Positions 1 through 64,000 of a stretch of 64,000 bases of DNA are shown in pieces. The notes below the pieces were generated by a model. That model made no database searches, was not told the DNA's origin, and worked only from the letters and a program-made list of their open reading frames with translations. How positions within the stretch are numbered: the stretch's first letter is position 1; every line of letters starts with the position of its first letter. The stretch covers positions 104,880,173-104,944,172 of the forward strand of contig NC_068984.1 of assembly GCF_001194135.2 (NCBI RefSeq), written 5' to 3'. This stretch comes from Octopus bimaculoides. Lineage: Eukaryota. The position numbers and the translations under genes were made by a program.

Positions 1-370
1 ATATATATAAAATCAAAATAAGCAACAAGGATATCATTTAGAGTCAGAGGAAGAGGAGAGAGAGTAAATGACAGAGTAGTTATGGGATGAAACAAATGAG
101 AAATTTGTTTCATTTAATTTCATTTTAAAGTAATAAATATTTTTTTTTTGAAAATTAGTATTCATTTTATCATTTTGTATAAGTACCAAGAAATTTGATA
201 AAAGTGAAATTGCAATTATTGTATGCCATATTTCCTGATATTATCTATGGTTGCAAAAGTAAACAACACACTAGTTTAACCATGTTCTACTAGTGTACTT
301 TGTTGTTGTTTAGTCGCAGGTCAAACCTTATTGAGTTGATCTCTGATCAGAGGCATTTCTGCTTTGACAA

Positions 371-603
371 TTTCACCTGAAGAGGGTGCTAGAGTTTGAG
401 GTAAATGGACAGTAAAAGCGAGGTAGACCGAGGAAAATGTGAAGGGGGCAGGTGAAGGAGGAGATTGGGAGGGTTGGTTTGAGAAGGGAGGATGCCCAAA
501 ACCAGGAAAGATGGAGAGATGGTGTGACGGTGGTTGCTATGGCACTGAGGTAGATCTGGCAACCACTGTTAACAGGAACAAAACCCAGATTCAAAATGAT
601 GGA

Positions 604-607
<4 letters not shown>
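371..607 (+). mobile_element. RTE-clade LINE 3' end fragment
   Basis: Translates (with stops) RVLEFEVNGQ*KRGRPRKM*RGQVKEEIGRVGLRREDAQNQERWRDGV, the typical RTE ORF C-terminus (G.R.RGRP...W); ends in a GAT-type tail before (TA)n. Confidence 0.75.

Positions 608-660
<53 letters not shown>
607..660. repeat. (TA)n microsatellite abutting a 10-N gap (661-670)
   Basis: Direct reading. Confidence 0.95.
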
Positions 661-736
661 NNNNNNNNNNCAAAGTGACTCAAGAGCCAAGAGTTTCATA
701 CCTTGGTACTTATTAAATTTTGATAAGTTCAAATAA

Positions 737-775
<39 letters not shown>

Positions 776-1292
776 AGTTGTGTTTTGATTCCCACTTTTT
801 TTTGTTTGTACTACCAAACCTCTGCGTGCGTGCATGAGAGAGAGAGAGAGAGAGTGAGGGGGAGAAACAGATAAATATGTATTTTGAGCAATTTTCAAAC
901 CATGGTGGAATTGTTGAATTAGCCATGCAAAGAAAATGATGTATTTGTAATGGCACCAAGGAAATAAAATTACAACGAAAAAACAATGGTTGTAGGAAAT
1001 ATTCCAAATGATGTATATTTTAATCTTGTTTAATTATACTATTTTAGCTAAGAAATTGGCATTTGCTCAATCAATAGCAATAACATAATAATAACTTTTC
1101 TGATGACATTTCAATTCTCTGCATTAAATCTTCTTCTGAAGTTACCAATAAACTTAATGCTAATATCAAATTATGAAAAGAACAAAAATGCAAGCATGTG
1201 ACAAATTTAGCAATTGAAGTAAATACATGTCTGAATGTCATAAACTAATGATGTGATCTATGAATATTTTTATTAGCAATAACAATACTGAC

Positions 1293-1293
1293 T

Positions 1294-1369
<76 letters not shown>

Positions 1370-1387
1370 CTCTCTCTCTCATCTCTC

Positions 1388-1475
<88 letters not shown>

Positions 1476-1503
1476 CTCTCTCCGTCTCTCATCTCTCTCT
1501 CTC
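1293..1503. repeat. Compound (TC)n microsatellite punctuated by A (about 15-bp higher-order unit)
   Basis: Repeated tctctctctctctca units. Confidence 0.9.
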
Positions 1504-1519
1504 TCACTGTCTATCTGTT

Positions 1520-1760
1520 TCCCTTTCTCTCCGTGCTTATTCTTTCATACTACAATGGTACTTGACTCTGGAGTAGCTAGTTGCATATTTCCATCAATGC
1601 TCACCTGCCATAATTATTTCTTTTTGTATCACCCCAACTGTGTCTCTATTCACCCCAATTGCAGGCCCTGCAACAATCACTCTGCTCAATCCTCCCTCCT
1701 AGAATACCAAACTTCAAGAATTTCCACGTTACCTTTGTGTTTTATGTTTTTTTCTTAAAG
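1520..1760 (+). mobile_element. Probable CR1/L2-group LINE 3' relic
   Basis: YYNG...ASCIFPSMLTCHN...HPNCVSIHPNCR..NHSAQS resembles the post-RT C-terminus of CR1/L2-like LINEs; heavily decayed. Confidence 0.4.
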
Positions 1761-2215
1761 TCTTCCTGATGAAGATAAACACTACTGATCTGACTTACCT
1801 TGGTGTTGAAGGTGGGGGCCTATGATGATTATAGGCATAGCTCTTCTCCAGACTAAACTTTAAAAGAACAATCTAGTTTCTTTCAATAGCACAAAAATAC
1901 ACAACCACTTCTTACATCAAGGAAACAAACTTTACCTTATTCCCACCAGTCTTGGATAACATCCTAAACTTTGTAAATGTTTATTCTAACAATCTCTAAT
2001 TGTAGTAACCTTATATATTAAAGCTAAAACCTGCAACCCAAAAACTAGTTTCCCCTCTTCAAGGACAGAAAATACTCCAACTCTGACCTTCGACAAAACA
2101 TCAAATAAGACCTACAATAGAGTAGTACTCCTAGATCTAAGACAGTACAGATACTAGACATGCACATTCATTCATGCATGCATGTATACATGCACACACA
2201 CAGACACATGCGCGT

Positions 2216-2254
<39 letters not shown>

Positions 2255-2534
2255 TTTTAGACAGCACCTAAAAGAAGCCCATCAGTCTGAATAACAAACT
2301 CTCACAAGTAAACACAGGGCAAAAATATTTCCTCTCCTCCTCTGACTAATTTATTTTTAAAAGATGACCCAACTTCCCATCTGCAATCATAGTTTCACAC
2401 AGGATGTTTATCTCTGTAACCACGTACATACCCACAGATAAATGCATGATGCATAATCTTTTGTTTTTTGACTTCAAAGAAACAAACAAAATTTTAATTA
2501 TTTTTTTTTTGAGCAACAACTATAATGTGCTTAC

Positions 2535-2665
2535 CAAGAATATCCATCTGGTCCTAACTTAGTTGTAATTACTGTTCTTTTGGTCAGTATTATTTCTACT
2601 TTATCAATATTATTACTCTGGATTGCTTTCAAAAGTTTCTCATCTATTTTAGTCCAATCATATAT
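2535..2665 (-). CDS. Internal coding exon (131 nt, phase 0 to phase 2) of an ankyrin-repeat protein of the RAI14 (ankycorbin)/UACA/ANKRD24 family
   Basis: Acceptor ttttttcag| at 2666, donor TG|gtaagc at 2534. Translation IYDWTKIDEKLLKAIQSNNIDKVEIILTKRTVITTKLGPDGYS aligns without gaps to recalled RAI14 [43 protein letters not shown] and UACA DWNKYDDRLMKAAERGDVEKV. Paralogue not assignable. Confidence 0.85.
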
Positions 2666-3929
2666 CTGAAAAAAATAAAAATAAAAATAAAAACATATGC
2701 ACAATATTAGAAATAATTCTAAAAACTTTCTTGATTGGTTAGCCAAGGAATACAGAGACAGGGACAAACCAATAATAAACTCTAACAATCCAAAAGATCA
2801 TATATAAAATCCCAATATACAACTATTATATAATTTCTCTGGCCAAAGGAGAGAAATATCTATGAAATAAAACATCAAATAAATCAAAAACAAGAAAAAC
2901 TAAACAATGACAATGAATAGAAGTTGATTGCACAGATGTATTGTATGGCAACAAGCACAAAAATGCTGAATGCCAAAAATGTACATATTCCCTTCATTTT
3001 TTTTTTTATGACTGTATTCCTGTCTCTTCTTAATTCTGTTAAACTGCAATAAAATTGTCTTCCCAAAATCAACTTCAACTCATTAAATCAATGCATTAAA
3101 ATATATCTTATATTTACTTACATATATATCTTTTCATTTTCTTTCATTATATAAGCATAAACACACTGTAGTCTTTCAATTTCTTCTTAATTTCTAATAA
3201 TAAACCTATGTTGCATAAGAAATCATAGTAGAGTTGGAAGAAGCAATTGTAGGCGAACTTTATTTTGAGTAGGCATTGTGTTAAGTCTTAGATGAACTAA
3301 TTGCATTGATCAATGTGAGATCAAGTTAAAATAAGAAATAATAGGAGAGTCTGTAAGGAGAAACATTTCTTTGTTACTTTATTCTACCTTAAAAGATCCT
3401 GTTAATTAGGACAACTATTACTTGAAAATTTATGTATTTATTTTTTAACAATCTTCTCTTAACAACTGGAATCAGTTATTTTAAGATTCTTTTTTTATTG
3501 CATGCTTAGATTATCTTTTAAGTCAAGTGTGATTGCCTTGATACTAAAAATATATGAAATATACTAAAATCAAAGGAAAAGCAGAAGAAATGCCATATGT
3601 AGTCATTAATTTCTATATTAATATGTTTGTGAATAAATAACTAAATATTGATTTGATTGGAAATTGCAGCCTTTTTAAATTCAAATAATGGGTGCAGCAG
3701 TAGAAGTATTATAAAGAGAAAATGATAACAATAAATTTGTATTGAAGAGAAAAATTTCAATAACAATAATCTGTTTATCAAAATTAAACTTGATGATGGA
3801 TAGAATGAAAAATATAAAAAAAAACAAAAAACAAACCAGACTGATCATAACATTCAATTTCAAATGTGTGAATACTTGTATGAATTGATAAAACTATTTT
3901 GTCAGTTATTTATATCAATGTTTGTGGAA

Positions 3930-4360
3930 ACCATATTACAATGCTATTGTGATAGGTGTATTGTTGTATATGACAGTAAAATCATGAATGGCTTGGAAGA
4001 GAAGAGTTTGATCTGATAGGCATGTAGAATATGATCAAAGATTCAGTGATCTCCAATGATAATCAAGAATAGTTGCAAGTAGAACTTATTGAGTTGGCAT
4101 GATCACATAAATAGAATGGATTATGAGCATTGAGAAAGTGAGGAAATGTAGTTTGGCATATTATTGTTGACAAATAATCATTGCATATGATGAAGAAGAC
4201 ATTATTTGTTTTGGCGCCAACTTCAATAGAGTGAAGCAGGGCCAGAAATTAATCAGAAATTGAAATATGTTGATAGATTGACCCAGAAAGTTCATGTAAC
4301 ACCAACAAAAATTGACATTAAACCAATGATGAGAAGGAATAAATGTGAAAGAAGCAATGG
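3930..4360 (-). mobile_element. Possible very old Penelope-like RT relic
   Basis: Frameshifted reading IFVGVT*TFWVNLSTYFNF / FLINFWPCFT resembles PLE RT (YIDD.+G.TS....L..FI.F..NFHP.L.FT); weak. Confidence 0.3.
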
Positions 4361-4950
4361 GGAAAATTATTCTGGAATTATGACAAAAATTTACTTGTAT
4401 CTGGTGAATGAAAAAGAGTGAAGTCTTATTTCATATTTCAGTACAAATAAACATTTATATTTAAAGCAAACCTCTTTGATATAAAATTCCAAATGAAATG
4501 AAGTAACCAACTACACAAAATACAATGCAAAAAAAGTTGTTGTTTTTTTCTTTGTTCCTAGAAAGAACACCTAGGCTGTTAGATTAATCAAACATTATAT
4601 TCATACTACGCCACAAAAATTTGTTCAAAGAAATATTAATGTAAATAGTCAGTCAGAAAATATTTCCTTTCATTAACCAGAACCATAACATCAAAAATTA
4701 CTTTAGACGTATTATATTTTTGTAAAGTAAGCTATTTAAGCTTTATAGCTATGTTGGCAAATCTCCACCAATCCTTACAGAAAATGGAATTTTACCAGAT
4801 TTTATTTTATTTTCATTGAAATATCATTTTCTTCTTCTTCGGTGAAATCTACTCGTAAGATAATGTACCAATAACCTTTCACAGTTCTCATTGCATGTAT
4901 ATTTTGAGAATAGACAGAAAGACAATTAACAGAACCTGTAAAATATTTAC

Positions 4951-4976
4951 CTGAAATTTCATTGTCTCTACATTGT
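4951..4976 (-). CDS. Candidate 26-nt microexon of the ankyrin gene
   Basis: Acceptor ttttatctcattcttcag|, exon ACAATGTAGAGACAATGAAATTTCAG, donor CAG|gtaaat; internal ATG (4962) gives MKFQ in phase 0 with the 2665 exon. No transcript evidence. Confidence 0.3.
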
Positions 4977-5281
4977 CTGAAGAATGAGATAAAAGCTCAA
5001 ATTAAATCCAAACAGTTACAATTGTTTGACTAAAATAATCCTAGCAATAATTGGTCCAATTTCAGTTTATAGCTGGAATTTCATTTTATTTGTTTGCAGT
5101 TATATAATTGCAACATTATTTTATAGGAAATGTAAAAAATTAAACAACTTTAATAAAATGTTAGTTAAATGTATGCTTCAAAATCGAGAAATACTAGAGT
5201 AGTAAAAAAGGAAACTTCATTTACATTTCCAATAATAAGTTTTGGAAAAATATCAGCAATACTTTTGATGAAGGGTGTTGC

Positions 5282-5337
<56 letters not shown>

Positions 5338-5515
5338 AGTGTGTGTTCATGCATGCGTGTGTTTGTGTGTATGTGTGTGTGTGTGGATTAGTGAATTTTT
5401 GAGATAACAAAGTGGAAAAGAAGATACTCAATACATAAAGTAGAGAGCTTATTTTTTTTATTACAAGCAAAAGCTATGATTGAATATATATATAGAAAAC
5501 ATATGTATATTATAA

Positions 5516-5564
<49 letters not shown>

Positions 5565-5567
<3 letters not shown>

Positions 5568-6230
5568 GCTGAGGACATGCAAGAGCTTGAAAGAAATGAA
5601 GCCAGTATGCTTTGTTGGGTGGATAATGTTAGTGTGTGACAGTGTAGTGATTTAATAGAGAAAAACTGGGTATCAGACGTAGTGTGCCAGAGGGAATGCT
5701 GTTATGGTCATGTAATGTGTATGAATAAAGACATTTGCATCATGAAGTGCCAAGCTCTAATTGTGAAGAGAATGTGTGGTAGGGATAGACCCAGAAAGGT
5801 GTAGAATGAAGTGGTGAGAAAGGATCTCTAGATGTTGGGCCTCACAGAGGGGATGACAGGGGATTGAGACTTCTGACGGTTTGCTGTGCTTGAGAAGACA
5901 CATCAAGCTAATTAAATATGTAGTCATCCTTGCATACAGGCATGTTCCCTGCATTCCTCTTCAGCCAAGTGTTCCTAATCTTATGGGCTCAAGGGTGCTG
6001 GTGCCATGTAAAAAGCTCCAATGCCAGTTCCACGTAAAAGTCCCTGTGCTAGTGCTGCGTAAAAACACCCAGTACACAGTACACTCTGTAAAGTGGTTGG
6101 TATTAGGAAGGGGACCCAGTCATAGAAAACATGCCACAGCAGACATGGAGTCCAAGTAGTTCTCCAGCTAACCAGCTTCTGTCAAACCGTCCAACACATG
6201 CTAGCATGGAAAACAGATGTCAAAAAAATG
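5565..6230 (+). mobile_element. RTE LINE 3' end plus 3' UTR/tail
   Basis: EDMQELERNEASMLCW...GRDRPRKV*NEVVRKDL*MLGLTE matches the C-terminus of the copy at 18292-20295; tail ends catggaaaacagatgt. Confidence 0.8.
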
Positions 6231-6300
6231 TATAGGTGTGTATGTATATATCTATATCTAGGGGCATTGCTGATGAGAACCTAATAAAGTTATCCCTGTT

Positions 6301-6472
6301 CTATATTTAAGAGATGAGGAATTATGTGCATTATTTACATTCAACGAATATTTGTCCTCATCTTGTTTGTTGTTAATACAATGTTTTGGCTGATATACCC
6401 TTCAGCCTTCTTCAGGTGTCTTTGGGAAATTTCGAACCTGGGTTCTCATTCCTAAGGTATTTTTCAATGTTG

Positions 6473-6513
<41 letters not shown>

Positions 6514-6610
6514 GTTATTATTATTATTTTTCAGGTCACTGCTTGGAATCAAACTTGGAATCTTGGGGTTAATAGCCCATGCTCTTAACCACTACACCAT
6601 ATGCCCGCGC
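6301..6610 (-). mobile_element. tRNA-derived SINE (A/B box head, (AAT)n spacer, Penelope-like tail), left arm of an inverted dimer
   Basis: Minus strand: A box TGGTGTAGTGG (6599-6589), B-box-like AAGTTTGATTCC, (AAT)n, then tail ...gacacCTGAAGAaggctg...cagccaaaac...ggacaaatat. Confidence 0.8.
6375..6420 (-). ncRNA. Degenerate minimal type I hammerhead ribozyme motif in SINE tail (G12 mutated)
   Basis: GACAC-CUGAAGA-A-GGCUG..CAGCC-AAAA-CAUU-GUAUU; core G12 is A, likely inactive. Confidence 0.45.
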
Positions 6611-6629
6611 TCTTAGTCACTATGCCATA

Positions 6630-6872
6630 TACCAATGGGCACAGGCTACTAACCCCAAGATTCCGAGTTCGATTCCAAGCAGTGACCTGAAAAATAATAA
6701 TAATAATAATAATAACAATAATAACATCGAAAAATACCTTAGGAATGAGAATCCAGGTTTGAAATTTCCCCAAGACACCTGAAGAAGGCTGGAGGGTATA
6801 TCAGCCGAAACATGTTAACAACAAACAAGATGAGGACAAATATCCGTTGAATGTAAGTAATGTAAATAATGC
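6630..6872 (+). mobile_element. Same SINE family, right arm of the inverted dimer (A box missing)
   Basis: B box GTTCGATTC 6667-6675, (AAT)n, same tail as left arm in opposite orientation; 15-bp direct repeats at 6286-6300 and 6873-6887 flank the pair. Confidence 0.8.
6774..6816 (+). ncRNA. Degenerate minimal type I hammerhead ribozyme motif in SINE tail (stem I 3' strand lost)
   Basis: CUGAAGA 6779-6785, extra A 6786, stem II GGCUG/CAGCC, GAAA 6807-6810; downstream strand does not pair with GACAC. Confidence 0.45.
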
Positions 6873-9108
6873 AAAGTTATCCTTGTTTATATATCTACAA
6901 TACAGGTTACGAATATTATATTATACTATACCTTGATACTGTGTGAAATGAGATCCTTGTTGACAAGCCTCTGACATTAAATAAAGTGTTAACACTTATG
7001 GTATGCAAACTAGTAGCTCCAGTTCTCAGTAGCTATTGAAATTGTTTAATATATAAACAGATTGGCTGCTTGTTTTCCTGGGATTAGTCAAATTGATGAA
7101 GACACCTCTGATGGGAACCAAATAAGGTTTGAAAATTGATTAAGGCTGTTCATTATTATTTTCAGTCTATGGAGAAATAGCTAAATCATCTATTACATAG
7201 CTTATGTATATCTACGTATCTATTGATATATATAAATAAATTAATGAATGATAAACGAACAAGTATTATATAATCATTTTCATTAGCTTACAGCTGTTTC
7301 TGCTATAGGAAACATTGCACACAGAGCTGAGTGCTCACTACACTGCTTGGTTTGTTTTCATCTCAGTAACTTACAGTTTGCCAAAAGCGATCAATAGAAT
7401 ATGTACCTAACTTCAAAATGGTATTCAATGACTGAAACAAGTAAAAAGCAAAAGATATGCACCCACATAAAAGTTACATGTATATTACATATATGTGCAT
7501 ACATACATCATCTCCTTCCTCAGAGAAAGAATTTGAATAAAACAGGAGAGAATATATATATATATCATAAATATATGCATCAACTGCACAGTTTGAATAT
7601 CAAGGATTTTAATTTTCAATTTTTACACAAAATATAGCAAGACAATTCTAATTCTCTATTCACATGTTACTGCATAGTGGGTAGTGTATTCTTATTTTGG
7701 CTAAGTAGAAATTAGCTATAGAACTGAGAGTTAACATATCTTCTCAATTTCAATGTAAAAATGATTGCAACAGTTCTATTAAGAACAAAAAGAAATTTAG
7801 CAACTAAATTTTGAAAGAATTAATTTGATATGTAAAACTAAATTACTTAAAGAAAAAAAAAAAAAGAGAATCTTACATTGAATTCAGAATAAACTCAAAT
7901 TTCTGTCATGAATAAAATTGATGAAGACAAGCATATTTAATAATCTCAAATATATTTTTAATTGTGTTAAGAAATGAGATTTCTGATCATTAATAAGTAT
8001 GATGTTGAATATAATTTTATAAATACTTACATTTTATTACTAATTGTATTCTTTTGTTTTATACTCTATAAATTGCAACAAAAAGAATGGTATGTTTCTC
8101 ATAAGGTACACAATGAAATGCTTATTGTGTACTTGAACACAAGGTCTATGTCCTTGCAGTTTAGCACCTTATCCACTCAGCCCAGATGCTAATCTAATTA
8201 TGTGGAATTACTTTACCTTTGCTTCACTTCTATCTTTTAATGAAAGAAGCCACAAAGTTTGAGGGGAGGGGGTGAGAAATAAAGAAAGAAAAAGTAGGAA
8301 AGAATTAATGGGGATAGGTAGTTCCTTAGAAGATACTTTTAATAAAAGGTAGACCAAAATAAGAATTTCTAGTGGTGGTTGCTAAAAATCTTGGATATAT
8401 CCTACTGATAAAGCAACATACATACAAACACACAGACATACACACAAACGTACACATATATACATATATAAACAAGACATCAATGATTTCTAAGGATCCA
8501 ATAAAAATCTAGAAATGTTAATGTCTTTTCTTTCTGCTTGGCCCCACTGAATTTGTTAAGATTTGAAATAAGAGAATTTCTTAGGTTTCATAAAATGGCA
8601 TTGAAATTAGTTTTGAAGATGATGATGGTAATAATGATGCTGATGATAATGATGATAAAGATGTGAAAGATGAGCAGGAGGAGGGGAAGAATCATACAGA
8701 TTATGATGAGGAAGAAGAGAGAAATGGAAGATGACAGTGGTATTGTTCAAAGCAATTCTGTCAAACATATACTTGTCCAGACAAACAATGTATAATAGTT
8801 TCAAACAATGCATAAATGAAGAATTATTGTGGATTTTAATTTATGAAGATTTATTTAACAAATATTTGAACAAAAGCATTTTTTCAGCTCCTTTAACAGA
8901 ACACTGAAAAAAAACAAACTAAAAAATAAATAGAACACTGTATTACAATGCTAGAGCATAATATGTAGAAGCATGAGTTTCATCTGGTAGCAATAATAGC
9001 ATCATTGCCTTTCACATACTTTTTGGATGCTTGTGACAATATTTTCATTTTCACATGAACAAGGCTTAGAAAGTGAAGTTTTTAATCTTGTGTTTAGATC
9101 TATTTCAT

Positions 9109-9330
9109 TGTGTTGAGTCAAAAGTTACAACAAAAGAAGCCTAGCACATAAAGTAAAGGCCATCATGTTGCACCATCAGAAACCACCTCTCTGACTGTTC
9201 TTTAATCCCACACTGATACCAGCTCTTGTTCTTCAACTTCTTCACTGAAGCTTCCACTCCTGTTTGTTGATGAAGCATCCTGAACACAGAAAGTGAGTCA
9301 TGGATCAGAGCAAGTAATAATCTGAGTGAG
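9109..9330 (-). mobile_element. Mariner transposase 3' end plus terminal repeat (inverted arm)
   Basis: Minus translation VEASVKKL..KNKSWYQCGIKEQSERWFLMVQHDGLYF is a mariner C-terminus; ends in TGTGTTGAGTCAAAAGTT (9109-9126). Confidence 0.8.
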
Positions 9331-9966
9331 ATATTTTTCCACAATCCTAATGTACATAAGCTGTGTTTAAGCAAGGGCCAGCTTTCAAAACCTGTTGCCA
9401 AGCATGAGAGTTTCAAACACTAGGTGATGTTCTGTATTCAGTGGAGCCAGGAGAGGATAATTCACTATGAGTTTGTTCCTGATTGCCAAGCCATCGATGC
9501 CAACTTGTACTCTGAACAGCTAGAGCAGGTGTATGCTATTGTGTAGCAAAAATACCCAGTATTGGTTAACAAAAGGTGAGCTCTTCTGTAGCAAGATAAT
9601 ACAAGACCTCACACTGCTTGAATGACCTGGAATAAGCTCCAGGAACTTGAGAGAGTTGAACTGATGCCACACTCAGCATATAGCCCAGATCTAGTTCACT
9701 TAAATTATTAATTGTTCCAATCCATGGCTCCCTTCCTGCACTTGTGATGTTTCATCAACAAAGAAGAGGTGGAAGCTTCACTGAAGGGATTCTTTACCTC
9801 GAAGGACAAGAACTTGTATCAGATGGACTCAAAGAACTGGCTGAAGAGTGGCTTTAGACAGTGTAACACAAAGGCTTCTAAATTGAATGCAAAGCTGCTT
9901 TTATTGTAACTTGATGAATAAAGCAAATAAATTAACAAAATATTACAAAACTTTTGATTCAACACA
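9331..9966 (+). mobile_element. Mariner transposase pseudogene, catalytic-domain 3' half plus terminal repeat
   Basis: QDNTRPHTA...ELMPHSAYSPDL..Y*LFQSM (HPPYSPDL motif); terminal AACTTTTGATTCAACACA 9949-9966 followed by TA. Confidence 0.88.
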
Positions 9967-10489
9967 TAATTATTCTTCATTTACATTATATAAACATATT
10001 TTGCATTCCTCCATTGAACCCACCTACATTTCCTCTTTCTTTCTTTTTTTTTTTAATGTAGTATTATATATCTGAAGCACCATTCCCTTTTCATTGTAAA
10101 TTAATTTATCATGTATATTTTGATTAAACGATCATTAGGTAATCTTAAAACATTTTATGTACATTTATAACAATTTTCAATGTATTCAAATGAAGTTTGA
10201 TTTCCTTGTGACTTATTGAGGTTAAAAGTTAAATATTCTTGGAAGATACTTTGTTACCATTCTTTGAGCTGTTACCATTAATTAGTTTATAGTTTACATA
10301 GTCAACCTTTCCTGATTATTTCAAGTTTTCCCTGAAAGTAAGTTTCAATCAAATTCCACAAAGCAACCAAGAAAATTACTTACTAAAGGTCATTGTTCTG
10401 GATAAGCAGCAATACAGAGAGAAATCACATTCTTTATTATTGTGTGTGTGTGTGTGTGTGTGTATACATACATATATGTATACAAATGC

Positions 10490-12300
10490 ATGTCATCATG
10501 TTGAGATTCCAGTTGCAGATCGACCTTACATGACTTTCGAAGCACAAGGAAAATTGTATCAAAGCAAACGTATTGCTTTCAGACCTACAAATACAGTGCC
10601 CTGTTTCCAGAGAGTGATTGATAATATAATCGAAAGCCATAATCGTAGAGCTACTTTTGCATATATCGACAACATAACTGTGTGGTAAATCAAAGGAAGA
10701 ACATAATCAAAATTTAAAACATTTTCTTCAAGTTGCTAAAGACTGTTAGTCTATTTGCGTATTATTCCAAATGGATTCTAAAATTCTCTGACAAAAAAAA
10801 ACTGTTGGTTGATGCAAAATATTTTCCTTTGAGTGAACAAGCCTGGTCAAGTTTAAAAACATTACGAGATGATTTAGCAAATGCTACCTTAAAAATGACT
10901 GATGAAAGCCTTCCTTTCTCAATAGAAACAGGCACATCGGAGGTAGCTATATCTGGCATTTTACACCAAAATGGAAAGCCAGTTGCATTTTTTCAAGAAC
11001 CCTCAAATCAAATGAGCGTTGTTATTCTTGTATTGAAAAAGAGGCAACAGTGATTGTGGAATCAGTGAGAAAATGGTCTCATTTTCTTCTTGGATATAAC
11101 TTCACACTAATAACTGATCAAAACAGTGTTGCTTTTATGTTTAATTTTCAAAAGTGCAGTAAACCTAGAAACGAAAAGATAATGCGTTGGCAAATCAAAC
11201 TAGCCCAGTATAAATTTGATATCATTTACCGCCAAGGCAAGTTCAATGTTGCATCTGATGCTTTATCGCATGCCTATTGTGCAGCTATGACTGATAATGA
11301 ACTGTACCGTGTTCATGCAGCACTGTGTCATCCTGGGATCACATGATTGTTTCATTATATTAAAGTTAAGAATTTACCATACTCTGTAGATGATGTAAAG
11401 TGTATAACTAACAATTGTGTAATACGTTGTGAGGTGAAGCCTCATTTTACAAAAACCTCTGTTTCGTCAGTAATCAAATCTACTCAAGCTTTTGAAAGAT
11501 TGAGTGTTGATTTTAAAGAACTCCTACTTTCAGTGTCAAAGAACCATTATTTTTTAACTGTTGAAGATGAGTATTCACGTTTTTTGTTTATTTTTCCATG
11601 CACTGATACTAGTGCTCACTTCATTATTAGTAATTTGAAGGTTTTGTTTAATCTCTTCGGATTTCATGCTGTTATTCATAGTGATAATGCTAAATGTTTT
11701 GTATCTAAATAACATACACAATTTCTGTATGATAGGGGTATAGCGATTACTCATTCTACTGTGTACAATTCTCGTGGAAATGCTCAATGTGAAAGGTATA
11801 ATGGAGTAAAATGGAATTCCATTAAATTGGCCTTACAAAGCAGAAATTTACCAGTTTCTCAATGAGAAGTTGTGCTTCCAGAAGTTTTACATTTGCAACG
11901 TTCATTATTATGCACAGCATCTAATGAGACCCCGCATGGGAGATTCTTTAAATTTCCTAGACGTTCTATGTGTGGTGTTTCTGTTCCTACTTGGTTAATG
12001 CAAGGACCTGACAAAGTGTTTGTTAAACGACATGTACGCAATAAGTATGATCCGTTAGTAGATGAAGCCCAATTGGTACAAATTAACCCTAACCACGAGA
12101 GGGTACAGTACCCAGATGGACGTGAAAGTACTGTGTCCATTAGAGATTTAGCTCCTATTGGCAAAACGACTGAGGAGTATCAGTCAAGTAAGGATCAAAC
12201 TGATGTTGCCAACACTGATCCTACTCAAGTGCATGAACACCTGGTGGTTTTTCAGATACCATGATTAATTCTGTCCTACCTACCTCAGTTCAAGAACCAG
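10490..12300 (+). pseudogene. Ty3/Gypsy LTR retrotransposon pol relic (RT C-half, RNase H, integrase; Mag-like by recollection)
   Basis: RT FQRVIDNII...FAYIDNITV; RNase H ETGTSEVAISGIL, IVESVRKW, ITDQNSV; integrase HAALCHPG (HHCC), RLSVDFK, IHSDNA, NAQCERYNG; C-terminal YPDGRESTVSIRDLAP. Multiple stops and frameshifts. Confidence 0.93.
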
Positions 12301-12474
12301 AACCTCAAACTACTTTGCACTGGCATTCATTCAGAACAAAAACAGTTCCTGATAGGTTAAATTTATGATTGATGATGTGTTATGCTTATGAAATGCCTCA
12401 TTATTACGTTGTTGTGATTGGTTCATGGTTATGTTTGTATTTTGTATTTTGTTGGTTAATTGTTCTTTTTCTTT

Positions 12475-12486
12475 AAGAAGGAAAAA
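12475..12486 (+). other. Polypurine tract of the Gypsy element
   Basis: AAGAAGGAAAAA directly before TGTTGTGA. Confidence 0.7.
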
Positions 12487-12754
12487 TGTTGTGATTTTAG
12501 TTTTGATCACGTGACTTTGATTGTCTCGATTTCTGTTATTTGCCTACAGTGCAACTGTGCAGAGTTTTGTTCTGTTTACGGCACAATGTGTTCAGTGTTA
12601 GTCAAGACTGTAGCAACTCGCTGCATAAAACTATTATTGCGTTGAAGTTTAGTTTTGCTTACAATTTAACAATCTTTGTTTGTACTGTAGATTACTGTGT
12701 TTTTAGTTGATTAAAACCTTTTAAACTTAGATATTCCAGTTTGGGTTTATAACA
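12487..12754 (+). mobile_element. 3' LTR of the Gypsy element (about 268 bp)
   Basis: Starts TGTTGTGA after the PPT, ends TTATAACA (imperfect inverted termini, TG...CA). No 5' LTR in window to confirm. Confidence 0.65.
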
Positions 12755-13339
12755 CAGTAATCAAGGAAAACTAACTTAAACAAACTAAAGAGAAAGAAAA
12801 AAAATATTTAAGTATGAACACACACAAATAAAGCAAAAAATCATAGAGAAAGAGACATTTTATAGATGTAACTTTCTCTATAATTCTCCCAACTAAGAAG
12901 ATAATGCAATACTATAGAGCAAATTGTACATTAAGAGGTGCAACCAAATTGAATGTAATTTTTTTTTAGCAATGATGATCCAGTTCTAAGCTACATTTTG
13001 AGATAAAATAATTGAAATTTGGTTCATTAAAAAGAAAGTTAGGTCAAAAATGGGAGAGAGAGACAAAAATTTGACTTGAATCAAAACACTTCAGTTATTT
13101 TGAATGCAAAGTATAAATTAATTGGGTTTAAAAGAATGTGCTCATTAAGAAGTATCTTTTGATGAAAACCTTGTTAAAAAGTATAAGCTATGAAAAAAAA
13201 TAGGGTGGCTTTAAGTGACAAAAAAAAAAAAAATGGTAAGTAACCCACAAAATTGATTTCTCAGCTATAGTAAAAGTAAACTATACAATAGTTGTATTCA
13301 AATGAAAGAGCCTAATGAGATGAATCTTATGGTGAAATT

Positions 13340-13575
13340 TCACAACTATCCAGCGTTGCACCTTATAAATAATGATCATGCAATTTGCCTTTCACTCTGA
13401 GAGAGAAACACTTTGTTGCCAGCAGAGGTAATAATTTTTTGAATATTTTATGCCCCATTTTTATTCAGGAAACTATGCTTCTGGAACACTCACCTTCACT
13501 ATTAATTAGGTTATCTAGGTATCAAAAGCTATCATCTACTTTTAGGAAGTTTTCCAAGCATTTGGAAATTAATCT
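13340..13575 (-). mobile_element. RTE LINE RT C-terminal fragment
   Basis: Reverse complement matches the LEVVDSF.YLG...LLPLLATK..SLRVKG segment of the copy at 19290-19500. Confidence 0.75.
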
Positions 13576-13810
13576 CATCTGTTCTTGGCTTTCACTTAGG
13601 TTAGGGATCTCATTACAGGCTCATAAGACCTACTACTGGTACTGCCTAAACCAGTGGTACCTGTTTCATGGTTGAGTGGTTGATGACTAAACCAGCTCGC
13701 ACACTTGAGTAACTTGCTACACTTGTGAGGAGGGTGTTTGAACATCTGACAAGACTAAAGACAAGATGTATTGAAGGGCAGATGAACTTGTGGTCCAACG
13801 GCCCACATGT

Positions 13811-13861
13811 GGGGAAGGCAATGGCAAACCACTCCAATATCTCTGCCAAAAAAACTCTATG
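13811..13861 (+). mobile_element. RTE/BovB-like 5' UTR motif
   Basis: GGGGAAGGCAATGGCAAACCACTCCAATATCTCTGCCAAAAAAAC resembles the recalled BovB/Bov-A motif GGAGAAGGCAATGGCAACCCACTCCAGTATTCTTGCC. Confidence 0.6.
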
Positions 13862-13879
13862 AGAAAGTCAGGACAAAGT

Positions 13880-14150
13880 TCTGCTGTAGCATCATCTGAC
13901 AGAACTTGTGCTTCATTGGGAAGACTTTTGTTGTAGTGTCATTAGCATGTGGCAAAAATGTATGATATATAATGAAACGATGATTCTTAACTGTTAACTA
14001 TTCTTGTTCCTTTGGTAGTCTGCCTTCCCAGATATCCTGTTTGTCATCTTACTATAGATCTTGTGCATCCATTGTTTACAATGGAACAATGTATGGAATA
14101 CCAGCCAACTTTTTCACTACACATTGAATATAGGCAATTCCTTAATGACA
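13880..14150 (-). mobile_element. Second RTE-type C-terminal relic
   Basis: VKKLAGIPYI...GRLPKEQ resembles the RTE post-RT region; decayed. Confidence 0.4.
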
Positions 14151-14775
14151 GTAGGATCTTGTCTTGTGCCTGATAACTGAAATACTAGTCTTTGCTAAGG
14201 TTTACTTCATTCTTTTACTTGTTTCAAACACTAGACTAGAGCCATGATAGGGCACCCATCTTGAAGGGCTGAGGTTGAAGAAATTGCCTCAGTACTTATT
14301 CTTTTTTAAATATAATTTAAATAAATTTTCTTATCTAATTTAAAGAATCTTTTATTCTTTTTAAACCTGTTACTTATTCATTCGGTGTCTTTTTGCTGAG
14401 TTACTAAGATGTAGGGATATAAACAAGTCAAGCAGTTGTCAATCAGTATCAAGACAAACACAAAGACACATACACACATGCATACATATATACATAAACA
14501 CACACATGCTTACATATACACATAAACACACACACATGCATACATATATACATAAACCCACACACATATATAGACATTAGGAAGGGCATCCAGCCAGAGA
14601 AACCTTGCCTAATCAGATTGGAACCTGGTGCAGCTCCCCAGCTTACCAGTTTTCAGTCAAACCATCCAGCCCATGCCAGCATGGAAAACAGACATATGAG
14701 ATGATGTATATATATATATAAAAATAAGCGTGCATGTGTGTGTGTGTGTGTGTGTGTACAATGGGTTTACACACA

Positions 14776-14920
14776 GGTTTTGTCTACCACATTCACACTC
14801 AAGGTATTGGTTGACCAAGGGGTATAGAAGAAGACACTTATCCAAGGTGCCATGTAGTTGGACTGAACCCAAAACCACCCAGTTGAGAAGAAAACTTCTT
14901 AACCACCTGTGTCTGTGCTT
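14776..14920 (-). mobile_element. tRNA-derived SINE family A (CORE-like start)
   Basis: Reverse complement has B-box-like GGGTTCAGTCC then CACCTTGGATAAGTGTCTTCT; same family as other copies listed. Confidence 0.75.
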
Positions 14921-15714
14921 TTTGACTGTACAATTTGGAATTTCCTCCCTGTATCTTTGACTTATTCTGTTATAAGAGCTTAATCATTGTCATGCAAGAA
15001 TTCCATTGGGCAACCAGTCTTAAATTCCTCTCTTAAGGCCTAGAGAACTATAATATACCGAAAGGGGCTGAGAAGAAAGCCTTGATTTACACCAGCAGAA
15101 CACATGTAAAACAAAATATGTACTAACTGATAGAGGGATATAAATAATGATAAGCAGATTGGTCCAGTGAGACAAATTACAAAAATCATCTTCTAAATAT
15201 ATATATATTTTTAAATACATTGTGGCTGTCATTTCTAATGATGATAGTAACTGATGAGAAGCATAATAAAGAGACAGGATGTCTATTGAACATAGTGGAA
15301 CTGATAGGAAAGACCAATCTGATAAAGCATACTTATTAAATTACCTAGTTTGGTGCCTGATGCTATAAAGATGGAGTCAAGATGGATCAGTGCTGAGACA
15401 TGTGATGGATCAAACAGGGAAGAAAGTGGAAAGATGGAAAGGAGGAGGGGTGGAGAAAGGAAGGAAGGAGAAACTTGATAAGTAACCAATGAAAGTCATA
15501 CTGTGGAACATTGAACAGCAGAGATGGAAGATAGAATGGCCAACAAAGAAGTGAATTAGCAAAAATGACTTTCATAGTTGTTCATGTAATATAGAAATGC
15601 TGAAGTAAGAGTTAACCATTTCATTTCTACATTGATATCATACAGATGTTTGGTTCTTAAATAAAAGAATGATATTTGTATCGCAAAAGAAAAAAAATGA
15701 TTTTGTTTATTGTT

Positions 15715-15768
<54 letters not shown>

Positions 15769-16690
15769 AATAAATACATATACACACTTTGCTATCAATA
15801 ATCCAAATTAATTAACACAAGAGAATTAAGTGCCAACACAATGTGGCTGGCATGATAAGTTTCATTAATCAAAACTATATCCATATTGAGGAGAGGTAAG
15901 CAGTGTTGAGCAATGACTAGGAAAATTTTTCTGAAATAGATTGATGCACCAGAGTCCTAATTAATAAAACTTGGAAGCAGGCAATATAGTAAGGGGGAAG
16001 AACGGTTTGATCTTTGCTAAATAAAGGGACAACTGAGATGTTTCATTATAATCCGACCTTCTTAGCAAAGCATAAATATTCAAATGCCTGTCTGTGCAAC
16101 AGTGTACATATAATATAACCTGCAGATCAACACTTCCAAGAAAGATATGAACTAGGAGAAAATTCCTGGGGACCCCTATCCTGGGCTAGAAAGAATGGGA
16201 ATAGTGGTCATTGCAAGGAAAGATGGAGAGATGAGAGGATCAGGGGTTCCTAAGTGGTGGAAGTATGAAACCAGCCAGCTCTGAACCTGAAACCATGTGA
16301 TTTGGAAGTGAACTTCTTACCATATGGCCATTTCTCTCAAGAATGTATCAAGATTTTCATTTATTGAATGTAGACTCCATAATTTCCTTCTAAAATATAT
16401 TACAGATAATTATTGCATGGTGCCTCTCTTTACTTCTCTCACCTGACAAATATTCTCATTAGAATATTTCACACATTTTCTCAGTATCCAACTGTCAGTT
16501 TGTCTGCCTAGGAAAGAAAATGCTGTTGCTTTCAAGTCTATCAAGGAGTCAGTTGTTTAAGTTTCTGATGTTTAAGTGAAAGTTTATCACAAATCAAAGG
16601 CTTGGATAACATATGTAATGTTTGATAAAAACAGAATAAGAACAGCATAATTATGGTCTCTGGATCATAAAATAAGGGCTAAAATTGATA

Positions 16691-16846
16691 GGCACAGGCA
16701 TAGCAGTGTGGTTAAGAAATTCACTTTCTGACCATGTGGTTCTGGGTTGAGATCCTCAGTGTGACAACTTGGGTAGATGTCTGCTTCAGTAACCCAAGCC
16801 AACTGAACCCTTTTGGGTGGATTTGGTAAAGAGAAACTGTATGGAA

Positions 16847-16848
<2 letters not shown>
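16691..16848 (+). mobile_element. SINE family A
   Basis: ggcacaggcatagcagtgtggttaagaa...gtggatttggtaaagagaaactg. Confidence 0.75.
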
Positions 16849-16885
<37 letters not shown>

Positions 16886-18213
16886 TTGTGTGTGTGTGTA
16901 TATGTATTTATTTCCTTGTATGACATTAAATGAAAACTATAAACAAGTATCACTGTCATACAAGCAGTATCATTCATTATCAATCTTCTGTGAAAACATG
17001 CCCAGTCAGGAGAATGTATTAAACTGCTTGTAAATAAGTGAAGGTTGGTGACAGGAAGGGCATCCAGTCATAGAAAATTTGCTTTAACAAATTCTCTCTG
17101 ACCTATGCAAACGTGAGAAAGAACATATTAAGATGATGATGATGCTGATTCATGATATATTAGAGCCAATTAAACTGATTACATCCCTTCTTTCAATGTC
17201 TGACCTCATTTGCTAAGAAGCAGCAGTGAAGTTTTGATGAACCAAGTCTGTAATCTAGTTTTCGTTCCCAGTCAGAGCCAATGGAGAAGATAATTCAAAT
17301 AGCAATGATCTCAAACCTTCATGCAAGAATTAATTTATGAAGCCATAGCCACTGTGAACTGAATCAGCAGCTTAATATTTATTCCAACTTCAAACCATTT
17401 CATTTATGTCATAAATATCCTTGATAAAGTTATAAATGTTTATAATGTTTCCTATTTATTATGAAATTAACTTCAAAGTAGATGACACAAATATAATCTG
17501 AAATTTTCATTTGGTAACAATACTCAGTTTTGCTTCTCAAATTTCTGAGTTCAAATCCTACCTAAGTCATATCTTCAGTTTTTATCCTTCTTTGATTACC
17601 AAAATAAGCTTTATGATAGAGTCATTAAGTTACTCTACCCTTTAAACATTATCCTTCTAATGAAGAGAACTTAGCAAGAAGTCAACTTTATTTTCAGTTT
17701 ACATTATTTGAATGAAGGTAAGTGTATGTTGTCTTTACAGTTTCAGAATGTAAATTGGTGAGCTTCATTGAATAATCCAACATCTTGATCATTGCTTTTA
17801 ACCTATCAATGGTCCATAAAATAAAATAATATTTCATTAAATACTAGAAGCAATCCAGTTGACTATGTTTCTCTCAGTGCCAGACCTATAGAGCAGTAAT
17901 TCTCAAATGGTGTGCTGCAACATACTGGTGCACCTAAAGGGATATCTAGGAGCACTCATCATCTTCGTTTTAATGTCCTCTTTTCCTTGTTTGTATGGAT
18001 CAGATGGAATTTGTTGAGGCAGATTTGTTACAGACCGATACCTTTCCTATCATCAACTTTCACCTGTTTCCAAGCAAGATCATATTACTCCATGTCCAGG
18101 CATGTTTTACACAGAAGTTTGGAAACAAAAAATATTATTTCTATAACAATAATGCTTGTTTACAACCATCATGTGATGTACACACAAACACACAAAAACA
18201 TGCATGAATACAT

Positions 18214-18285
<72 letters not shown>

Positions 18286-18291
18286 GTATAT

Positions 18292-20295
18292 ATGAAGATA
18301 GCGAAAACCCCTGGCCCATCAGGAATCACCGCTGGGATGCTTAAAATATTTGGCAGTGTGGGTTATGGTCTACTCACTCGTATTGTAAATCAGGTGGTTC
18401 ATGAAGGAGTCAAAAATAAATGACTGGTGTAGCAACACCATAGTCAACTGCTACAAAGGTAAAGGTGATGCCTTAGAAATAAGTACAGAAGTATCAAATT
18501 GTTGGATCAGGTGATGAAAGTTACAGAGAGGATCATAACCCAACTAATTAGGGAGAGAGTTAGTCTAGATGAGATGTAATTTGGTTTTGTGCCAGGGAGA
18601 AGCATCACTGATGGTAAGGCAGCTGCAGGAAAAATACATAGCTGAAGATAAACCTCTGTACTTGGCTTTTGTTGACTTGGAGAAAGCCTTTGACAGGGTC
18701 CCCTGCTCCTTTATCTGGTGGTCAATGCAGAAACTAGGGATAGATGAACGGTTGGTGAGAGCTATATAAGCCATGTACAGGGATACTACCAGTAAGGTGA
18801 GGGTTGGCAATGAGTACACTGAAAAATTCAGGGTAAAAGTAGGAGTTCACCAGGGATCAGTCATCAGCTCCGTCTTGTTCATCACAGTCCTCCAGGCAAT
18901 AACAGAGCAATTCAAGATGGGCTGCTCATGAGAGCTCCTCTATGTTGGTGACCTTGTTCTTATTGCTGAATCACCACCAGAACTAGAGTAGTTTCAGGTA
19001 TGGAAGCAAAGTCTAGAATCAAAGGGCCTCAGAGTTAACCTAACAAAAACTAAAGTCTTAGTAAGTAGGAATGCAGACAAATCACAAATCCCTTCAGGTA
19101 GAGGGTCCTGCTCGATCTGTAGAAAAGGCATAGAAACTCAATAAGACATACTCAGTGTAAGCTATAGACACATAAAAAGTGCAGCAATATCAGAGGAAGG
19201 TTAATGGAAAATAGCTTATGTGTGCAGGAGATGCAGAGCTACAATGAACACTGCAAATGTACAGAAAATAGACTCCGTCAACTGCCAGTGGGGTAAGCTA
19301 GAGGTAGTTGATAGCTTCCGTTATCTAGGTGACCAAGTTAGTGGAGGTGGATGCTCCAAGAGCATAGCTGTGAGAATAAGATTAGGCTGGGAAAAGTTCA
19401 GAGAGCTCCTACCTGTGCTGGCAACAAAGGGCCTCTCCCTCAGAATGAAAGGTAGATTATATGTTACTTGTGTACAAACAGCTATGCTACACGGCAGTGA
19501 AACATGGGCTGTGACAGCCAAGGACATCCATAGGCTTCAAAGAAATGAAGTCAGTATGCTTTGCTGGATGTGCAATGTCACTGTGCATGTTCAACTGAGT
19601 GTAAGCAACTTGAGAGAAAAGTTGGGTATAAGAGGCATCAGATGTGGTGTGCAAGAGAGACGACTGCACTAGTATGGTCATATGAGGTGTATGGATGAGG
19701 ACAGCTGTGTAAAGAAGCACCAATCTCTAACTGTTGAGGGAATCTGTGGTAGAGGTAGACCCAGGATGATATGGGAAAAGGTGGTGAAGCATGATCTTCA
19801 AACTTTGGGCTTCACAAAGGCAATGACTAGTGACCAAGACCTTTGGTAATATGTTTGAGAAGACCCATCAAGCCAAGTGAAATCATAGTCGTAGCTGATG
19901 CTGGTGTCACGTAACTGGCACCCATGATGGTGGCACATAAAAAGCACCTTTTTAGCATTGGGGCTCATGGAGGCAAAATGGCACATGAAAAGCTCCTGTC
20001 AAGTGTTGGGCCTCATGGAGGCAATAACTGAAACCTTTGGCATTATGTTTTGCATGAGAAAACCCATCAAGTCAAGTAAAATCACAGTCCTGGCAGATAC
20101 CATACAAGTGGCACATTAAAGCACCCATTACACTCTTGGAGTGGTTGGGTGTTAGGATGACCATCCAGCCTTAGAAACCATGCTGAATCTGACTGGAGTC
20201 TGGTGCAGCCTTCCAGCTTGCCAGCCCTGGTCAAACCACCGAATCCATGCCAGCATGGACAATGAATGCTAAATGATGATGATGATGATGATGAT
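18292..20295 (+). mobile_element. 5'-truncated RTE LINE (RT domain to 3' tail), frameshifted
   Basis: KTPGPSGITAGML; LYLAFVDLEKAFDRVP; GVHQGSV; LLYVGDL; LEVVDSFRYLG; AMLHGSETW; GRGRPRMIW; (GAT)n tail at about 20275-20295. Confidence 0.93.
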
Positions 20296-20348
20296 ATATA
20301 TATATATATATATATAAATATATACACACACACACACATATATATACA

Positions 20349-20415
<67 letters not shown>

Positions 20416-22410
20416 CAGGCTTCTACTAGGTATCACTAAAGAGCACTATACAATGGAGACAAACACAGTTTGAACATACAAAAAGACACTTTTTACATCA
20501 ACATTTTCATGTCAAAGTAAATATTTTCTGAGGAAAATTATTTATCATTTGAAAGTTCTGGATGGGAACGTTCTTCTCATATAGTTTTAATTAAAATCCA
20601 ACAATTATATATCATGTCAGGGTCCCTCAAACACCTTGGTATTTCTATGCATTTACAAAGTTTGTCCCGTTTTTTTTTTTTTTTGTCTGCTGAACAGTAG
20701 CCCTCATTCTAATTCAATGCACTTGAGTGCCATAACCTGAGTTGTGTTAAAAATCATACTCTTATAAAGAGGATGGTCTTCACTTTATTTTGATATAAAA
20801 ATCGATGGGAATAGTTCAGATAATAGTTACAAAATAGAAAAGTGAAAATTTCATTGTTGATTTTTGCTTAGAAAAGGAAAATATCTCACAAATTCAATGT
20901 AATCATTGATAATTCTGGTCATAATATGGTGATGAAGGGCAAAGCGAGTAAAAATGGTGGCTTATTGACCCTGCTTGCCAAACTGACATATTCATGTGTG
21001 GTGAGAAGTAAAACTGAATACAAACCCAAGGCTTCAAATCTTGAACAGGCAAGAATTTCAAGAAATGGATAAACTTGTAAACATATTTCTACAAAAAATG
21101 CACTAAATTGAGTTTAATAAGTCTTCTAGAGCCCAAACTTAGCATGAAACCATTGTATTAAGAATGTTGTTTAATCCCTCTTGCTGTTTAAGCCACTTGA
21201 TAAACCAAGTGGATATTTCATTTAATTTTTCTTTGAGAGATATTGGTCAAATTCTTCAGATAAAAATATCATATTGTGCAATGAATATAATTTTGTAGAC
21301 TATTAAAATAAAATGTGATGCTCTTCTTCCGATTTTGAAAATAGTTGGTATAATTTGTGTTAGTGCTTGCATATTCATTTTGGATTTCTTTTCTCTCTCT
21401 CCTACTAACGAGTTTGCTGTAAGTTACAGATGTTGTTAATGTCTTTAATTTATGTTTTTAATGCTTAAAGCAAGGAATTAGTTTTCATGATTTGTTTGCT
21501 TTTTAACTTAGGTCTACATGCAATTCTGAGAAAGGTATCTGGTGGTTGTGGGATGTGCTAGAAACAACAGCCAAATCTCCCTTAAATCACACATCTTTTC
21601 ATATGAAAATATTTTCAAATTTAAAAAAAAAATTTCTGCCCAAAAGCCTTCTCCCATCGTTTTTAAGTGTGTAGTGCAAACAAAATTGGTCCAAATCAGT
21701 CCGGCAGTAGCAGGGGATGGAAGGGGGTAATGGTGGGTAAAAAATTATAAATTTTCCAAAATTCTTTTCATAAAATGCTTACCCCACATCATTTCCAAGA
21801 CCACAATGCAAAAAAAAAAAAATTGGAAAACTCCCTGTCAAAACAGGAGAAAATCTAACTTATGTGAGCGTCATGATTTGAAACTGTCATCTATAATCAT
21901 TTTTAATAGTCCATTAAAATTTTATGAAATTCCAAGATCTCAGGATTTATTTAGTTCCATACCACCTACAAACGTGCAAAAACTCAAGTCCCTGTGACTT
22001 GTACTTTTGGATTTTACTAGGTTTGAAAACACAGTGAAATATCTGTTTGCGACATGTAACAAGATATATTTTACATAAATATTTTTTAAAATTGCCCAAA
22101 AAAAGTTTTCTTTCCAAGAATCTGAAAAAAAAAATAGGCAACTGATATACTAAGGCCACTAATAATTTGTGAAATTTGAAGATGATTATCACCTCAGTTT
22201 CAAAGATATATCACAAATATGGCTAATTATCAATTTAGGCTAATTAGGCAAGATTTCAACCAATTTGCTGACCATTCAAATTCTTATATTTCCTAAAACA
22301 TTCACCCAAATTTTACAAATGAGGTATCAAAATGTTTCTTTTTGGATGTTCTCCAAGAAAAATTACAGTAAAAATAACATTTAAATATTTTCAAATATTC
22401 ATAGTGATAC

Positions 22411-22572
22411 CTACTTCTACCAATTTCCATCTACTAAATCTATTCACAGGACTATGGTTGGCTCAGAGCTATTGTAGAAGACACTTGACCCAGGTAGTGC
22501 ACAATGGAACTGAACTAGAACCTATATGGCTGTGAAACAAGCTTCTTAACCACACAACCACACCTGCACTGT
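22411..22572 (-). mobile_element. SINE family A
   Basis: Reverse complement gcaggtgtggttgtgtggttaagaagcttg...gttcagttcc...tgggtcaagtgtcttctac. Confidence 0.78.
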
Positions 22573-22725
22573 GGCTATTTAAAAATATAACTTCAGGTTT
22601 TAGAAAATCCATACTAACTCTTGAATATCTTGAAATTATGCTACTTATAAATTTGTTAGACACAAATATGATTAATAAATTAACAAAATGTAATAAACAG
22701 TTGTTTATTATATTTTTCTGCTGAG

Positions 22726-23742
22726 ATGCTTAAAATAAGTGGTAGAGTAGGATACAGTCTAGTCATCTGCATAGTTAATCATGTTACTCAGGAAGATGCA
22801 ATCCCCGGCGACTGGTGTAGTAGCTGCTTCAAGGGCAAGGGAGATGCCTTAGATAGAAGTAATCATAGGGGCTTTAAATTGCTGGACCAGGTGATGAAAT
22901 TTATGGAGAGAGTTATAGCCCAATTAATTAGGAACATAATTAGACTAGATGAATTGCAATTTGGAATTGTGCTGGGGAGAAGCACTACTGACACTATTTT
23001 CATTGTCAGACAATGACAAGAGAAGTATTTAGCTAAGAATAAGCCATTGTACTTGGCATTTGTTGATCTGGAGAAATCCTTAGACAGAGTACCTTCCTCT
23101 GTGATATGGTGGTCTCTGGGAAGCTAGGGATAGATGAATGGCTTGTAAAAGCAGTAAAGGCCATGTACAGGAATGTTGTTAGTAATGTAAAGGTTAGTCA
23201 TGAGTACAGTGATTAATTTTGTGTACAGGTAGGTGTTCATCAAGGCCTGGTCCTCAGCTCCCTCCTATTCCTCACCATTCTCCAGGCCATAACAAGAATT
23301 TAAAACTGACTGCCCATTGTAACTATAATATTCTGATAATCTTGCCTCATAGCAGAATCTGTAACAGAACTAGAAAAAAAATTCCAGGTGTGGAAGCTAA
23401 ACCTGGAACTGAAGGGCCTTAATGTTAAATTAGAATAGACCAAGGTCCTAGTAAGCAATAAAATGGACAGGACCATACCCCATGAGGTAAATGGCCCTAC
23501 TTAATATGAAGGAAAGACATAGGCAGGAAATCCATTGAGTGTACCCAGTGCAAGCTATGGGCACACAAAAGGTGCAGTGGAATAATAGGAAGGTTAACAG
23601 AGAAAGCATTATTTGTATGTAGAAGATATACAGGAGCCGTAAGATCTACAGATACACAGGAAATTGATATTCTGAAATTCCCCAGAAGCTCTCTAGAGGT
23701 AGTGGATAATTTTTGCTACCTAGGTGACTTAATTAGCAATAG
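22726..23742 (+). mobile_element. RTE LINE internal RT fragment
   Basis: KGKGDALDRSNHRGFKLLDQVMK...QFGIVLGRSTTDTIFIVRQ*QEKYLAKNKPLYLAFVDLEKSLDRVP; same family as 18292-20295. Confidence 0.9.
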
Positions 23743-24764
23743 TCTCCACCAATCACCCATCTTCAACATCATCATCTATCACTATCTTTATCTTACTTTT
23801 TAAGTCACTCACCTTTCTTTTCCAGTTGGGGTATCCATGTATCTACTCTTCAGCAAGACACCTATATCTGTCCCTCTATACCTTTAATCTCTCAACGGGC
23901 ACAAAGCTCCACCTACTCAATACTACTACTCTCTCTTTGTCTTGCAAGGTACCTGTCAAGCCTGTTGGTGATGGTGCCACAAAAAGCATTCAGTACATTC
24001 TGTAAAGTTGTTGCCATCATGGAAAGCAGATGTTAAATGAAGATGATTCTTAATAACTCTTTAAACTTTAAAACGTAGTTTGTTCCTTTCTAATTTTCCA
24101 TATGAAGTGTGCCAGTAAAGCTTCTTATTTGACATCCTATGCACCACTAAGCTAAAATCATTGAAAACCACAGTTGTAAAGGATATGAAAGACATTTGAT
24201 ATTATAAACATAGTTTTGTACTGCTTTGTCTTCAAGTTTCAAATTTTAAGAACGTGTTTAACTACCTTGAATTGACAATCATTATTTCTACAAAAATACT
24301 AATTAAAATTTTTGTTCATGATTATTTCATGAGAAAAGTTTGAATAATTAAGACTGCTATCATTAACAGAAATCACAGTGAGTTAATTCAATTATTGCAT
24401 GATTGTATCTTAATTAAAAACAATTAATTGAAATTCTTGTAGAAATATTCAGCAATCCTTTCAAATGCTATTTCCTATTCTATTTAAATTTATACCCTAA
24501 AGATGAAATTCTACATGCAAAGATTTGTATTTTGCAACAAACTTAAGTCCTTGTTCTGATTATAAATGAATCATCATTTCATGTGATGCAGTGATCTAGA
24601 TAATGCATTAAATTTATACAGAAACCAGTTTTAAATTGACTGGTGTAATTTATTTCATATAATATTGTATAACTTTTGCAGTTCAGGGTACCTATTCAGT
24701 AATAACTTCTCTCCCAAATTAGAAAAATTTAAGATACTTTATGTAGATATATCTTCTGCTTATA

Positions 24765-25140
24765 GGCACATGTATAGCTGTGTGGTAAAAAGTTTGCTTC
24801 CCAATCACATGGTCCCAGGTTTAGTCTCACTGTGTGGCAACTCGGACAAGTGTTTTCTACTTTAGTTTCAGGTCAACCAAAGCCTTGTGAATGGACTTGG
24901 TAGATGGAAACTGAAAGAAGCCCATTGTGTATGTGTGTGTATGTCTTTGTCCCCCACCATTAACAACTGGTGTTAGTGTGCTTATGTCTCAGTAACTTAA
25001 TAGTTTGGCAAAAGAGACTGATAGACTAAGTACCAGGCTTAAAAAGAAGATAAGTACTGAGGTAGATTTGTCTGACTAAAATTCTTCAAGGCAGTTTCCC
25101 AGCATGGTCACAGTCTAATGATTTATACAAGTAAAAGATA
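24765..25140 (+). mobile_element. SINE family A with downstream second SINE domain
   Basis: ggcacatgtatagctgtgtggtaaaaagtttgcttcccaatcacatgg...gcaactcggacaagtg...aagaagccc then gatagactaagtaccagg segment. Confidence 0.75.
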
Positions 25141-25171
25141 GATGAAAGATAGAATATATTACTCAGAAATA

Positions 25172-26292
25172 TGAGATGGTATCAAAAAGATCCTGTACAA
25201 GATCTGTAGAAAGCTTGCAGTGATCTTCATGAGGTAATGTGCTGAGTGACATTGCTGTGTTTGCTTTGCAAGTTGTGAAATTTGTGTTTCTTTAATCATG
25301 CATATGCTGTAGTCTGCGATTTTGTCTTGCGTTAAATATGGGAAGTCTGCCACAGAGACATTGAGCTTGCTTTGGCACGCTTATGGCGATGAGGCAATGG
25401 GTCGTATGCAATATTTTGAATGGCACAGGCACTTCAAAAGAAGAAGAACATCCCTGGAAGATGCTGAGCAATCTAGAAGACCTGCCACGAGCATCATCCC
25501 CAGAAATGTGGAGAAAATTCATCAGCTTGTGCATGAGGATTGTTGGAGAATAATCAATGACATTGGTGATGTTGTCTGTCAGTTATATGGGTCTGTGCAG
25601 CAATCTTAACATCTGAATTGAACATGTGGCATGTCTCTTCCAAGTTTGTCCCCTACCTGTTGACCACTGGGCAGAAAGAACATTGCATCAAAGTCTCTTA
25701 AGATCTCTGAGAAAAAAACAATTGTCTCTGAGACAACTCTGATACAAAGCAGCAGTTATCACAATGGAAAAGCCCTCCATCTCCACAAGGAGATGAAGAA
25801 AACATGACAGAGTTGCAGCTCAATCAAGAGTATGCTCACTGTTTTTATTGGTTTTTTTTTTACATCTGTGGTATTGTGCATCAAGAATTTTTCCCCCAGG
25901 GCCAGAACATCAATTGAGAGTTCTACTGCGATGTTTGAAGCATTTGAGGGAGGACATTCAGTGAAAACGATCAGCTCTGTGGAGCGTGAAGAACTAGATT
26001 CTTCACAATGACAATGCACCCTGTCACTGAGCTCTCCTCACCCAAGAGTTTCTTGCCAAAAACAATATGGTATCACTTCTGCACCCGTGCTATTCACCAG
26101 ATTCAGCACCTGTGGACTTCCATCTCTTCTCCAAGTTGAAAAGGCAGCTGGATTCCAAAAGTGGCAGAAACACTAGGAGCAGTATATTGCTGCACAAGGT
26201 GACTATTTTGAAGGAGATGATGTTAAAACTTAGGTAAATAAGCTATTTTTTATTAAGCATAACTAGTCCAGAAGCCTTTTGATACTACCTCA
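25172..26292 (+). mobile_element. Near full-length mariner transposon with TIRs and TA duplications; internally deleted pseudogene
   Basis: TA|TGAGATGGTATCAAAAAG ... CTTTTGATACTACCTCA|TA; CVKYGKSATETL..L..AYG...FEWH..FK...SLEDAEQSRRP.TS (HTH), DNAPCH, HPCYSPDSAPVDFHLF; first catalytic Asp segment absent. Confidence 0.92.
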
Positions 26293-27844
26293 TATAAAGG
26301 ACACAAAAAAAAGTTTTAGAAAATTACAGATTTCTGATTTCTAAGCATTTCTAATATTTTGGTAACAGTAACTGCATGCATTTCTCAAAAGCCTTTTTGA
26401 CTGTGTTAATGTGAGACCATGTGTCTGTGAAAGAAATTAATTATGAAAGGTATTAGAAACAGAATGGTTTTTAATTATCATTGGTTGTTTTATGGTAACG
26501 AAAACTTGATGCCTTCTTGTTCTCAGTTCAAGTCACGTTAGAGTTTGCTTTGATCTTGAATCAATAAAACAAATATAAGTGGATCATATGAATCAATTTT
26601 ACACTCCTCAATAAAATTGGTATTGTGGCTCATTAAAAGAACTCGTTAATCAATGAAGCTAAGTGCACGATGCATTTAAAGATGAAGAATTATCAATATA
26701 TCTGATTATGTGCAAGCATTCATACACATGCACACATTTAAAACTAAATTCATAGACAGATCCTTTTAGTTTTTGCTTTAAACAGAAACAAGCTTAACTC
26801 TATAAGACAACCAAAGAATATAGACATAACCAGGTCTAGTTATTTTCAACAAACACAACAAGACCAAAACATGGACACAAAATCAAATATTATATAGCGA
26901 CATTTCATTAGAAAGGTACATAATAGCAATCAAAATAGACTCGACTGATATTTTAGAGAAAACACACTTCTAATTAGCTTTACTTACATAGTATCATTCT
27001 AAATTATGTTTATGAAACATCTATTAGCCTTATTAATAAAGCTTCCTTACTAAAAATTTACTGAACTAATTTTGCACTGAATACTTTATCTGTTCTATAA
27101 ATACTGCAAAAAACATCTCTTTTCAACATTTTCCAACGAATGACAAAAAGCAGATTTCTGCTCCTTACGATGTACCTATATTCTTTCTTTCTAAACAGCA
27201 CTAAATGCAACCTTCTGTCTTAAGAATCACAATTGTATAACACTACCTCTACTTCTCTATATTCCTGATAAACATTAATCTCTACTGTTTTCAGACTCTG
27301 TATTAACTTTTAATCTTATCCAACCCCTATATCTTATGATATGAGAAGAACCTCATAACCGACAAGTAGATGTCTTCCTTGGAAATCAATGAACCAGGAA
27401 AATGGTTTATTTCAAATTTAGTAATTAGATTTTCCAGACTATTAGTCTCATCTTTAGTGTGCACATTTATAATATTTGCAGTATGATATTGGTTCACTTT
27501 CCCAGCTTCATCAGGAGTCTCAGTCCTGGATGGATACACAATATCAGATTGGTTTCACACCAGAAAACATTTCTAAACTAAGGGCAATCACAGGTGCCAT
27601 TCACATGCATCTTAAAAGTCTCATACTAAACCTGCATCACTGCCATGAACAGAGTTAGGAACAGTATTCTCATACAAAAGAGATAACAGGATTCTCTAAG
27701 AGATAACATAAAAAAGAGATAACAGTATTCTCAGACATGAAAATCTAGTCTCTTTCATCAACACAGTCTTAGATAACATATCACTAAAATCCTCACAAAT
27801 CTCCAGTGATATTTCTTGCTAGCCTTACATGCATAATATAGCAC

Positions 27845-27975
27845 AGACATGGCTGCAGGTTAAAAAGTTTACTTCACAAAACATAGTTCCAGATCAATTC
27901 TTTTGTGTGGCACCTTATAATAAATCAGTGCCTTCTCAATAGAATTTGGTAAATGGAAAATGTGTAGATGCCCGT
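27845..27975 (+). mobile_element. SINE family A
   Basis: cagacatggctgcaggttaaaaagtttacttc...gtggcacctt...atttggtaaatggaaa. Confidence 0.65.
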
Positions 27976-27992
27976 CACATATATGTGTGTGT

Positions 27993-28045
<53 letters not shown>

Positions 28046-28047
28046 CC

Positions 28048-28627
28048 ATCATCATCCATATCATCATCATCGTCGTTTAACGTCTGCTTTCCATGCTGGC
28101 ATGAGTTGGACGGTATGACGGAGGACTGGCAAGTCAGAAGGCTGCACCAGGCTCCAATCTGGTCTGGTAAAGTTTCTACAGGTGGATGCCCTTTCTAATG
28201 CCAACCACTTAGAGAGTGTAGTGAGTGCTTTCATGTGCCACTGACACAAGGGCCAGTCAGGCAGTTTTGGTAACAACCATGCTCAAAAGGTGTTTTTTAT
28301 ATGCTACCTGCATGGGAGCCAGTCAAGCAGCACTGGCAACAACAACGCTCGAATGTTGTTATCTATGTGCCACTGGCACATGTGCCGGTGAGGTGACACT
28401 GACAATGATCATGCTCGAATGGTGCTTTTTACATGCCACCAGCACAGGAGCCAATCAGCGGCCCTGGCAATGATCATGCTCGGATGTGCTCCTAACGTTC
28501 CACTGGCATAGGCCACAGGTTATGGTCTCACTTGACTTGTTGGGTCTTCTCAAGTACAGCATATCTCCAAAGGTCTCAGTCACTAGTTATTGCCTTGGTA
28601 AGGCCCAGTGTTCAAAGGTTGTGCTTC

Positions 28628-28628
<1 letters not shown>
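28048..28628 (-). mobile_element. RTE LINE 3' end with (GAT)n tail and internal about 60-bp tandem units
   Basis: Reverse complement matches ORF end and 3' UTR of 19780-20295; three to four gtgccactggcacaggagccagtc...atgctcgaatggtgc units at 28235-28505. Confidence 0.85.
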
Positions 28629-28656
<28 letters not shown>

Positions 28657-28660
<4 letters not shown>

Positions 28661-29418
28661 ATCATAAATATATAGGGATTGACAGTAACCTGCTTCTCCA
28701 ACATACTGAGAATTCAGAAATAGCAGTCAAAGAACTACTGATTTCAAAACTACAAATTATTACTCCAGCTTGATAGCGATATTTTTGATACACACAGAAC
28801 AAAAAACAATAGAGAAGAGTAAAAAACACTTGCCTTTTAGTTANNNNNNNNNNNNNNNNNNNNNNNNNNNNNNNNNNNNNNNNNNNNNNNNNNNNNNNNN
28901 NNNNNNNNNNNNNNNNNNNNNNNNNNNNNNNNNNNNNNNNNNNNNNNNNNNNNNNNNNNNNNNNNNNNNNNNNNNNNNNNNNNNNNNNNNNNNNNNNNNN
29001 NNNNNNNNNNNNNNNNNNNNNNNNNNNNNNNNNNNNNNNNNNNNNNNNNNNNNNNNNNNNNNNNNNNNNNNNNNNNNNNNNNNNNNNNNNNNNNNNNNNN
29101 NNNNNNNNNNNNNNNNNNNNNNNNNNNNNNNNNNNNNNNNNNNNNNNNNNNNNNNNNNNNNNNNNNNNNNNNNNNNNNNNNNNNNNNNNNNNNNNNNNNN
29201 NNNNNNNNNNNNNNNNNNNNNNNNNNNNNNNNNNNNNNNNNNNNNNNNNNNNNNNNNNNNNNNNNNNNNNNNNNNNNNNNNNNNNNNNNNNNNNNNNNNN
29301 NNNNNNNNNNNNNNNNNNNAGTAGTTCTTTGAAATCAGTAGTTCTTTGACTGCTATTTCTGAATTCTCAGTATGTTGGAGAAGCAGGTTACTGTCAATCC
29401 CTATATATTTATGATTAT
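28657..29418. repeat. About 97-bp near-perfect inverted repeat flanking an N gap (28844-29319)
   Basis: 28657-28753 is the reverse complement of 29321-29418 apart from a 2-nt indel (aaaactac vs aaagaactac). Confidence 0.9.
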
Positions 29419-29657
29419 AAATTATTTACCGAAGAAGGTTTTTTTCATACTGAGCTACCCGGCAGAAATTGTTAATTATTAATTTTATTACTAATTGATG
29501 ATTCCCTGCCCTGCATATCTATATATATATATATATATATATCAAGTTAATTGCAGAATAAAACCGTTATGTCATCAACTCAAAAAGCCGTAGCCCACCA
29601 ATGACCACATATAAGAAGTACAACATAGACCACAAACCCAATTAGTAAAGGGAAGTC

Positions 29658-30644
29658 AAAATTTTTATACATAAGAATAAAAAAATCGATTAAAAATACA
29701 ATAGAATAATATAAATAAATAAATAAACTGCGATTAAAAGTTGATTAAAAATATTAGAGACCGGTACAATTACAGTAGAAAAAAAAAATATATATATAGA
29801 AAAAATATAGAGAAAAAAAAATAATACATAGGGAGATGTAGCACAACAGTTCATTTGTTGAGGCGAATAGCCAATAAAAAAAGTTCAAGATATATAGTAC
29901 GAAAGTTCATCATGGCTTACGTTGGATTTGAAACCTAATAGTCTTTAGTAACCAAACCTGCCTGACTATTCTAAAGGGTATACTAAAAATTGGATTTTTT
30001 TTTTTTTTTTTTTTTGGTCTAGTCCATATTATTATCTATTTAAGCTTTGCTCTCATAATTATAATTTTTTTTTGACTGGTGACTTCGTTGATGTCTGTGT
30101 GTCTTTTTTTACCCTGAAGAAGGGGTTATCACCAATTTGTGCTCTATTGTGCCCTAAATACGGTGATATACTCTCGAAATGGCCATAGGTGTTCTGTGTT
30201 TGTGTTCCACCTATACTTGTAATCCACTGTAAATGATGTTTATGGTTTGACTTTACTGATGTTACCTGCGGAATGGTGAAATATGGATTTTACTTTGGAT
30301 GTTCTGTTGTTGTTTTGTCCCGTGCGCTTCGGTATTCCTGTTTATGAAATTGGATTTTACCTACTAAATTTGCTGTCATGAGGGAGGTAGGTGAACTTTC
30401 GTACTATTTATCTTGAACTTTTTTTATTGGCTATTCGCCTCAGTGAATGAAATGTTGTGCTACGTCTCCCTATGTATTATTTTTTTTCTCTATATTTTTT
30501 CTATATATATATATTTTTTTATTCTACTGTAATTGTACCGGTCTCTAATATTTTTAATCAACTTTTAATCGCAGTTTATTTATTTATTTATATTATTCTA
30601 TTGTATTTTTAATCGATTTTTTTATTCTTATGTATAAAAATTTT
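29658..30644. mobile_element. Fold-back element with about 252-bp inverted arms (29658-29909 / 30392-30644), probably a Penelope-type inverted terminal structure
   Basis: About 7 mismatches counted by eye between arms; CpGs retained; hammerhead motif in the spacer; no TSD seen. Confidence 0.75.
30109..30192 (+). ncRNA. Minimal type I hammerhead ribozyme motif
   Basis: CUGAAGA 30114-30120, extra A, extended stem II (GGGG/CUCUC outer, UAUCACC/GGUGAUA inner), GAAA 30176-30179, palindromic stem III AUGGCCAU, cleavage triplet AUA (after 30187), stem I UACC/GGUG. Confidence 0.72.
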
Positions 30645-31540
30645 CTACAATAAATGCTCTACCAAAATTCACATGTCATACATGTATTCAAAACTACTAA
30701 AATCTATGCATGTTTACATGTGAATACATGATCTTCTTACAGACAGGTTACATACATTTCTAAAGGCTTTTAAGGGACAGCAAGCAGGTTTAGTTCATGC
30801 AAAAGCTGCACATTTACAATACATTTGACACATTCTGTGCAAAAGCTATTCACATTGACTGCAAAAGTTCTCAAAGAATATAGATATGAGGAAGAACCAG
30901 CACATCTTGGCATTCTGAATTTTCAATCTGTAATTTCAAATTATTCTTGTTTTTTGTTCCACTTAAAGCAGGAAATACATGCATGCAGTGTAATAAGTAA
31001 ATAGACTGAACTTGAATTGATGATATCTCTCAGTCAGTTGAATATAAATATAATAGTGGAATAAGTGTATATACAAATACTTATAGTGCATTAATATATA
31101 TTAAATATATATTGATGACACATTGTGTATGATATATATATATATATATATATATATATTGATTAGATTTACCAATAAAAATAAGGACAAAATTAATTTG
31201 AACATCAAAATCTATTGACATAAAAACGTTAGTTGAGCACGATGAGATAAAGAAGGCAGCAGAATGAACTTGCAAATACAATTCATCAGTAGCAAGAACT
31301 CATATCAAATGAGAGCTTGTGTCAAATGAGATCTCATGTCAAATAATTTAGAAAGTAAATCATATAAAGTGTAACAAATCCAACAACTTCAAATAGTTAA
31401 GTATAAATACTAATACATGTAGCCTCTTATGTATAAATTGATTTCATAACTAAGGATACAATTACAGTACATGAACAGAAATACACATGGAGTTCTAAAT
31501 ACTGGTTATTTGTTATGCAATGTAAGGTTTAAATTGCAAT

Positions 31541-31597
<57 letters not shown>

Positions 31598-31599
<2 letters not shown>

Positions 31600-31805
31600 A
31601 GGGGAGCTGAAAAGGTTCTGGCTTTGGGTAAAAGAAAATACAAGAGGATCAGTTGATTATGATTTTATTCTACATATTCTCCTCTAAGATCCACACACTT
31701 ATTGCAGTGGTCCTATTCCTAAGCCCTGTAAAAGAACTCAGAAGGTTGGCCTCCAGCCAGGTTTTTTGTGATACCCTTAAAGCTAGGAACATTTCAGCAC
31801 CCCCA
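31598..31805. mobile_element. Mariner-type MITE (about 208 bp)
   Basis: Left TGAGGGGAGCTGAAAAGGTTCTGGCTT vs right AAGCTAGGAACATTTCAGCACCCCC inverted termini; no ORF. Confidence 0.75.
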
Positions 31806-32029
31806 CTCTGTGTGTGTGTGTGTGTGTGCATGTGCGTGTGTGTATGTCTGTGCGTGCATGTGTGCATGTGCGTGTATTCACCACCATCTTCTCTCTCTTT
31901 TCCAATTTGGGTAATCATATATCTCCCCTACAGCAAGATACATGTACCCATCTCACTATCATACTTTAACATATCATCACCCGGTATAAAGCCATCTCCC
32001 TCAAGACTAAACCTTCTTAGTTTAGGGGT

Positions 32030-32250
32030 TTTGGTGGCCTCACAAATGCTGGCACCATGTAAAATGTATCCTGTATACTCTGTAAAGTGGTTGGCATTAG
32101 GAAAGACATCCAGCTATAGAAACTATGCCAAAACATACATTGGAGCTTGGCACAATCCAATGGCTCCCAGGCTCTTATTGAACCATCCAACCCAACTCAA
32201 CCCATGCTAGCATGGAAAACGGATGTTAAATGATGATGATGATGATGTGT
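32030..32250 (+). mobile_element. RTE-derived 3' tail (SINE or short LINE)
   Basis: gtaaagtggttggcattaggaaagacatccagc...catggaaaacggatgttaaatgatgatgatg. Confidence 0.75.
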
Positions 32251-33384
32251 GTGTGTGTGTGTGTGTCTGTAGGTGTGTGTGTGTGTAGTGTTCGTATGTG
32301 GAATATATACAGGACCAATAAAAACTACAGATACTTGGAAAATTGATTCTCTAAAATGCCATGATGGCTCATTAGAGGGATAAGTAACTTTATCTTTAAG
32401 CCATAATGGGTATGCCTTGTGAGTAGAATTTAGTAGATGGAAACTGTTTTGAAGTTTGTTATGTGTCTGTATGTGTGTTCATGTCTGTGCCCATGTTTAT
32501 CAGGGTAAACCAGTAAGTAAGATTTTATGTCAAACACATAACTTAAGGACCGAATTGAAAGGAGTGCTTGGGTTTATCTGACCAACTAAAACCCTTGGTA
32601 AAAATGTCCTAGCATGGCCACAAAATCCAATGATGGGATCAGTAAAAGAATACACACTGTTAACAGTGTTCAATTGACAGAACTGTTGAAGTCTAAGATA
32701 AATTGCTTTGTGGCTAATCATTCTGGCTGTCTGTGCTTAGAGTTTTAATCTCACTGAGGTCAATTTTGCCTTTCATCTTGTACTATGTAAGAGTCAATTC
32801 TTCACTTTTTGTCTGTCTTTTTCTGTCCTTCTGAAAGAAATTGACTGTGTTCAGACCTAGAGGTCAATGGGTTCTGCTCAAAACATGCCAAAAGTCACAA
32901 CAGAACCCTTATGAATCCATCATCAAAAAGTCAAAGGCTCATAACAGAGCATGGCAAACTTACAACTCATTTAACAGGTTTGGTTGAACAAACAGGATAA
33001 ATAGAACATGAGTTATTATTTTTAATCAGAAGTTATGAAGTGAATCAAGGGTTGAGAAATTAGAGCACAAAACTGTCAGCTCCTGAATCTCCTTGTAACT
33101 TCTGCCATTTAAAAACAAAAAATAAAAACTCATTCAAGAGATTTGGACATTATTGAAATTTAGAAGCCATAAAAGCTGAAAATGTATATGAACTACATCT
33201 AAATTGCATTTTTTGTTTCCCACTTCACTTTGTCTCACTGAAGTTATAATTTCTAATCAAATGATGTGTTCAAATAGGTGTTTGTAATAGATATGGATTA
33301 GGGAGGATTAACAAAGGCACTTTTTGCAGTAGCATCTTCAATTAATTAAATAACATTTATAGTCTTTTAAAGTTTAAAACTTGA

Positions 33385-33515
33385 GGATGTGGCTGTGTGG
33401 TAAAGAAATTTGCTTCCTAACCATATTGTTTTGTGCTCAGTTCCACTACATGACACTTTGGGTAAGTGCCTTTTATTATATCTCTGGGCTAACCAAAGCT
33501 TTGCAAGTGGATTCT
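33385..33515 (+). mobile_element. SINE family A
   Basis: gatgtggctgtgtggtaaagaaatttgcttcc...ctcagttccact...ctttgggtaagtg...ccaaagctttgcaagtggatt. Confidence 0.75.
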
Positions 33516-34199
33516 GTACATAGAAAGAAAGAAAGAAAGAAAGAGAGAGAGGGAGAGCATCATACAAGCAGTGTTATCTATTTGCAATATTCTGCAAAAA
33601 CATTTCTGGCCATAAGGAAATATTACCTTGCTTGGAAACAAGTGAGGGTTGGCAACAGGAAGGGCATTTGGCTTTAGAAATCTGCCTCAATAAACTACCA
33701 ACTACCCATACAGGCATGGAAAGTTGACTGTTAAAACAACGATGACAATGGCAACAATGATGACAAATGAAAAATATACCAGGAGCATGAATAAAGACAG
33801 ATTATAACATCTGTTTTATTCATGCCCATGGCTTATTTTTGTGTAGCATTTTGTCAAAATCTTCCCACACCTCCCCAGAATTCAAACTTCTAAGAAAAAC
33901 AGAACTTCAAACATTACACATCAAACATAGATGACTGAATTTCTGTGTCTATTGATTCAAAATTATATATCTTTCTGACAACATTGACATACATCCTGTA
34001 GCACTCTTCAAAAAGTTATATGTAACTCTTAATCCACTAGATTGAACTTTCTCTATGAAGTTGTGTGAGTGGTTCTTCACTTTTGTAAGTTTTCTTAAAA
34101 TTAGTTCTAAGTTGTGAAATTTGAAAAAAGAAACTATTCAGAACAGTTTCCGAGAAATGTCTGTTTCAGTTGATGAAATGAGGTGGAATTACAAAGCAA

Positions 34200-34500
34200 T
34201 AATTTTGTCTTACTCAATTTTGCTTTGACAATTTTTTGTTGGCAAAAATTTTTTAAAGAAAAAGAGTTCAAAAATTATAAGTGTTAAGTAAAAGTTGTGA
34301 CTTAAGTCCGGGGGGGGGGGAGAATTAATTTAATGAAATCAGGGTAGTTTGTTAAAATATACTGTAAAAACCCATGTAATTTATGCACTTTTTTTTTGCA
34401 AAAATAAAAATAAACTTTAGGGGGCACATAAATTACATGAGTAGATCGTTTCCAGAAATTTTTTGTTGAAAAAAGATATACACAGCGGGTCATGTACTAG
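34200..34500 (+). mobile_element. Probable non-autonomous Helitron 3' end
   Basis: Ends CACAGCGGGTCATGTACTAG|T (CTAG followed by T); 5' boundary unclear. Confidence 0.4.
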
Positions 34501-34514
34501 TAATTATAATAATG

Positions 34515-34640
34515 TTTCAAATTTTGGCACAAAGCCAGCAATTTTAAGACAAAGGGTTTAGTCAATTACATCAACCCCAGTAATCAACACCGAAAAGATG
34601 AAAAACAATGTTGACCTTGGTGGGATTTGAACTCAGAAAA
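34515..34640 (-). mobile_element. tRNA-derived SINE family B (GGGGTCGATAAA...TACC-type central domain)
   Basis: Reverse complement has B box GAGTTCAAATCC followed by the domain also seen at 52385-52417. Confidence 0.6.
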
Positions 34641-34675
34641 ATCCCATCAATAATAATAATAATCCTTTCTACTAT

Positions 34676-35320
34676 AAACCCGATTAGTCAGGATATTGAG
34701 ATGGAGTTTGGGATAAAAGATGTGGTGTTGTAACCCTGAAATGTGGAAAACTAACAAAGAGTAGAGGGATTGAGCTTGCAAATGACCAGATTATTAAAGA
34801 GGTGGGAGAGGAAAGATACAAGCATTTGGGAGTCTTTAAGTTGGATCAAATCAAAGAGAAAGCAATGAAGGAGATGTTCAAAAAAGAACATCTCAGGTGG
34901 GTGTGACTTGTAATGTTATCTAAATTGAAAGGAAGGAATAAGATCAGGGCAAAGAATAATGGGCTGTGTTTCTCATGCACGACAGAGCAGGGGTTATTAA
35001 ATGGAAGAAAGATAAATTAAAAAAGTATTGAAAGGAAAACTAAGAAATTGATGACAGTGCGTAAAGAACTCCATCCAAGGATTGATGTTGCAAGAAAGAA
35101 AGGAGACAGAAGACTAATAAGTTGTGGAAATTGTGTCAAAAGTGAGGTAAACAACCTAGCTTGATACCATAAATGTCAAAAGTAAGAGATCTCAACACAG
35201 TGAAATCTGCTCATGCAGTAACACTGAATGAAAGCCAGAAGAGAGTGAACAAAGAACCTGAAAAGGAATGGAAGGACAAACTTATGCACAGGCAGTACAC
35301 TAGAGATAATGTAAGCACCT
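34676..35320 (+). mobile_element. R4/Dong-clade non-LTR retrotransposon RT C-terminal relic
   Basis: DIEMEFGI..CGVVTLKCGKL...GIELANDQIIKEVGEERYKHLGV...MKEMFKKEHLR...SKLKGRNKIRA.N.WAV matches the recalled R4/Dong pattern (MEFGxDKC, YKYLG, SKLNxxNxxxAINxWA). Confidence 0.75.
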
Positions 35321-36444
35321 TGGTTGTTGTCATCATCATTTTACATCCACTTTCCATGCTGACATGGTTGTCAATGTGAGTTGCCTTCAATTGGGTGCCA
35401 CTGCTCTGAATGACTAGGTTCTCACATGTGTCATTTGGTTTGGTTTTTATGATTGGATGCTCTTCCTAAAGCCAACCACTTTAAAGAGTGTACTGAGTGT
35501 ATTTTCTCATGGTGCCAACACTACAGAGTATTAAGTTATGAACATCCTCTAGATTTTAGTGAAACAGAAATAGAGAGACATTATAACTCTACGCTTTCTC
35601 TGCTCAGTCAGCCAATTTCTATAGAGTATTAACAGTAAATGGAGTATGGATGCTTTGTATGCAGTAAATGTAAAGTTGGAAAAGAACAATGAGGACAAAA
35701 AAGCCATAGGGGGTTATTAAATATGTGGTGATAGAGTAAATGTGAATACAGAAAGTAGTTCTTTTACATTCACAGAATAGCAATAAAAAGTCATCATCAT
35801 CATCATCATCACCATCATTTTAATGTCTATTTTTTCACTGATTAAATTCCATGGGTCAGATGGAGTTTAACCAGGCAGATTAAACAGGCAGTTGGTGACA
35901 GGATGGGCATCCATAATGCCCATCCTATCACTAACATTCAGTTGTTTCCAAATAAGGTGTTATTTCCCAATGATCAGATAGGTTTTTGCAGAATATTTGA
36001 AATGAATGATTTTGCTTGTATAACAGACACACACAAATATCATGCAATGTCAAGACAAACATACACAGACTTAAACATACATGCAACCTCTTTGTAACTT
36101 TTAGCTTCTATATCTAGAATATAAATTCATATTTATACCAATAATAAATTGTGCACTTAGTTTTGTAAGTAAACACCTATGTGACCATCTGGATAATCTA
36201 AGATCTTAAGGAAAAGAAATCAACCAGCTAATTCGCACTACACATATGAAATCTGTAAGTGGAACAATAAAAATATGCAAGACTTTTCTCAGGTTTATCA
36301 TGTAAATTTGTCTTTTTTTTATCTACATTCTAGTGACAGAGGTTCATATCTTTGTTAGAAACCAGTTCCTTCCTGAGAGGAGGATTTCAAATACTTAAAA
36401 ACACACGCTCACACACATACAAGTACACACATGTGACAGACATC

Positions 36445-36580
36445 TTTCAGTTTCCATCTTCCAAATTCACTCATAAGACTTTGGGCAGCTTAGTGCTGCA
36501 ATAGAGTATCATGCAGTGAGACTGAACCTGAATCCATGTCATTTTAGAGGGAAACATCTTAACCACATAGCTATGCCTGC
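36445..36580 (-). mobile_element. SINE family A
   Basis: Reverse complement gcaggcatagctatgtggttaagatg...caggttcagtctcactgc...agtcttatgagtgaatttgg. Confidence 0.7.
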
Positions 36581-37039
36581 ATCAGTACCAGAAAGTAAAT
36601 AAAATAAGTCTGGATGATGTAATACAACAAACTTTGTTGTCCATTAAATGTTATAAAAAGAATTTGTCAGTTAAATGAAATATTTTACTACTAACCCATA
36701 GGTCTTGAATTAAAATACACTGAAAGTATTTTATTGTGTATCTAGAATCCTACTTTTTCAGATCATCTCACTGTCATGAAGGTAATGTAATACTGGATAT
36801 GTTACTTGTAATATGTTGGTATCATTTCCAGGTCTGGGAATGGTTCATCTTATATCCTGTTAATGCTATGAAATTGGAGCTAATCACTGGCCCATAACTA
36901 CATCTCAAGTTTCTTTGGACATGTTTCACTCTTTTGTTTGCCTTTAATTTTTTCACAAAATGTTTTTAATGTTACTGACATACATACACACACAAGTATT
37001 AACTCATGGAGGTATGATAATAGTTATGTAAATTATAAG

Positions 37040-37290
37040 GAATAAAAGTTTAGAATGGTACAACAATACACTATAAAACAAGAAATGGACTATATACCTG
37101 TTGTAATTTGGTTATCTATAGTCTGATGATATTTTGGAATTCTTCTTGGCTGGAGTCTCCAACCAAGAAGATCTGAAGAAGGAATTGTAATTCCGAAATA
37201 TCATCAGACTACAGATAACCAAATTACAACAGGTATATAGTCCATTTCTTGTTTTATAGTGCATTGTTGTACCATTCTAAACTTTTATTC
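37040..37290. repeat. Palindrome centred at 37156 (arms 37040-37155 / 37157-37290)
   Basis: 4 mismatches in 116 bp; right arm has an extra 18 nt (37172-37189). Confidence 0.95.
37169..37205 (+). ncRNA. Minimal type I hammerhead ribozyme motif
   Basis: GAU-CUGAAGA(37173-37179)-A-GGAAU-UGUA-AUUCC-GAAA(37195-37198)-UA-UC|AUC; palindromic stem III AUAU, AUC triplet, 3-bp stem I. Confidence 0.68.
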
Positions 37291-37525
37291 TTTACAAACA
37301 ATACACAATGCTTCAAGCGAACTACAATACTCTCCTATATAAATTATCATTAGAAATACACAGAACATTTGGTTCACTGATACTCTTCTAGCTGGACAGT
37401 GAAAACTTTTTTTTAATGTTTATTTTTACAACAAAAAATTTTCTTTTGAAATCTTTGAATGTCTCTTGATAATAATTTGAAATAGTTTAAAATTCTATGT
37501 ATTCATTGTCTTATTTTATACAAAA

Positions 37526-39114
37526 CTAGCAGAGACACCCGGCGTTGCCCGTGTTACATGCAATGGAAGAATTATACTTTTCTGTTATATTTTCTCTAAT
37601 GAACTGGAATACCTATGATTCGAATTTCATCAAAATTGCAGATGAGGGTTCTTTCCCTCTTTACACACCCTAAAAAAATTCTAATCATGACACATGTATC
37701 CCATACTACTGATCTTTATGCGCAGATTCCAAAATTCCAGTCTTATGGAACCTGTTAAAAGGATTTTGCTCCTAAAAAATGGAGGTCATGGAGCTCTAAA
37801 ATGTGGGAGTTAAGGCCCCTATTGGGGGTGGGTGTCTTAATGTTAACCAGAGAAGTTGAATTGTTGAGAATCTTTTNNNNNNNNNNNNNNNNNNNNNNNN
37901 NNNNNNNNNNNNNNNNNNNNNNNNNNNNNNNNNNNNNNNNNNNNNNNNNNNNNNNNNNNNNNNNNNNNNNNNNNNNNNNNNNNNNNNNNNNNNNNNNNNN
38001 NNNNNNNNNNNNNNNNNNNNNNNNNNNNNNNNNNNNNNNNNNNNNNNNNNNNNNNNNNNNNNNNNNNNNNNNNNNNNNNNNNNNNNNNNNNNNNNNNNNN
38101 NNNNNNNNNNNNNNNNNNNNNNNNNNNNNNNNNNNNNNNNNNNNNNNNNNNNNNNNNNNNNNNNNNNNNNNNNNNNNNNNNNNNNNGGCCTTGAAATCAA
38201 TGTTACCATCTGGGGACTATGTGTGACCCAGTGATAATAAAAAGACTCAAAGGAGGTCTGCAACCAAATAACTTTACTCAACACTTTGCAACTGAATCAG
38301 TGGAGGCAAAGATGCCTGTCATTTACTCAACAATTTATGCACCACATTGCAGAAATCACAATCTAAGTATATCTCAAAGCAAACTCTTACACTGTTGTAC
38401 CATTGAATTACAAATAACACTCATCTTTTGTGCTCAGGTGACCCTACAGCTTTCAACAGTACAACTGTATTCGTCTTGTTTAAATAAAATGACTAAATTG
38501 TGGGTGTTAAGTCCCCATGAAGAGGTCTTTCAAACTTCTAAGAAGACGAAATTTTTTCATTTGTGTATAATACCTATGGTTAAAATTTCATCAAAAGCAA
38601 AAATACATGAATTTTCATGGGGTTATGGCCCTTATGCATAGAATATAATTTCCAAATTTCATAAAGATCCATTCAGTACTTTTGACCTAGTTTTGGATCA
38701 TAAAAAATGACTAAAATTTGTGAGTTAAGGCCCCCATTAGGGGGTCTTAGTATCCTCATGAGAAGTGGAAACTTTAAGAATACTTCTTGATGTGTATCAA
38801 TTACCCATAGTTGAAATTTCATCAACATCGAAAATTTATCAATTTTCATGGGGGTTCTGCCCCCTTTAAGCCATCTCAAATTGAAACCAAACATACTGCA
38901 TTATACCCGCCTTTATGCATTGAATCTAAGTCCCAAATATCATAAGGATCTATTCAGAAATTTTGGTCCATGAAATTGTATGAAACACACAGCATTACCC
39001 TTCTCCTTAGGCTTGGATTTTGTGTTCCAAATTTCATTACGATCGGTGCAGTAGTTTTCAAATGTATAAGTAACACATGAACACACATAAAGACATTGAC
39101 TTTTATATAATAGA
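37526..39114 (-). mobile_element. Non-autonomous Helitron with both termini (contains gap 37877-38187)
   Basis: 5' A|TCTATTATATAAAA at 39114; 3' imperfect hairpin CACGGGCAACGCCGGGTG then CTAG|T at 37526; AT target, no TSD; internal aaatttcat and cccc...gggg repeats typical of such elements. Confidence 0.85.
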
Positions 39115-39161
39115 TATGAATATGCACATATACATACATGTATGTGTATGTGTGTATGTAT

Positions 39162-39225
<64 letters not shown>

Positions 39226-39259
39226 GATAGATTGATAGATACAACTGAGNNNNNNNNNN

Positions 39260-39302
<43 letters not shown>

Positions 39303-39534
39303 GATAGATTGATAGATACAACTGAGTGGGCAAACAAAAATATGAGACACTGCCAAGTGCATTTTTTTATTTTGATAAACCTGGTACTTATTCTATCAGT
39401 TTCTTGTTGTCAAACCAGTAAGTTATGGGGATGTAAATAAACAAAGAGCAGCCGTGAAGCAGTGATGAGGGAGAAACACAGAGGCAAAGACACACACATA
39501 CACTTACATATAGACATACATATATATATGATTG

Positions 39535-39690
39535 ATTTCTTTCAGTGTCTGTCTACAAAATCCACTCACAAGGCTTTGGTTGGTTTGAGGCTATGGCAGA
39601 AGACACATACCAAGTCACCACACAGTGGGACTGAACCTAGGACCATGTGTTTTGGGACCAAGTTTCTTACTACACAGCCACACCTGCACT
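39535..39690 (-). mobile_element. SINE family A
   Basis: Reverse complement gcaggtgtggctgtgtagtaagaaacttgg...ggttcagtcccactgtgtggtgacttgg...aaagccttgtgagtggattttgtagac. Confidence 0.8.
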
Positions 39691-39933
39691 TATGTATGTG
39701 TGTGTGTATGCGTGTGTGTATGAGTGTATATATGTATGCATGTATATGTGTATATATATGTGTACATATCACATGTACATCTATATATATATATCTGCAC
39801 ATATACATGTATACATATACATCTATATATATACATTTATACATATACATCTATACATATAGAGCTATACATATACATGTACACATATACATCTAAATAT
39901 ATAGTTGTATATATATATATATACATCTATATA

Positions 39934-40242
39934 TCTATATATATATAAAGATGAGAATGTGTACCTGTGAGTCTGTCTGTGTGAATCCCTAAAACTGGAG
40001 AACTACACAACCAATTTCATTCAAATTTTACACATGCCTTACTTAGGGTCCAGGTAGTGTTTTAGACCAAAAAAAGTTTTAACTTCTTCCCTAGTGCGAG
40101 CCCAGTGCAATATCACATCTCCTCAATTATTGCAGTATTACGTGTCAAAAGTGAAACAGTAACATCTCTCTATTCTAATGTCAGACAGTTTCACTTTAAT
40201 AGTTTCACTTTTAAAGTGAAACTATTATTTCACATATATACA
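39934..40242 (+). mobile_element. Helitron-type 5' arm (left)
   Basis: A|TCTATATATATATAAAGATGAGAATGTG, (GTCT)-like tract, aaaact..aactacacaaccaatttcattcaaatttt; same architecture as the 39114 5' end. Confidence 0.7.
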
Positions 40243-40329
40243 TTAACTATAAAAACACTGTCTGGTAAGATATAAATATAAACTGAAGCTAAAACTTATT
40301 AAAATATTCTTACTGTTTCTTCAACTTAC

Positions 40330-40404
40330 TGGAGAAGGGCTCCTGGCTCCTTTTACTGCAGGCGAAGGAGTAAAAAACGAAGATATTTTGAATTGTCTGG
40401 GCAT
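40330..40404 (-). CDS. Candidate 75-nt first coding exon MPRQFKISSFFTPSPAVKGARSPSP with PIP-box-like motif
   Basis: ATG at 40404, donor CCA|gtaagt at 40329 (phase 0); QFKISSFF fits Q-x-x-[ILM]-x-x-F-F; similar to recalled human MSH6 MSRQSTLYSFFPKSPAL. Identity of parent gene unresolved. Confidence 0.5.
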
Positions 40405-40474
40405 TGATATTACAAACAAATTAACAATTCGACTCGAGAGGTAAACACAAACCACCCCGTGCTGACTGCAAAAC

Positions 40475-40484
40475 TCCCGCCAAA
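40475..40484 (-). promoter_or_regulatory. E2F-type site TTTGGCGGGA in a CpG-retaining patch about 70 bp upstream of the ATG
   Basis: Fits TTTSSCGS; neighbouring TGGCGAA; local CpG density far above the window average. Confidence 0.45.
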
Positions 40485-40495
40485 TTCGCCAGAAA

Positions 40496-41510
40496 CACAC
40501 ACACACATACACACACATCCATTTCATATATCTTCTTTCAATTTTTGCTCTCTGCAAATAAAATTTTTACGGATACAACTGCTTACAAAAATAAGGATTA
40601 ATATATCATTTCTTTCTACGTTTGTAATTAAATCAATGTTTTCATGATTAGAGAGAGGTCCAATAGAATAGCTCTCACAAACAGACTATGTACAAATTCA
40701 TTCTTCAGGAGTTTTCAAACAACATAATATCGAATTAAGACAGTAGGGTGTTTTGAGGGAGATTTGGCTGCTATTTCTACCAGGTCTAGCTACCATGTAG
40801 AGGTCTGATCTTAATTTTCATTCACATATTTGCATTTCAAAGATTAAACATAATCTTTTCCGTAAATCAACTATCGTAAAAATTTTATACGATGACATTT
40901 TCTATGTATGTGTGTGTGTACCTTAAAAGACGTCAATCATCATGACATACACCTTCACTCACTCACTCAAACTCTTTCTCACCCTCTTTCTCTCTCACAT
41001 GCACACGCACAAGCACGCATGCACACACACACACGCATGCACACACACACATGCGTGCACACACACACACATACATACACACACACACACACACACGTCC
41101 ATTTCATATATCTTCTTTTAATTTCTGCTCTCTGCAAATAAGATTTTTTACAGATACAACTGCTTACAAAAACAGGGATTAATGTATAATTTCTTTCTAT
41201 GTTCATCATTAAATCAATGTTTTAATGATTAGAGAGAGGTCCAATAGAATAGCTCTCAGAAACAGACAACATACAAATACGTCAATCATCACGACACACA
41301 CCTTCACTAACTCACTCTATCTCTCTTTCTCACCCTCTTTCTCTCTCACATATACGCGCAAGCACACATGCACACACGCACACACACACACATATACACA
41401 CACTTCTATTTCATATATCTTCTTTCAATTTCTGCTCTCTGCAAATAACATTTTTACAGATACAACTGCTAACAAAATAGGGATTAATGTATAAATTCTT
41501 TCTATGTATG
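40496..41510. repeat. Three copies of an about 349-bp module (40496-40710 partial, 40930-41278, 41279-41510 partial)
   Basis: Shared (CA)n-ATTTCATATATCTTCTTT..GCTCTCTGCAAATAA...GATACAACTGCT..CAAAA block; copies 2 and 3 share acgtcaatcatc start. Confidence 0.9.
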
Positions 41511-41516
41511 TATGCT

Positions 41517-41847
41517 TGTATATGTGAGATGAGATAATAGTTTCACTTTAATAGTTTCAATATTAAAGTGAAACTATTAAAGTGAAAATATCTGACATTA
41601 CAATAGAAAGATGTTATGGTTTCACTTTTGACACGTAATACTGCAATAGTAGAGGAGATATGATATTGCTCTGGGCTTGCACTAGGCAAGAAGTTAAAAA
41701 AATTTTTGGCTATGACACTACATGGATCCTAAGTAGGGCATGTGTAAAATTTGAATGAAATTGGTTGTGTATCTCTCAAGTTTTAGGGATTCACACAGGC
41801 ACACAGACAGACACACGGACACACATTCTCATCTTTATATATATAGA
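41517..41847 (-). mobile_element. Helitron-type 5' arm (right), inverted copy of 39934-40242
   Basis: Minus strand A|TCTATATATATAAAGATGAGAATGTG at 41847; colinear with left arm, roughly 85% identical by eye. Confidence 0.7.
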
Positions 41848-41928
41848 TGATCACGGTTCTCAGTTAAAGATAAAGCAAGTAGTTGATGAGGTAAGTATTT
41901 CTCAAGACTGATTCCTATAAACAGTTTG

Positions 41929-42013
41929 TAGATGAAGTCCAGCTATAGATGAAGTCCAGCTATAGATGAAGTCCAGCTATAGATGAAGTCCAGCTATAGA
42001 TGAAGTCCAGCTA
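41929..42013. repeat. Perfect tandem repeat (TAGATGAAGTCCAGCTA)5
   Basis: Five identical 17-bp units. Confidence 0.97.
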
Positions 42014-43378
42014 TGTAACTGCAATTTAAGTTGTTTCTAACCTGACAGAGCTTCCAAAGAAGAGGCTCTGTTGGATTAGAAGAATGGACAAAAGACTAAC
42101 ATTGGTAAGTTAATATAGAGCTTAAAGAGCTGCAAATGAATCAATTTCAGAAAAAACTGGAAGGAGATTAAAAGTCACCCAACTGATTGGCATGAAGCCA
42201 TTCACCAAAACACTGCAAAATTTTCCCCACAGGTACATTGTCTCCTCTCTTTACTTTTCTATAGTTATGACATTGACCTCTGTTCCTCAAAATTAATTGG
42301 TCGAACACATCCCCACTCCAGCTTATCTTCTGTTCTCTTCTATTGTGTCCATCCTGCTATTAGGCTCCTCCCTAACCCCTTCCCACAAACCTTTCTTCAT
42401 AGAATATTGGCCTTAGTTTGAAGGAAGAATTGGTACTGTTAATTTATTGATCCTCCTCGTATTATTTCTAGCGGCTCCTAAAAGGAGGAGACCAAACAGT
42501 CAGGCTAATAAAGTTGAGTTGAAGGCTGCTTATAACTGGTTCACTGAGTGGTACCAGTATCTGCCTTAAAATAGAACCATTTCATTTTTAATTGTAGAAA
42601 CTGAAACCCATGTAAAGGGATGCTGTCAAATTGCAAATCTATTGAAATGTTGCCAGCTGGAGAAATAGACATAAACATGATGATGTTTATGTATGTATAG
42701 TTTTCATTTTTTCTGTGGACATATGATATAAAAGGATAACATCTTGTTTCTTTACAAAATGTAGCTATATTTATTACTGCATGCTGATATGATTCATGTC
42801 AATATGAGAAGACAAATATTGAAATGGCAATGATGGTGATGATGAGGATGATGACGACGATGATGATGTTGATGGTGGGGATGAAGATGATGTATATAAG
42901 TTTGTGGAGGGAGGGGAAAGGCAGAATATATTATGTGAGAGTATGTGTTTATGTGTATAATTTGATATATAATTTTATATATCTTTAACCTCAATTTCTA
43001 TGAAACAAATTGAAAAGTTGGTTAATTATCAACCTAACTTATCTCTGTGGCCCCCACCATCCTAAACAATATTAATTTTAAAACATGCATTTTATCATTT
43101 GCAATGTATATCAATTTCAACAATTTCTTATGAAAACAAATCTTTTTTTAATAAGTTATAAAAAACAACCATTTTATGTGGATAAAACTAGCAAACAAGA
43201 TTCTATAATGATAAAAGTGTGCAGTAGAGCTTTAAGTCTGCCAAAATTTACCTTCAATAATGTGTTGACCAATGCCTTGTGAGTGAATTTGGTTAATGGG
43301 AACTAAAAGAAGCCTGCCATATATATATATATGTATATACATATACACATACTTATACTTTTACACATGCATACATGC

Positions 43379-43410
<32 letters not shown>

Positions 43411-43457
43411 GTGTCTGTGTGTGTGTGTGTGTGTGTNNNNNNNNNNACACACACACA

Positions 43458-43525
<68 letters not shown>

Positions 43526-44169
43526 TTTACATTTACTCTCTTTGAAAGTTACGAGCTACAAGCAATGCTTTTGTCATTTCTGTCAACAAATCATCTGCTC
43601 ACTTCATGCTTTTGAATATGTGTGAAGGAAGAGATCTATTGCTTGAAAAACAGGTGACAGTTAGAGACAAAAAAAAAAAGGTACCTGTCTGTAAAACAAT
43701 GTCTTGGTGATATATTCAGCTAACCCATGCTAGTATAGAAAAACAAACATAAAACACATGTGACTTAATTTACAAAAACAAAACACAAAAATTCTTTTAA
43801 ACAAAAATTATAGTAAGAAAAAAATATTGCTGTACTGGCAATTTATTTGGTGTAAACCTTGTGACTGAAGCAAATTTGCATGTTTTTCAATATCTTAACA
43901 TTATTAGTAACAAATCAAGATGTTCTCTTACAATATCAAAGTAGTTTCAAGCTTTAGGTAGCAAGCTAGTCCCCAAGCTAAAGCTAGATTCAACAAGATA
44001 AGAAGTGAGCTTTCAAACTGTTTATGAAGTGGCAGTACTGGCATAAACACCAAAATGTCTTGCTATCTTGAACTGTTTACAGGTATAAGTCTCATCATCA
44101 ACAAGTCCCCTTTTACCAAATTCATGATTTCTTTCCTATTTTAAACTTTAACATCATTGTCTCTTACCC

Positions 44170-44390
44170 CACATGTGTTATCTGATCATTGCCCTGACCA
44201 GCACTTGCCATCTCTCTTAAAACTATTACATATCATCATCTGCCTTATAAAGCCCTCTGATACTTTATGAGTAACTGAAGCAATCCTCCTAAGTGACAAT
44301 AAGTGACTGAAGCAATTCTCCACATTATGTCCATCCATATTCCTTACAAAAATATAATCAACAATACCAAATCTCAAAAGCTATATGTCA
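44170..44390 (-). mobile_element. Possible LINE AP-endonuclease relic
   Basis: IVDYIFVRNMDGHNVENC resembles the QIDYILVR..D...V.DC motif of RTE endonucleases. Confidence 0.4.
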
Positions 44391-44882
44391 AGAAACACAG
44401 TCTAGTACACTAGTTTTCCACTACATACCAACAACTTATAAAAGATGATCATCGGGAAAGCAAATAATGCTTTTGTGAATTAAATATTGAGCAAACTCCC
44501 AGATTGCAATATGATTTTCTGGTATTTTGCCAAGAATGTCTCTACTAATTTTGCAGGATCACCATATCTCTTGAGTTTCTTTGTCTTCTCAATTATGTCT
44601 CCACATTCTTCCTTCTCTATACAAATAAATTAAGTAAGACAAAAGATTTATAACTCTACATTGTGTCAGCTGTTACCTTGATATTATTTTTAACTACCAA
44701 TTTGTCATTATGACTTGGCTCGAAACTCAAAGTGCTTGAGACATACCTGAAGCAATCTCAGCAAATAAAAGATTACATAAACTCAGAAAAAAATTTTTTT
44801 TTCAAGTTATTTCTAGCCAACATTCTCATATGTTGACTGTACCACTTTTCACATCATAAAGGATTTTGCACAAAGACATCTT

Positions 44883-45515
44883 ACACAACAAAGACCCTTC
44901 ATGTCACCAATACATAAGAAAGACACTTCATGTCACACATGCACAACAAAATCACTTCCTGTCATCGATACATAACTAAAATCCTTCATGTTATTCATAC
45001 ACAACAAAGATCTTTCATGTTATCCATACACAACAAAGATTTTTCATGTCACTTATACACAACAAAGACCCTACATATCTCTCATAAAGAAGAAAGACAA
45101 TTTATGTCATCCATGTGCAACAAAGCCTCATGTCACAAATACATAACAAAGATCCTTCATGGTACCTATAAACAATAAAGACCCATGATATCACCTATAC
45201 AAAAGAATAACACTTCATTTTAGCTATACATAACTAAAACCTCCATGTCACCCATACGCAAAGTCCCTTCATATCACTCATATCCACCAAAGATCTATCA
45301 TGTCAACACACACACAACAAAACCCTTCATATCACACACACAAAAAAAACTCTTCATGTTACCCATACAAAATAAAGACACTTCATGTCACTCATACACT
45401 ACAAAAGCCATTTGTATTACTCATACACAACATATACACCCCATGTCACCCTTACACAACAAAATCACTTTATGCCACCCATACACAACAAAGATACTTC
45501 CTACCCTGCATACAC
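44883..45515. repeat. Degenerate 29-bp minisatellite, about 22 copies
   Basis: Consensus ACACAACAAAGACCCTTCATGTCACCCAT; consecutive 29-nt units read directly. Confidence 0.88.
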
Positions 45516-45841
45516 TATTCCATGAACAAACCCTTGAAAGCATTTTCCAGTGATGTCATGAAAACCAAGTCTCTTTTAACAGTACCGAAATGCAATCTTA
45601 ACATGCCAATGTTACAAAGAAAACCATTTACACCATACCACCTCTTAACAATATGAACAACTCAGAACTAAAATTTTTCCATAGAATTTACAAATACCAT
45701 TCCTTGAAATCCCTGATGATTTCTCATGGTAACCACAATTCTACAAAATACTGAAAACTGCATTTCAAAAGAGGTTCACCATTCCCTTTGAGACCAAAAA
45801 CTATTTTAGATCTAAACATCAGTTGAACCTCAACAAGTGTG

Positions 45842-45862
45842 TAACCCTAACCCTAACCCTAA
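45842..45862 (-). repeat. Short interstitial (TTAGGG)3.5
   Basis: TAACCCTAACCCTAACCCTAA on plus strand. Confidence 0.8.
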
Positions 45863-47699
45863 GAATATGGTTCATGTATATGGAATACAGCAACTGCTTC
45901 ATAGACAAACATTCTAGGCCATATTCTTCAAATGTTCAACTGATTAGCAAAGCTTCTGATATATCAGAAATATTAGGGGAACCCTAGAAAATATGTATTC
46001 TTATAGAAATTCGAAACAACATTTTGCAAGTGATGTGACTTAATTGAGCAATGGTTGTTTTGATATCACAACGAATTTAATTAACTCGGTCTGACTAAAA
46101 GAAATTTCATGAATTATTTACCATTACAATCAGTCTAGATACTTACATATTAAAAAAAACATATCAACAATGATTCCATTTATATTTACTGTTATATACT
46201 GGTAAAATCTGACCTATAAATAGCAAAGATTTAAAGTATCTTACTTAAATTGAAATTTTAAAAATTTGATGTATCATCTCTGCAAAACTCTTAATCTATC
46301 TTGACCTGTTTGATTTGAGGGTGTGGTAAGATTAAGAGGACATGCTAGCTTGGTAGGTACTAACAGTTCATGAATAAGGATAAATAGCTACAAAGATGGC
46401 ACTTAGCTTCAAAGTAGATGATATCTGTTTTTGGAAAGGTTTGAAGAATTACTGAACAAAAAACACTGAAGTATTTCAACTCTGAACTATTCTTAATACA
46501 TTAATACTGAGACTGTATCTAAAATGATAAAAATAGTTTAATGATTTCTTTCATAGGACAGAAACTCAGAGGGAAAAAACATTTGATTATATCAAAATAA
46601 CACTTAAGTGATACTTATTTTATATTGCCCCAGAAGTATGAAAACAAAATTTCATTGGGATTTGTACTTAGAATATAAATGATTGTAACTAAATATGACA
46701 AGGTACTTGGTTTAATACCCATTGATTCTGTCAAACTAACATCCTTTATAAAGTGAATGTAAAGGACTGCAACTATGACAAGATATTTGGTTCAATACCT
46801 AATCATTCTCTCAACCCCACCTTCATAGTGATAAACACAATAACCTATAGTTATAGTTTAAGAAAAATACTGGCTTTATATTAAAGTAAAAAGTGCATTT
46901 TCTATGCTCTGCTTTCAAGCATAAATTTCAACATAAATAAAACTAAATTTATGTGTGGTACTGTTACTTATAAACATAAATCTCTGCATGAATAGCTTAT
47001 TTGGATATCAGCATGTTTATTCATCTGTTTCAATAATAAGAGCTAGCTGAGTCAATAAGATTAACTGTGCAGAATGTAGATTATCAACATGAAGATCAAA
47101 TATCAAAAAGTTCTACAAAGACAATGATCAAACACCTAATTCTTGTGTTTCTTTTGTTACTGTTTAGTCAGTGATGGAGAGACAATATCCAGGACACTTT
47201 AATTTATGAAATCCTCAAACTTGAGACCTACTCTGAATACTGAGTGAATTCCACTAAAGACACCCAAGGATCAGGGAACAGTGTTAAACAGGGGTGATGG
47301 ATTAAGTCTTCCACTCAAGGAGTCAGATTGCAAAGGACCAGAACAAGCATCAGAGGATATCTCATCCTATAATCTAACAAAACATTTCTGTGGATGCACC
47401 ACCATGAAAGGGTGAAAGTTGAAGCCAGACTCAGCAGAATTTGAATTCTGGGTGCAGAGAGCTAGATGAAATACTGCAAGCTATATTTTTCAAACACTTC
47501 AGAAGTATTGCTAATTTGCTACTAGCTAAAGTTACCTAACTGTAATTAGACACCATATAACTAGATATCATGAGTATAGTTTATAAAAATGAAGGTGTGA
47601 ATAATAATAACTATTTTAATTGATGCAGGCATAACTGGTGTGTAAGAAGTTTGCTACCCAACAACATGTGCAATATGTGCACTCACACACACACAACAG

Positions 47700-47862
47700 G
47701 ATTCTTTCAAAATCTGTTTTCCAAGTCCACCTACAAGGCTTTAGCTGGTTATGGTCCAAAGCAGAAGATACCAAACTAAGGTACCACACAGTGGAAGTGA
47801 ACTTGAAACTATGTGGCTGGGAAGCAAGATTCTTAGCCACACCAGCATGCCTAAACCTATAC
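47700..47862 (-). mobile_element. SINE family A (with a short inverted head fragment at 47624-47665)
   Basis: Reverse complement ggcatgctggtgtggctaagaatcttgcttcccagccacatag... Confidence 0.7.
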
Positions 47863-48534
47863 ACACCATGCTTGTGCCTGTATACAGCCATATCTGTGGC
47901 TATACACAGCCATGCCAGATTCAATCCACCATGATGGATGCACCTAATTAAAAATCTAAATTAAATGGACTAGAATTTTGGTATGTAGGCACCTTCTGAC
48001 AATCTGATGTGTTTTGGTATTAAATGGAATTCCTCACCAAAGTGAAGTCTTATACTCATCAGATTTCTAATGATTTCAGAAAATAATAAAGATTTTAAAT
48101 TATAATCTTTCATTTATTGGGGCAACTTTAATGAATGGCATTGGAAATTTGCCAGGGAGGTCTTCTGCATGGAAAACATATAGTTTAGTAGGAATCAAAA
48201 TCATTATTATTCTCAGTACAAGCAAGTTCATGTCTAGCTGAGAAGACTGAAACATATCCAGACTTGGCATCTACTTCCAAAAGATGAAATTCACTCTCCC
48301 ATTGCATACCATCATTCAATATTTTATTAATTTAGATGGCTGTGTCACACTTACTTTTCTTGAAAAGAAATAATCATTAAAGCTAATGATGTTACTCTTC
48401 ATTATTAATTACTCGTTCTCTACTATTATTACTCATTATTAATTACTCATTCTCCATTTCCATCCAACTTCAGTTTATTTCAAAATATTCAATTTACTAA
48501 TGCACTGAAGAAACATTATTCTTTAGAAAGCTAG

Positions 48535-48970
48535 GTATGGCTGAGTTATTCAGAAGCTTACTGCTCAACCCTCTAGTCTCAGGATTTAGTTTCACTGCGT
48601 GACACTTAGGACAAATGTTTTCTACTACAGCCCTGAACCAACCAAAGCTTTATGAGTGGATTTGGTAGAGAGAAACCAAAAAAAGCCTGTTGCGTTTGTA
48701 TATAAGTATATGCATATGTGTTTGTGTGTACTCTTGTCTTGACATCATGTGATGATTGTAAACAAGCATCACTGTCATACAATTGATGTTGCTTGTCCCC
48801 AGTCTTTCACGAAGAACATGTCTGGCCATGAAGAAATATTACCTTGCTTGGAAACAGGTGAGGGTTGACATCAGGAAGGACATCTGGCCGTAGAAAATTT
48901 GCCTCAATAAATTCTTTCTGACCCATGGAAGAATAAAAAAGTGAATGTTGAAAAGATGATGATGATGATA
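48535..48970 (+). mobile_element. SINE family A full-length type with RTE-like (GAT)n tail
   Basis: ggtatggctgagttattcagaagcttact...gacacttaggacaaatg...agtggatttggtagag...; tail aacaggtgagggttgacatcaggaaggacatc...gatgatgatgat. Confidence 0.78.
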
Positions 48971-51683
48971 AATCGATTTTAGAGATGCTACTGGCAAGCT
49001 CATTTTAACAAATTGAACATCCCATTATCAATATTGTTTCATTCTTAATTGATATTAGATATTGATATAAATCTAAATTTATGAATCCGTACATATGTGT
49101 AATCTGTCTTAGTATGAATGCTTGTCTTTTGCTTGATATTTTTTTAAGTAGATTTTTTAAAAATGCAAACATGGAAATGGAGAAAAGAATATGTAAATGT
49201 CAGCATTATAAAAATGTTATAAACGACATCCCATGAGAGTATATATATATATATATATATGTATGTATATATAGGACATTGAAATAAATATCATAAACGA
49301 AATCAACTCCATGACTGTTGAAAATGTTATTTGTAAAATCCCAAGAGAAAACAATTTTTTGTTGCTTTTGTCACTACTTCCTGTAGTAGTTATTTTACAC
49401 TCAAATAATTTACTAGTATTTGATGAGGTATTTGTTGAATGAAAACTTTAAATAATGAAAAAATCCAGTGAACCAAATTGTTCATAATTTTGCACAAGTT
49501 ACTGCTAGTGTTTATGGAGGTGCTTTGAAGTTTGCATGAACAATTGTTGCGTGTGACTAGAAAAAATAAGTCCCCTCCCCCAATATTTCCTGGGATCTAT
49601 TATTTTGATCTCAATTGTTAATGTGAGTTAAAAAATTTTTTGCTAATGGGTTCAGTCATTGGACTTGTTGGGGCACTGGTTTCAAAGTTGTCTAGTGGAT
49701 TATACTGGTTCTAATTGATTCAGTCTACTACTGGAAATTATACTATTGTCCTCTTATTTTTGAACTAAGTTATGGAGCATAAAGAGACATAATATATGTG
49801 CAATACTTGCTTTATCCAAGGACCAAAAAGTGGGCATATATTTTGTGGGGACTTCCTTATTCAGAGTGGGCAGTGGTATTCTTGAATAGAACAGTGCAAG
49901 TAGTTAGAACTTAAAGTAGCCACCAAATCTTGAGCAGGCAACCATTACACATCTGTCTTGAACATGCATTTCTATTAAACATTTTCCCTAGTTCCTCAAC
50001 CCAAGAACAGCAACAGTTTGGAATTTACAGGCATTGAACTGCAGAAATTTAAGTTAAGCATTAACTACAATGATCAAAGTAGTCTTGGAGGGTCTCCTGA
50101 AACCAAATAGCAAAAAGCAACAAAAACATATTTATGCATTCACTTAACAAATACTGTATCATACTTTTCGAATATACATATAAAACAGCTGGTTGTGTTA
50201 GTGTTGGTTTTCTATTTATTTTGAATATATTCCAATTAATCCTACACTCAATGGTAGCTAATTAAATGTCAGACATGCCCTTCCTTAGCATGCTCTGGGA
50301 TTACATCACACACACTGGTTGAGTGAATTGTAGAATGGTCAGTCTTTTTTACTATACAATCATAGATATAATCAGAGACTCTACAGTCTAGTTTGTTAAT
50401 ATACAATCAAAGACATGGTAGTCACAATGAAGACAGATAATGCAAATCAGAAGCAAAATTTTCTAGAAGGAGTGTAAGAAACAAAAGGATATTTGTGTGT
50501 TGAAGTCAATGAGGATGATGACATGAAGAGAAGTGAATTGAGATAGATATCCTCAATGTAGGACAAGAGTTAATCAGACTGCTTATAGCTGGAAGAATTT
50601 AGAGAGTGGTAAAGACTGTAGATAAACTTAGAAGAATGAGGAAGAATAATTCTGAGTTAGAAAATTCTATATAACCAAAAATTTCCACCTAATATGAAGT
50701 TCAAATATAGAGTGCTGCCTAGACGGCAGAGATGGATAAGAGATAAAGAGTGAGAGATTTGGGTCTCTGAGAAGGCTTAAATATCAATATATAGTTCATA
50801 CATTAAAAGAAGGGTGGTAAAGATTAATCTTGGGTGAAGTCTACGAATATTGGTGTAGTTTGAAATTTCAAAGAGGAATAAAGCTGTAGAAATATACCTC
50901 TTAACTATGGAGCAGAACCTTTATCAAAAGAAGAATCAAGGAATATTACTAGAAACTAGAAAACACTTATAAATTTTCATAAGGACTGCAATCTTTTGAA
51001 AATGTTTGAAACTGGAATATAATTTGATTAGATCTTAGAAATATGAGTATAAATAAAAACATAAAAATGGTCATTTTAGAGCAAAATGCACATTAAATAA
51101 TGGTTGGGGTAGCTTTAAAGAAACTGAATCTTAAAGCCTTTTATTCAGAAAACAAAACAAACAAAAAAAAACCAACATAATTTATTTTTAATGTAATAAA
51201 TTTACTGAACACTTATAAGCAAATGTGATGTTAGAAGTTACATGTATACTAACACAAAAAAAGACAAACAGTAATTTCTGTAGTTTGTTTTATGGTTTTC
51301 TTCTGAAAATTATGATGCAACTTTCATAGAAAACTACCTTATCAAGTAAAATGTCAAGTGAAGTATCAATAAGAGAATATTAAGTTATGAAATAGAGTAA
51401 AAATATTTAGACAATATGGTGTAAGTGATCAATGTGTATGAGTGTGGACCTATGCATGGGAACAATGACAAGATTTTTTGCATATAATTTAATTTTTTGA
51501 GCATATTAACACAGATGTTAGGATTAAGAAAGGTTTAATTTGAACACTGACAACAAAAGCCATTGTGGCAAAATTAGAGCAGAAATGTGAACATATGTAA
51601 TCTAATAGTTGAACAAAGCTTTCAATTTGAATGGATTAATGCATGAATATATGTATGTCTATATGTGTGCATTTTTGTGTGTA

Positions 51684-51714
<31 letters not shown>

Positions 51715-51786
51715 CTATATATACATACACACACTTGTATATACATATCTGTGTGTGTGTGTGTATATATATACACACATGTATGC

Positions 51787-51831
<45 letters not shown>

Positions 51832-52299
51832 TATATATAAGTACATTTAAATGTAAAAAGGAGATGAGAATCAGGGGGAAAAATGGAGAAATTTTCTATA
51901 ATTTCAGCAGTATTCATCTGAATTCTTAACAGTAAAAAAGGAGGCAATACAGAGAATATTATTTTATGTGGTATTATATAATATTAAATATGGATTGCAT
52001 AGATTTTTTATGCATGCCTTCTGCATATAAAACAGAACAAATTCATACATGTTACATACTGATTAATAACCTCAAGATAGATTTCTAAAGCTTCAATTAT
52101 TGATTTTGAAAGATCTTTTGTTATAGCATTTCAGTAACAAAAAATGTGAATAAAGAGAAATATCTATCATTGATCTGAGTTTGAATTGGTCATCTTTTAT
52201 TGAACTCTACTTACAAATTATTGTTCAGCAGAAATATAAGGATATATCTTACATGTAAAAATAAATCATATTTTTTAAGTAAGGCAATGAAAAATTGGT

Positions 52300-52420
52300 A
52301 TAGCTGTTAGAGTATCTGAGAGAATGTTTTGCAGTATTTGTTCTAGCTCTCTGAGTTCAAATCCTGCCAAGGTCAGAGTTTGCATTTCACTCTTTCGGGG
52401 TCAATAAATAAAATACCAGA
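52300..52420 (+). mobile_element. tRNA-derived SINE family B
   Basis: B box GAGTTCAAATCC 52353-52364 then TTTCACTCTTTCGGGGTCAATAAATAAAATACC. Confidence 0.65.
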
Positions 52421-53939
52421 ACAGAATGAAGGATTTGTGAAAATATAAAAAGATTAAACATGAAGTTTTGCTGGGATTTTGTATTCTGAGTTCAAATTCT
52501 ATCTCCTATCACCAATTCCATTGTAGTGAAAAACAGGTTCTTTGAGACTCAGCTAACAATGATAGGCCTCTAACACCAGATAGAATGACATGTCAACTGC
52601 AGTAATGATTTGACAGTATCATTAAAAATTCTTTTTCTTTTTCTTTTTCACTTTATAATGATATTTTAATTGATAAAATTTGAACAAGTTTGATATTTTG
52701 GGCTATAATAAAATATTTAAAAAGAGGACACAATTTGGTTGGGAAAATGTTTACATTTATGTATAAACACAGAAAAGCATTACCAATGAAAAAGTGTATA
52801 CATATGTAGGAAATGAAAATCAGAAGATTGAGAGGGAACTAGAATAAAATAAATTTTAAAGAGTATATAAGGATAGGTTTCTGAGAAATTTCTATGATAA
52901 GATGTAAAAAGATAATGAAAAGAACCACCAGTAAAAAAAAAGTACATATATATCCCAAGAAATAGAGAGAGAATGACAGGTGCAGGTTCCAAAGACAATA
53001 AGAGAAAGAGAAATAAAAGAGAGAAAGAAGAATGTTAAGAGAAAAAGAAAACATAAAAGTGTTTATGAGGGTTGTTAAATAGAGTTCTAGATCAAAATTT
53101 TAGCAAGATGTGTATATACATGCATGTGCGCACACACACACACACACGCACACACAATGTCTTAAGGGAGACCGCCAACTGGAATGCTGGACAACCACAC
53201 ATTTTCTACTCGCATCTTCAAAGATGTGCGAGATAAGAGAGCTCTTACTTAAAAAGGAAGTAAGGATTAGTTAGAGAAAGGGCCTCCAGCTGTTATACAA
53301 TGTTTTAATAATACATTCATCTAACCCATGCAAGCATAAAAAAATGGATGTAAAATATATGAACAAATGAATGAATATGTCTAAACCTACACTGTCTACT
53401 TTGTCATTCTCCTTTTAAGATGATATGAGAGTATTTAGCTAATATTTCTAACAAGTTGGGGATTACATAGAGCAACCATATTGGCTCACTTTCTCATTAT
53501 TTGCAGTAACTTTGTAATCATGGTTTAAATGTGTCATCATCATACAAGCAATGTCCTTTATTTTCAAGCTTGTGTGTAAACATATCCAGTGATAAGGAAA
53601 TATGACCTTGCTTGGAAACAGGTGACGGTTGGTGATATGAATGGCATTGAATTCCATCTGATCATGTAAATATTTATGTAAATGTAACCCTTCTTTATGT
53701 GCAATTCATTCCGATCCAATTACAACAAATACTCTTGTTTTTCTGCATCATTCTCTGCTCTATACACTCACACATCCTTTAAGTACATCATACAGTCCAC
53801 CTTTTATTGAAACAGATTCTTTGTTTCCAACAGTGATGTTATTTTCCTGAATTTCTTCAATCACCTTTCAACCGTAGCCACTGCACTATTACTAGTTCTG
53901 CTTTCTGCACTATTTATGTAATACAAGTAATATAAATAA

Positions 53940-54115
53940 AGCAGCACCCAGGACACATTGTAAATTGGTTGGCACTAGGAAAACTATCCAGCATAGAAAC
54001 CATACCAAAGCAGACATTGCAGTATGATGCAGTCCTTGAACCCATCAGATCCTGTTGAACCATCCACTCCATGGCAACGTGGAAGATGAATGCTCAAAAG
54101 GTTATGATAATGATG
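53940..54115 (+). mobile_element. RTE-derived 3' tail
   Basis: gtaaattggttggcactaggaaaactatccagc...aaccatccactccatggcaacgtggaagatg. Confidence 0.65.
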
Positions 54116-55491
54116 TTTATTCTAGAGTGGCTCATCTATGTCTTCTAACGAGTTAGGTGAGCAGTCCATTGTTACTCATGCTATTAGATTTGTATCAAGC
54201 ACATCAAGAGTGCAATTAAAGGTACAGTATCCAATCAGTCAGATTTCTTCACACTTAATTCAAGTAATAACAATTCAAAATTATCAATTCAACACAAATT
54301 GTAGGTGAAAAAAATGTATATATGATATATATATATATATATATTTATTGTTTTCACCTAATAACTCTGTGTTGAATTCCTACTTTCTTCCTGCTTGTTA
54401 TTTCCCCTGATACTGTTTGGCTTCGTTTGTGGCTCCAACTACTTCCAAACACCTTGGTCATGCCCCCTATTAATTTCTATTTACTAATGGTCTATTAATT
54501 AACTCTTTAAATGTCTTTCAATCCATTTGAATGAATGAAAATAGTATTGCAACAGTTCAGCAGGTTGAAATTTTAAAACATCACAATAAATATTAACAAT
54601 TACACCCCATTATTGTATGTCTCATTATATTTTATTCAGTTAAATAAATCAGATTAGTGCCTCTGAAAATTAATGAAAACATTCTGAAGTTGTTTGTTCC
54701 ATAAGAGATTAACTATGTCAATATTGCTTTGTATATTAGACAAACTAATGAAAAACATGAATGGAAAAAAGGATCCTGAAAGGAAGTGATTTAAATAGTG
54801 TTGGTGATGGAGTATATTGCATGTGATGAGGGATAAAAACACAAGGAGTTTTAATTTGGAGTTGACCACAACTTCAGTCACCTATTCAAAGAAGCAGTAA
54901 TCAATCAGAAAGAGTATTTTTTTTCTTAATGTTGTTCTGGCTATTGGCAATTTTAAATATTTGAATTTAACTTTTACAATGTGCTATTTTGGAGCTGTTT
55001 AGAATATCATTTATAATTACAGTTTAATCAGGACAAAATTGTAAAATAACACCTAAAAAGAAATGCAGTAGGATAAATACTAACATGAAAGAAAGACATT
55101 AAGATACTGCTGCTGCTAATGAGGATAATGTTGACAATGATGACAACAACAACAACAACAACAACAACAACGATTATGATGATAGTGATGATGATGTTAG
55201 TACAGCAATTTTTTTTTTTTTTATTTAAATAGGAATCAGGCTATAATTACTAAGATAAAATGGACTATTTAATATGAAAAAATATATATAAAAAAAGAGA
55301 AAAAATACATATCTAAAATATAATTCATTTGTGAAAGTTTTTTTTCCTTGATAATTAAATAGGTATTGAAATCTGGTAATAAAAATGAAATGTATGTACA
55401 TAAGTGAATTTCAATTACTCTGAAGAAAATCGTTGAAGTGGTTTTAAAATTAAGTCATTGGATTTCTTTGATATAAGCTCCAAGTTCTTAC

Positions 55492-55854
55492 NNNNNNNNN
55501 NNNNNNNNNNNNNNNNNNNNNNNNNNNNNNNNNNNNNNNNNNNNNNNNNNNNNNNNNNNNNNNNNNNNNNNNNNNNNNNNNNNNNNNNNNNNNNNNNNNN
55601 NNNNNNNNNNNNNNNNNNNNNNNNNNNNNNNNNNNNNNNNNNNNNNNNNNNNNNNNNNNNNNNNNNNNNNNNNNNNNNNNNNNNNNNNNNNNNNNNNNNN
55701 NNNNNNNNNNNNNNNNNNNNNNNNNNNNNNNNNNNNNNNNNNNNNNNNNNNNNNNNNNNNNNNNNNNNNNNNNNNNNNNNNNNNNNNNNNNNNNNNNNNN
55801 NNNNNNNNNNNNNNNNNNNNNNNNNNNNNNNNNNNNNNNNNNNNNNNNNNNNNN
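55492..55854. other. Assembly gap (N run); others at 661-670, 28844-29319, 37877-38187, 39250-39259, 43437-43446
   Basis: N characters. Confidence 0.99.
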
Positions 55855-56109
55855 GTTAAAATTCAATTTCCAAAATCTTCAATTAAGATTAATGCATAAA
55901 AAGTTTGTCAAAAAGCTCAGTGAGTTGATTTACCAAAAGAAGTAAAAACAGCAGCTTCAGAAATTTGTCATTTGTCATTCTTTTATGTGTGTGTGTGTGT
56001 CACAAAAGTTGAGAGGAGAAACCGAATGCAGTAAAGGAGCAATAATGAGAAAGAGAGAAAAAGGAAGTTAGAAACAGATAGGTAGTGAGGGAGAGTGACA
56101 ACTCTTGAA

Positions 56110-56245
56110 AATGATAAGGAAGTTTGCTTCATAACCACAAAATTTTGTGCTCAATTCCAGAAAGTTGCATCTTAGACATCTAAGTGTTTGAGTTGACCAA
56201 TGACTTGTAGCTAGAATTTGATTGATGCAAATGTGCTGAGGCCTG
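56110..56245 (+). mobile_element. SINE family A
   Basis: gataaggaagtttgcttcataaccac...ctcaattcc...atttgattgatgcaaatg. Confidence 0.55.
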
Positions 56246-56604
56246 TTTTGTGTGTGTGTGTGTGTGTGTGTGCATGTGTGTGTACATGTGTGTGCACATG
56301 CATTTGTGTGTGTCATATATATGTATATCACCATCATTTTAATATCAACTTTTCCATGCTTGCATAAGTTGGAAGGAGTTCATTGAAGCAAATTTCCTAC
56401 AGCTAGATGCCCTTCCTGTTGCCAACTCTCTCCTGTCTCCAAGTAAAGTAATGGCCAAACATGTTCTTGTAAAATACTGGAAATGAATGACACTGCTTGA
56501 ATGACAGTGATAATTATTTACAACTATCACATGATGTCAAGACAAGAAGATACACACCCACTCACACATACATATGAACACACACATATTTATATATATA
56601 TGAT

Positions 56605-56765
56605 GAGCTTCTTTTCATTTCTGCCTACCAGGTTCACTTACAAGGTATGGTCAGCCCAGGGCTATAGTATAAAAACACTTGCCCCAGATGCTATGCAATG
56701 GACAGAACCGAAAACCATGTAGTTGGAAAACAAACTTTTTAATAACACAACCTCACCTGCAACTA
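56605..56765 (-). mobile_element. SINE family A
   Basis: Reverse complement gcaggtgaggttgtgttattaaaaagtttg...ggttctgtcc...tggggcaagtg...accttgtaagtgaacctggtaggcagaaatg. Confidence 0.7.
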
Positions 56766-57260
56766 TTGCCTGTGCATGCGTGTGTGTGTGTGTGTGTGTG
56801 TGCACGTGCACACACATGCATGCACATGCCATTAAGAGAAGTGCTTCAATGCTCTGGAGTAAGTTCTTCTTTGGGGAGTATGAAAAGTTTTTCAGTGTGT
56901 TTAGTCCTTGAGAGCTTGGATATAATAGAGAATGACAGGTAATGGTAGAGAACTGTTTATTGCACATGCATGGGAGGAAAGTAATTGGTCAAAGAAAAGA
57001 GGTGGAAGAGAGAGAAAGAAAGAGATACACAGCAACAGACTTGGACAGTGGAAGTTATGCTGTCAGCTCACATGTTCTTGTACATAAACACATATATATA
57101 TACACATGCAGATTTGCAATAAACAATATGTATACATATGATGTCCATATGTATGCAGTTTAGATAACTCAATGCACTGTAATGTGAATATACATGTACA
57201 ACCACATTAGCCCATACACACACACACACATACATACATTATTTGTCTCTCTCTCTCTCT

Positions 57261-57300
<40 letters not shown>

Positions 57301-57398
57301 TAAAAGGGTAAAGATTTATCAATTTATTAATTTATTAATAAATCAACAATTAATAATTTTTACCAAGCCCTTCGGTATGTTGCTGATCCCTTAATTAT

Positions 57399-57485
<87 letters not shown>

Positions 57486-57509
57486 TGAATAAATATAAAT
57501 AATATTTAT

Positions 57510-57690
57510 TTGATTTAGGCACAAAGCTAACAGGTTTAAAGTGGGAGAGGTTAGTTAATATCATCAACCCCAGTACTTTATTATGATGAAATGCAAAATT
57601 GACATTGGTGAAATTCAAACCCAGTACATAGAGAGCCTGAAGAAATTCTACAAGGCATTTTATCTGACATTAATGATTCTGGCAAAGATG
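57510..57690 (-). mobile_element. tRNA-derived SINE family B
   Basis: Reverse complement has gggtttgaatttcaccaatgtcaattttgcatttcatc...gtactggggttgatg. Confidence 0.55.
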
Positions 57691-57844
57691 AAAATAAAAC
57701 TAAAAATAAAGGTAAAAACATTATTATTGTGTATAACAGATGGACATAATAACATGTAGGTGGGATGGTTAATGATGATTTAAAATAAGAAACCAAGGGC
57801 TTTTCCAAAATTCGTCAAAGAATTCTGTAAAATTGCTTACCAAA

Positions 57845-58630
57845 GCAATCAACTACCAGATGATGAGCTGTAGAACTCTTCATGTTGTCAAAGACTTCTT
57901 TCACGAATGTAGAGAGCACCATAAGATTTAGATGTAATGCAGTATATGATATTGGTGGACATGTAGCTGACATTTTGGCTAATATGGTACTGGTGTCAAT
58001 GATTGTTGTGATAATACTGATGTAGAGTCAGGTATGGTAAAACAGCAAGCACATTTGAAAATATTTGATTGAGTGTGGCTCTGGAGCTTCTAACAATCTA
58101 AAGAGATTTTCATATATTTTTTTAAGGTGAGAAGTGCTGTGGGGAAAGACTGGAAAAGTGATGGAAAAGTGATGGAATTATAATCCAGAAGCTGAAGAGA
58201 GCTGCATAATTCAGTGGGAGGATGGTCATGTGAAAGTGAGACAGGGGATCTGATATGTAGGGGTACATGTAGAGAATAGGTAAGTACTAGCATGGTTGAG
58301 AGCTTGGGCCTAGTAGAATACAATATTCACAACCATTCAAGGTTGCCCTTGATTGAAAAAGTGCCACATTTGAACAGACTTGGAGTTCAAATAATAATTA
58401 ATACATAACCAATGAAGTTAAAAGAATAGAGAAAATTGATAGCAGATTTGCTGTTTCTAGACTGGGAAGAGTGGAAAGGGGTAGGGTTTGGTGCAATCAT
58501 AGTGAGACTGTTGATAGTGATGATAATATTTAGGAAACTGACGTGTCAAGTATGGAAGAAATGAATTCTTGGGTGGGATGAAATGAATTAGTTTCAAACT
58601 TGTAGGTATCAAGTTGCTGTTTGGTGAGAA
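57845..58630 (-). mobile_element. Penelope-like element relic (linker plus GIY-YIG endonuclease, traces of RT)
   Basis: KNI*KSL*IVRSS (linker), IFKCACCFT (Cys knuckle), HISQNVSYMSTNIIYCITSKSYGALYIRERSL (GIY-YIG; NIIYC at 57953-57939). Confidence 0.75.
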
Positions 58631-58869
58631 GATGGTGGTGCTGCAGTCATCAGTATGTCAACCATACAATTCTGAAGTGAGTTCAGTGAACTGGACTGTT
58701 AGCACCTATAGCAACTCTGCTGAATTATTTGAAGACCCACCATAATTAAGTTCAGATAGATACTGGAAGGTGGCATTGGATCAGATGTAGAGGGCAGTTT
58801 TTAAGAATTGACAGGCCATTGTTGTGTAGAGTTATTTAACTCACACTACTCCATAACTTTCAATTTCTC

Positions 58870-59190
58870 TCTCACCTTATACCTATTCCAATGCCTTTCA
58901 CAAGACCCTTCCTAGCCTTCAAGAGATATAAGAATTTCTGCAACCTTTAGTCTGAAGCTTCTTGGCCCCAAACCACACTCAACTATTTACTTTCAAATAT
59001 CCTCATTGCATGTACTACACTTGTTCTCATCACAGCAATCACCAACCACAAATTCCAGTATCAATTCACCTAAAATTTCAGTTACCCATTCCCAATGATT
59101 TATACTGAACCACATGCAAACTCTGTAGTATCCTTTAGAATCTCACTATTTCAACAAATTTGACCACTCCATTAACTAACTTTTGGTGTC
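58870..59190 (+). mobile_element. Second Penelope-like linker plus GIY-YIG relic, opposite orientation
   Basis: RPFLAFKRYKNFCNL (58903 on), FKYPHCMYYTCS, NFSYPFPMIY, TCKLCSIL (59115) in shifting frames. Confidence 0.65.
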
Positions 59191-60454
59191 TACCACAGGA
59201 CATCACACTCCAGAAAATACAAAAAGCAACACACTGTATACAACATGAAAATGAATATAATGTTTCCACTATTCTCTGTTTGACCTGAAGTTCAATATCT
59301 GTTAGCTGTCATGTTTGAGCCATTGTTTCTTCCACTGGTGCATCATTGTGAAATAACAAAACTCTTAATCTACTTCAAAATAGAGGAATTGTTTGTTCAT
59401 TCAGATATTTAATTTCAAAACAACAAAGACAAAAATAAAACCATACTTGTATAAATGGTAAACTTATTTGGTAAATTATGAAAAACAAATGATCAGGAAT
59501 AGAGTTCAGCATTGTTTTCCAAATAAATTACAAAACTATATAACAGATATGAAAAAGAGAAAGTAAAGGAGAAGGAAGAAATTTTCAAGTTGACAGAGTC
59601 TTTCAAAATATGAATGAATTATTCAGTTTAAACAATGAATAATTAAAGAACAAATATGCCTTATTGTCAAAACAAAAGAACCAAATGTTTGGTGGCTTTA
59701 TGAGATAAACAAATTTAAATAAATGTCAAAAATCCCACCAAAAGAAAAACAAAATGTTTTCTTAAGATTTCCACCAACGCAAATTTCTGATCTTTTCTCA
59801 CTGCACCGAAATAATAAGTTAATGAAGCCACAACAATATTATAAGTTAGATCTCCTTATGGGCAGTCATACAACACTAATATATCAAAATGGAATTACAA
59901 AACTACAATCTGTAAGTGAGAAGTAGTTGTACTGCTAGGATTAGCAAAAGTAAACAAGTTAAGTTAGAGATCTAATTAAGCATGTATTGTTAATAGATAG
60001 AATGTGCTTTAAGTAATATTACATTTGTAGCCATTCCAAGTTTCTTAATGGTTCTTTTTTATTTATCAAAACAAAGCAAATTTTACTCCTGTGAATTTAG
60101 TATAAAATATTAACAAAACTGACCCAACAACACTTCCAGTTTGCAACTTTCTTAAAGTACAGAATTCATATTGAATGCTGTTAATAATTACCTTTTTCTA
60201 GTTTTGTTAAGCATCTGGGGAGAATTTCACTGTAAACTTTAATGTACATGAAATATCCTTTTTATAATAACAATTCAGTTGTTTGTATGTACATATGCTG
60301 TGACATTCTTATTAGTAAGAAATGTTTAACAAAAGAAATAAATGGGTTTTGATAGAATGTAGCCTCTTTAACAAGACTAAGGAAATCCCTTTGCCATAGT
60401 AAGTCATTTTATTCAGTAGCCAAGGAAGGATTACTAATATTATATGTAGGTGAT

Positions 60455-60456
60455 AA

Positions 60457-60552
<96 letters not shown>
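60455..60552. repeat. (GATA)n microsatellite, about 24 units
   Basis: Direct reading. Confidence 0.95.
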
Positions 60553-60853
60553 GTAAATTGATAAATATTTCGACTAAACTAAATATATGTATGTACATAT
60601 ATGTGTATATATTATATGCTATATATGTGTATATGTATGTATCTATCTCTCAAGCAATCTCTTACACTATCTGCCTGTCTACTTGTCTGACAGACTGTCT
60701 ATCTGCCTGCCTGCTTGTATGTCTGTCTGTCTATTTTATAATTTTGCTTAAGTCTAGCAATACTAATAACTTGTTGTTAGACATGAGCATACATATGCTT
60801 CAAAATAATATTTTAGAAGAGTATTAAGCATGATATAGATTAATTTACAAGGG

Positions 60854-60899
<46 letters not shown>

Positions 60900-61769
60900 C
60901 TTGCATGCACACACGTATATTCATGTATGCATATGTATGTAATGTGTTGGTAAGTACATATCTGTATGTGTGTATAACAACAACAACAAAAATGAACAGC
61001 ACCACAAAATGTTTCAAACCTACAAACATACAAGTTGGTCTCAGGCATAATTTCAGTAATAAATGAAAAAATTCATCAATGGCTGCGAAACAAAATGTTT
61101 TGGAAAACAAATTGACAAAAGTGAAAGTAATGTCCTAAACTCAAGGAGCACCACATTAGTGTGTCTACTGCTAGCATCTCTTGAGGATGACATTACTTTT
61201 CTCAGAAATAAAGATGTGTTTTAACTGATAAATATATATCTAGTAAAAACAATACCATTGAGCACGTCTGAGTGAGCCTGCTTGTAATAATAAAATATTT
61301 CTGATATATTTTACAAATTTCCACAGTATCAGATTTAGTGGCATCATGTTCTACTAACTATGAACAATGGCAGCTACAGCAGTAATGATCACTACTCCCC
61401 CTGTTAAATCCATGAATGTTACATAGATTTTCTTTTTCCTTTTCTTTAATAATTGTCTGTAACCACCTGCATTCTTGGTTCCTCTGTGTCTCAACTCACA
61501 CCTCTTCACTTTCTTGTAGCTTGAGGGTTCACAGTGACACCTCATCATCACTATTTTTATCTCTTTCCATATCTACCCCAGTCACTCCTCTCCCTCTCTT
61601 CCATGATGTGAGTAACCATGGAGCTCCACTGCAACAAGAATCCTCTTCTGTTCTGGTTCTTTCTCTCATACTTTGATCCTTCATAAAGCTAAATCCCTCT
61701 TTACCATGGCTCTGCTCATTTGAAGTGAATCTTAGTTGTGCAAGCTGCATGGTGATCTTGCTAATACTA

Positions 61770-61954
61770 GTCCTATTAAAAAACACTCAGTATAAAGTGG
61801 TTTGCATTAGGGAGGGCATCCAGCTATAAAGAACCATGCTAAAGCAGACTGTGGAGCTTAGATACAGTCTTCAGACCCATTGGATTTTGTCAAATCCTCC
61901 AACCAATGTGAGCATGGAACATAGATGTTAAATGATTATGATAAATGCTGCTAC

Positions 61955-61995
<41 letters not shown>

Positions 61996-62000
61996 ATGTC
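61770..62000 (+). mobile_element. RTE-derived 3' tail followed by (GCT)n(GAT)n
   Basis: tataaagtggtttgcattagggagggcatccagc...gagcatggaacatagatgttaaatgat. Confidence 0.72.
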
Positions 62001-64000
62001 TAGCTCTAACATCAAACAGTTTTCCTCTGCTAAAATTTCTCACACATCTGTTTAACAGCAATATATTCTTCATTTCAATAGCCAGTCAAAACAACTGAAA
62101 TATTTTGAACTACTATTTGTTGTTGTAAGTCATCATCATCATCATTATTATCATCAACAACAATAAGAAACTATTTGAACAATTAGAAGTTAAATAAATA
62201 CCTTGTTTTTAAAGATAATTATGTCAGTCATATTTTTAAGGTAGAGAAAAACAATAAACTTTTGTTTTTTCTGTGACATAGTAAAACAATTAGTTTCAGA
62301 TGTTAAGACTACAATAACAAAACTGAAGTTTTAAAAGTTATCAAGTACTTTTTCCCTTTTTAATGCCACTCATTTGTGCAGCTTAAATTCTTGAGCAAGG
62401 TCTTTTTTATATATATATAAAAAAAAGAGAACACACTTACTTTAATGTATTTTAGGTATTAAAAAAACAACAAAGTGTATCGGAATGTTTTAAGCAGAAT
62501 ATCTTTGATGGATTGAAAAAAAAAACCCCATTGTAATGGTGCTGAAACAATTAAAACAAAAAAGAAAAGAACTACATATTATTTGCTGTAAGGGGGGAAA
62601 AAAGGCATAAATAAAGCTAATAAAGTAGATACAGGATGAAAGTTGCAGTAATTAGCAGTAAAAGACATGGTTGTAATTCATACAGTAACTAAATTAATTA
62701 AACAGAACCTCTCATAAATTTTTCTCTAAATGTGTTTGACATATTTCAATATCATATGTTCATATGTATTATATATCTGATGTCTTTATAATTAGACTAA
62801 CTTATTTTGTTTTTAATTTCATAACCTTTACTAGTCACAGAAATACTTCTAACAAAATATTGAGAAAAGTCATTTCACAAAGTAGGAGTTCTCAAATCAG
62901 TTTCAATTGCTGTTGGAAACAAATTTCAGGCTGATAAAAAGGTATAATTTAAAATATATGCATTCTTTAGATCCAACCACAGATTAAATGAATGCATCAT
63001 GTATTATATCTTACCTAAGGATATATATATATCAATGAATTCCAATAACATTATTTGACAGCATGACACATCAATCACTAACCCAATATATTAAACATGA
63101 AAATATAATGCTTCTTATAGCAGTTCTAATTTACTCTCATATCCTGGAGGCAGGTAAAATTCAATCATTTACAAATGAGGAGCTAGCAATATGAAGAACC
63201 GAATTCATTTTAATAAAAGAAAGCAGAATAAAATGCTGGTTGAAAATAATGACTTAGCAATTCAAAGGAACAAAAGCTTCTCTTAAAGTGAAATATTATT
63301 GACATACTTATTTTATTTTCTTCATTGCTTCATATATATATATAAAGAAGTAATTCAAGGAAATTTCTGTTTATAGATACAAATTCGATATTTTTTATTT
63401 ATTTAACATGCATGCATCCCAGTAACATGAAACAAGTGAAATTATATATACATATATTATACATATAATATATACAAATAATATTCTAGAGAAAGAAGTG
63501 CTAAGATAGTTTTGTATCTCATTGCATATTATACATCTTTAAAAAAATATTGACATCATCAAAGAAAAGAAGCAAACAAGTACCAGCAAAGGAGAAAATC
63601 ACATTCATAAAAATACTAAAATAAAAATATAAACAGTAGTGAAGGGGGAAAAAAACCGCACAAATATACATGTGAAGATAAAAACATCACTTGGGTGGGT
63701 GGAAGTACAATTAGAGAAGAGTAAATCTATCTATCTACCTGTCTATCTGCCTGTTTGTCAGTCTGTCTTTCTCTCACTCTCCATATATATGATTTGTATG
63801 TTTTGTTTTTGTAAAATTTGCAAATAGAGAAGAACAAGCATGTGTGGATAAGATATTCATCTGTACAAGAAAATACATATATGTAAATGTGTGTGTGTGT
63901 GTGTGTGTATGTGTGTAAATGCTTGTTAAATCATGCATGAGTAGAAATGCAGTTTAGCAAATTTATATGTGTGCATGTATATATATATATATATATATAT

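Follow-up and report, generated by a model that had tools for sequence, protein, structure and literature searches.

A PIP-box-like N-terminal exon and a distant ankyrin-repeat exon probably belong to one ANKRD24/RAI14/UACA-family gene

RAI14, UACA and ANKRD24 are described in the literature as actin- and rootlet-associated scaffolds, and in the literature that we searched no paper links RAI14, UACA or ANKRD24 to a PIP box. PIP boxes are found at the N-termini of MSH6 and UNG2, and the UNG promoter carries E2F sites. Canonical PIP peptides vary in affinity between nM and tens of µM according to their charged flanks, and positively charged flanks raise the affinity (PMC6881253). We analyzed a 64-kb stretch of DNA (the window; GC 0.33, CpG o/e 0.18) in which a peptide of this type is encoded on the same strand as an ankyrin-repeat exon. 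Our results suggest that the segment 40404-40330 probably serves an ANKRD24/RAI14/UACA-family gene as its ordinary first coding exon and is unlikely to be a captured repair-gene fragment.

The candidate coding sequence begins with a minus-strand ATG at 40404 and runs for 25 codons to 40330, encoding MPRQFKISSFFTPSPAVKGARSPSP (Table 1). A preliminary description of this DNA had reported a 25-codon ATG exon with a GTAAGT donor, and both are present on the minus strand; its claim that the exon fits the ankyrin exon in strand and phase also holds, as the two lie on the same strand with phase 0 on both sides of a predicted 37.66-kb intron. Only two GTs fall in phase 0 inside the exon, GTAAGT after codon 25 and GTAAAA after codon 16, and the frame is kept with either one. 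Past the GTAAGT donor at 40329-40324, an in-frame stop follows two codons on. The pattern of a strict PIP box close to a Met, with a GTRAGT donor ahead of the next stop, arose in 2.5% of Markov-simulated windows and occurs exactly once in the real window; the combination is unusual, not astronomically so.

Table 1. Features of the candidate gene and its surroundings, in window coordinates (^, exon boundary; strand as given, with a dot for none).
Feature	Position	Strand	Remarks
Exon 2, 131 nt, IYDWTKIDEKLLKAIQSNNIDKVEIILTKRTVITTKLGPDGYS + 2 nt, start of ankyrin-repeat region	2535..2665	-	Homologues; Gigantopelta exon 2 structure
Predicted intron 1, 37.66 kb	2666..40329	-	Transposon remnants throughout
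Inverted repeat, left arm	39938..40227	.	In predicted intron 1, starts 96 nt downstream of donor; CpG o/e 0.24
Strong phase-0 donor CCA^GTAAGT after codon 25	40324..40329	-	Donor score 3.4, top 1.6% of same-strand GTs
Candidate exon 1, coding part, ATG + 25 codons, MPRQFKISSFFTPSPAVKGARSPSP	40330..40404	-	Probably ANKRD24/RAI14/UACA-family gene; in-register similarity to P0012/P0069 exon 1; rank 1/2,992 ATGs
Weak donor-like site in phase 0, GCA^GTAAAA, after codon 16	40351..40356	-	Exon 1 of the closest relatives ends here
Putative 5' leader/proximal promoter	40405..40494	-	Single-copy, without upstream ATG; possible acceptor ttttgcag^T at about 40463
E2F-consensus match TTTGGCGGGA	40475..40484	-	70 nt upstream of ATG
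(CA)n-containing tandem array	40495..41548	.	Directly upstream of leader; CpG o/e 0.61
Inverted repeat, right arm	41549..41845	.	CpG o/e 0.25
Second ATG...phase-0...GTAAGT mini-ORF, MKSNIISFNDYFFSRK	48355..48402	-	Superficially resembles family MKS....F start

The ankyrin exon itself calls for a partner of this kind. It enters in phase 0 at 2665 behind an AG at 2667-2666 with a strong polypyrimidine tract, and it leaves in phase 2 through a TG^GTAAGC donor (GT at 2534-2533). Because its peptide (IYDWTKIDEKLLKAIQSNNIDKVEIILTKRTVITTKLGPDGYS) follows an acceptor and contains no Met, translation must begin in an ATG exon farther upstream, one with a phase-0 end. The gene runs past the left edge of the window, beyond which the other family features (the remaining ankyrin repeats, the coiled coil and the C-terminal YRTHLLSAVQG...IIELR motif) would be encoded, and inside the window exon 2 is the sole family exon besides the exon 1 candidate. 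An exhaustive phmmer search with the hypothetical product of exons 1 and 2 recovered 14 proteins, every one of them through the exon 2 part, and the full-length matches are ankyrin and coiled-coil proteins of about 900-1050 aa. The Aplysia and Gigantopelta matches carry the NCBI name 'ankyrin repeat domain-containing protein 24(-like)', further matches include an unnamed Solemya protein and vertebrate ANKRD24, and we take the exon 2 matches to represent the RAI14 (ankycorbin)/UACA/ANKRD24 family. The members compared below are Gigantopelta aegis XP_041369655.1, Aplysia XP_005111831.1 and Solemya KAL5004334.1. No protein in the collection searched contained either window exon. A word-index protein search with the fused exons returned 0 candidates, from a sampled index in which such a result does not imply absence; with a P0012 fragment as query, the same type of search gave generic ankyrin proteins alone and missed P0012 itself.

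Gene structure in the relatives places a short exon ahead of this one. Four of the short matches (P0003, P0004, P0006 and P0013) are genomic ORF read-throughs with the sequence YFQ^LSEW, indicating that an intron of these relatives coincides exactly with the acceptor position in the window. In Gigantopelta (L002), coding exon 1 consists of the ATG + 19 codons, ends in phase 0 at a GTAAGT donor and is followed by an intron of 6.3 kb, and exon 2 (L002 16376-16506) is 131 nt long with the same acceptor position, length and phases as 2665-2535. A first intron of 37.7 kb is unremarkable in this setting, since long introns are normal in the family and the Solemya gene spans 139 kb.

The predicted intron is rich in mobile elements. 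Transposon remnants lie at 10733-12264, 19220-19672, 22726-23016 and 25322-25609, all on the plus strand, and a Pfam scan of selected intron ORFs identified the RT_RNaseH and rve domains of an LTR retroelement at 10.7-11.7 kb and a Mos1/mariner HTH_48 domain at 25.3 kb; two reverse-transcriptase-like ORF fragments in the intron gave no Pfam match. Foldback or inverted-repeat elements with arms 87-99% complementary occur at 29658-30644, 6358-6836, 37033-37297 and 28654-29422, the first of which has the highest CpG o/e of the window (0.97). Elsewhere in the window, a tandem array with a 29-bp period occupies 44825-45550 in two blocks, with copies about 60-76% identical.

The closest relatives of the window gene are two invertebrate transcript clusters, P0012 and P0069, and in both of them exon 1 has 16 codons. 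From its first ATG, P0012 (Logan transcript, SRR27666080) encodes MPKVREMFKFFRNSYD^ISEW. The P0069 cluster (SRR25158140 and SRR29271483; 26 transcript members, GC 0.37, CpG o/e 0.31) was recovered independently, by a profile search, and begins with MAKVKNMFKFFKTSRE^FTDW; P0069 and window exon 2 have a derived GPDGY in common. Identity to the window in exon 2 is only 53-56%. In exon 1, the window peptide matches the two clusters in register at M1, P2, K/R3, M/I7, F10, F11 and S14. An anchored ungapped comparison with P0012 gave a score of 21 (p = 0.006 per candidate, 0.03 per window; the null for the N-terminus comparisons consisted of candidate exons taken from simulated Markov sequences), and at the DNA level 25/48 and 27/48 of the first 48 nt of the relatives' exon 1 are identical in register. 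When the scores were combined, the ATG at 40404 ranked 1/2,992 over both strands, its only tie being an ATG on the wrong strand with a stop after 8 codons. Upstream of 2665, the minus strand offers an ATG followed in phase 0 by GTRAGT at only two loci, 40404-40330 and 48402-48355.

Similarity to the more distant orthologs is weaker. Their exon 1 (MKSLFRGFRKSTTD and similar) matches the window with a local-alignment p of 0.20 per window, and across the family the N-termini vary from (M)K[SN]LF[KR].F[RK]KSTTD in gastropods and bivalves and MKSLKAKF.. in vertebrates to M.KV..MFKFF..S in the closest clade. The preliminary description had offered, as its first option, an ankyrin-gene N-terminus with an S-phase promoter and PCNA binding. 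The first part of that option is supported, and we infer both the homology of exon 1 and its splicing from 40330 to 2665 on three grounds: gene structure is conserved, exon 1 of the relatives is similar in register, and the candidate has the top rank among all ATGs. The GTAAAA at codon 16 may be an ancestral or alternative donor, and since it coincides with the end of the relatives' exon 1, the Ser/Pro-rich VKGARSPSP may be a 27-nt exon extension produced by a donor shift.

The S-phase and PCNA part of that option is unsupported because the relatives lack the Gln of the PIP box and the distant orthologs have basic N-termini of the MKSLF..F type. Residues 4-11 of MPRQFKISSFFTPSPAVKGARSPSP, QFKISSFF, fit the canonical consensus Q-x-x-[ILM]-x-x-[FY]-[FY]. 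Among the orthologs compared, however, the Gln is absent: the equivalent segments are VREMFKFF in P0012, VKNMFKFF in P0069, and NLFKFR or SLFRGF elsewhere. The apparent PIP box is therefore most likely, to judge from these alignments, the N-terminal [MI]xxFF motif of the clade with a species-specific Gln added. Around the motif, R3 and K6 lie before or within it and K18 and R21 downstream, with a modest net charge. As the affinity of such peptides depends on their flanks, PCNA binding by this candidate is chemically plausible but not implied by the motif alone; it is possible on chemical grounds and not indicated by conservation. A PDB sequence search with the 25-mer gave 0 matches. The relatives' N-termini (MAKVKNMFKFFKTS) align in register with MSH6 (MSRQSTLYSFFPKS) at M1, K/R3, M/L7, F/Y8, F10, F11 and S14, a register that would make a Gln-less PIP-like N-terminus a property of the whole clade, beyond the species of the window.

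We also considered a stronger version of this idea, in which the [MI]xxFF motif of a lineage's ANKRD24/RAI14-type scaffold became a functional PIP box and, with a CDK-type S/T-P tail and an E2F promoter, made the protein an S-phase tether for PCNA. We consider this quite improbable, and the PCNA and S-phase reading more likely an appealing coincidence that rests on the clade's FF motif. If it were true, the [MI]xxFF N-termini of the relatives could also be weak, Gln-less PIP-like motifs, and binding of the peptide to PCNA would be the first connection between the ankycorbin/ANKRD24 family and the replication clamp, as the literature that we searched holds none. Given the pattern of conservation, a PCNA link for this family is unlikely.

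The preliminary description had pointed to an E2F site about 70 bp upstream, and TTTGGCGGGA, which fits the consensus well, is indeed located there at 40484-40475, with 0 ATGs between it and the start codon. TTTSSCGS matches twice in the window, where 0.74 matches are expected, and at least 2 are obtained in 17% of shuffles; with density at this chance level, the match is notable for its position only. The retention of CpG that had also been claimed is real: the 267-nt unique segment 40228-40494 has a CpG o/e of 0.82, versus 0.14 in the remainder of the window. Other repeat elements in the window retain CpG as well (o/e 0.47-0.97), and for this reason we rejected a CpG island as specific promoter evidence. 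The elevated CpG at the exon may stem from promoter hypomethylation or simply from repeat DNA of younger age, and together with the E2F match it is weak evidence of a promoter. An S-phase promoter is not supported, given that CpG retention is not specific to promoters and that no TTTSSCGS motif occurs in the 10 kb upstream of the Gigantopelta ATG. The exon might even be internal rather than first, entered through the ttttgcag^T acceptor between the E2F match and the ATG. Comparison of the window leader with the 5'UTRs of the relatives' transcripts L001 and L003 gave no significant similarity. Those two 5'UTRs have an element in common upstream of the ATG, TTGGA.AA.TTACTTGTGTGAA (L001 50-75, L003 25-50), and a search upstream of the window's exon for its counterpart yielded no significant match.

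An unlikely alternative, though one that we retain mainly for its account of the inverted-repeat and array layout, is that the exon is an orphan 5' fragment of a replication or repair gene of the UNG2 or MSH6 type, comprising its promoter, its exon 1 and the beginning of its intron 1, carried into intron 1 of the ankyrin gene by an inverted-repeat element and perhaps sometimes spliced to exon 2 as a chimera. The layout, which the preliminary description had missed, is as follows. Two arms, 39938-40227 and 41549-41845, are 87% complementary over about 290 nt and enclose the 267-nt unique segment 40228-40494, with the exon, together with the array 40495-41548, whose units (40495-40697, 41075-41278 and 41382-41512) are about 90% identical, recur with a period of about 300-580 nt and each contain a (CA)n-like stretch. 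The unique DNA is thus bounded sharply by an inverted-repeat arm on one side and the (CA)n array on the other, and both outer arm ends run into TA-rich TATATATA; these TA-rich flanks prevent the call of an unambiguous target-site duplication. A 267-nt segment between 87% inverted repeats beside an array is the layout expected of a transposon-carried fragment, and it counts against the first-exon assignment. However, no further copy of either arm occurs in the window, and we saw no transposase or Helitron hallmark in the exon-bearing structure. As this exon shares in-register homology with the first exon of the host family, the arms may instead have arisen around an exon already in place, as repeat insertions or through an inverted duplication.

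Two side observations concern the arms. Their inner ends (40197-40227 and 41539-41579) contain palindromic AGTTTCACTTT / AAAGTGAAACT repeats that resemble ISRE/IRF binding sites (GAAANNGAAACT), with 3-4 copies within 100-200 nt downstream of the donor. Just outside the right arm, at 41929-42014, lies a perfect 17-bp tandem repeat of TAGATGAAGTCCAGCTA (5.1 copies, 100% matches).

The likeness of the peptide to repair proteins is genuine but covers a short stretch. A claimed match of 9/17 residues to human MSH6 was confirmed, with residues 3-17 checked against a published sequence (PMC6881253); over 24 aa, identity is 54% to human UNG2 versus 46% to MSH6, and SFFTPSP is identical to a variant of the UNG2 peptide. 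A canonical PIP box at the Met distance seen in MSH6 and UNG2, SFFTPSP and an E2F consensus 70 nt upstream would together be natural at the 5' end of a replication or repair gene. However, when human UNG2, MSH6 and LIG1 were used as tblastn queries against the 64-kb window, the matches of MSH6 and UNG2 to the exon 1 peptide were not significant (E = 1.2-1.5), and none of the core exons of UNG, MSH6 or LIG1 (MutS, PWWP, UDG, ligase) was found in the window, which upholds the earlier statement that other MSH6 exons are missing from it. A repair-gene fragment would also have to show by coincidence the in-register similarity to the ankyrin family (p about 0.006, first in rank), the GT at codon 16, the correct strand and the correct phase. 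Because the likeness consists of a short linear motif and a Ser/Pro-rich linker, the resemblance of exon 1 to the N-termini of MSH6 and UNG2 is most likely convergent. The remaining options of the preliminary description are not supported: for a Helitron-captured MSH6-like exon, there is no other UNG, MSH6 or LIG1 exon, E is about 1 and nothing is Helitron-like, and a transposon-encoded protein gained no support.

Alternatively, the true first coding exon could lie elsewhere, either at 48402-48355 or upstream of the window, with the 40330 exon as an alternative first exon or a duplicate; we regard this as very unlikely. The 48402 locus is the only other candidate with an ATG, phase 0 and GTRAGT, its MKS....F start can be compared with vertebrate MKSLKAKF and Solemya MKSLFRGF, and, as in Gigantopelta, its ATG is preceded at about 100 nt by a possible acceptor. 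In simulation, nevertheless, it resembles the family no more than chance would predict (p per candidate and per window: 0.13 and 0.44 in the anchored comparison, 0.51 and 0.95 in the local one), and for this reason we rejected the 48402 exon (MKSNIISF...) as the family's exon 1. In the ranking by DNA identity to exon 1 of the relatives it comes 315/2,992, its ATG falls within a low-complexity, AT-rich duplication (a duplicated 16-mer) behind several upstream ATGs, and an equal length of sequence is expected to yield about 5-7 such candidates by chance.

That the segment is a chance ORF fitting these motifs and no exon at all is highly improbable: strict PIP patterns are indeed common (14 in six-frame translation against 11 expected) and random windows do produce the full pattern, but at p = 0.025 for PIP box and donor, a chance ORF would also need the first rank, CpG retention, and the strand and phase that an exon 2 in need of a partner demands.

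Returning to the first-exon assignment, transcription would start within about 100 nt upstream of the exon or at a further non-coding exon. Exon 1 would supply the initiator Met and a 25-residue leader, or 16 residues if the weak GTAAAA donor were used, and would be joined in phase 0 to the 131-nt exon at 2665-2535, over a 37.7-kb intron rich in transposons. The predicted product would have ankyrin repeats at its N-terminus and, after them, a long coiled coil. Its leader would be this lineage's form of the family's short basic and aromatic N-terminal exon, which in the closest relatives reads M-[AP]-K-V-[KR]-x-M-F-K-F-F-x-x-S; M/I7, F10 and F11 would have been kept, and residue 4 would happen to be Gln, completing Q-x-x-I-x-x-F-F.

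For annotation, the value of this assignment is that a large ankyrin and coiled-coil gene can be given its start codon and exon 1 across a 37.7-kb intron. The locus also illustrates that a striking short-linear-motif match, here a PIP box with an E2F site, can arise in the N-terminal exon of an unrelated family.

Comparison with known systems brings these points together. Like non-autonomous DNA elements of the TIR or foldback type, the structure around the exon has inverted arms of ~290 nt (87%), an internal tandem array and TA-rich outer ends; unlike them, it is present as 1 copy in 64 kb, has no transposase and encloses a unique segment homologous to a host-gene exon. Like MSH6 (MSRQSTLYSFFPKSPAL) and UNG2 (MIGQKTLYSFF[S/T]PSP), the peptide reads Q4-x-x-[IL]7-x-x-F10-F11 at the same distance from Met with a Ser/Pro-rich stretch after it, whereas the downstream exon here is an ankyrin-repeat exon and the window holds no MutS, PWWP or UDG exon. 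Relative to ANKRD24/RAI14/UACA genes, the window's exon 1 differs in having no KSTTD motif, a Ser/Pro-rich extension (TPSPAVKGARSPSP) and Gln at position 4, where P0012 (VREMFKFF) and P0069 (VKNMFKFF) have Val, and intron 1 is 37.7 kb compared to 6.3 kb in Gigantopelta. With P0012 and P0069, the window has in common M-[AP]-[KR]-x-x-x-[MI]-x-x-F-F-x-x-S in identical register from Met, GPDGY/GPRGY and I[DH]KV in exon 2, and a phase-0 GT (codon 16) at the position where exon 1 of both clusters ends. With the ANKRD24/RAI14/UACA genes at large, it has in common a short phase-0 ATG exon (14-24 codons there, 25 or 16 here) encoding an aromatic, basic N-terminal peptide, long introns, and a 131-nt exon whose start precedes an invariant Trp (DW/EW.K.DEKL) by 3 residues and whose end is in phase 2.
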